Position numbers and translations under genes: made by a program. Positions 1 through 64,000 of a stretch of 64,000 nucleotides of DNA are shown here, piece after piece. This DNA comes from Raillietiella orientalis. Its lineage: Eukaryota. The stretch spans positions 3,844,001 to 3,908,000 of the forward strand of contig JAYWIR010000012.1 in the NCBI GenBank assembly GCA_036172245.1, in the 5' to 3' direction. The notes beneath the pieces are model-generated. The model searched no databases, had not been told where the DNA came from, and saw only the letters and a program-made list of their open reading frames with translations. Numbering within the stretch: the first letter of the stretch is position 1; each line of letters starts with the position of its first letter.

Positions 1-155
1 TTGTTTTTGATTCGGAATTATTGACTGCTTCGAAGCAGGCTCTTCCTCCCGTGTTCAGTGTCTCCTCCCATCTCGCTCGCGCCACTGCTTCCCGCTGCTT
101 TGTGTTGATCCATCGTTCTGTGTTTTCGTACCCAAACTCCAGGAGACGGCATGGA

Positions 156-262
156 ATGGCGACCGAATTTACTCCCTGCACCGCTGCTCTCATGCAGCCC
201 ACGAGCGTCGCCGCTATCTCTCCCGCATCTGTTCCCAAACATCCAAGAGATTGGACATTCTT
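156..262 (+). CDS. Candidate alternative first coding exon of a short Trio GEF2 isoform (MATEFTP...RDWTF)
   Basis: ATG at 156, open frame up to a TT|GTAAGC donor at 262/263. The phase (2) matches the acceptor of the 5541 exon. No homology support. Confidence 0.3.
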
Positions 263-2332
263 GTAAGCCTCTCTTCCTCCCTCTCCTCGTCCTCCCCTGT
301 TGCGTTTTTTCCTGTTTGCAATTCACAGCCGGCCATTCATGCGCATCTGATGTGTGCTTTTCCTGCACAGCTCGTCGCTCCGTCGACTGCGGGGATCGCT
401 CCTGCCTTTTAAAAGACGAGTGTTCCGCACCCTCTCCTGGTAGTAGTAGGTTCGACACTCCTGGGTGCCATACATTCATTTTTTGGCTGGAACCTTCACT
501 CTTCCACACGGGCTCAGTCGCCACCAAACAATTTGTTTTGCTTTCCTCTTTTCCTTTCGGTCCTTCAGCGTTTCGGTTTTCTCTTCGGCACACACTGAAT
601 GGAGTGTCGTGCACCGTGTCATTCGTTTCTCACATGCACTGAATGTTGGTCCTGCCGAGGAATGTGGAAAGACAGGCACCCCGATAACGCGGTGGGAAAT
701 CTTCAAAGCTCGTGATCGAAAACGATTTCGAAACGTCTAGTCAGCTGTTTGCTTCCTCGTGAGGAACGTCGCTTGGCGTGAATCCCTCCGAAGCCCACAA
801 AACAGTAGGATGTGGTGCGTCCAACTGCGGAGACGTGGTGGTGGTGGCGGTGGTGGTGGTGCGCTTTTTCGCTTCATACGTCCGATTGCACGTGAAGCTG
901 TGAGGAGGGCTGGACGGAAGGCGCGCGCCACGCTGTTTCTTCTCCAGCCGGACGGTCACCCCGCACCGCGCTTCTCTCAAAAGTCACGTGGACCCACCCC
1001 GTGTGCACTCTGGGCCATCGCAGGAGCGGGCTCGCTTCTCTCGTGAACTTTCTACCTCTTTTCTTTTCCTTTTTTACCCCCTAAGGTTTGTGAAGTTTTT
1101 TTTTTTTTTTTTTTTTAATGCGTTCCTGTGAACTGCAGATTATGGTGTTTTGAAGTGCATTTCGTAAATGCATTCTTTGCTTCCGTCTTGCTTTCATTTT
1201 TCCTTTCCTTTCTGCCTTCTAGCCCTCTGCCTCGGGGTATCACTCTGCGCAAAATGTGTTTCGTAAAAATGAAGTTTCCAGGTTTTCAAAGGTTCCGTTG
1301 TTCGGTTCCGTGTCGAGTGCTTTCGAAGTCGTGTTGTGTGTTTGCTGTGCTTCCCCGTTCGCCAGCAATCCCAATTCCACGTTTTGCGTATTCCATAATG
1401 TCTGTTGCAACGATAAGCTCTCATAACGATTGCGGTCCTGAATTCCAGTTTCTTGATGTTTCCAGAGAGTTTCCTCTTCCCGGCCGTTCGTCCCACTGAT
1501 TACGTGTCTTTGTTCGTGATTTCCGGTGCAAGAACGTCCTCCCCCCCCCCCCCCCTTCCAGCCTTATTAATAGTGTCTGAGCATTTATCTGGTTTGCCCT
1601 GCATATGTGTAGATGCATTTGGATCTCTCGTCTCGGTTCTCGCGTGCATACTTTTTTCCCTTTCATCTTCTTTTCCTTGTCCTGAGGATCGGAGGCCAGG
1701 TACCACGAAAGATTCGTTTCGAAATACTTTCCAAGCACCAAACGTGCTAGGAAATCTTTTTCTATCACCGCCGTGTCGGTGTTGCATCGGGAGGTACCTC
1801 GTGGAATTCCTTTTCTCTTGAGCTAATGGACCTCACGCGAATCCTGTGTTTGTTTTCTCACGATGATTCGAAGGCTTGCCTCTGTAAAGACGTCTTATTA
1901 GTCTTCGGGAAAGGAGCGAACTTTCGGGCTCCCAAGTTTTGTGCACTGATTTTGTTGGAAACTGCGGTGAAGAGTAATGGGGATGGAGGACACGTTGTGT
2001 TGTGTACGGCTCCTGCTAACTTTGATGAAAGTCTTTATGTGTGTGCTGTTTATTATCCGATTCAAAGGCACTTGCAGCTGCCTGATTCCGGAAGCAAGAT
2101 GCAACTTTTCGTATTGATCCTCCTGTGTGTCTTCTGAGACAGTCACGTCTTTCCGTTCTTGCTTGCTGACGTTTGAATTTGGTCCGCTTAGCCTTTCCTT
2201 CCGTAGTTGGCAGTTTTTGGTTTATTGATAAATAGAAAGCTGTCTTCGCGTCGAGTGATTTGATCGTGCGTGCTCTTCGCGTACCTCTCTGCCTTGGGGA
2301 TATGAAAAACGTGGCGGTAAAAGTTCAGAATT

Positions 2333-2334
<2 letters not shown>

Positions 2335-2390
<56 letters not shown>
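2335..2390. repeat. (GT)n microsatellite
   Basis: Pure GT run of about 55 nt. Confidence 0.95.
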
Positions 2391-2394
<4 letters not shown>

Positions 2395-4581
2395 AGCTCC
2401 CTACCCTTCGACTTTGAACACACTTGATTACACTCCTTGACGTGTTTCTGCGGAAACATCCTTTGATGTTCCATAGACAAGAGACTCTTGCTACACGTGT
2501 TTCCATTCTGTGTTTTCTTCAAAGGAAAGCCATTCGATTCGAACCATTTTCCATGCGTTCCGTTCCCCATACGTGTTATGAATGTTCTTCAGCGATGCTA
2601 TCCGTGTTTATTTCCGGAAAGGAGCGCATTTCTTTGATCAGCTGATTCGCTCTTAAATTATCCCCGGAAAAGTGTAGCTGTCCCGGATTTTGCTCACAAA
2701 TTACGAAACGTCTCCTTATCGAATACCTCCACGTATTTATTGCATTTGTCTTGGAGATCTCTGGTAGTTGTTATTTCTGATTTCCAGATATTTATATTCC
2801 AGTGTTATTTGCACAGCCCTTCAATCAATACATATTCCTCATACTTTCAATGTACCAAAGGTACATTGAAAGTTCTCTGGAGGTTCAGTAATGGTCGTGT
2901 TCTTCCATAAACACATTTCATCCATTTCTCTGTCATCGAAAATTTATTTCTTAAGTAATCTTGTTGTGTCACTCCCGTTTGTATCTGACATTTCTTCAGG
3001 AGGTAGGGAGTGCAGTAAGGATCCACGTCAGCCTTCCTGTTTTGTAAACATTCTTTTTCGCTGTTTTCGATTTTCGTGTAACTATGTGGAAAAAAGGGAA
3101 AAAAATGACTTGGATTTTCGTTCTTTATTTCATTTGCTTTGTCACTGCATTACCCGGATCAGATCCATTTTGTCACTCGTTTGGTTCATGCACACAGGCA
3201 TCTGAACCCTTGTTTTTTTCACAGGCGACCCTTGTTTTTCGTCATAGCTCATAACGTGTGATTTCATTCTTCTTTATGGTTTCTACCCTGAGGAGGATTC
3301 CTCATTCGTCACTTCTCGTGATGTCACAGTACTTCCGGTCTTTTGCTCCTTGCTGAATACGACCTGCATCGTTCTTTTGGGCGGAAATTTTATAAGAAAT
3401 GGTTTTCTTTCTTTGGGGAAAGGGGGGGGGATTACCTTATTGTATATCCGTTGTTTGTAAATAATTACGAAACATTGCATTCCAGACCATGAATTACAGT
3501 ATGATTTGTAGGGCGCCTATTCTGTGACGTTTGCTGCATTCGGGAGGTTCGAAAAGATGTTAAAGTTCTCCCGTATCTCCTTCACCATTTTAAAGAATTG
3601 GTACCTGCTTTTTGGTTTATAAACGATACTTTCGCAATCTGTGCGCGTACGTGTGTGTGTGTGTGTGTGTGTTTTTTTCTAATCATTGGGCGAAAGCTAT
3701 CTGGTTGTCCCTTAACGCACCACTCCTCCACATTTCTCCACAGGATTTTCATTCCAGATTTCAAGTACCGCCCTAAGGAAATAAAGCACACCCACTCTTT
3801 TTAGAAACCCCATGGAGGGTGTCGGTTCGGTTTTCCCGATTCTATAGGTTTTCTCTTCGTTCCTGTTTGCAGTTTTGCTGTGTAAAACTTTGTAGCGATC
3901 TTCGAAAGCGAAGGGTGCACACCCACCAGCACCCCCCTCCCCCGCCTTTCTTCTTCTTCTTCTGACGTAAATCATACCTCACAATTGACCAAAGCGATAC
4001 TCATTATATTTTGTTGCAAAACTGGGTTGTGTCGTTTCGGCACACAAGCTCTGCATGCCTCTGCAATTTCCTTAATTACTTGGAGGCATCGGTTATGTAA
4101 TCACTGTCGCATCGAAATTGCGTGAAATTGCGATTCATTTCGCGTGATATCCTCCGAGATGATTCCGATGCGGATGACTCCGTGCAGTGGTGTGCATGGT
4201 AACGACGTCGAGTAGGTGTCACTTAATTGTCACTTATTCCCGGGAAGCACTGCGTTTCCCGTAAAGTCGGTATAATGATATACCTCGCCGGGACGTCATT
4301 TGCCATTTCGCCGTTTCTTCTTCTTCGTTCTTGTTTTTCAATCCATGTAATGGTAATGACTTTCCCGTGGGTTGTTGTTATTTCGTGGAAACGTTGCTGA
4401 AGTGGCCCTCCGTAATCCCAGAACGGCATCGGAATCCAACGGCTCTGCAAGAAGTCTTGCCGGTATCAATTGGCAGCCATGAGTTGCTCTCTCAGGCTGC
4501 AGCAGCTGTGTCTTAATTTCGTGTGTTTCATTACTCACCTTCGGTGGGTGGAATTCGTTTGTTCTCTTCAGTCGGAATGCC

Positions 4582-4584
<3 letters not shown>

Positions 4585-4624
<40 letters not shown>
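4585..4624. repeat. (AC)n-(AT)n compound microsatellite
   Basis: Directly visible. Confidence 0.9.
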
Positions 4625-5540
4625 TTAAAAAAGAAAGAAAGAGGAACTTTCATGGTCTGCATCAAATGCTTGAATCTGTAAAACAAATCATCCGGTTTGT
4701 CGTGAAGTAAACCACGAGGATTTGTGTGTGGCCACTGTATGTTTTGAATGTCGTCTCAGTGGGAACCCATTTATCCACTTTGGGCTTTCTATTTGCAGCA
4801 TCTTGGGGGTTGTTTGTTTTCGCACTGCCGACTTCAGTCAAGTTGCGTTGCGCTCTTTTTTTTTTTTAAAAAAAAAAAAAAGAAAAAAAATTGAACTTTT
4901 AGGAAATCATGCGCTTCGGAATTCCCACCGAATGACCAAATTCTTTTGCCACTTCCTTGCGGGAGATTCATACAGTCTTTCGTACCGTGCTTTCCTGTCT
5001 TTCTTTCAAGGCGAAAATTTCTGCGCGATAGCTCTGCCGTGTTGTCATGTGCACCAGAGGTGCCTCTTGGAAACGTCGAGATCGGACACGCACCTCTTCC
5101 GCGAGGTTCGCGCTCGGCTCCTGCAAAGGGGGAAACGCTCCTCCGATCTTTCGCACCCTCCGAAGGAGCGGAGCCCGCGGCAGCGATGCGGCGCGCATGA
5201 CCTGTCGCCCGGGAAGGGAGGAAGAAGCCCGCCGCGCGTCTCCCGGAGGTGCGCTGGAAGCCGGTGCGGGTGGTGCGCCCTCTCCGTTCCCAAGGTGCGC
5301 ATCCTCCGCACCGCTCGAATCACCTCGTGGCACGTGAAGATGCCGCCGCACAAGGAAAGCCCGTGTCATTTCTCACGCGCGCACGCACACTACGGGGTGT
5401 TTTGCCCCTTGCCCATGTTCGGGCGAAAGAGAAATCGAGTCACCCCCCCCCCCTTCTTCTTCTTCTTCTTCTTCCTGTTTTTGAGCTTCTAGCTACTTTT
5501 TTGATTTGTGTGTGTTTTTAATGTTTCGTTGTCACACCAG

Positions 5541-8500
5541 CAGAAAATGGCTGCCGACTACTCTGCGGAAGCTAAGTCACAGTAAGGGTTCCGTAGACAA
5601 GGAGAAATCTGGACTGGTCCCAGAAAATGATTCGGATACCAGATATTCAGCTAAAGTGCAAGAACCAATTGCAGATTTAAGTGTAAGTTTATTTTTATTC
5701 ATCTACTTCTGATGTCGTGTGCTGTGCGGTGCTGAGTGCTCCTCTCCCACCGCTGGAGCCTCATTTGACTCTGCTCCTTTGCCTCGCATTTTTTTTCTTC
5801 CCCTTCCCCCCCTCCCTCCCACCCTTTTTTTTTTTTTTTTTTTTTTAAACCTTTTTAGGCTTTGCCGTCGGTTTGCATCGAAAGGCTTCCCTATTCCTTT
5901 GCACGCTTGCGTGTGGCGAAGTGTTTTAAACGTGTTTTTTTGTGTGTGTTTAATGGTACAACTTTGTGAATTTGATGCAAGAGGACTCTTGCATTGTAAA
6001 TTTAATGGAGTGTAACAGTTAATTCTGAACACGCTAGTACGAAGTGTGTGTATGTGCGTTTTCTTTTTTTCTTTTCTTTTCTTTGTGCACACCTTGCTCC
6101 CCTCTGCTGCTGGTCGTTCGATCAGCTTTTGAAGCCGATCCGGTGGTTTTCCTTGAGACCCCCAAAAGGGAGCCCACACCAAAGTGTTGCTAACCGTTTT
6201 CCCACCTTTCTCCGCCCAGTTGACGAGTGTTTTGTTCGAAACTGGAGATTTCCCAGTGTGGGGGAATCGGGTCGCCGAGATTTTGCGCGTACGTCTCTCT
6301 CAGCATCACTTCCACCCTCGCGCCGGAGCGTTATTTGCACTACGGCTGCTCTTCCTACGGCAGCCGGAAAAAATTCGGGAGTCCTTCGGGTGCAAAAAAT
6401 TTGCCAAGAAGATCGATCCCCTCTCCCCCTCCCCCCGTACCCTTCCTTCATGCCGTGTCGGTAGTGAGTTTTTTTTTCCACGCCGGATCAGACGTTTGCA
6501 GAGCGCCTTTTCCACCGCGTTGCAACTTGTGCGATGACGTGTGTGTCCCGTTTCCTTCTGGTGCACGCTCTCAGTGAATGGAAACGCCCATGCCGTGCGA
6601 AGGATGTCCAGAGGTGTTGGCTTCCCCTGATCTTTGCCTGGATCTGTTTTCGCTTTCTCCGTTGAATGCTCAATGCTGAAAGGCGGACGTGAATCGCGCC
6701 CAGAAGGGCGAATGCCTTCGCACGGCTGACCCCTCCTCTGTTGGTGACTTTTTCTCCCCTCTTTTTCTCCAGGTAGTAGCTGCCTGCTGCTTCCGCGAAT
6801 TTCGGCGGAAAATGCTCACAATCTTCTCGAAGACGTGCTCTCCCGTGGCACAGCGCGTTTCCCGCTCCTTCCCTCTCGAACCGCTTGCGGTTTTGTAAAA
6901 GTGAAAACAAAGCAAAACGCAACTCGGTATTGTAATTTGACCTTAATAGCATTGATTCAAGTTCATAACCAACGTCAGACTGATGATCGTGACATTCCTT
7001 GACATCAGAGGAAATATTTCCGATGAGCAGGCAAAAAGTTGGAAATGAACTGATGATTCGTCATTTCTACTTTTTTTTCTCTCTCTCTCTCCTTCTCTCT
7101 CTCTTTTCCTTTTTTTTTTTTTTTTTTGTGTAATGATAATGTTTCATTAATGCCTCCCCTTTTCTTTGCATCACCGTTGATAAGGTCGGATTTTGCTTTA
7201 GCAGCGCTTCAGTGTATTCTCCTCTCTTCCGGGAAATGGATGTGCCCAATTTGCTCAGTCCGCAGTAATTGTCATCTGTCAATGGGAATAACGTGTTGTA
7301 GCTCCCTGATATGATTACCAAATTGCAGTAGAAGTGTCATACGAATATGCAGTGCGATGTCGAGGTCAGCTAATGCAAGTCCAGTTTCAAGACGTACCAG
7401 TAGAAAATTCGGAGCTATGAACGATCTTTTAACGAAAAGATGCGGAAAAGTGGGTGAAGCTTTGTCCTCCCTATCACTCATGCCTCTGTGGATAGCTAGA
7501 AGTGTGGAGGTAAAAAAAAAAAAAACAAAAAAAAAAAAAACATGGAAGCATTGTGAAACCGCAGTGCGAGGTTGCAGTGCGAATTGCATGCTTGTTGTGT
7601 GTGGGAGTTTTTCCGAACTGTTTGCATCCATCCGGTGGTCCACGTGCGACACGGCAGCGGTTTTTTCTCTGTCGGTGGATGACAGCGGCACGGGGTCGCA
7701 TCTCCGGAGAGCGGATTTGCAGTGGCAGATTTCCCCGAAGCATCAAACCCGTGCGTGTCGATCGATCCCGATGCGTCCGTTCTTGTGCGAAGTGAACGTC
7801 AAGAAGATAAAGGCGCGCGCGTCTTCTTCTTCTGCACTTGGTGTATGGGACCTCTTCTTCGCACGGCGCCCTTTTTTGCGTTCGCGGCAGACCTGCCAGA
7901 CTCTCCACGAGCTTCCTCCGAGGTTCCGGGTGCGCTTGCCCCCCCCTCCCCCCCCACACACACAGCGCATACGGATGCAGGAGCGTCGTTTTGATAACTT
8001 TCAGAAGCAGCAGCAGCTTTCCCGTTTGTTTCCGGCCCCGTATCCGGTCCGTTTTAAGGAGAACGCGATTTCACGTGCTCTTCAACACGGAACAAAACGC
8101 GACTGGCCGAAGTCTGTGGAAGAAGGGGTTGCAGCGCACCGGATCGCACTTGGCGAGCCCGCTCGAAACCTGCTCCAGAGTCGAAAAGGCTCCGTGTAAT
8201 CGTGGGGGTTTGGGGGGGGGGGGCACCTCCTTCCCTCTCGTCTTCCTGTTTCCCTCACGAGCCCGGTCCGTCCGATTCTCCGCCGTCTCTCCCAGTAAAA
8301 TTTGCAAAGATTCCAAGTCGCGCTGGAATGGACTGCCGGTTGGTACGGCTGTCCGCTGCACTCCGCGCGGGTGAAGTAAAACCATTTTTCAGGCCTCTGC
8401 TCCTGGCAGAAAGAAAGAAGTACGGAATATGTGGTATGTGCCTCCCCCTCCCTCCGTATGCTTTCTTCTTTCCCCTCCACCCCCTCCCTCCTCCCCCTCC

Positions 8501-11500
8501 TCTGTGCAGTTGCATGAATCTCCAGGATATTCGATTCGTTTCGAGTGTGCAGGATGCTTTGCGTGCTCCTCGCCGGGCGCCCAGCTTCATCACTCGTTCC
8601 TCACATGTTTGGTGTGCTATTATTATTTTTATCTGTACTGCGTCAGATGCGTCTTCGTATTTGGGGAGCAGGGGGTTAGCTGGTTCGGGGGACAACCAGG
8701 AGTTCCGATACGCCAAGTAGTCGGATAACTTCAGGTGGCGTTCCTGCGTGACGATGCGAACTTTCCGGGGTTCGGTTTTAGGGTTCGTTCGTCGGTCTGC
8801 TGGGGGTCTGCCGTCGCTCTTCCGGTGCGTTCTTCACAAGCCGTCGTGATGCCGTCGGCCGGTTCCAACTTGTTAGAAAATAGTGGTCGTTGAAAGTTGC
8901 TCGATTCTTCGTGCGTTCTCGAAACTCGGCCTGCTCTCGCAAAGCACGGGGAATCGTTCCTCCTGCCTTTTTTCGCCCTTACGTCACTGCCGCGAGCTCT
9001 CCCGTGCCGAAAAGATCCTCTCCACAGTAGCTGTTGCAATGTACAAAGAACTTCTTGCCATAGGATCGATTGAGAGCACGGAGCGTACATATGTGTGTGT
9101 GTGTTTTTTCTTTCTCTCACAATACTTTGAGCAGTGCCACTGTGTTTTTTTGTTTTTTTGAGTTGGGACCCCCTCTCCAGGTTCATCGTTTCGAATTTTT
9201 GTTTCAGATTAGGCACCTTCTTGCTTGGATGACCACCTGCGGATTGAAATTTCCGTATTTACCATCTCGTGCTTAAACAGGGAAACGCAAACGAGAGTCC
9301 ACAATATCGTTCTTGAGATTTACTTTTCCCTTTTCTCTTCCCCCCCACCTCCCCTCGTATTTGCACGCGCGATAGTAAAGCAAATCCTTCCTTCCTTCCT
9401 CCCTTGTCTTCCTCTCACCGAAAAGTTTTCCGAAATGAAAGAAAGAAAAGAAAAAAAAGAAAAAAAAAAAAAAAACAAAAAAAAAAAAAAAAAGGAAGGC
9501 GGCTTCTGAAAGCATTCAAAAATCAGCCCTTGGCATGCTGTCAGATGAGTGTTTGACTTTTTTATTTCATTTTTTTTTTTTTTTTTGCTTCTTTCCATCC
9601 GTTTCTGAGACTTTTCCGAAGGATTTCGTGCGTGACTTGTTTTAAGATCCAAGGCGATCATTCGATCCTGCACGGTGCACCCCTATTTTTCATGCTCCAG
9701 TCGTTGCCTGCTCACTGGATGCCCGCGTGAGCGTCCGACGTTCTGCCTTTTTTTTTTTCCTTTTTTAAATCAAGTTCCGGGGTTCTCCCGATCAGAATGA
9801 AAACAGAGAGAGAATATGTGGTACACAACTGTTTTTTCTTCCTTTTTTTTTTTTTTCTTCGTTTATTTTGCCAGACGGATGTTCTTCTGCGGGGTTGTCT
9901 GGTGTGTTGTCACTCGTGCTCTCGTGCGTGTTTGAGGTTCTTTTCGAGTGCGGTTTTTGTTGCAGGAAGTGTCTGGCTGTGGGCTGCACACTGTCATCGC
10001 ATGCCCCGCCACTGTGTTACGGTTGTGATAGGTAAATCGTCACGGGGGGTGGGGGGAGCCGCGAAGGAATCTGTGCGTAACGAAACGGCTGGAGAGAGAA
10101 CCTCATCCCGGAAAGATCGAATTCTTTTGCGGCCGAAAAGTTTGTTTTGAAAACTCGGAACACGGCTCTCGACGGACCGACGAGTGCAAATCGATTTTTC
10201 GCTTTCTTTCTTCTTCTTCTTTCCTTTTTTGCTACTATTTCACCAGTTTTGTCCTGAAGATCCTATGGCATTCCCCCCCCCCCCCGATCAGAAAAGTTCA
10301 AACGGGCGTGGATTTTCGTGTGAATCGCGGAATTGCAGCTCACACCTCATATTCATACCTCACAGTCAAAAGGAATCGATATTACAGCAAGTAAAAGGGT
10401 TTATTGTCCAAGAGGCCTTATGTTGCTCAGTTTTCTACTTCCTGATTCAATCCCGTGCCTCCCCTCCTCCCCTTCTACTTTTCCAATCCATTATCGGGTT
10501 TTGATCCAAACCTCGTTGAGGGTGCGAAGCTGCGTGATGGAGCTCATGACGGTGATTCCGGCGTTTCGGTGACATCCGCGCGAGTCATCGTCCATCCTTC
10601 TGAGTGGCAGCTGCAAAAATAGGCTGACGTTCGGAATCCGAAATTCGATTTTGGTTTTTCAGCCCGGTTTTCTCCCGACGTGAGCCTTCGTGTCTTTCTC
10701 CGCTTAGTGGACGCGGTGTGGCTGAAAAATTTCTTGCATGCGTGCACACGCACTACCGGTCAGTTAAATGAGTTGCACGAGGTCTCATGAAGAAGGAGGA
10801 GGCAGGAAAAGAAAGAAAGAAAGAAAGAAAAAGAAAAAAAGAAAAGAAAAGAAAAGAGGCTGAGAGGGAAAGAGGGGGGGAGAAAGGTTCTCCGGTGCTA
10901 AGCTAACAAGATGTGCGTGTTGCAGTACGGAAGAAATTCGAATGGCGTCAACAAAGTTGGCAGAACGAGGAAGCGTGCAGCACGCGTTTGGCGGGGGGGG
11001 GGAGGGAGGGGGTCTTGGCTTCCTTCTGCAGGGGGGGGGGGGGGCAGTTCCGAACCGGTGCTTCCACCCTCAGCCTCAAAACGCTCACTTTTCACATAGT
11101 AACGAGTGCTTACATGCTTGGTGATTACCCCATTCGATATGACGACCGCCATTATTCTGTGGCTGGGAATGGGAGATTTGCCCAACCTAAGCAAAGCATC
11201 CGTTCGTGTAACCGATTAGGTGTTGCGCGGGTTCGAAAGGATGGGAGTTTCCCGTATTTCGGCCCACTAAAAGAAGCCTATCCGAAAAGTAACTCGTGCG
11301 AAAAAGGAGGGGGAAAGGCCAGTGTTTCCCATCGCTTCACAGCCGCGGCACGTATTCCACGATTAGTCAGGATTTAATAAGGAAGTTCCTTTGCCGAGGT
11401 CGTCGCGACCCTGAAAGTGTGCGTTTTCGCATGCGCCCGAAACGCTTCGGGAAACCTCTTCCCTTGGGCGTTGATCTTTTGAATGCAATGGCCCTTCCAT

Positions 11501-14500
11501 TAAACGTGTTTTCGCCGCTTATTTTGTGTCATCTGGGTTCCCAGGTTTCGCGGTGCGACCTTCCGTGTCAGCGGCAGCTAAAGCTGCCTCGGTAATCTCA
11601 TTCCAGCGCGTCGGCAGTGGGTGTGCAAAGTTGATGATTTCCGGGTAGTTTAGCCACCCCTTTGATGCTTGCCCGTCTTTGATTCGGCAAGCCTGGATTC
11701 TTGCGCCGACTTTCGGTGGAGCCGTTGCCGGCGAGGAAGTACTTTCTCTCTCCCTCTGTTCCGCTCTTGAGGTTCAAACAACGAAGCTCTAAGCGTTTTT
11801 TCTTCCGCATCCGAAATTCCGCGCAATGATGTGCCGGAGCGGAGAGCGTTGCTTTCCTTGCAGCCTGTGATCTCCTAAAGGTTCTGAAAGGAAAGCGTGT
11901 CGATCGATGTAGATGCTCTTACTGCGAGCCCAGCAAGTTCGTTCGTTCGCCCTCACTGCTGCTGGAGATCCCCCCCCCAATCCAGAGAGACACCATGTTA
12001 ATGAATTTTCCGAAGAAACCATTCCATGCTGCTGCTGCTGCTATCGCCGTCACAATGTGCGCTGATGAGGGGATAACGGCGGTTTTGATCTGATGGGGTG
12101 TTTGTGGGGAGTCCAAGGAGGACTTGCGTTCGCCGAATCCGCAGCTTCGGTGCCGACCGAATTCCAAGAGGAAGTTTGCATGCGAAGAGAAGGCGCCAAC
12201 GGACGAGTCGAATGCCCCCCAAGGAAGAAGCAAAGTAGAGCGGCCCGGCATCAGTTTATCGTTGGCGTTCACTTCCATTAAAAACGTAGGAGCTTATGTA
12301 CTCCATCCGAGCTCCTTGCGTGCATCTGCCTGCCTTCTTTTTCATTAACTGGTGCTCTAGTCATTTTATGTTATTTTGTTTTTTTAAAAAAAAAAAATAC
12401 TGGGAGCATCGTTTTCTGACCGCCAGGGAGACAACAGCCTGTGGTCCATGAAAAGTAGGAATGCATCGTGTTCCTCTTTTCTTTTAGAAATCCTGGGCGG
12501 TTTTGTCGGGATGTCAGACGCGTATCACGATGGGTTCCTTCTTTCTAAACTGCAATTCATCCTCTCCCGAGGAATTTTTCGCTGGCTTTCTGCGCCGTTA
12601 CACCCTGTTTGATGGCCACGTTCGCTGATGCATGATCTGCTCGTTCGCAGTCTGAATGTGCTCTGCTGCTGCAAGGCAAACCTGCGGCCTCCGCTGCGTG
12701 CTGCCCTACTGCTCCACGCCGACTGATTGCTTTGCCTCCGTCCGATGCATCCTCAAGATCGCAGGATTCAGGCTGGCTGAGGAACTGCGGTGGTCTCCAG
12801 CGAGCATCGCGACGTCATCGTCGTAACATACGTAAAGAGCGCCTGCGATCGGAAGCGGGCGACTTCTTGTGCTCGACCTTTGCGGATTGCTTGTTTGGGA
12901 CGAGCCCCTGTAACGTTTCGAACTGTGAGGAAAATTCCAAGGATTTCCTTCTTTTTCTTGTTTTGTTCCTTTTTTTTTTTTTTTTGTTTGTGGGTGGTAG
13001 CGGCTTGTCGTGATCAGCTAGGTTGGCCACTGTGCTGAAACTGGTGATTGGTGAAGATTGGTAGTGGCGACCAGAGGTTTTCACCCTTGCAGCAAAGAGG
13101 AACATATTCATCCAACCTTTAGGGCTTTGTGACGTCGGGAACAGCTGCCAAGCATCCGTTCAATTTAAATTCTTTGAAAGTACGTCTCGTGTCACCTTTG
13201 GTACAGATGCCCTTCCGATACTCCAAATGTTTATTGCGCGGCTCCGTTGGGATCACGAAAAGATGGTTATCTCAAGAAGATCTCTACCAGATTAACAGTT
13301 GTCCTTGCGTTCCCGTTTTGTTTTTTTTTTTTTTTTTTTTTTTTGACGGAAACGGAATTTGTATGAGTAGTTGGAGTTCTGCGCGCTGTGGTGATATAGC
13401 TCTCCAGTGTGCGAGAAGGGATTCGGACTTGTAAAGGTGATATCGCAAAAAAAAGTGGGGAAAGTGAATAATATCGTGGCTTTCGGGGTGAAGAACTTCC
13501 CGATGTAAGAATCTGGAGCTGAACGGGGGGGAGGGTGGTGCGTGCTTTCGCGGCATGTTAGCCCGAAGGACTATTGTAAGTGGCAACGGTTACGCGGAAA
13601 CGTTTTCGGCTGTCTTTCATTTGGGAAGGATTGTATGCGAAAAAAAAAAAAAAAAAAACAATCGCAGATGAGATGTAAGCATATCATCAGGAGGTATACC
13701 AACGACTCTTGTACCGTTGCTTGCACGAGATGGATAAGACTTGGATTTCGAAAGGCCTGCATGATCCAGAAGGATGCAGTGGATGTTGTCTTCTTCGCCG
13801 GTTGAAACGTTCGTTTGTGTACGGAAAGCCTGTACGTTGTGCGGGTCTTTGTACGTTCGCGTTCCTAGCAAACTGCTGCTCTGTTATGGTTTGGTGTTCC
13901 TTGGTTTCTTGGATTAGCGTTGCTTGGCTACGGGAAGCGAACTCGTTCCTGTTGCTGGCTCGTGGTAGCTTTGACGTGTGCCCTGGATGCACCGTTATCG
14001 ATGGACTCCACAGTGCTTTTCGCGAAAAGCATTGGACAAGAGATCAAAGCATTGCAAACTCCTCTCACCAAATGAAAGGCCTCATTTGAGAGTGACTTGA
14101 TGAGTAATGGAAAAATTTTGCATCAGTGAGAAAGATCTGAAAGTCCACTGGTTCTTGAGTAAATGGGGATTCCAAGGTTCGACCTTTCGGTGTAAAGCTT
14201 TCAGTTTCGCGCTGATTCAAAGGTTGAAATGATGAAACATGGCTTCGGCCTTCTCGAAAAATGGAGTCTTTTTCGAAGGGGCGATGCATCGATTTCATTT
14301 GTTTTTCATTTCCTATTTTGTTATTTTTTTTGGATTATGGTTGCTGTTGTTGATTTCGAGCAACAAATCGTCTTGTAAGTACCCGCGGAAGAAACTTTGT
14401 AAGCTGAATCGAGGGCTTCTCTCTTAATAGAACGGGTTGACCTACACAAAATCATTGATGCCAATCACTGACGACCAAACGCAAGTTCACGAATTAGGAA

Positions 14501-16514
14501 AAATCCTGAAAGCAGTTCACTTGCCACCCATGCGCCCGGAGTTCCTTTCCTTTCTTCTTTTTTTTTTTTGTTTTTTTTTTTTTTTTTTTTAAATTCATAT
14601 ACACGAAAGGCACGAACCCGTCAATGTAAGTGCGCTTCGCACGTGGCCCCGTCTGGCGTTTTCATGCGGATGTAAACTGCAAACATCGTGTGTGTGGTGT
14701 TTGTGTGTATGCGCGCGATCGTCGATTTCCAGGAGCGGCTCCGAGAACACCGCGTGACGATGTCTAATAGTGGAGTGTTCCTTTCAGCTGGAACCCGAGA
14801 TGGGAAACAAATCCACTGCGAGCACCGCTGATCAGAACGCCATGCGCGGTCTCGAATTGAACGGGGACAACGCCGGAGAGAAGCACAGGACGCTCACACA
14901 TTACGACACGGAAGAAGAAGTGGAACTCCCTCCGCCCATGAAAGTTCTGCAGGAGCACAACTTCTCGAACGAGTTCCTCCAGAGCAAAGTACGTAAAACT
15001 AACCCCATTACCGAGAGATTGGAGCGAGCCTCCGTTGCAGTCCTCGGACGTTTCCCTGAAGATCGACGAGGCGTCCCAATCCGGGGACATGGTTTCCGAA
15101 ATCGAGAGCATGGTGCAGCAGAAAGTAAGGTCCCGCTCGTATCCTCCCTTTGCGAGTTTCCTCCCTTCCCGATTGTCCGCTTTCAGGAGTTGTGCCTGGA
15201 AGTGCTGAACAAAAAGGACGGGGGCAGCAGCTCGAGCCTGTTCGAGCCCGCCTCCAGGGAGGACGAGGACGACAAGGAGGCGCCCCACGAGGCGAACCCG
15301 GACAAGGAGGAGCCGTCTGGAGCCGCCGAGATCCAGGAGAAGGCCCTCAAAGAGCGCCAGTCCGTCCTGGAGGAACTCGCCAGCTCGGAACGCGACTATG
15401 TCCGCGATCTCAGCGAGGTGGTGGACGGATACATAAAGCTGATGCGCGACCCCGACTGCGACATCGTTATGCCCGAGAACCTGCGCAACGGGAAAGACAA
15501 AATCGTTTTCGGGAACCTGGAAGCCATTTACGAGTGGCACCGAGAGTGAGTTGGGAGGGAGCAGCCGGTGGCAAAAAAAAATCTCACCTTCCTCCTCTCC
15601 CCCCCCCCCTCTCCCCTTTCTCCCTCTCCCCTCCATGCCTTGCAGCTGCTTCATGAAAGCTCTCGAACGTTGCGTGGAGAACCCTCAAGAGCTCGGGCTG
15701 TTGTTCAAGCGCTCGGAGAAAAAGTTGCGCATGTACATCCGGTACTGTTACAACAAGCCCAAGTCCGAGTTCATCGTCTCAGAGTACGTGGACGGCTATT
15801 TCGAAGAGATCCGTAAGAAGCTGGGTCACCGTCTCACCCTCCCTGCCTATCTCATCAAGCCCGTGCAGCGCATCACGAAATATCAGTTGCTTCTGAAAAA
15901 TCTGTTGCGTACCGCAGAGCGCGCCGGGCTGGAGAAGGAGGCCGAGTCCCTGCGGAAGGCGGTGCACGTCATGCACAACGTCCCCAAGGAAGCGAACGAC
16001 ATGATGGACCTGGGAAGGCTGCAGGGATTCGAAGGGACCATAAAGTCCCAGGACAAGCTGCTCCTTCAGGGTCCCCTCCTGTGCGCGGAAGGGAACAGCC
16101 GCTCCCGGGAGCAGATGCAGGTGTTTCTGTTCGAACAGTTCATCATCATCAGTGAAAGTTACGCGAAGCACTCGGCCTTCTCGAGCCGCGTTTTCAATTT
16201 CAAGAACCTCCTTCAGGTCAGTCCTTGCCTGCGGCGGCCCCGCCCCAGCTCACGATCCCGCGTGTCTCTAGATCAACAACATGGTCCTGGAGGAGATTCG
16301 CGACGAGAAGGACCCGCTGCGCTTCCTCCTTCGGTCCACGGACCCCCGACGCTCCCTCGTGTCTTTCGTTTGTCAAGGTTTGACGCCGGAAAGTACCAAC
16401 CAGTGGATCTCCACGATCCGTCCACTTCTGGAAACCCAAAGCAACTTCCAGCTGGCTCTTCAGTCTCCTATTGCTTACCAGAAAGAATTAACAAAGGAGG
16501 AGTCAAAATGCTAG
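5541..16514 (+). CDS. trio: Trio/Kalirin-family RhoGEF, C-terminal part (second DH-PH, RhoA-type GEF2 module); spliced, 5' end uncertain
   Basis: Phase-compatible GT-AG exons: 5541(or 5544)-5682 ([12 protein letters not shown], Trio linker motif), 14788-14988 ([11 protein letters not shown]), 15041-15124, 15187-15545 (DH start: [16 protein letters not shown]...[13 protein letters not shown]), 15646-16216 ([28 protein letters not shown] start), 16272-16514 (PH end, ALQSPIAYQ helix as in Trio/p63RhoGEF, TAG). Confidence 0.9.
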
Positions 16515-16527
16515 TCACTTGCCATTA

Positions 16528-16602
16528 AATATACATACATATATGTGTATATATATATACATGTACATACCTGCACACATATATAGATAGTTATAGATAT
16601 AC
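16528..16602. repeat. Degenerate (TA)-rich microsatellite in the Trio 3' UTR region
   Basis: atatacatacatatatgtgtatatatatatac... directly visible. Confidence 0.75.
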
Positions 16603-16699
16603 TGTTACATGACGAGCGTTTGGTGTTTTCATTTTACTTGATACCCCTCCCCCTCTTTCTCCTTCTCTGTACCTGGGGTCCTGAGAGCAGTCCCCAGAG

Positions 16700-18125
16700 T
16701 GTGCACATACGCACCGCGTGGTTCTCTCTCCGTTTGGGGTTCAGGGGCGGGGGTCACGTGAACGGAACCAGCGGACTTCCAAGAGCTCGACGAAACCCGA
16801 GACGCACATCATCTGCACCCTGTGGTTGCGAAGGACGAAGCTGCCATTCCTCGGGGGGAGGGGAGGTCTCTCCCTCTCTCGTGGGCGTTGCGCCCCGTGT
16901 CCGGACTGCCCGAGCGAAGCGCCTTCGACGTGACCAGGAGGAAGATGCGAGTGGGCGGACCGGCAGGATGGCAAAAACCCTCCAGGACCGAAGGGTGGCG
17001 ACCGGCAGTCGGACGCGTTCCTGTCCACGAGCCAGGCGCGCGACCCTAACGGAACAGGGCGTTCGCAGTGCTGCGCTGGAAGTCTCCTGGGGCTCCGAAA
17101 ATCGACCACCACCTCACTCGCAAGATGTGGCTCGTGACGTCTCGCACCCGGCTTGCACTTGCCGGACTGCTCGCACCGTTTAATCGCCCGCCGTGATGCG
17201 ACCGCAACGCTCAGAGCGGCTGCTGCTCCGTCCGACCTGCTTGCCCTCTTCCCTTTCTAAACGCCGAAAATGCTGACTGCACAGTCGGCGCGCGGTGTGA
17301 CGCGCGCGCCTCCCTCGGCGACAACAGCTCGCGGACCCACCCACCCCTAACGCCCAGCTCTTTAAAGATCCGCCGCCGTCGCTGTCTCGGAACGCCAGCG
17401 AGAAGCCAAGCGGCTCTGTGGAGCAGCGACGATCCTCCTTACTCTCCGGCCGGCAGGTCGGAACTGGCGAGCGATTCGCCGCCCGCGAGCCCTCCCACCA
17501 CACATTCCCTCCTGTAAAGTAGGCATCCCGGCTGCGAGAGCAAGCAAGCCTCCAGATTGCGGGAGAGCACCGTCCGCCGCACGCGCGCTGTTCTCCCGAA
17601 GAACTTCCCGCACTTGTTCGTGCATTGTGTTGCCCTCCGGCCCCTATGGGAGTGCCTTGCCATGACCTTAGGAACCCCCGGCAGCAACCGCAGGGACGCT
17701 CTGAAACTCCACTTCGTCCGCGACGCCTTTCGGCCCGCAGCTTCGCCAGCGGCTCTCTGCTGCCTACGCGGGATTGTAGCGGCCTGGAGCTACGCAAGAG
17801 GAGGGCACAGCGACAGGGATGCCACATCCGCTTTGGCGTCCGATGCATGAAGATGGCAACCAGAGAACCGCCCCCAGCAAAGCGTAATCCCTTCCCACGC
17901 ACCCACCCCATCCCACTTCAGTTTATCTATTTATTTATTTTTATGTCTTTTTTCCTTTCTGCCTTCCTCCTCTGCTGCCATAGCGGACTTTGACCTGTCT
18001 ACGTACCGGTAATCCTGCAGGCTCCCGCCGAAATGGACGTAGTTGCACTACCAGTCCAACCACAGAGGCCGTGGTTGTTTATTTCTTTTACACGAAAGAA
18101 ACGCCTCGCTGCACCCGAGTGACAA
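16700..18125 (+). mobile_element. Decayed 5'-truncated Tx1/L1-like non-LTR element (post-RT region, zf-RVT-like finger, 3' UTR)
   Basis: NFPHLFVHCVALRPLWECLA (zf-RVT-type H-x-F-x-x-C). Similar to the copies at 21.6-22.2, 59.2-59.8 and 60.1-60.5 kb; shared aatcccttccc UTR start and terminal motif at 18096-18125. Confidence 0.75.
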
Positions 18126-18571
18126 TCCTTCCGAGGAACTCGCGGAAGCCTCGGACGGCGGAAAGCACGACCAGTCACCCCTCGCCACTAATGACCACAA
18201 GAGTGGCACACACCGACCTTCCCTTGCGTCCTCAAGCGATCCGTGATCGCTCCGTAATTTCCGGCTGCGAACTCGGGGTGCTCAGTTCGTCTTCGTGTGC
18301 TCTTCCGTCTTCGAACGAACGAACGCCCGTCCGTGCCAGAAGCCCTTTCGCCTGCCGTCCGCGCCACAGTGGCAACATTTCCCCATCCGCGTGTCGACGA
18401 GCCGGGGGTAATGGGACACCACCATTCCGCCGGCGGCTGTCCGTACCAAACGTGGAAAGACGACACAGCGCGAAGAGCTTGCTGGTCACGGCTTTGTGCG
18501 CAACGCGCGCTGAGTAAACAAAAGGCGCCTCTCGAGGTGGATAGCACATTGCGGTCACCTTTAAACTTTGA

Positions 18572-18878
18572 GGTGGGGTGGGGTGGGTGCGGGGGAAGGG
18601 ATTACGCTTTGCTGGGGGCGGTTCTCTGGTTGCCATCTTCATGCATCGGACGCCAAAGCGGATGTGGCATCCCTGTCGCTATGCCCTCCTCTTGCGTAGC
18701 TCCAGGCCTCTACAATCCCGCGTAGGCAGCAGAGAGCTGATGGCGAAGCGGCGGGCCGAAAGGCGTCGCGGACGAAGTGGAGTTTCAGAGCGTCCCTGCG
18801 GTTGCCGCCGGGGGTTCCTAAGGTCATGGCAAGGCACTCCCATAGGGGCCGGAGGGCAACACAATGCACGAGCAGGTG
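18572..18878 (-). mobile_element. Inverted, near-identical copy of 17611-17915 (retroelement C-terminal fragment)
   Basis: Reverse complement of 17611-17915 with few substitutions; ORF pairs 17625+/18679- and 17557+/18639- give almost identical translations. Confidence 0.9.
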
Positions 18879-19159
18879 AGTAGAGAGGCCGTCGATGGCG
18901 AGTTCTGTTTCCGAGGTATCTCCACCAACTTTGTTTGTGGCTTAAGGGTCAAGCGAAGGCCGGTTAACAAAGGGTGCACCCGAGTCTTCGTTGCTCTGGT
19001 GGACGGGTCTGCTCGTTGGCAGGCGGAGTTGCATCTGCCGGCAAGCAGGTCCGATTTCCATCGCTTCCGGAGGGCCCTCTGCTTGCTGCTGCTGCAGGAA
19101 CCGCGGATATCAGAGCGCGGTAGTTTCCGGTGGTGCTGCTGCTCCCCGATCCGAACGGA

Positions 19160-19372
19160 ATTTCAACTCGGTCACGCTGGTACAAAAACAAACCACAAGT
19201 TTGAGGGGAAGAAGAGCATCCCCTCAAAAAACAAGAAAAGCCAAAAAAAAAAAAAAAGTTCTTCCGGGATGATCACCGGCACGCAGATCGGCTTCTGGAA
19301 AGTAGGGAACGGAGGAATGGAACAATAAATAACGTAAAAAAGAGGGGAGGGGAGGGACAGGGATCTTTGGTT
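19160..19372 (-). mobile_element. Isolated 3' UTR fragment of a related retroelement subfamily
   Basis: Minus-strand aaaccaaagatccctgtccctcccctcccc matches aaaccaaagacccctgtccctaccttcccc at about 60760-60790. Weak terminal motif near 19160-19182. Confidence 0.55.
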
Positions 19373-19399
19373 TAAGACGTTCCTTTCCTGCTAGAATCG

Positions 19400-22188
19400 A
19401 CTCTGGATGGTGAGGATCTCCCTGACTACTTTTTCTGGCAGGTGAGACCACCTTGCTGCTGCCCTCATGAGGGCTGCTGCCACGCAGGCAGCCTCTCTTC
19501 GCCTCGAACCTGACTCTAACGCAAGGAGGGCTGTCACTATACTGCAGATACGTCAGGGGAGGAGACGCAGCGGCGGCTCGCGGAGCCTTTCTTGATTGGC
19601 GATATCATCGGCGCCATCCAAAGTCCCGGAAGAGAAAAGCGCCAGGGGAGGACGGTCTACCCACAGAGTGTTACCAGAGCTTTGCTGCAGAGCTCGCGCC
19701 TTTGGCTCAGAAGATGGAACTGCTGACTCGGGAAACAAGCGAGGTACCTGCCTCGTTCCGCTCAGCTAAAGTAAGGCTCCTCCTCAAGGGAGGAGACCTA
19801 CGCAACATCGGCAACTGGAGGCCAATTGCTGTTGTAAATACAGGTGCCAAGTTGCTGACGAACCTGTGGTCCAGGAGAATCGGACGGGTGGCCGAAACGT
19901 TCATAAGTCCTGAACAAACCTACTCTGTTCCCGGCCGATCAATGGAAGCCAACCTGTTCCTCGCGCTGACCTGGCTCGCGTTGCTACAGAGGGGTGACGC
20001 AACAGAACGGGGGAATCCCCGATTCCCCAAGAGCCAGAGACAGGGAAGCCCCTTGTCGTGGGATGCGTCGGGAGCCCTCAAGGTCGCGGTCGATCTGCTC
20101 AAAGCGTTCGGCTGTGTTGACCAGGTGCTCCTCCTGGAGCTTCTGGAACGCTTGGGATTCCCGGCCGTCATCCTGGCCTATCTGCGCTCCAGCTGGCGCT
20201 CCGCGTTGATAAATGTTTTTTTTTCAGCGGCCGGCATGTTTACGGCATTCCGGTGCCAGGCAACTCGAGACAGGGAGACAGCTGAGCCCCTTACTCTTCA
20301 GCACCTACTTCGAGTTGGTGCTGAAGGCGTACAGGGGTACTCTGGCTTCCCTGCCGACCTCATGTCCCAGTTCGCCAGCCTTGGCGGTCTATGAAGATGA
20401 CCTCTTGCTGCTGCTCTGCAGGTCCACCCCTACTGATGTACTAAAGTTCTTCGAGATCCTAAGCAGGGGAGCAGGCATGGAGGTGAACAGAGCAAAGTCA
20501 AGCGTGTGCCCGGTCGGCGCGACGTGGACTGGGCAGTCGGACTGGGTCCGTTTGGGGATCCACACGGTTCGGTACTTCAAGTAACTAGGCGTGCCGATAG
20601 GGCACATTTCCCCTACGGAAGCGCGCCCCGACTGCCTCCAGAAGGCAGAGTCGGTGCTCGGTTCGTTCCAAGGAGGCAGCTTCCTGTTGCCGGAGCGGGC
20701 CGTAACTTTGAACACTTTTGTTGCCCACATCCTCCAACCTCTGCTTTTTGTTTGCCTCTCCCTCCCCGATGTGGTGAAAAGGGCGATGGGCCTCCTTCGT
20801 AAGGCCCTCTGGGCAATCGGAAGTCCCGAGTCCGATTAAAAGACTTGTGCTCTCCTCGTCGCGACGGAGGCCTTGGACTCCTGAAGTTGGAGCGCATGGA
20901 ACTTCAACTGAACTTCAGAAGACGGTTCTTCGTAGCATATAACTGGGACACCTATTGGGGTGCCTCTGCACATTCGCTCTCCCGGCTGGCGGTCTGTGGC
21001 GAAGGACTCGCAACCCTGTTTGCGTGTCACCACCGCCGCCTCCCATCTTGCGTCTTCCCGCTGCTGTGTGTCGCTGTTCTGGTGAGAGCGAACACGTGAA
21101 TTTCATGCCGCCCCGCGAACACTCCGGCCTGGCGAGAGGAGAAAGTGGGGACCTGGGCCCAGCTCACTCGGGCCCCGCCGTAAGGTAGCCGCTGCCAAGA
21201 GTTTCAGAAGAACAGCGGAAGAACAGTGGAGGCGATGGGTAGTGAGCTGACTATGTTGGCCTGCTCACCAGCCAACCCCTTCGCCGCATCGGAGCTCTCT
21301 GCTGTCGGGGTACATGGCACCTGCCTAGTGGCGAAATGGGAGGTTTTCTGCGAGATCTCGGCCCGCAAGAAGCCGATCGGCGGCTGGACTCCGCGTCAGC
21401 TGGCTGACTCGTCAACACCAAGAACCGGCTTCTTGGAACTTGGAACGTTAGAGGGAACTCTTCTCCATCCAGCCTGAAGAGTTGGAAGTGCTCCTCCTGT
21501 TTATGGATAGAAAGCTGCTTCCTCTCAAGTGGCAGCAATAGGCGCTGATACTGCACTGGGGTCTCCGTGCAATGCGCGCCGGTACCACTGGCCAAAAATA
21601 AGCGCATCGCCGAACTGTGCCAGGTGTGGAGAGAAGGAAACTTTCCCTCACTTCATAGTGTAGTGCGTCTCCCTCCGGGACTTGTGGGCCCTCTGCGTCC
21701 CTTCCTCACCCCGTGGACAATCCCAGAGACTCTCTGAGGCCCCTCTTCTGAGAACTCTTTAGGGGCCGCAATCACAGCGCTGTACTGCGTGCGCGGTCTC
21801 GTCGCGGCCAACTGCGACGCCGAGAGAGATCGGAGCGAAGGGGGGGCTGCCCTGCACGCCATCCGCTCCTGCAGATAGCTTTGAGATGGTACCACCTGGA
21901 CAGGGAGAAGGAGGAGCTCGCCGGCATCCTTCAATGGATCCAGAGACCTCAACCACTACGAAATGTGATCCCTTCCCTTCTCCCCAATTAATTTTTGCTT
22001 TTTGTGTGCTGCTTGTTATAGTTTGTTTTCGGTTTCTCTTTTTGTTTCATTCCCCTTACCCTTCGTGGGCATGATGGACCTCTCCGGCCCTCCCCCCTTC
22101 TTTCTAGTGTACTAGTTGGAATCGGTGGGCCATCGGCTCCATCGATTCCTGCAAGAGAATAAACGCCCCGGCGCACCCGGGTGTGAAA
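19400..22188 (+). mobile_element. Tx1/L1-clade non-LTR retrotransposon, degenerate RT plus C-terminal region
   Basis: DGLPTECY, KGGDLRNIGNWRPIAVVN, ISPEQTYSVPGRS, VDLLKAFGCVD, LSPLLF, YEDD (YADD position), VNRAKS, YFK*LG, PRRDGGLG, zf-RVT-like end. Frameshifts and stops present. Confidence 0.9.
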
Positions 22189-22199
22189 TCACAGCACCC

Positions 22200-24290
22200 T
22201 TCTTCAGTCCGTCTCCGATGAAGAAGCGCCGTAGCAGGTTGGTGGCGGTGTCCTAGGGTTGACGGAGTTCAGAAGCGAGTCTCCGCCACAAGTCCTCAGG
22301 GTCACGGCAGTCCAACGAAAGGTGCGGGAGCGATTCCGTCGCTCCGCATCTGGAACGGTTCGGGGAGACAACTCCCCCGGAAACCAGGTGTCTGTGCTGA
22401 TTGCACTGGAATCATCAGTGCAGAAATAGCAAGACATCTTGTTTCCAGTGCAGCGGGAACATGGAGATGTTCACGCAGAGTGTTCTTCGGAGGACACACC
22501 AAGAAGCTCACTCCACCGAAGGAGTCCATTTTCCCGGAAACGAGGAATGACGGCGTTCACCAACGCGCTCGTCTTGCAGCGTTTTGCTGGGAGTTTCTCG
22601 ACTCCTACAATGTTGCAGGAGAACTCCTACCCTAGCCGATTGGCTGCTGTGATTTCTTGCCCTGAGGGCAGAGAGCTCTGCAACAAGGTGTGAGTGACGC
22701 TGGATGGACGATAGGCTTTGAGTGTTGCCCGAAGAACAGCTGTGGTACGAAGAGTCCCCTCGGCTGGAGCTGGGACGGCAGCGGTGCCATTTCGGATTCG
22801 TCTGTCGCAGAAGCCGAAGTCCTTCCAGGGACCACGAAGCCGGTTCCCTTCGGGACTTCCCCTCCAGTGGGGAAAACGGAGCATTACCATGGAGCTGGTT
22901 AGTACCCACCTCGGGGGGTGACTCTCAAGAGTGTCAGAAGCGCGCTGCTCCCTTCGGGAAGCGTCTCTCAGGAGTTCTCTTCAGAGGAGGAGGGAACAGG
23001 GAGCAATTCCTTTCCAGTTCCCTCCGGAGAGAATAAGGAAGTGGTTTTCTTGGGGATTCCCTCCTTGGCGTGAGACGAAAATCCTGCTTTCTCCGGAGCC
23101 TTCCTGGGTCCGTAGGGTGGTCCGTGGTTACCCCCTAACTTGAAGAGTTGCACGCAACCTTGGGTGGTGTGGCACAGTGTCAAAAAGCTACGTGAGCCCC
23201 CGTAAGGAAGTGGGCGGGTTTTCAGCACTCGGCAACCCCCCCTCCCCTACCCCCAAAAATGAAGGGTCTGAAAGGGAAGGGCATAGAGGAACCCGGAAGT
23301 GATCTCCGCGTGGACACGGGGGCACGCAGACGAGGAGAACGCGAAATGCAGACGGACCTGTCCTCCCCACGAGAAAAAGAGTTGAGTTACCGAGACAGCA
23401 GAGGAAAGGTTGCATGTGTGTCTATCCAAATGAGACCCGTCCTGAGCCCGCAGCCGTTCCGGGTCAAACCAATGGACCTGAAGCGGCTCCCTGGTCTCCC
23501 CTGGCACGCTCTCAGGGATGCGCGAAGCGCGCGTGGAAGGAGCGGAAGACCGAGCGATGAGCGCAAGGCTTCCCCATTTACACTGGATCCGCCTGGGGAT
23601 CCCCACGGGCAAATACTTCAAGTACCTTGGCGTTCCGTTGGGCGACTTCTGCTAGTCAGCAACGTGCTCAGCCTGCCTTCAAAAGGCAGAGATGACTCTC
23701 GGTCCGTTCCTCGATGGCAAGTTCGTCTTGCCGGAGCCGAAGTGTTCCATATGGAACACTTTTGTTGCCCCCATCCTCCACCCCTTATCCTTTGTTTTCC
23801 CGCTGCCTTATTCGATGAAGATCCGGGCGCAACGCCTCCTACGGAAAGTTTTGTGGGGCGCTGCAAGATCACGGATTCGCCTGAAAGACTTGGTGGCGCC
23901 GCGCCAGGACGCTGACTTGGACTCCTGACCATCGAGACGATCGGACGGCAGGTACAATTCCAACTTCACTCCCTGTGTATTCGATGCTGGTCTTCCCGTT
24001 GTTGTGCTCCGACGCGCCACACCCTTCAGAGATGCCTTGGTAACGCAGGACTTCTTTCGCTGTTGCTGCGCAACTTACGCCGGAGGACTGGATTCAGCTA
24101 CCCCCTGAGGCATCTGTCCTCGTTGCTGATAGCCCATCCGTGGATCTCCTGCCACCCGACAAACTGCCTAACAGCAGGAAGCTCTGAAGCTATGGACTGC
24201 CACTTTAGAAGTGCGCCCAGAGGAACTGCGACCGCTGAAGAGTATGCTACGCAAACCACTAGATCTCCTGCAGGATGGGACTCAATGGTC
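22200..24290 (+). mobile_element. Rearranged copy of the same family: zinc-knuckle ORF1 remnant, repeat-rich spacer, then RT end (KYLG onward)
   Basis: CFQC...AEC-like knuckle near 22440; spacer 22820-23230 shared with 26 kb and 62.5 kb; WIRLGIPTGKYFKYLGVPLG and NTFVAPILHPL...LKDLVAPRQD parallel 20550-20880. Confidence 0.75.
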
Positions 24291-24294
24291 CCGG

Positions 24295-24950
24295 CTAGCC
24301 GTCACCTTGCGGGGGGGACTCGAAACCCCGCGAACCAATGGACCTCCCCAACACACACACCTCGGCGTCGAGCCCCTTCCCTGGGCGGTATTCGAACCTG
24401 CGACGCTCGGAGACCGTGGCGACGCGACCGTTGACTCGAGAGTGTGCGCAAACCCGCATTCGCAGGGGGAGTGATCCGCACCGCGTCCGGGGGGGGGGGG
24501 GGGGGAATGCTTCCCTGCTTGACCCTTGAGGAAGCTGAGGGTCAACGTCCGGCGGTCTGGCTTGCCGAAGTGGGCGTGGCGGTACTTTGGGCGGAAAGTC
24601 GCACGGCGCGGGTCTGTCTGCTCTCCACGCCGCCTCCATGGAGGCAGAGCGAAGGAGACCGGCCGGCACGGACCCTCGGGCGCGCGTCCCAGCCGCGAGA
24701 GTATACAGCAGTCCACGCATGTTTGTCCGTGGACGAACGACGGCCGTTCCCCCTTTCCCCTCCATCCCCTCTGCGCTTGCTGACGTCACCGAACTGAGGA
24801 GCTGCACTTCTCCTTCTACGCCAGCCCGGGCTTTGCTGCTTTTCGGCGCTTCTCGCTCCGAAAGCCTCGTCTCCCGGTGGCACCGGGGAGTTTGTTCCAA
24901 CGGAGTAATCCAGCTGGGAGAGCGGTTCCCGACGGGGAGCAGAAAGAGGT
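24295..24950 (-). mobile_element. ORF1 (gag-like, degenerate double CCHC knuckle) fragment of the Tx1-like family
   Basis: CAHSRVNGRVATVS...GKGLDAEVC...RGFESPP; the RGFES ending recurs at about 25940 (+) and 62265 (+). Confidence 0.55.
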
Positions 24951-24999
24951 CCAAGTGGACGACGATCCACGCGCACTTCGACCGCTCCGAAAGTCCGGA

Positions 25000-27000
25000 G
25001 CGCGCAGGAGGGGACAGCGAATGAATGAGAGAAAGGGTTGGAGCGGGGACGGCGGGTGGCTCCTTTGGCCATGCCGTTCTTCTTCTTCCCTTCTAGAAGC
25101 GGCGCTGGATGCTGCCGACTCGACCTCCTCTTGCAGCAGAGGCCACCTGACCCCCGCGCCAGCCACACGCAGGCGGCTGCCTCGCGGGAGGCCTCCTTTC
25201 TCTGCGCCCGCCCCGTGTCCAGCGCGTGGGTCGGACCGCGATAGTGACGGTGGGCATCCGTTGCCCCATCGCCGCGAGGGAAGAATCGCTCCTGCAGGTT
25301 ACACGGGAGGCGTCCTCCCAGCGCGGCCGCCTTTCAGACCCGGTGCAGCCGGGGGATGCGGCACCCCAGGAAACGAGGCGCCGGCCCATTCCCCGGTTGC
25401 CCCGTAAACCTGCAGCTTGTTTCCGAGGGATGGAGGAGGGGAGAGACGCTGAGGTGCCCAGCGAACTCACAGAAGCGCCCCAGTCGCCACTCCCACCAGA
25501 TGGAAAGTGGCGGAGAATTCGTTCGTTCAGCCAGGGGCGGGGCTTCGGCCGCGACGACCTCTTTGATGTTTGCTGACTGCCCGGGAAGGGCTGGAGAGGG
25601 GTGCCTCCGGGTCCCGGCGCGGACCAAGGAGGGCCGCCCCCCGATTCCTTCCTTCACCGGAAGGGCGGAAGGGGGACGGAAGGTCCTCCTTCGCCCCCGC
25701 GTTACTGCCGCTCCCGTCCAGCGGACAGAAAGGCGTCCGCCAATGCGGTCAGCCATCGCCCTGAGGAACCGCAGAGGAATGGCGGCGATGCGCCCTCCAA
25801 AGACTTCGGGGCATGGGGGCGAAGAACGCCCTACCCCTCCCCGCATCTTCACCCCCCCGTGCGTGCGGATGAGAGAGGAAGAGTCGGCGTTGGCGGCCAC
25901 GTGGCTGCGGTCTATGAGCCACGTGGCTCCAAGCGTCGCGGGTTCGAATCCCCCCCGGAAGATGACGCCGGTTGACCTATGGGCTTCTTCAAGTGCGACG
26001 GCCCTCGTGGAATCCGGGAAACCACCGAATGCTCCCGCCCACTATCCGGGAATAGAAGATCGATCCTCCGGGTCCTTCCAGGGATCCAGATCACTTCGGG
26101 GATCCCCTCAGAGGAGGGAACAGAGAGCGGATCATTTCCAGATTCCCTCCTGAGGCAACCAGGGTGAGATCCAGGATCCCTTCGGGGTTCCCCTCCCAAG
26201 AGTAACAGGAACGGATAGCCCCTTCCCTCCCCCTTCCTCCCAACTTCAAGAGTTGTGCGCACACTCTGGTGGGCGGTGCTTAAAGAGCTTTGCAAGCCCC
26301 CGTAAGGAGGCGGACGGTTCCTCAGCATGATGTTGACTCTCCGAGGTGCCTCCAGGAACCAAGGAGACGCTTCCCTTCGGAATTCTCTCGCTACAGTTGG
26401 AAAAAGGGAGCCGTTACCATGGAGTTGGTTGATGCTCCCCTCGGGGGGCTGCTTCGCCAGAATGCAAGGAGCGCACTGTTTCCCTTCCGGGAGAGAACCC
26501 TTCATATAAATCGGGAAGCGTCCCTAAGGGATCCTCTTCAGAGGAGGAGGGTACAGGGTGTGGTTCTTTTCCGGGACCGCCCGCGCTGCCCTGCCCACGA
26601 GTCGTCTCTTTGCAACAGCGTCAGGGACAGAAAGGGGTAGGGGGAGCGATGGTCCGCTGGTGGCGCTGCCTCCAGTCGGGCGGCGGTCGCGGGTAAACGA
26701 TCCGTCAGTGAATCGAAGAGCACGCGAAACTCCCCCGAGGAAAGGGAGGGGTGAAGGAACAGGGAGAGGTTCTTTTCTAGGAGTTCCCTCCGGAGAGAAC
26801 AAGGAAGTGGTTGTCCCCTTCGGGATTCCCCCGCCTCCCCCCAGACACGAGAGGAACGGCCTGCTTCCCTCGAAGTCGTCATTGGGTGGTCCGCTCCGGG
26901 GTCACCCGCTACAACTTGAAGGAAGTTACATGTGCCCTCGAGCGGCGGGGATGGCGCTAAAAGGCCTCGTGGGACCTCTGGAGGCGAACGGGTTCCTGAG
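25000..27000 (+). mobile_element. ORF1 remnant followed by two tandem copies of the repeat-rich spacer
   Basis: PPIPSF...GHVAAV...RRGFESPP; 26060-26330 and 26345-26950 each align to 22820-23230. Confidence 0.6.
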
Positions 27001-27899
27001 GGAGGGCGTCCTCCTGGAAGGTCCAAAATCTGACCGCCGCGCGCGACGGAGGGCTTCCGCGCGGCAGGGAAGGTGCCGCGAAACGCAAGGGGAGCGCCTG
27101 AGCGGATGAAACGCTCCCGGGAGGAGAGAGAGAGGAAGCAGAAGGCAGGGAGGTCGCTGCCGCCGTCCTCGTTGTCCTCCACGATGAAGCGTCATCGCAG
27201 GGGAGGAAGCGCGGCGGCGGCCATCTTCCCTCCTTCCCTGCCTTCTCCTGGCGATCGGCGAAGCGTCCCGGGAGCCGAGACGTTCCCCGGAGTCGATCGA
27301 TCCCGCGAACGGAGGAGGAGGCGGCGACGAGCGGGAAGGAAGAAGGGAGCGCGCGCGCGCCTGATTGATTCCCGATCGAGAATCCGGGACACCGCAGCCC
27401 CTCCCCCTTCGGACCTCAAGCGGTGCGCCCGTCCTTGAAGGAGCGGCAGCTTGCGGCATTAGGCGGCGGGGACGGAAAGGGAGAGGAAGAAGAGGAGCGA
27501 TGGTCTGCCGGTGGCGTCCCCGCCAAGCGAGCGGCGGTCGCGCGAAACCAATCAGTCGACAAATTGAAAAGCGCCCGAAACCCCTCCGGGGACGGGAGGG
27601 GAAGGGAAGGGGTGCGCGCGCCGGGCTGCCGGGATGGATTCTCCCCTCCCCCCTTTCTCCCCGTCGCGGAGAGGGGCGACCGCACGCGGTGCCAGGAGGA
27701 ATTTTGGGGGAGGTGCCCTCTCTCCCCCGCACTCCAACGCCTCGGGGAGGCTTTGGAGGCGGCGGCTCCACTTCTCCGCCCGTCCCCCTCCCCCGTCGCG
27801 GGAACGTGTCCGTTCCCGTGGAGACAGCTCATACGTCCGTCTCCACGGAAACTGACACCTTCCTGCGACGGCCACTGTCTCATGGACCGGGTAGCAGAG

Positions 27900-30800
27900 C
27901 GAAGTCGAAAGAGTGCAGGATTTCTGCTGCCGCGCGGTTCTTTTCGTCGTCGTACAGCCCGTTGGCATTTCAACAGGCGATGCGCAGGCGGAGAGGAGTG
28001 AGGTTGCTCGTCATGGCAGAGAGCATGACGAGGATGGACCCGCCTTATTTTCTAGCGAGAAAGGCATGGTAATAGAGAGTCAAGCCAGATCGTCTATGGA
28101 CTCGTGCCTGTGCTCAGAGGAATGGCGCTCTCTGCTAAAAGAGGTTCCTCCCTTCCTCCTTCTTCTTCCCGTGGGAGCGAAAGGTTCTCATGGAAGGAGA
28201 TCATCGGGGCGTCCGGCACCGACCCCGGGCGAGGACGGACCAGAGGCGAAGCTCCACAGCCCCCTCCAGGACGCTCCCCCTGTTCCTCTCCTCCACCTCC
28301 TCGCGCGCGGGTTCCTACCCGGCGAGAATGCCTCGCGGGAGGTTCGGGGCCGCCTGCCCCGCCCCGCCCCGCCCTGCCGCCCGTCGCCCCTTCGCAACAG
28401 CGGCAGTCGGCGCCTTCCACTGCGGCGCGAGGCTTCCCCAGACGGGACGAGCTATTAATAGCACGCAGGCGGGACGAGGAAGGAGGGGGGGGGGGCAGGG
28501 CGTAATTTTCTTCTTTGCTCCCTCCCGCCATCCTTTTTTTGGCGGAAGAAGCGGACGTTTGCGGGCGCCGCCGCAGCAGCCGAGAGGAGCCATGGAGAGC
28601 CGGACGGCGGTGCTCGCTCGCTCGTACGATCCCGGGCGCACGCGAGCCCTCGGCTACGTCCCTACTCCTTTGCAGAGGGGAGGGGAGGGGGGAGGAAGTC
28701 CTTGAACAGATGGGGAGGAGCGGCAGCGGCGACAGCGACCTCCTGGTCTCTCTTGTGGGTCCGGAAGGGGGGAGAAGCGCCTGCCCAGCAGATGGCGCCG
28801 GTCGGCCTGCTGCGGTCGATCGATATCGGCAGGCAGCCAGCCGCGTCCGCGCGCCCCTAGGCGAGCGGAAGGCCTCCTTCCCTTTACCCACCCCACCCTA
28901 CCCTCGAGCGCGTCCTTCCCTCATCCCATGGCAAGTGCTCCTGGGTGCGGGAGGAGAGATCGAAGGAAGGAGGCAAAGGGATCGAGAATGACCTCTCTGA
29001 GGGAAGGTCACTCGAAAATGGGGCTGCCCTCTCTCCGGGACAGCAGCAGCAGCCTGCTGACCTCCACTCCCCTAGTCTGCACTGCACCCCAGTCGGGGCT
29101 ACCGGAGAGCCGCCTGACCGAACTCCCTCCCTCTCTTCCTCCTGTGAGCACGCCTCCCCCTCCCCCACCCCACTGACTGACCGCGCCCGGCAGCTCCCAG
29201 GCTACTTTCCCGAGCACCAGACTTTTTCCTTGGCTTCGCCTTCCTCCCGACACCCCTCGCGGAAGGCCAGCGGCAGCGGGTAGTGGTCGGGAAACGCAGC
29301 TCCTCCCCCCCTCCCCGTTCTCTTCGCCCGACACCCTCGGTCCGCGCAAGGGAAGCGTCGGGATGGGGAGGGATGCACGTTTCCTGGCCGCTTCCTGGGG
29401 GGAAAGGGGCGACCCCTGATTCCCTCGCACCTCGTAGGCCGCTGTGCCCTGAAGCTGCGACTCTCCAGAGTCACAGAAAGGAGTGGGTCACGAAGCGAGG
29501 GGACCGTCTTTCTCCTCGCCCGATCCTTTCCGGGAATGTCCCCCGTGCGCCCGCGATAGGGAGCCTCCCCCGCCCCTTTCCTAAGCACACAAAGACTTGG
29601 AGTCGCCCGCGGTTCGATCGGCCTCCTTCGGTTGACAGCGACGGACTGAAGACGAGGAGCAGAGGGACCTCCCCGAAGGGCGCACACGAAGAACCCCAGG
29701 GAGAGAAGAGGCGGGGGGGAGGAAGATGAAGCGCGCCAGCAAGTCGCATCTTCCGAGAGCAGTCGGAGGCGGGACGGCGGTTGTCGAGTGACGTCAGCGG
29801 ACGAAAGGGACGAGGCATCCGCGCGTCTCGCTACGATCGGCAGGGCAACGCGAAGCTGTCCTGCGCCCGCGCGAGCCGGGATCCCGCGAAGGGATCGATC
29901 CTCGCGGCAGCCGAGCGCGGCGGAGCCCTCCGCAGGAACCGGGAGACAGGGAGGAGGGGGGGGGGAGGAAAGAACGGCCGACCCCCGAGTCGAGCGACGC
30001 GCCCACCTCCCTTCTGAGGGCGCGTGCCCCCGGAGCGCGCGAAAGAGGGTAGAAGAGCACCCGGGAGAGCTGCGGCTCCGGAAGGTTCCGGTGCTGCGTG
30101 CGAGTCTCGCGTCCTCCCCGCCTCCGCCGTCCGGAAGCGCGCGCATGCGCATTCCAGGACACGCCCAGCGCTTTCCGTCCCGCTGGGGCCGCCAGGCTCC
30201 GCTCGGGCGACTTCCCGGAAGCAGCAGCGGCGGCGGCGAAGCGAGGCCACGGCCGTTCGCTCCCTCTCCCGGAAACTCGCCTCGAAAGGGAAGGGTAGGT
30301 GGAGGAATGGGGACGAGGGGAGGCGCGGCGCTATTGCCAAAGGGGTGAAGGCCGGAGGTCCCCGTGCGTGCGCGGAGCGAAAGGGAGTGGCTGAGAGAGG
30401 AACTAACCGAAATGAACCGATCCCATGGAGGGAGGGGGGGAGGAGGAGGAAGAGTGTAGGGAAGGAGGTTCTGTCTCAACCTCCCATAGGAGTGACCGCT
30501 TGGGCTCTTCAAAACACTTCAGTGGGAGACAAAAAAAAATCGAATCGACGACGATGGCGTTCGACCTCGAGCGGGGTCGCTAGGAGGCGCCCATTCGTTG
30601 GCGCCTCGGGTCTTCTTCCGCACCTGTAGCTCGCAACTCACGCGGTTGTGCCGGGGCGACACTCGTAGCTTGCAGAGCTTCCCCAGGTGTTTCCGACCTT
30701 CTCGAGGGCTCAAGGAAGGGGACAAAGGGAAGGAAGAGGACCGTCGCGATGCGTGACGGTCCTCTTCCTTCCCTTTCATGACCTTGGAAATTTGCAGGTC

Positions 30801-31200
30801 TTGGGTTGGGAGGTCACGATCAGCACCGAGATTCGTCTAAGGAACAGGGGAGCTCCGGGCATGGGGTGCAAGACCAGTCGCCTGACTGGAGATTGAGGCT
30901 GGTCCCGGGAGAAACGCCAGACGACCTCACCACGACTAACCATCCACTCTTTTAAAAACGCTCCCGAGGAAAACCTTTGACCGTGGCCCACCCGGTCTAC
31001 GGGGCGACCGCTTCGACGCGCTCGAATAAGGGAAGAGACGGGGATGGAAAAGCAACCGAGCACCCGGCGTGGGTTCTCCTGTATAATGGCTGCCACACAA
31101 CCCTGCAGGTTTCTTGGATCACAGCACGGAAACGAAACTGCAAACCCACACGAACTTCAACCCGTGGGGGAAAATGGCACGGGAACCAAGATGCCACTAT
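27900..31200 (-). mobile_element. Highly decayed, very GC-rich Tx1-like element of a second family (ORF1, RT, C-terminal finger remnants)
   Basis: ORF1-like GEVV...RRLVL...LIVTSQPKTCKF at 30780-31000; LTSLDNRRPAS (NWRPIS position) near 29780; HRLLKC finger remnant near 27980. Confidence 0.5.
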
Positions 31201-31276
31201 AAGGGCCTCCGAAATAAGGACATTTTATTTACACGATTTTCTTAAGACCCCACAGCAAAACAGACGCTGCAAACGG

Positions 31277-32283
31277 TTACTCCTGCGCAACTTCCTGCGA
31301 ATGTCCACTTGCTGCGCTCAGCAGAACTTGCGCGGCTTGTGCGGATCCCCCTGGAGAAGTCACCTGGATCAGCTGCGGTTGCGAGGCTGTCTGAATGATG
31401 ATGGGCTGACCTCCTGTGCCCATGACCTGAGTTCGTATCATCTGTAACTGAGATTGATTCAAAGGGATTTGCTGCACTTCACCGTTAGAAGTCACAATCT
31501 GTTGTAAAATTTGCACTGGACTACTCTGGTTGGACAAGGACGCTTGGGGAAGGGTAATTATTTGGGCCTGTCCTTGATTGGGTGTTGCAGCAGAAGTGGA
31601 CAACACCTGCTGACCTTGACTGACTGGGATAACTTGCACAGAGGTTCCCACAGCTTGACTAGACTGTGCTTGTTCTGCAGTGGCAGCAGATGAAGATGGC
31701 AAAATCACACTAATCACTTGACCATTAGGCTGCAACAGTTGGATGGGAATGCCAGTATGGGTAACTGTAGCCTGACTTAGGCTATCAGAAATGATAGTCC
31801 CTGCACGAATGGTTTCTTCACGTGGTTTGGGCGCCTTCAGTTCTTCGCGAGGAACAATGTCAATTAGGAAATCGAACTGATCATATTTGCTGATTGCCAT
31901 AGCAATATCATTGCGCTGCAACGTGCGCCTTTTATTGTCTTCGGTATGTATCCAAGCCCTTAAAGTGAGTTCAGTAACAAATACTTCAGCTGCTTTAGCA
32001 AAAAGCACGGGAGCTTCTGCACTAATCATTTTCACTTCCTCATCCAATTTCATGATTTTTTTAATGCGCGCCAAAGGAAGTTCTTGGGTTTTCAAGTCAT
32101 TCTAAAAGACAGGATGAAAAGGCATGTGTGTGCACACACACTTACGGCGGCCATGCAACGGATTTCGTCCATCACCTTGGGCCAAAAAGAGTTTAAAGAC
32201 TGCTGTGCCTCAGTCTGATGCCCAGAAGTTGGAGCTGCAGCAGCTGTAAAAATATCACTCGTACTTACAGTGACTGCAGACAT
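31277..32283 (-). CDS. NF-YC: Nuclear transcription factor Y subunit gamma (histone fold plus Q-rich tail)
   Basis: Exons 32283-32146 and 32101-31277 (44-nt GT-AG intron); ELPLARIKKIMKLDEEVKMISAEAPVLFAKAAE...RRTLQRNDIAMAISKYDQFDFLIDIVPRE. AATAAA on the minus strand near 31225. Confidence 0.97.
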
Positions 32284-32359
32284 AGCAAATACTTTAATTT
32301 AAGGTTTCTGCACAAAAACAAAAGCAGAATCAAATCAGCAAATTCATTCAAATATATTG

Positions 32360-37700
<5,341 letters not shown>

Positions 37701-39699
37701 AAGGTGTATGATCTGATAGCACAATGGTTTCAACGATATTCCTACACTAATCAACTGCCATCATTTATACATTTACATACAAAACATTTGCTGCAGATAA
37801 AACATATCCCCTATTCTAGCAAGGTAAACGTGGCATACAAAATGCATGAAAGCAATAACAGTTAACAGAAATGATAAAGCAATCACACACAATACCATGA
37901 AATAGAATATCAAATTGGTGGATGTCGGTCCCACTCCATCACAATTTGCAATCCGATATGTTTACCCCAGGATTACGAGAAGTGAAAGTTATTTCTCAAC
38001 TTTTGAATAGGTTCATCTTGATATTGAGATTCATAGGAATTACTGTTTACTTCTTTCTTTACAAATACGAATGACGGATGGATAAAATACAATTGCCATA
38101 AACTTTACTCTAGTTTTCCGATAGCTTCAATTACCAAACTGAAAAACTGACAATAATCTCCACTGCTATAGCAATATACGTGGGGTAAGCTGCAGTGATT
38201 GACAATAATTACTTCAACAGGAGAAAATCCACTGACCTTAACATGAGGAGCACCTCAAAACCTTGTCATTATAGAAAAAGTCAAGTTTCAAACATACCGA
38301 CGAAATGTACTACGTAGCATTCTTATTGAATATAATTGAAATAATCGATAATCACATTTCAAAAAACACACTGCCACCAATTAAAAGGCCCATGAAATGA
38401 ATGGATTACAATCTACACCACTCTTAGAAACGCACCTTCTCCCACAAACGCGCTCCATGACGAGCACTTTGGAATTCAACGTGCTCCACACAAAGTTACT
38501 TTGACGTCAGTTTGCATTAATGACTTAATTAGGTGGTTTTCCTGTGATTCCGTCTTTTTCTCTATTTCCGATAAATTTATAAACTCACTTTCATTAAGCT
38601 GTGCAAGAATAACAAATAGCATCTTTACTGGACAAACATTTAGGATTTGGTAACAACTCCTTCCCGCCCGTGCCTCATTAGAGCATCGACAGTCTTCGAA
38701 ATTTACCATTAAAAACATTAGGAGCTCTGATTTATAGGAAAGTACTTTTGCGTATGAGCGAGTGTACATCCTTCCAGGACATGGTTTTATTAAATAACTC
38801 AAGGATAAGTTAGTAACTGATGGTTCTCGACATTGAGTGGTTATATCTCAGTTCGCGAGTTATCAAGATCCAGAGATTCCAAAGAAATCATCCCCATATA
38901 AAAAAATACATGCCGAATAAACACAATTTTTTTTTTGCCATCCAGTTGTAAGGATCGGACCAGCTGCCATCAAAAGTATGATCATAAACTATTCTTCAAT
39001 GATTGCTTCATTATTTTATCCGAAATGTGAACATTCAAAAAGATCCGAATGAATACAGATAGGAAAAAATTGGATATGAAAGATGTCAGATTATCATACT
39101 CCTTATATCCAGCGAGCGTACTTTAAGCACTTTACCTAGATCTTGCATTTCCAGAGCTAAAATTTCATAAATATTTAAATCATAGGTTGAAACATTTTCC
39201 AGTTTACTTTCGAAACCTGTACAGTGCTGTATTTGAATGTTTTGCTTCTTTTTTTTTTTTTTTATAGGAAACTCAAAAGAGCGATGAGAAGCTCCAGATT
39301 AATGACTACCCAAAAAAAATACTTTTGCACTTGATACCAAATGAACTGTTTATCTGAAGAAAGATTAAACCCTTCTTCAGATAGGAAATTCACTCCTTTG
39401 GTTGACTACACGTGTTATACCACTACATTACCTCTTTCCTGGGCACCTTCATCGCTATAAGAGTATCCATAATTTCAAATGCAACCATGAATCATTATTG
39501 GTTATTTAATCCTCAAAACCAGTTCATAATCAACTTTTCACATCAATTAAGATTCCAAATGAGCATGACTTCTACTTGCTTATTCCTTGAAAAACTTTTC
39601 TTATTCCTTCTACTTCCTTCTTCCTTTCAAATCCTTTCCAAAACCAAAGGTGAAATCTTCGGAGTAATTCACAAGAGAATTTCAAAAAGCAACATTTTT

Positions 39700-41100
39700 T
39701 CCTTCAGTATGAAATGGGTTTGAAATCCGTAAAACCAGTTGGAAAACAATGCAATTTCTTTGCTCAGAAGAGACTGAAGTCTCATCACGTAAACTTGTGT
39801 TTTTATGGCTGCTGTGCTCTTGGGTGATACGAGTCCTTAGGTTACATTATGGTTACTTATCCATTAATCATGCTATTATTAAAGTTAATGATATTTGCAA
39901 CTATCATGGACGTGATCCCATTACACATTAGCAAGAAATTTAAACAACACTCAATGAAAACTTCTGAGGATGAAATGCAATTAAGGAAATTCAAATTGAG
40001 AAAGAGCAGAGCCAAATAAGAAAAATGATATCAATGGTGTGCTGCATTTACTTATTAATGTTTGATTGACGACTTTATTTCCAAAGAAAGAGTTTCGTAT
40101 TTTCAACTTCAGTTGTTTTTCTTAGGTAAGTTTAACACTGAAGCGAACATATTTTCGAAATTGATTCCTTGTTTTTATTGTACTGCCATTATAGCTTTCC
40201 TGATTTTCAAAACAGCTAAGGCTTTCAGTTCTTATTCAAATAAATGTATTGGGTGAATTTTTCTTCAGAATCTGATGCAGTCCAAGGGCTATCTCCATGC
40301 TGAAAGTTGTGAATGGCGGAGTGTGCATCAACTCGAGAGGCACGTTTCGAGTTGATCACGGAGGAATTGTTTTTCCTATGTATCATAACAAGGAGCATCC
40401 CAAATATTTCCCATTCTTTGAGCACATGTCTGAACAGTCCTGTATCTAGGCAGGAGCAAACCACAAACGCTACATGTTTTTGGATGTGGGCAACCGATGA
40501 ATATTGAAAACTTTAGAAAAAAGGATGTAATGGAATTCTGAATGTCCTAAGCCTTTTGACAATGTCTTGCCAGTTTTTGAAAAAAACTGAAATCGCTCAC
40601 AGAAAAATTCGAGAAAATGAATAAAAAAATGATAAACCTTCATCGTATTTAGAGTGTTCATGTCGTCCATAAACACGCCAAACAGTTGGTAATTGTAAAC
40701 AATCCATTTGGGCTTAAGAATGCCGCGATTCACACAATGCCGTGATGACAATGGAAATAAAGGTGCGTGAAAGGAAGCTTTTTGTTCATCAGATGGTACG
40801 CTGTTGCACAATCCATCGGCTGAATTATGCATCCCAAGGATTCCTGCATTTGGAACGTCCCGTTCGGGAACTGCGGTCGTGCGGTTCGGAAATTTTTGGA
40901 AAACCTGGTGCAGAAGTGGTTCGAATTGTACGTGTCGGTGCACAGCTCGATAACCTTCAAGGGTTGGACGGAGCGGAAGGAGACCGAAATCTGCGATGCT
41001 CTGCATCGGAGAGAGATTGCCTTTGCACAACTTGTAAACACTCCCGTGTCCCGGGCCGCGGATGGTGTCACTTTCGCTTGTTTGTGTTCTGGTGAACGGG
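39700..41100 (+). mobile_element. Old Ty3/gypsy-like pol relic (RT), many stops and frameshifts
   Basis: INTPN...NPFGLKNAA near 40700 (MPFGLKNA motif), upstream YMFLDVG, downstream RKFLENLVQKWFEL...SITFKGW in the order expected for LTR-type RT. Confidence 0.45.
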
Positions 41101-41556
41101 AGAGTGGGGGAGTTTCGTTTTGTCCCTCTTCCAATGGCTGCGTGTGCCCGCAGCGAAGCGGCCGCCCCTCGCTGCGCCGCGGAGGTGTGGGGAGATCTTG
41201 GAGGTGCTCGGGTGGTGGTGTCTCAGGGGAAGGAGCGGTGGTGGTGTAGCGTGCACGTGTCCAGGAAGCCATTCTTTTATGAAATTATGATTTCCCACGT
41301 ATCCCGGTTTTCATGTGTGTTGATTTTGATATGTCCTGTTGTTGTTGTGCGGCCAGAGTTCCAAAAATGTGCTCTCCTGCTGATTTTTATTGTGTTTCTT
41401 ATTCCAGAGTGTGATTGTATTAATGCATTTGTGCGTTCGTTCCGTGAATTCATCAACGTTTGATATACTTTAAATTAAGAGCATTTGGATTATAGAAGAA
41501 CTGTAAGGGCCTGCTGAAAGAACTTTCAAGTTTCATTTTATGAAGTTGTAGGAACC

Positions 41557-42400
41557 ATGGTAAGTCACCAGTTTTGAAATAAGGTTTCTTCGTTCGCTGA
41601 CAGTAATTTCCAAATTACTTAACGTATTCATGAAAATCACTACATGCAACCTGGTTGGAAACTAGCACTTTTGAAAACTCGATCGCCTGTGAACATTCAG
41701 TCATGTCACCATGCCATGTTAGTGGGATGCATTACATGTTTTTAATTCTGTTGCTCCAACCGCTGCAAAATACAAATACGCTCATGCCGATATTGTTATT
41801 TTACTTCGAAAATAAGTTTTTTTTTTCCCCCTTACTTTATTCAAAATATCTGTGATACGATCTAGTTTAAAATTTGCACCTTTGCCCAATCGGCTTTAAC
41901 CTGAAAGTTCACATTTCACAACTGTTTGTGTCTTCCATTTTTATTGTCAAGTGGCATGCACAGTTGATCAGATAACTTGTTTTTTGAAATTGCATTTTTA
42001 GGCAGCTGAGGTTGAAGAAACTTTGAAAAGAATCCAGAGCCACAAAGGAGTTTTAGGGATTATTGTGATTAATTCAGAAGGTTTGTTTACCCCTCCCCAA
42101 AAAATAAAGAACTTTCTGAAAGAAATAAAGCCAATGTGTAGGAATTCCCATAAAATCAACATTGGATAACACAACAACCGTGCATTATGCAGGATTAATT
42201 AGTCAACTGACAGACAAAGCTCGTCATGTAGTTCGTGATTTGGATCCAAGCAATGATCTTACTTTTCTTCGGGTAAGATCCAAAAAGCATGAGATTATGA
42301 TAGCCCCAGGTATATTACATGGATTATTTATATTTATGGGTAATACTTTACTTCAGATAAGGAATACATCTTGATTGTGGTTCAAAATCCCAATGATTAA
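41557..42400 (+). CDS. robl: Dynein light chain roadblock-type
   Basis: ATG|GTAAGT at 41557-41559; exons 42002-42080 ([26 protein letters not shown]), 42142-42309 (GIPIKSTLD...[27 protein letters not shown]), 42357-42400 ([14 protein letters not shown]). Confidence 0.96.
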
Positions 42401-42504
42401 CTAGTCAAAATATAAAAATTTATTTTTTTTATGTGGAATGTAATCACTGAATATATAAAAATCAGCTGGGCAGCATCCTGCTATAGCTGGTGAGTCTCTT
42501 GCAA

Positions 42505-45087
42505 TCACTGCTGTTTGCTTTGTAATAAATTGGATAGTTGGTTGTTGATCACATTGAATGGATGTTGCAGTTTTAGCTGGTACTGATGAGCCTGATGACA
42601 TGGCTGACTTAAAATTCTTTTTTCCAATTCTTGTTCTACACTGAAGTGTGAAACAACTCTTTAATGATGCATACACACCTAATGAATACTGGCGATAAGA
42701 CTCTATCAGTGCGCTGATTTCCGACCAGGTAATAGGTTCTTCAAGACAAGGCTTACTGTTAAAAGACTGCTGGGCTATATAAGCACATGCCACATTCCAT
42801 GCATCCAGACAGGGTAACACTCCTTTTCGTCTCAGTGCTTCATGCATAACACCTTGCCATATGTGTTCTCTTTCTGAATGCAAAATCATAGGTTACTTCC
42901 ATCATTGTGGACTACTTACCTTGTTGTTGCAGCAGAGATGTTGGTTCTAGAGCCAGATGATGCAGAAAGTCGACTTTTTCTAAATAGGAGGGCGAGTTCT
43001 TGAGCAAATAAGAATTGCTTTCTTCAGACAAAGGCAATTCAGTTTTCACGTTCTCATCCGGAGGCGAAAGTTGTTTATAGTTTACTGCATTACTGTCTGG
43101 ATTTGCCTGTGACAAGAAAGCACCAATGAAAATGTGGAGCAAATAATAACAACATCTTACTGGCTGAGGATTGGCACAAACATTATTTTTAGGACAGGAA
43201 TTCTGCTGCAAAGCTGCATTTGGCCGTGTTTCATATAAAGAGTGGGTTGTCTTAGATCCATCACGTAGTTCCTGCAATGAGGACAGCGCCTGCCTGACGC
43301 AGTAGTCCTGGTACCCGTTCCCCCCATCAATGAAAACCCAGAGCCATGTGATCAGGCTTTTATTGAGTTGTGCCAAACCAGAGCAAAAGTCAGGTACTCA
43401 CTTGGGAGTACTGCTCAAGCACAGTATCACAGGTATGGGCTGTCCTGCTGTTTGTTTCACCTTCGTTGGTACAGTCTGGATGTAATTCCTCCTTGCACTG
43501 AATAACTTTGTCAACTGTAGTATCCACAATAGCACTGACAGAATTGTGATGGCTGACAGTTTGGACAGTTTCCTTGTGCTCTGGACTAGTCTTGTGACCC
43601 AACTCATGTGGGCGAAATAATCCTGTAACCTTGCTGCTTGCTGGCGCTTGAAGTGTTCGGGCTACAGCATTTTATGGTTTTTCATTTTTATTTCCGTTAA
43701 CCTACTTGGAGACTCCGAAATTCGTCCTATGGGACTTCTGTCCCGTTCTAATTTGGGGCCATCGTTTGCTTTTGGATTGCGATCACGTTCCTTTTCCCTA
43801 GGCCTATCTTTTTCCCTCTCCATTTCTCTCAAACGCTGTTGTTCTGCTTCTAACCTTATTCTAAGGAGCATCACAATGCAAGCAAACGAAATTTGTGCTT
43901 ATACATACCTATCATGCAACAAACTAGAATTAGTAGCATTCATAAACAAAGGATTAACAAGTAATTCAGGTGGAACATATGGGGATACTGATGGTATGCC
44001 AAAACTAAACAGTTGTGGTGGACGCAGCATACCCAGACGTTCAAGATACAACTGTTCCTCCAAACGAAGACCAGGAGGGGTTAAATGAGCTGCTAGATAA
44101 GCTGACTGATAGGCTGAATAAGCTGCAGGATCCATGCTTGCTAAATGTGCATGAAGAGCAGCGGCTGCAGCCGTGGTATTCGTATCATTACGATATGGCT
44201 GAAATCCTCTTAGACCAAGAAAAATATCTGGTCTATTAGGCTCAGTTGAATAAAAACCAGCTGCTGCAGATGAGCCTGAATCTGCAAACTATCACTGAGA
44301 TCAAACAATAGTAAACATAACCTACAATCCACAGGAAGGGACAAATGAGATCGAAGATAATTCTCAGCATGAGAATAGGAAGTCGCTGCTAAATTTGGAT
44401 TTCTGGCCAAAGACTCGAAAAGAGTGTTAGGTCGCAGTAAAGTACTACTCTCGGTAGTTGAAGAAACTGTTTGCCTGTTTTCTGAAATCAAGTTTCCAAA
44501 ATTCTACTTAACAATAGTTATGAATTCTAAAGTAAATGTCTTACATATGCACTGTCTTTAGGAAGTGCAAAAGACTGAGTTGGAGCAATTGTAACCACAG
44601 GTGGATTTGACTGAGTGCTTGTTAACAATGATGGTAACACTGATTTAGCAGCTCGATTTGAGGCATGACTCATGTGAGGAGGTAGTGCAGATGATGGAGA
44701 GTCCAAGCATTTTTCTTTTGAGAAATGAGCAAAAAATGCTGCATTTCTTTAAAAAAAAAAAAAAATTTTTTTTTTTTTCTTTACCTTGAGTTGGTTCTCC
44801 TGCTTGTTTTGCAAGGTTTCTTAATGCAGCGGCAAAACTAGAAGTACAACCAGAAACAACTCTGCTATTAAGCAACTCTGAATGATGAGTATGTAGATTA
44901 GGAGGAAGACCCGCAGCAGATGTAAAATGAGGACCGACTAGTGATCGAAGAGAACTATTCAGACTAGATGATGAGGTCATAAGACTAATGGGAGAAGGGG
45001 TGGCTTGTGGCAAAGGTGGCACAGTAACAGTAGTTCGGCTGATTTTCCCAGGAAGAGAATGACTCATTCCTACAACAGTTTTATTAC
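42505..45087 (-). CDS. GSE1: Genetic suppressor element 1-like coiled-coil protein, multi-exon; upstream exons may lie beyond 45.1 kb
   Basis: GMSHS...RTTVTVPPL, SSFAAALRNLAKQA, GFQPYR, RLEEQLYLER, RE-rich segment, C-terminal WSEISALIESYRQY|EQELEKRIL. Last exon 42635-42505. Confidence 0.8.
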
Positions 45088-48000
45088 CTGAAAAATAATT
45101 TTGGTAATGCAAATACATGTACTATTTATCAGATGGAAAATGAAAATTGATTCAATTCTTACAGCATCAAAAATTACTTGATTTTCTCTCTCTCTCTCTC
45201 TCTCTCTCTTCTTCTTCTCCTTCTCCTTCGATTACAATGAGTTTAAGCTTGTCACTTTGCAAACGGTTTCGAAAACGCAAATTCGTTTTGCTCGGAGCAT
45301 TCCGATGTTTAGAAATGCAACACAACAACAGCACACACACAAAAAAGGATCCCAATTAACAGACGCACAGAGCGTTTTCATGAAACCGAGTACTATGCAT
45401 CCAAACTACGATGCATTCATGCTGTTTTTAACCCCACGTCCATTACGTTTTCGAAAAGTTAACTGCAAAGGCAGCAGCACACTACACTTTGCAAAAGCAG
45501 CATATAGCAGGGACAGGGAGGGAAAGAAAAAAAAAAAAAATAAACACACACACGCCATTCTGAAATTAAGACTCACCAATGCGCGCCTGATCACAACATT
45601 CTACAAACAGTTGCACGTTTACAGTTACCGAAATTAGACAATTTGGGGGAGGGGAGGGGAAAAAAAGGTCGTCACTAACCAGTAAACGTTAGCAGGCTAT
45701 CTTGTGATGATGTCTGAAACAAGTTCTGTACGGAAGTACCAGGAACGTTTGGATGGCGGAAGTCCATTTTTAATCAAAAGTTTCAAAAGCTGTTCTTGGC
45801 AATATTACAACAACTCCTCAACATCGTTCACGCAAGCAAAACAAAACAAAACAAAACAAAAAAAAAGGCAGTACAAAAAAAAAAAAAAAAAAATACACAC
45901 ACAAATAAGCAAGCAAACACCGCAATATTACATGTGATCACAAATGAAGTCTTATAAAAGAGTACAGTACATCAAATGTTGAGGGGAAGCATCGTACCAA
46001 GCGGCTAACCGCTGCACACCTAGTACTGCACAGCCGCCGGATTTTAAGAATCGATCGATCATCGGGATTGCAGGGCCGGGATTTCGTCTGATGCGGGTTC
46101 ATCGGAGCCCCCCTCCCTCCCTCCCTCCCTACCCCTCCTCCTCCCCCCCCCCCACATTAAGGGAATTACAAACACGTTTTCGGCCTCTCTGCTCACTCGC
46201 AAAATCAATCGAGGAAGGGCTGCCGAGTTTTGTCAATAACCGTTCCAAATAAACTGCGGAGAAATCTCGACCGGGCGGCGCGGGCGCGATGAAACAGAAA
46301 TCGCGAGTGCGAAAAGGAAAAACTCTGCACACACAAAAGCCAAGTTCGAAGCCTCCTCCTCCTCCTCCTCTCTTTCTGCCAGCCGCTGTTGCGCCATCCC
46401 GAGCAAAATATTCCTTTTTTGAAGAAGCTTTCGAAGGTGGTGGTGGTGGTGGTGGTGTTCCGCACATGCTTTCAAGCCTTTCCCCCCCCCCCCCCACGGC
46501 GCAGCAGCAACTTCTTCCATCCTCAAACACGCCGCAAGGCGCAACTATTACTTACATCATCATCATCATTGTTACTACCACCACTATTATTTTTCGTTTC
46601 TGGTTTTAGTGAAAGTGCACACATTTCGTGAAGCGCGATGCACACCTTGGATTTTTTTTTTTCTTTTTTTTTTAGATTCGGTGCACCGTACCACACACAC
46701 GAGCAGCCGTGGACCTCCATCTGGATTTCGTGATACGATGCTGCGAAATAGCTGTTCTGGCCAGAACGTGGAGGGAGGGAATTCAGCATGGCCGTGCGAG
46801 CTTCATCCAATCTTTCTAAGCGTCAATGAGGAGAGACACACAACAGTGCGCCGTCATTAATGGACCATGGACCAGAGAGAACCGCTCGGTCACGGTATCA
46901 TCAAAAACACCTGACCCCCCCCCGCCCCCCCCCTCCCTCCAAAAAAAAGGTAATCGCCTGCAATCAGTAACGGCGGGCGGGAAGAGCATTTTTGCAACGG
47001 CAATAACAATGAAGTCACACCATCATCATCCCGGGAAGGCAGATAGATAACACGTAGGCGAGGTGCGTAAAAATACGCCCAAACTGCCAAGAAGAAAGCA
47101 GCTGTGCAACTGGAATGAAGAATTGTTTTCGCCATCGCCGCGCGGTGGTGAGGCAGAGACGGGGAGCTCCGACGCCAAAGGTTGAAGGCAGACGAGATCG
47201 GTCCAGGGGACGCAGGAACCGAGCGGCGCACGCGGTCCTCGCGAACGAGGGATGCGATGCCGCGCAACGGTCGGGATGCGATTCCTTTTGTTCCTGATGC
47301 TGCGGGCGCGACCGGCTCCCCACAACGCGACCCCGGAAATCCTTCACGCGATCCACGCGGGAGGACGCTCGGGAAGCGCGGAGAGAACACCACATGCCCT
47401 GGCCGGATCGGGAAGAGGCGGTCGCCTCCGCTCGCCCGTCTATCCCGCCGTTTCGGCTTCGCCGCCACCGAGACGAAATGTGACCCACGCGAGCACTTAA
47501 AAATTCCACTTCCTAAAGCATTTTGTTCCTCTCTCCTCAGCTGTCTGCCTCATCATAAATTACCTCGACGATCGTGTCAATTACTGCGTACAGGGTAAGG
47601 CGAAGAAGCCTCCTTCGAAACAAATAACGTTTAGTCTGAAAATACTTTCGCATGAAAAATGCATATGCATCACTCTGCTTGCCATTTGCATCTCAACACG
47701 CAGTGAATCTTGAAATTAGCAACTTCGAAACACACACACGCACACGGAGCGTCCGAACCGATTCGGATCCACCTACTACCTACCGTCTTTCCTTTTTCGC
47801 AAATAATAATGATAATAACTGTAAAATCAGCATGGTATGAAAAATCAACACAATGAAATCAAACAACGTACAAACGCAATCCGTTCTCGCACCCTGGTAC
47901 GGAAATTTCCATAACGCTTCGATTCCTTTTTGCTTTACGTCTCCCGGAGACTGAAATGAGCCTTCGTCCAACACGGGAAGTTCCCAGGGAGAGAGCAGCC

Positions 48001-48496
48001 TGACCCACGTTTTACTTTCTAATGAGGCGGGGCAATTTCTTTTCTTTTTACTGAGAAGAACGAATGCCAACACGGTCGACAAAAGGTTGCTGATCGTGTC
48101 TGTGCACAAAACATGGCAGCAGCTCCGAATCGCACGTGGTAAAGATTCGAAAAACGTCTCTTAAGGACGACTGACATGCAGACGCACGGAAAACGAGCTG
48201 GAACGGCGCAAGCAGCACCTGAGTAAACGACAAGAAGAAGAAGAAGGAAACAACAACAACAAAAATCCCTGAAATGCAGAGGGTCCAAGCTTCTGCTCCG
48301 GGAACGATTTCGCTTCTGTATTCACAACGCACATTCGGAGAGCGCGTGCGAGCATCCGTTCCCAAGCAACGCGAGCGCCCTTCGCTGGAGCCGGCGGCGG
48401 CGCAACGCGCATCACTTTGGGGGAAACCTCAGGTTCCGAGTTTCGCGAGAGCGGGTCCTCGTCACGCTAAATACTTGCAAATACGCAAGGCCGTGT

Positions 48497-48622
48497 CGGA
48501 AAAAAAGAAAGAAAGAAATAGCTGCCGAAACAACATGGGCGAATACGCACATACCACCACGGAAAAAAAGAAAGAAAGAAATAGCTGCCGAAACAACATG
48601 GGCGAATACGCACATACCACCA
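48497..48622. repeat. Perfect 63-bp tandem duplication ending in a (CAC)n run
   Basis: cggaaaaaaagaaagaaagaaatagctgccgaaacaacatgggcgaatacgcacataccacca occurs at 48497 and 48560. Confidence 0.93.
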
Positions 48623-51600
48623 CCACCACCACCACCACCACCCCTCTCCGTGCAACATTTCCACATCATGCAAAAGCTTGGAACGTGGGAAACACGGAAA
48701 TATGACGAACAGGGTGTCGTCTCTACCGAACGGCCGCGAATCCGACACGGTCTCGAAGGTGCACGCAATGGTGATGACCCGCGCCGAATGGTAACTTCCA
48801 ATGAAACCGTTCGCAGTTTTCACCTTTAACCAACTTCACAGCACCTCAAGGTTCTCTCGAAATGCATTTGGGCCGGTTTCCAAATTCCACGGTAACACGG
48901 CGAATAAACATTCTACACGTCCTGACACCCAGATCAACTGCCTTTTACTTTGCATGCAACCGTTCAAGAAGTGTGCCATGAAATGGGCGCACTTTATAAG
49001 CATTAAGGACTACATGACGGGCATTTTTTTTTTTTTTTTTCCTTTTAAAATTGATACAGCGAACATTTTGCTGGCACTCGCCCGCCCGCTGAACCCTGCG
49101 TTCGCAGCATCACTTCGCGTGCACCCCACTCCCATCTTGGTCGCTTTGACTGATTCGTTTCCCCGCCACAGCTCACTGGCATACAATCTGCACATCGGAA
49201 TCGGGACGAAATACAGACACAGTGGGTCCATCATCTGTCCTAGAATAGGTCCTTCCGTTTATTGTTGGCTTTCCATTTATCCCTATACGAATCTCCATTT
49301 ATCCCTGTTGAAGATTGTCGGACGGCTTCCTAATTGGGCACGACGAGACGCTTCGGGATGACCTAAGACCCTCCTCCCGACCACGCCCGGGGCCACAACT
49401 CCTCGACTTCTTCGATCCAGTTCTTCGATCGCCTCGTTTCTCAACAAGAATCCTGCTCGCTCGCAAGTCGTCTACCACCACACAACCTTCGAGAGCATCC
49501 ACTCTCAGCCATCCCGTTTTCAACACGAACTTACCTGAATAACGGTTTTAATTATCGCAAGGCCTAGCGAAGCCACGCTTCCTCTGAACATACTCCCAAG
49601 ATACGGGAACAGCAGGCGGACTGAATGAAAGCTTACGAGCCATGAAGCCAAAGGAATGCCACCACTGCACCAACCTTACACCACAAGGCAAATTTATGCT
49701 CAGTTCCTACGCAGAAAAGGTTTTACTACTGAAAAGATCCAAGACACACCCACACTGCAGAAGGCCTCTTCGAAAGCTTCCAAATTTATTTTTACCAGGC
49801 TTACCAACACAACACGATTTCTTTTTGAACACGAAATCTAGAATGTTGCCGTGAAGAGTACTTTACGAAGATGCACGTAGCGAGAGAAATCTACTTCGAT
49901 TCGGGAAAAACGGGGAGGGGATAGGAAAATGCATGACTGAAATAACTACGTCTCGTCTTGAGCCTGCAAACTGCACGGAGCCACCGGAATCAATCCTCAA
50001 AACGAGGTTATGCTATTTCTAAAAACCTTAAGAGTCGTTTGAAGACGCTCTGCGGTAAAGGGAAATAACCGATGCGATCGAATGCTCCTCAGCCGATCGG
50101 CACCACACATTCTGCGATGGCACATTTCGAACGAAGCAAAGACAAAAGGAAAAAACGAAGAACGAAAAACAAATCAAAAGTCAAACAAATTTTGCGCGAA
50201 CTGCATTCCGGAACAGGGAAGTAAAACCTGAAACGAGGACAACTTCATTCGTGGTGGAGCTTTCGGATCGCCCACACAAAAACTCCACCTGGAACAAAGA
50301 TGTGCGAAATTCTTGACAGAACACCCGGCAGAACACCTCAAAGGAGTGCAGCCCGTGAGCATTGTGACGACTGCTCCGAACGTGCACCACGGCACGTGTG
50401 ACAAAGAAGACCAAGAACCGTTCTTCAGCTGCGACAAGAAAACAGAATTTGCTCACTGGCACCACTGACACACACACACACACACACACGCATGTGGGGA
50501 AAAAACGGTCCTGCTTGCATCACAAGATGCAACCCTGCCTGTGCACATCAACAAACACTTTGGTGTGAACGACACGGTGCCAACGTGGGGCTACGAAACA
50601 AACACCGTTCGAAATGCAGCGGTGCTCACTAATTAACCAACTTTGCACAACCGAAAGCGGAATCTCACTTTGTCTTCACCATCTATTTCTGCCTCCTAAG
50701 GTGCTGCTGATTTCAAGGACTTTGGATGCTTTGCCGAGCAACGGAATCAAAGGCGATGGACTGCGAGCGGCAACTGGCTGGCTCGGGGTCGCACAAGTGC
50801 AAGCGGTGCAGAATCACCTCGCAAGCAACCGGGATAAACAACAACGAAAAGATGCAACGTCTGACAACATCAACCACAGCTGGAGCCGAAACTGAAATTC
50901 GAATCTTTTTAGTCTACTCAAACACGGAACCGCTTCCACGAGAAACAAAAACACAGGAGGGGAAAAAAAAAAAAAAACTTTAGTACTGTAAGAATTGTAT
51001 TTTACAAAACATATGTACACTCCCCCTCCCCCCCCCTCGCACACACACACACACACACAATGCGGGATTTTCAAGGCTACTCGGAAATCGGTAAATTCTC
51101 CTGAAAATTTCCAATACCTTGGAGTGGATCCAAAAGCAACACGGAATGCTCCTGGATAAACATGTACGTTGGCAAGGTGTTATTGCATCCGAATGTGCCC
51201 GCAATGCTGCTTATAAATATTAAATTGAGTTCTGAAAACGACAGCATCACCCCTTAATACGTCGATACGAAAACGTACAAATACTCAAAATCTATAGGAA
51301 CACGAAATGTCGAACTGCATAACAATTACAGCACTCAATTATGAGTACTTTATAGATTGAAACGTAAAAAAAAAAAAAAAAAAAAATTGCAAGCAAGATT
51401 CCCCCTTATGTTCTCAGCTATCCAGGGAAACCACACGGGAGAATCCAGTTCCACGGAAAGCCACATTTTTCGAACCCATGATGCTGCTTTCGGAACTGCG
51501 AGATTCACGGACAAAAAGATTTCTACGGTGCTTCTTTGCAATGAGTGATTTGAATGTAAACTGACCGGAGAGTTTCGTTAACATCACGCGGGTGCTGACT

Positions 51601-54600
51601 TGTTTGGTGAAGATGGGGCGGAGGGATGAAAACTGCCACGAACGGGTAAAGTGAAACGTCATCAAATAAGAGGTTGAGCATTTCCATACGAAGAGAAATG
51701 CACAGTTTACAGGAAAAAAAAAAATAAAACTAGGAGAAAGAAACTACGAAGGCTCTAAGCAATGAATTTGAATTGCTGAAATGCATTCCTCCCTTTACCG
51801 TAGAAACTCTTATGTTACAAATTACTCTTCTGAATTCCCATAATCCGACAAATTGAATCACAGGAATGAAATGCATCACAGATGAAACTCTCACCGCCGA
51901 GAAGCAACAAGTTGAAATACGGAAGGCAATGCCACTTGACCAGTAGCCAAGATCACTTTCAGAGAGGGAACAGCACTTCTTGGGGAAAAGTCGATCCTAA
52001 AACCACGCTCGAGCAGAACGGACTCCCTGCAAATTCGACTGGAGGCACTTAAGACGTTAGAGGAACACAACATGCAATGTGAATGGAATATGCCCAATAC
52101 CGAACTCTCCCCAATCACATCTGCTGCATTCAGAAACGGAGTGTTGAAAAGGAAGAGGAAGCACACAAAACGGAAAGAAGCAGACCGACAACATTCAGTG
52201 GCTCTCGCTGTACACTCTCAGTTCACGTTACCCAGATTACAAAACACACAAGGGGATGGAGATATCGTGACTTGTGGAGGAACAAATCAGCACCTCAGCT
52301 GGAGTGGCAGCTACGCTGTTTACTTATCCAAGCGATTCACAAATGGAGTTCTTTGTTTCTGTTTACACCGAATCCACTGTAAACATTTGAGAATTGCATT
52401 TGTTGAAGTCGAATCGCTCCAAACGGTACCATCCCGTGCAGTCAACATTGATAATACATTTTATTTAAAGTAAAGCTTAAATTCGTCGTGTGTCGCTTTC
52501 CTGGATTCAGATCACTTTTTGACTAACTTTTCTTTTTTTTGATTCAGCTGAGAACATTCCTTGTTTTTTTTTTGTGCAGAATTAGGTATACAATTGATCA
52601 AATTTCGATTCCCAATTGTGATTGGGAAATAAAGAAACTTCTGACAACAAATGAACTTTCTGCATCAGATGAAATGGGGATGGAAAAAGACATTGCTCAA
52701 AGGCATGGAGACTAAAGGTTTAGGCTTTTATGCAATGGCAGCACATGGAAACATGATTGTAGTGCAGCTTCAGTCACTTTTTGTCATGAAATCAATCCAT
52801 AAATAGTAAAACTCTTCCAACAAAGGGATGCAAAAGCGGATACTTTTATTAAAATAGTTCACACTGCAAATTTCAATTAGGAACGGGCAAGCAGAGGCCG
52901 AATTTATGAATGCATATGCGTGGAAAATGCTAGGAAGCTGTAGTATGACATAACTAAATTGAAGTATGACATGTAGACACTAATATAACTAAATTTTGAC
53001 AATACATTAACTGCTAACAAATCCTCCACTTGTCTATTACTTACCCCAGATTGTGCATTTATAAGAGTTATGCATTAAACTATTCATACAAATGGTATTC
53101 ATTTGTATGAATAGTTTTAAAGCAACAGTATACAACGCATCACATGAAATTTCACACAAACAGAACCTATGGATACCACTGATTCATTTTATTGGTGAAA
53201 CTCCAATGTGCAAAAAGCTAAACCTGAAGAACGATTATAACTCATATTGTACTTGTGTGTAATCAGAACAAAATTAGACATGTACATTATTCTTTGGACA
53301 AAACAGTTTGTATGTTTAAAGCAACTTGTCTGAGAACTACAACTGCAGCAACTATTCAAAAGATAAATGCTAGTAAAATTATGGATTCAGCAAAGTGATT
53401 ATTATGTGACTCCATGAAACAAGAACCAAATTCAAGAAGTACTCACACTGATTATATGATATTAATCATCATGGATTGTTTGACATCCTAAATTGAATCA
53501 CTCTTGTATTGTAAGTTCTGTAATCAGTTGACATTGGTGTTAACTACTTGTTAACACATACAATGACAAAAAAAAAAAAAAAAAATCTGAATAAAGAAAA
53601 ATTCCTTACTTACACTTAGAACTAATTAATTCATACACTTACAGCTTGCAAAAACATAGCTGCTAAAGGAACATAAAACAAGAAAACAACACATTCAAAC
53701 ACAAGACATCCACTAGACTAAGTACTTGCATTACTTTCGATTTGTAAGCTGCTAACAAAATATTAAAATTCGGAATGATGAAGCTCAACTCACTTGGTTT
53801 CATGAAATCCATCAATAAAATCTACTCAGCTAAAAACAAAACAAAACGAAAACCAACTCATGATTGATATCAACAATACAATTAGACGTGATGCATCACA
53901 GTTATAAATAAAAGACTACAACTACATATGCTTGTTGTGAACTAGATGACATGCAACACATCTGGAAATGCAGATCAGTTATATTAAGTAATTTGGCAAA
54001 TTCTCAATTTTTCCATAACGAGATGAATCGATGTTTAACTATGCATACTTATAATGCTAATATTGTCAACATTTTTAAATGCCAGAACGTCCAAAAGATT
54101 TTTCAAAACAGAACTGCATAAGGAATGGTGAAACAAACATTGAGAGCATACAGATACAAACAAGAAGAAGGTTCATTTGTGATGAAAAATCAGTTTAAGA
54201 GAATGAAACACTAGGGATGGATATGAATAAATCCTGCAACTGTAAATGAAAAGAACACTGAATTATTAACTGAAGGAACAACAAAGGAATTCCAAAAATG
54301 AACACAAAAATGTCTATTCTATAGATGTACTGTTCCTTTCAATCTTGAAAATTACAATCCTGTAATTTTCCATGTACAATCACATATAGCTCGATGTTTT
54401 GCAAATCAGACATTTGAAGAAAATGAAAAAAAAAATCCCATACCAATTCAGTATTGCATTTTTCAATTGTTTTTTTTTTCCCCAAGAATAGGATGCATTT
54501 ATCCATATACTATCTACGAGTTATGAAGCAAAACACTGACATGCAGTTGCAAAAATAAATAACAATGAATATATCATTACATTCAAAGGAACACAGTTGT

Positions 54601-57600
54601 GTCAGTATTCTGGTATTCAAAAAATTGGTATCAAAACACTTAAAAAATAAAACACATTAATGTGTTTTGGTTTTTAATTTCTAAATGAATTTTTCATCGA
54701 TTAACATATAAGTATCTTTTAAAACTTAAAAACCAAAATTTAATTTGAAATTAGTTAACAGTAACTCATCTACTAAAAAAAACTACCTTTGAAACATATC
54801 TAACTAATCCTTAACTAGACAGTGTATCCCAATTCCAAATCTTCTACCATAAATAATTTTTCTCTTTTGGGAACAAGAATATGCATTTTGACCATGGTAT
54901 AAATGAATAAACATTTACTTATACATCACCCTGCACACAAAACGGATTAAGTTTATCACTCCAAGAGTAGAAAATCACATGACTAGACTGCCTTTCTTGA
55001 GAACAAAATCACTAGCATTTTGAAATGAAATTTCAACCACCGACATCAAAAGTCCAGCTATAGTCCTATCTCATGAAGTGGATGCAAAAGCTGTAAACAA
55101 AATGAATATGAAATTTGCAGGTTTGAAGTGCCTGCAATCCACATTAGATTTAATTAATTTTAATTATAGTTTTGTTCCTATTTAAATAATCATGCAAATG
55201 TGTTTCTGAATTACCTGTTCATGAGAATTACAAGGTCAAATAAGGGAATTTAAAGACTGATAAGAATGCTTCTCACAAAAAGGAGTATTTAGTGCCAGTG
55301 TTTAATGCAGAAATTCCTACTTAAACAATCTCATGCTTTTGGATACTTGAGAAATTAAGTTTACAGATTGACATTACAGACTAACAGAATTTGCATCTCT
55401 ATAAATATAAATGCTGCTTGCTCAAATTTCAATTCATACAACTTAAGAACCTATGCACAATTCGGAGATTCCAGCAACTTTGTCTGCACCAATGAGATTT
55501 GTAAACATCAATGCAAACATCAGAACTTAATTCCTCTTGTCGTGATTTCATAAAACTGAAAATGCTTACAAGATCCCAACTGGCAGTATTAAAATATGTA
55601 TGCAATGCAGCTATAATATACTGGGTGTCTAAATTATATTCAAAGCTTATAAATTAATATGGATTAACGCAATTATTATTGAATGTTAATTGCTACGGCT
55701 TGAAGTTCATGGATGCAATGAAATTTGGCATTGTGCACCATTATACGAGGCTTTTTTCTGCGCATCGCATACGTATTCGTCGTAAATATGTTAAAAAGCG
55801 AGAACCTTAACAGTTTACTGATCTTGACATCTGGAAATGCAATAAAATGGCGAATGATACCAACATTAGTAACACTAATGCCTTTGAAAGTTACAAATTT
55901 ATAAGCATTCCTTCGAATGCTTCTTTATTTATTCCAACAAACGCAATAACTTTACTGATTAATATTTTTCTCATTAATATTTTCCGAAACGGTCAAAAGC
56001 AAATAAATATTTTCAATCTTTGGTGACAAGAGCCATTCCTAATACTAATCATCATAGGCATCACATGTGCAAAGCACAAGGGTACAATAATGCAACAAAT
56101 TTATACTACACTCCCTAATTAGGCGACATAGGAAACAAAAGCATGCATTAATCTTACGGAAATCTTTATGTCAATATGGATTTTGCCTTAATTAGCAAAG
56201 AAAAATTAACACAAATCTTATACTCGAGGTTTACCCATGATGGACATGAGCCTAAAGAGCAGCAATTAAATATCTACATGAAGAATGGTCTTCTCTTCAT
56301 CACACAGAATATTTGAAAACTGAAACCAGCCCAAAGAACAAACCCTTCTTACCTTCTTCATAGTTTTGAAAAACTTTTGAAAATCTATGAACTGAAATGT
56401 TTCTCTAATTGTCCATTATAAAGGTACTATACTTCAGTCAAGATATATGTATGGTGCAATTAAGGATCTGAAATTCAAACCTTTTAATACACTTTGAATA
56501 AACCTCTGATACGCAAACGATAAATGCAGTCGAAACTTTCAAATTTGATTAATGAGGGAGATGACAAACACACCGCTACTTTTTTCGAGTTAACCTGATT
56601 ATCTCAGCAAGGCTTTGCAAGTGAATGCTCTTGTGGACGCTACTTTGCAGTTCAAATAAATTACTGAAACCCTAAAGCAAATCCATCGCTGTTCACACAT
56701 CACCGAGTTCACACAACCGTAGGCTCGAAAATTTACGAATTTCACACCAGAAAAGTGCTCGGCTCTTAATTCCGTATAGCAAATCATTAGGTTTTCAATA
56801 TTTGAATCATCTTTTGTGCAGCAACCACTCAGCAACCGAACACTTCGCACACGTGAGTTTGAAAGAAGACAAAGAGCTCTCCTAGGGGCCTACGCGAGCG
56901 GTTCGCACGCTGGTCTTCTTTTTTTTTTTTGGGTTTTGCTTCCCCCCCCCCTTTTTTTTTTTTCCGTTTGACAAAGCGCGTTTCGCGAGATCGGAGTTTC
57001 ATCATCAAAGGAAGCACACCGTCGCTTTGCGAGTTTTATCCACAACATCACGAGGACGAAGCGCACCACCACCACCACCACAATCGGCGACGACCCATTG
57101 TGTGCCTCCCCCCCCCCCCGGCCACGGACATTTGCGAGGTGCCGCACGCTCACCACTCGCGCGCGCGTTCCGCTCGCCCGTCGCATCGGCAGCGCAGCGT
57201 TTGTTTTCGGAAACACCCTGGCGTGCGACGGGCTGCTGCGATCTCCGTCGCCATGGCAAGCTGCCGCCGAGGAGGTGCTTCTCGCCAGGTATGCGGCGTT
57301 TCCGCGCCCGGCCCTCTCCGTTCCAGCCGCGTCTTCCCCTCCCCCCCCGTTCCCTCCTATCTCACGGATCGAGTTTTCAAGATATTCCCAGAACGCAAGC
57401 AAGGATGGGGCGGTACTTGTTGCCTCAGCATCAGTCAAATAAGAGGAGGAAAAAAAAAAAAAGCATGCCGGATCACCGCGTCACTCGTAGGTCTGCTAAA
57501 CCCACGGGGGGGGAGGGGGTCTTAATACGTGAATGAGCAAAGCTTCGGTGAAACTGGAAATTGGAATAAACAGACTGCAAGGAACCGGGTGGACCAGCTC

Positions 57601-58399
57601 TGTGTGGACGCGGAAAGATAGCCAGCGGATTTGGGGAACAACGCGCCCGCGCACGCGCGCGTTTGCTCTCCCGACCCGCAGCAGCAGCAACCCAATTCCC
57701 ACTCGGACGAACAAATACGCCTCTCGCAGAGGGCAGCGTGGATCGTTCCTCCGCTAATTTTGCCGGTCCCTGGAGGTCTTATCTGAAAAGAGCGAGCACC
57801 TAGTTGCATTTTAAATGACCTGCATCATCTGCTGAGCAATCCGCGAATCCTTACAGATAAATGCCATGGAGAAACTTCGTGGTCCAAGTTACAGTACCGG
57901 ACGGGGGAGGGTTTCCTTGGGTAAAAGAGCAAAGGGAAAACAATAAGTAGTTTTTTGGCTAATCCTATGGGAGAAGGGTAGAAGCGAGATAGGGTTGGGA
58001 GGATTCTGGACCACCTCAGAGGAGGAAGATGATTTCACTTGGGAACCATTTGTCCAAGATGGGAGCGCAGGCTTCCTCGCAAACAGCCCGCCATTACCAG
58101 CGAAGGCTCATTGTTTGTGCATCATCTTGGTGGTGAAGTACGTTGGTGTGGAAACGGCTGAAAGGGGTTCCCGAGCGTACTTTGAGAGCAGACGACGACC
58201 ACGCCAGGTCATCTTGGCTAGTTTTTCTTTTTTTTTTCCTCGTTCGCAAAGTCCGTTCGCCTCCGTAGGGAGGGATGGGGGAGGGACTCAAAGCTCATTA
58301 GCACTGTCGAAGTCACCCGAGGAAGCGTACGACTCTCCAAGTTATATGAGATGAACCCAGAGGAGACGCTATGAATCCAGCAGTAGCATTAAAAGGCGG

Positions 58400-59824
58400 A
58401 CGAAGGACCTCCTGAGAATCGCCTTGTGGGGCACAGGGAGGCCCCGAGTCCGCCTGAAGGAATTCGCTCCGCGTCGCGACGGAGGTCTCGGTCCCCTGAC
58501 TCTGGAGCGCCTGGTGCGGCAGCTCCAGTGGCGAAGTCCCCTGCCCTAGTGCCGAAGCTTTGGAGCACGAACTGGTGCGAGTCTGCGCGATACCTGGTCA
58601 AGCGAGCCACCGGCTACGCAGGACTGTCTTCGTTCCTGGCGCGACGACGCAGATGCAACGTGTGCCGCTGCGCACTGGAGCTGCGGCCAGTGGCCAAGAT
58701 GACCAGGACCAACAGCTGGATCTTCCGCCGGCCCGACAACGGTAGTGCCAGGCTGCAGGAAACCGTTCGCACGTGGGCCAAGAACAAGGAAGCCAGCGCG
58801 GAGATGCGGCAGCGACCGCTGCACCCCTTCTGCAAAAGCCGCTCGCCGCAGGACGTCATCGCGCAGCCCACCACGACGTGTGCGTAGGCGCAAACAACCT
58901 CCCTTGTCGCGGCACTGCCCTCCCTCAGGGAGCACCTGGGCACTAGTCACTGGGTCGAATGGGAGGTCGGTTGCGAATTCAGTCAGAAGACCAGGGAACT
59001 AGGTGGCTAGCTAGCGAACGCTGAGACTCCAAGTGCCCCAACGAAAGGACTCTGGAGCTGGGGTGATCTGCTGGCAATCCCACAGGAAGATATCGAGTGG
59101 CTCCCACAGCTAAAGAAGGCAACCGGGCCTTCCCCCTGAAGCGACAGGAATCGGCAGTCCTGCTGTTGAATCGGGGTATCCCGTGCAACGTCCTCCGCTC
59201 CCACTGGACCCGGGAGGATGTGGGGGGATCCGAGTTGTTGGAGGTGCGTGGAACGGGAATCCCAGCTACCGCACCTGCTCGTAGACTGTGTTGTGCCCTC
59301 CAGCCCCTGCGCTCGCGTTGCTCAACGGCCCTTGGTGCACCGACCGACAATCCCAGGCACGTGATGAAGCGCCTGTTCGTGCGCGATGCCCTTTCGCCTG
59401 CCGCATCCCCAGCCGCTCCTTGCTGCTGCCTACGCGGGTTTGCGGCGGCCTGGAGCCACGCGAGAGGAGGACGGCACGATGGGGATGCCATCTGCTTCGC
59501 CCTGCGCTTCCTGCGGACGGCAGCAAGATGGCCCCGTCCGGAGCATACTCGGAAGGGAATTGCCGGCATCCTGGAAAGGATGCAGAGGATGCCCTCCAGC
59601 GGATAGTGATCCTTTCCCGTGCCCTCTCAATTTTTTTGTATACATTTTTTCGTTTGATTTCTGTTCGCCCCCTTCCCCTCCGCTGCGGAGGCGAACTTGG
59701 CCGGACTGCAAGCCGTTTACTTGGCAGATTCCGAGCATTCTCGGACCTTGTAGGGCGATGGACCTACATCTATATGTTAATTATTTTTTTATAATAAACG
59801 TCCCGGTGTGACCGGGTGATTAAA
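58400..59824 (+). mobile_element. 5'-truncated Tx1/L1-like element, C-terminal region and 3' UTR
   Basis: WGDLLAIPQEDIEW, PLKRQES, LFVRDALSPAASPAA match the other copies; terminal motif at 59793-59824. Confidence 0.8.
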
Positions 59825-59863
59825 CCTATAACTCGAAGTGTCACATACACCCTCGGGTGATGC

Positions 59864-62100
59864 TTGTCACCCGAATTTGCAGGGGCATTTCTTGTTAAAA
59901 TGTGCTAAAAAAAATTCATAATAAAGTCGCAAATTTGATGTCGAGGTGGAACACTGGGTTCTACCCTGTGTGAAAAACTTATCATAACCGGTGCGCAGAT
60001 CAGTGAGGTCCTCTTCATTGACGAAAGGGAGAAAAAAAAAAAAGATGACAAAAAATAAGAAAAAAAGGGAGGGAAATGTTTTTTCGGGGAGAAGAGGGCA
60101 GGAAAGGGATCACTGAACGCCTGGAGTCGTCCTCTGCATCCTGTGACGGATCCTGACAAGTTCTGTTTTCGTATTTCCTGGAAGGGGCCATCGACAAGCG
60201 GTCAAGTAGGTTTCCGCCCAGTGGATACATCCCTGCTGTTTTGCCCTCTTCCCTCCGCGTTGCTTGCCTCGATTCCGCGTACCCAGCGGAGAACTGCTAG
60301 AGAGGCGGCTGGGAGCAGGGCGTCACGCATGAAGAGGCGCCGGAAATGTTCTTGGGGTCGCCTGCTGGGATTTTCAGGATCAACGAAAGCCGATCCCAAA
60401 CGACACGTAGAGCGACACAGTCAATTAGCAGGTGCGGGAAGGTTTCCCTTTCGCCGCACTCTGCACAACTGACATCCACACTCCCCAGTGTCCAGTGAGA
60501 GAGGCGTGCTCTGTATGGGATTCCACAATGCAATAACAGGAACACCGCCTCTTGCCACTTCAGAGGAAGAGTACCACTGTTTCTCACCGGGGTGCGCCGG
60601 GGCGTTCATTGCTAAACTATCCGGGAACAGAGTTCCCGGACAAAGGACACAGAAAAAACGAAGGGGGGGATCCCCGACACGCAGGTCGGTAAACCGAAAG
60701 TCCGGAACGGGAGGGAGGGGACCACAAATACACATACAAAAAAATAGAAATAAAGATATGGGGAAGGTAGGGGACAGGGGTCTTTGGTTTGCGCCGTTTC
60801 TTTTCTTCAGAACCGGCTATGGATGCCGGTGATCTCGCTCCTAACGCCCTCTGGAAGATGGGCCCACTAGGCGGCCGAAGTCATGTTCTCGCCGGCTATT
60901 CCGGTGGCCTATCGACGAATCGCCTGCTTCTCCAGCTCTCGGTGGGTCTTGTCGATGGCGTGGGTCCCACTGTGCCTACACTCTGGGGACCACTTCACCT
61001 TCTCCGGAGGTATTGCTAGTAGCTCGCCCCAGCGCAGAGATCCCTTAGGCGGGACACTCGGGGTGACAGCGTCCGCTAACTGCCGAGTTATCCACGCTTT
61101 AAAGAGTTTTTCTTTGTCCCCAATAAGCCAGGCCGCTTCCCACATTGCCGTTTCGTCCCTAGCGTTCCTAAGAGAGGCTGCTCGCGGGCAAGGGGGATGA
61201 GCGAAGCCCACAGCAGTTTGCAGACGATCTCCCTCGGGTAACGTGGACATTGCTGAAGAGCTTTGCGCCCCCCCCCCTTCCCCCCAAGGAGGTGCACGGT
61301 TCTTCGGCACTTTGCCCCCGAACCAAAGGAAATAGAAAACCTTCTGGAATTAGGAGGCGTTCTTTCTGGAAATTTTCCCCTCTATGAAGTTGTCTGGGAA
61401 GTAGGGAGCATTGACTTGTGTGGAGAGCCCAAGTCGGAAACTCGGATGCTTGGAGACGTGCGCGCACAACATCCGCTCAGTCGGCGAGAGTAGCAAGCGG
61501 ACACGTTGAGCGAGCTCCGGATGAGGGACCCAAACGCGGCACTTGGTTTCCCCCTCTCTTCCCCCACGTTCACTTTGAAATCGGGAGAGCTTTTCAAAGG
61601 GTAACCGACCCACAGGGTTGACCTCTTGAATCACCCCTTTCACCGAACGATCGGGAAGGAGCGAGGCGGCATCCCGGGCTTCTCCCGAAGGTGACGACTG
61701 CCTAACGGACGGGTGGACAATGACTGGTGACGCTCTTTGTTTGCTTCCGAAGGGGTTCCATCCGTGAGCTCGCGGAGCGTAGGAGCGCTCCGATTTGGGG
61801 CGAGACAGACCTGGTCTCGTTCGGGATCGAGCTCGCAGGGACTGCCAGCACAGAAGGAAATCTACGCGGGTCCGTCTCGGACACCCGAGGGCAGCGGGTC
61901 CCCCATCCGCACGCCTGCAACACCGCCGCTTCTTCTCTCACGCGTTCCGTTGCTGCAGCACATTGCTGTGGCGCACCCACAGTGCGTGGCATTTGCGACA
62001 GGGATCCGGCGATCTGGAGCGACGACACCCAACAAGAGGAGGGACGAGAAGAATTCCAGTTTAGCAACCAAGGGGAACTCTGGAACAGTGGGGGTTGCAT
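59864..62100 (-). mobile_element. Tx1/L1-like element (RT remnant to 3' end), interrupted by a nested insertion
   Basis: GVRMGDPL (GVRQGDPL motif) near 61900; WGELLAIPPEKVKW; LPLKWQE...CAECGERETFPHLLIDC (zf-RVT); terminal motif at 59864-59893. Confidence 0.82.
60581..60963 (-). mobile_element. Nested 383-bp 5'-truncated insertion with a 10-bp target-site duplication
   Basis: Flanks gtaccactgt (60571-60580) and gtcccactgt (60964-60973); removing the insert and one repeat restores the host frame WSPECRHSGT-LPLKWQE. Confidence 0.8.
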
Positions 62101-62149
62101 TCCAAAGCAGGCGGGCTAGCTTTGCGAAAAGAAGCATCTGAAAAGAACG

Positions 62150-63000
62150 AGAGGTAAAAGAAATGGGGAGATGGGAGGGTGGGTCTGCGGAGGAGAAGGA
62201 ATCAGTGCCCGCGTCGAGGGCCACGTGGCTGCTGAGGTCTCCGCGCGTGGCACCACCAAGTGCCGCGGGTTCGAATCCTCGGCCAAAGAATTGCCACCGA
62301 GAGATGGGGTGAGGGCGTAGTAGGTGCGAGTTCCTCCCGCGAGATGGAGATGGTTGGCCTGCATTCATTCGGGTGCGGCACTGGTAGCGGTTCAAACCGG
62401 ATGCCCCGATGAGTGGCTGGGATTAGGAGTGGACCTCCGGGTCCTTCCAGGAATCAAGGAGTAGGAGTGCCTCTCTGTTGTGCAAAGGAGCGGATCCCCC
62501 TTCGAAAGGTAACCTCCGTGTCGTATCATGGAGTAGGTGTATCGCTACCTCCCTAGAGCTCAGAGAAGCTCCTTTTGGGAATCCCCCCTCAGAGGAATCG
62601 GGAAGAGTCCCTTCGGGGTTCCCTTCAGATAGAAAAAATGGAGCGGACTCCTGCGAGAGTCCCTCCGGAGAGGATAAACAAGGAGATTTTTCTACGGGGT
62701 TCCCATCGGAGATAACCAGGGTGGAGGTGTTCCTCTCCTTGATAGGAATGGACTCCGAGCCGTCCTGGATGCATGGAGTGTGATCTCCTCCCGGGGTACT
62801 CTCTATCCTGAAGAGTTGACACGCACCCTAGGGTGGAACAGCGTCAAAGAGCTGAGTGAGCCGTCGCCAGGGGTGCGACGGCTCTTGAGGTACTCAGCAA
62901 ACCAAAAAAAGAGAAAGAAGGCAGTCTACAGTTGGCCTTGGAAACCACCCCTCTGGAAACGTGAGGTCCTTCTCCCGTCATGTTTTCTCAAGTCGCCAAA
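62150..63000 (+). mobile_element. ORF1 end plus repeat-rich spacer of the Tx1-like family
   Basis: GHVAAEV...KCRGFES, then GxPSE-type repeats aligned with 22820-23230 and 26060-26950. Confidence 0.6.
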
Positions 63001-63449
63001 GCGACCGCCGTCCTCCAGAGAAGAGACCCCATCCAAACGGAAGGATGGCCTTCAGGCAGAAGACACGAACCGCTCTCCCACGCTGCTGGGAAGTCCGGGA
63101 CCCACGTTGGGCACAGCAGGTGGGGTGAAGAGATGAGCAGCACGGCAGCCGCCGCTGCGAACCGACGAGGCAGTTTCCGGGAACAAGAAGTGTCCTCAAG
63201 AGAGATCGTGCAGTGACATCAGAGGTGCCTTAAGATTCCAAAAAGGCGATGGCGGAGCTTCTGCGGTGGGAACGCCCTCCCGCAGCCAGAAACGATGGTG
63301 AAAGCGTTTGGTCAGCCCCCGTCCACCTGCGTGGTCCTCGATCCCCTTGGGTCAAATCCCTGAAGTGGATGCTGAATCGCTTGCTTTGGTTATCGACGAT
63401 GGTCTGACCACCTTTTCGTGAGTCAACTGCGTTTGCTGTTCAAGGTAGA

Positions 63450-64000
63450 AGTCACTTACTGTCATTTCTCTGAAGATTGGGAACAACTGTTCAGAGGCTG
63501 AGCCTCATGGATCTCTCTGCCGCACCAGATCCCAGGATCTCACCGGGGTACAGTGAGTAGTAGCTGGGTACACGACAGCATCCATACGCGTCCAGCTGCG
63601 TACTCTTCCCCTTTTGACGAGAACAAAATGTTTCGACACTCGGAGCATGCTCGGAACTCGATACCCCACTCTCATGATGGAACGAGTGAACGCTTTCGTC
63701 TCGTGGTAGCTCGCGAACAGTGCCGAACACTGCCATCGAATGTGCCTCCCGAATCGTTCCCCCTTTTTGTGCTTTCCGTGCATGGTGAGAGTTTATCGTG
63801 GGTCCTAAAATGCTCGAAAATGATACCACGAAGTCTAGAAAGGAACTCGTTTGGTACTCGTCGGTTTCGACACTCGTCACGAGCTCCGGAACGAATTACC
63901 GAGGAGCATCGAAGTGCCACATTGTATTTGCAGCAGCCACCACCCGGATCTGTCCCTACGGCGAATCCAAGAGAGAGCACCGTCGTCGTCCTCCTGCGCT
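63450..64000 (-). mobile_element. Possible degenerate LTR-retrotransposon integrase core
   Basis: SVETDEYQTSSFLDFVVSFSSILGPTINSHHARKAQKGG resembles the rve core spacing (TD...F..F...LG......Q.NG..E); frameshifted. Confidence 0.35.

Follow-up and report, generated by a model that had tools for sequence, protein, structure and literature searches.

TGS1 and NF-YC genes 86 nt apart: a probable two-gene operon with a candidate trans-splice acceptor

Operons that are resolved by spliced leaders are known from nematodes, tunicates, flatworms, chaetognaths and Hydra. Several designs have been described, as follows. In the SL2-type operons of C. elegans and Trichinella, the median distance from poly(A) site to acceptor is 124-129 nt, and a Ur motif, TAYYTT, lies about 50 nt before the trans-splice site (PMC7668243). 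Leader-resolved operons with short or zero spacers are described for Oikopleura dioica, Ciona intestinalis and the SL1-type of C. elegans, and the Oikopleura reference operons were delimited by a cut-off of 60 bp (PMC7986045, PMC12582326). Parasitic flatworm operons mostly have two genes, less than 300 bp apart (PMC12582326). The flatworm leader ends in AUG, and more than 40 Schistosoma cDNAs need the leader AUG (PMC9851317). Among crustaceans, leader trans-splicing is described for calanoid copepods and amphipods (PMC4664967, PMC7986045), and copepod leader genes occur in tandem arrays or beside 5S rDNA (PMC4664967). As far as a 2021 methods paper goes, operons are unreported in copepods or amphipods (PMC7986045). 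The literature that we searched, which comprised main texts and few subscription journals, contained no report of leader-resolved operons in arthropods, pentastomids and branchiurans included.

The window, that is, the whole 64-kb stretch of DNA that was analysed, contains intact TGS1 and NF-YC genes. Both lie on the minus strand, and the earlier note on this DNA correctly placed them on one strand and the NF-YC ATG at 32283-32281. The features of the pair are as follows.

38436..38458, minus strand: TGS1 coding exon 1 (predicted), with ATG at 38458 and a phase-2 donor at 38435
37621-37492, 37142-36941, 36899-36638 and 36557-36492, minus strand: TGS1 exons 2-5, an open joined frame
33532-33513 and 33476-33443, minus strand: two probable TGS1 micro-exons in intron 5, with donors at 33512 and 33442
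32370..33394, minus strand: TGS1 exons 6-10, encoding the cap methyltransferase domain, with the stop TGA at 32372-32370
32343..32366, minus strand: variant poly(A)-signal hexamers of TGS1, AATATA at 32366 and 32358 and AATGAA at 32348
32308..32330, minus strand: U-rich tract and 3' splice site (AG 32309-32308), the proposed trans-splice acceptor
32284..32307, minus strand: NF-YC 5' UTR of 24 nt, with an in-frame TAA at 32301-32299
32283-32146 and 32101-31277, minus strand: NF-YC, two exons, 320 aa, Pfam PF00808/PF00125

The ten-exon TGS1 model runs from 38458 to 32370 and encodes 491 aa with no internal stop; its cap methyltransferase domain matches Pfam PF09445 with an E value of 3.9e-27. 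The Trp-rich N-terminal motif encoded by exons 2-5 agrees with that of TGS1 homologues. Exon 1 is needed because this conserved motif would otherwise be without a start codon. Among the upstream ATGs tested, that at 38458 is the only one opening a frame through exons 2-10, and the assignment of exon 1 is predicted from this open joined frame. The candidate micro-exons, of 20 and 34 nt, would add 18 codons in frame and free of stops, with introns of 36 and 48 nt. The best named matches of NF-YC and TGS1 are mostly arthropod, at 45-65% identity; those of NF-YC are arthropod NF-Y gamma proteins. An AATAAA is found 48 nt past the NF-YC stop.

The interval between the genes had been given as 76 nt, counted from a TGS1 stop at TAA 32362-32360. 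That TAA does not lie in the TGS1 frame, which closes at TGA 32372-32370; the gap therefore measures 86 nt (32369-32284), with 62 nt from stop to acceptor. Homologue alignments stop three residues before this TGA. The TGA is preceded by a run of six Gs, and with five Gs the TAA at 32362-32360 would become the stop. The U-rich tract followed by AG 32309-32308, 24 nt before the NF-YC ATG, was described correctly, and the acceptor is strong. That is, it scores 0.88 on a simple pyrimidine-tract score on which the ten acceptors used in TGS1 and NF-YC reach 0.31-0.91, and 4 of the remaining 406 AGs across 7.2 kb match it, which amounts to about 0.05 per 86 nt. At a loose threshold, an acceptor ahead of an ATG is unremarkable, being found in 16 of 30 lead genes and 28 of 54 intron windows. 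The 86-nt gap has no splice donor and no match to the nematode Ur motif TAYYTT (PMC7668243), its RNA folding is not above that of its shuffles (z -1.1), and it contains an extra ATG at 32347. A look-alike of the TGS1-NF-YC stretch was not found in the other genomes searched.

The 3' end of TGS1 also falls within the gap. The earlier statement that a poly(A) signal is absent stands for AATAAA and fails for the variant hexamers at 32366, 32358 and 32348, which lie 4, 12 and 22 nt past the stop and are candidate poly(A) signals. The same kinds of hexamer are found at +9 to +13 past the DYNLRB and EB1 stops. An ATTAAA at 32298 is downstream of AG 32309-32308. Very short 3' UTRs occur in this genome, with AATAAA at most 35 nt past the stop in 7 of 15 genes.

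Two stretches bear marks of a promoter, as follows.

38250..39300, minus strand: CpG-undepleted patch at the TGS1 start (CpG obs/exp 0.8-1.0), the likely promoter of the unit
33561..33598, minus strand: candidate internal promoter in TGS1 intron 5, with TATA at 33598-33591 and an initiator-like A at 33567

In the AT-rich island around the pair, gene bodies are CpG-depleted and 5' ends are not. The median CpG obs/exp is 0.38 in the TGS1 body and 0.21 at the gap. Near 38505, the 5' patch of TGS1 contains a palindrome that we take to be CRE-like. The value of such patches as promoter marks was gauged in a sample of 18 LSM loci and 26 proteasome matches, in which starts were set by eye for 26 genes; four genes were added to give 30 lead genes, and six loci without a fixable start were excluded. 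Gene names below family level in this sample are presumptive, by eye. Over the 600 nt before the start, CpG obs/exp is 0.56-1.17 in 28 of the 30 lead genes. For the two low genes (0.22 and 0.41), the true first exon proved to lie further upstream, and with the starts moved they gave 1.00 and 0.71. This correction came once the result was known and brings all 30 within 0.56-1.17. The corresponding values for four genes that lie tightly downstream of another gene are 0.22-0.35 (4/4), with NF-YC at 0.35. The contrast between lead and tight downstream genes has P 1.5e-4 before the start correction and 2.2e-5 after it, and is partly built in, because the DNA ahead of a tight gene is the body of another gene. 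The first 140 codons of NF-YC are little depleted in CpG (6 seen, 8.5 expected).

Three further tight pairs were found in this genome. In the WASHC5 pair, 46 nt separate stop and acceptor and another 5 nt lead to the ATG. Two more are in loci that had been picked for other reasons:

L119:7058-10000 (G000:C50, about 1071058-1074000), plus strand: EB1, then proteasome beta-2, whose acceptor lies 143 nt past the EB1 stop
L127:1964-3335 (G000:C15, about 2622960-2624340), plus strand: CSDE1 followed by TSPO, AATAAA 120 nt before the acceptor

Pfam scans covered 139 and 78 candidate frames around LSM and proteasome loci, a selection in which pairs may be missed. All four tight pairs, TGS1-NF-YC included, have an acceptor ahead of the second gene, with scores of 0.73-0.88. 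The spacings are mixed: 46, 62 and 143 nt from stop to acceptor and, in the case of CSDE1-TSPO, 120 nt from signal to acceptor. The CSDE1-TSPO interval is without a CpG patch. The word TGAAT stands ahead of 3/4 of the tight-pair acceptors vs 2/10 internal acceptors; these counts are too small, and we therefore do not claim it as a signal.

The first exon of the proteasome beta-2 gene lies directly behind the AG and opens at residue 2 of the solved orthologues, and 149 residues follow without Met and without an in-frame ATG. Since the gene has no ATG of its own, splicing at its acceptor is obligatory. Among 28 upstream cis donors listed for this locus, not one adds Met alone: the best contributes 13 residues from the EB1 5' region, and the weak donors of the gap contribute between 3 and 6. 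By analogy with flatworms (PMC9851317), the start codon would come most neatly from an AUG-ending leader. An ordinary alternative to a leader AUG is found at PSMA1, where an ATG-only exon lies 2.9 kb upstream in cis.

It is against this background that we propose that TGS1 and NF-YC probably form a two-gene operon that is resolved by spliced-leader trans-splicing. The proposal is based on two intact genes 86 nt apart, the strong acceptor between them, the lack of a CpG patch adjoining NF-YC, and the three similar pairs. A distance of 86 nt is inside the operon spacing thresholds of about 250-300 bp in use elsewhere (PMC12460157, PMC12582326). A dicistronic precursor split by leader trans-splicing had been one of two suggestions in the earlier note; it has become the best-supported reading, and one drawn from the DNA alone.

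The proposed course of events is as follows. RNA polymerase II would start near 38480, and perhaps also at 33567, and would transcribe through both genes. The TGS1 message would be cleaved and polyadenylated about 20-45 nt past its stop at a variant signal, or be cut by splicing itself. A separate small RNA would donate a capped spliced leader to be joined at AG 32308, so that NF-YC has a capped message to itself, and the U-rich tract may double as the downstream element of 3' processing and as the pyrimidine tract of the acceptor. It is more speculative that the leader would end in AUG, which would account for downstream genes without a start codon. On NF-YC, such a leader would open a three-codon frame only, closing 15 nt before the real start.

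A gene for the leader RNA was sought in several ways. The Rfam scan of the 64-kb window gave no leader-RNA match, and a search with the Rfam SL1 family gave none in this genome or in the control genomes. Two leader-RNA patterns run genome-wide stayed at chance level (9 vs 12 in the control, and 14 vs 17). Scans of 12 U1, 12 5S, 8 U2 and 8 U5 loci and of 15 larger stretches returned known RNAs only. Because LINEs here adjoin copies of U1, U2, U4 and U5, their 3' flanks were listed (100 of 105 matches); these contain U1, U4 and U5 pieces, a leader RNA was not found in them, and the repeated head that recurs there belongs to the following LINE copy, of which it forms the 5' end. The negative result is weak evidence, since the part read was under 1 Mb of 210 Mb and leader RNAs differ widely in their Sm sites (PMC4664967). 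As a separate observation, LINE copies of one family stand in tandem with a common end hairpin, which is followed either by a 5'-cut U1, U4 or U5 or by a head that resembles a degenerate snRNA. The first ~30 bases are missing from many U2 copies.

The earlier note had seen no room for a promoter of NF-YC. This is true of the gap, and yet 1.3 kb further upstream TGS1 itself contains the candidate promoter of intron 5. It provides the first alternative to the operon, rather unlikely in our judgement: transcription of NF-YC would start at 33567 behind the TATA at 33598, and a short non-coding first exon would be cis-spliced from donor 33512 or 33442 to 32308, with the last five TGS1 exons then sitting in the first intron of NF-YC. 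The TATA and the initiator-like site have a textbook spacing of 31 nt, form the sole such pair in the TGS1 body and recur in 3-9% of 150 Markov-simulated sequences. The window 33650-33050 has a CpG obs/exp of 0.78, the highest in TGS1 and within the range of lead-gene promoters, and a comparable CpG window or loose TATA-initiator pair was seen in 1 of 10 other gene bodies. However, this splice would need to pass over five or six acceptors in use, together with the TGS1 3' end, in a genome whose introns are only 41-80 nt. The two donors, moreover, fit the TGS1 micro-exons better, and the site at 33598 may therefore serve a short TGS1 form, be an NF-YC promoter, or be due to chance. A promoter at this site could equally make the short form and still feed the operon, and it would leave the other tight pairs unexplained. 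A short TGS1 form from 33598-33443 could comprise the catalytic half only.

Unlikely, too, is the absence of any splicing at 32308, with the acceptor a product of chance and NF-YC translated from a bicistronic message or from a transcript begun at a weak promoter within the gap or the last exon of TGS1. In its favour, NF-YC has an AATAAA and TGS1 has none; in Drosophila, Tgs1 comes from a bicistronic mRNA (PMC7605716); and an acceptor of this strength is expected by chance in ~5% of 86-nt stretches. This explanation meets its difficulty in the tight pairs, where the acceptor recurs in four of four and where proteasome beta-2 would be untranslatable without splicing. The low CpG of the gap and the extra ATG at 32347 also argue against it.

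The second suggestion of the earlier note was that NF-YC is spliced from a distant 5' exon ending in an AAG/GTGCGT donor near 38435. The donor exists, but it is TGS1's own first coding donor and follows the ATG at 38458. Joined to the NF-YC acceptor, it would yield a 21-codon frame, in a strong start context, that overlaps the NF-YC ATG in another phase. In its general form, with the whole of TGS1 inside the NF-YC first intron and either this donor or the unused donor at 38588 joined to 32308, we consider a shared first exon quite improbable. It would agree with the single clear promoter patch for both genes, and donor 38588 would leave just a four-codon upstream frame. Nesting of a gene in another's first intron occurs in animals, e.g., in the cholinergic locus. 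On the other hand, nine or more exons would be skipped, and nesting is unlikely to create many such pairs in one genome. Finally, a protein fusing TGS1 to NF-YC, whether through splicing or read-through, is barely conceivable: although TGS1 exons 3, 7 and 8 have phase-1 donors with which a weak AG at 32293-32292 shares its frame, that AG scores just 0.26, such a product would cut the methyltransferase domain, and the in-frame TAA at 32301-32299 bars fusion through the strong acceptor for all nine of the nine donors tested.

We take the animal for a crustacean, probably a tongue worm. The COX1 of the assembly has pentastomids as its top three matches, at 72-73%, with insects at 68-71%. In a tree of 17 rows it joins the pentastomids with support of 100/100, a placement that is provisional because the other 13 rows are insects only and the query branch is long. 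COX1 and COX2 are separated by what looks, by eye, like a Leu(UUR)-tRNA, and COX1-Leu(UUR)-COX2 is the pancrustacean order (PMC10355681). The nematode setting proposed earlier is not borne out, given that the nearest named relatives are arthropods, that COX1 groups with pentastomids and that the Ur motif is absent. In a mitochondrial-type contig (L002:1741-2330, G000:C282), a Leu-tRNA-like stretch is duplicated and ~500 extra bases lie between COX1 and COX2; more than 50 further COX1 pieces are in nuclear contigs.

The surroundings of the pair are sharply divided. Positions 31300-46000 form the AT-rich, CpG-depleted island of housekeeping genes with introns of 41-80 nt, and 16000-31300 a GC-rich, CpG-undepleted and gene-poor domain, with a sharp border at the NF-YC stop. 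A Roadblock/LC7 dynein light chain gene (41558-42400, plus strand) stands tail to tail, with little or no spacer, against a gene at ~45070-42400 on the minus strand that is without a Pfam match and that we take to be GSE1-like. Exons for RhoGEF and PH domains at 14758-16525, plus strand, lie where the window is GC-rich and presumably belong to a Trio/Kalirin-like gene. Upstream of TGS1, the minus strand of 38500-40500 has broken reading frames, possibly of a decayed mobile element. Positions 38500-41000 gave no Pfam match, and a third upstream gene is therefore not claimed.

We regard it as possible, though doubtful, that many operons of this genome are resolved by a leader ending in AUG that supplies some of the start codons, as at proteasome beta-2. 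If so, the system would be the first of its kind in arthropods in the literature searched and a case of convergence with parasitic flatworms, with TGS1-NF-YC as one member. The value of the pair lies in this genome-wide pattern. The earlier note had linked the arrangement to the cap chemistry of TGS1, and a causal link from a role of TGS1 in capping leader RNAs to its place in the pair was considered; it is unsupported and we reject it, the other tight pairs combining unrelated housekeeping genes. If they had arisen independently once more in an endoparasitic arthropod, one could test directly why compact parasite genomes repeatedly come to have operons and leader splicing. Operons would also alter the annotation of such genomes, in which fused gene models and genes without an ATG would be expected.

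How, then, does the TGS1-NF-YC pair compare with the systems described at the outset? With the SL2-type operons of C. elegans and Trichinella it shares a U-rich spacer and an acceptor like those of trans-splicing, and the CSDE1-TSPO pair has a similar spacing (about 100 nt). It differs in the distance from poly(A) site to acceptor, at most ~40 nt here, in the absent Ur motif, and in that an SL1 gene was not detected. An operon of the C. elegans SL2-type is rejected because the Ur motif is absent and the spacer, at 62 nt from stop to acceptor, is too short. Calanoid copepods and amphipods resemble the present animal in being crustaceans, and a leader RNA is known there. The moi-Tgs1 locus of Drosophila likewise pairs an arthropod Tgs1 with an unrelated gene, both proteins coming from one mRNA with Tgs1 as the second frame (PMC7605716); here, in contrast, TGS1 is first, the partner is NF-YC, and a strong acceptor precedes the partner. 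The likeness to flatworms is in the two-gene unit with its genes under 300 bp apart, and in that proteasome beta-2 seems to require an ATG from outside, whereas NF-YC has its own ATG and the AUG-ending leader is inferred. The short-spacer operons of Oikopleura and Ciona and those of the SL1-type have the same plan as this pair, namely, unrelated housekeeping genes head to tail, an acceptor directly before the second gene, and a spacing of tens of bases. The differences are in the lineage, Pancrustacea, in the mixed spacings, and in the nature of the evidence, which for the operon here is genomic DNA. By analogy with these systems, the TGS1-NF-YC pair probably functions in the manner of the short-spacer operons that tunicates and flatworms possess (PMC7986045, PMC12582326, PMC12460157).
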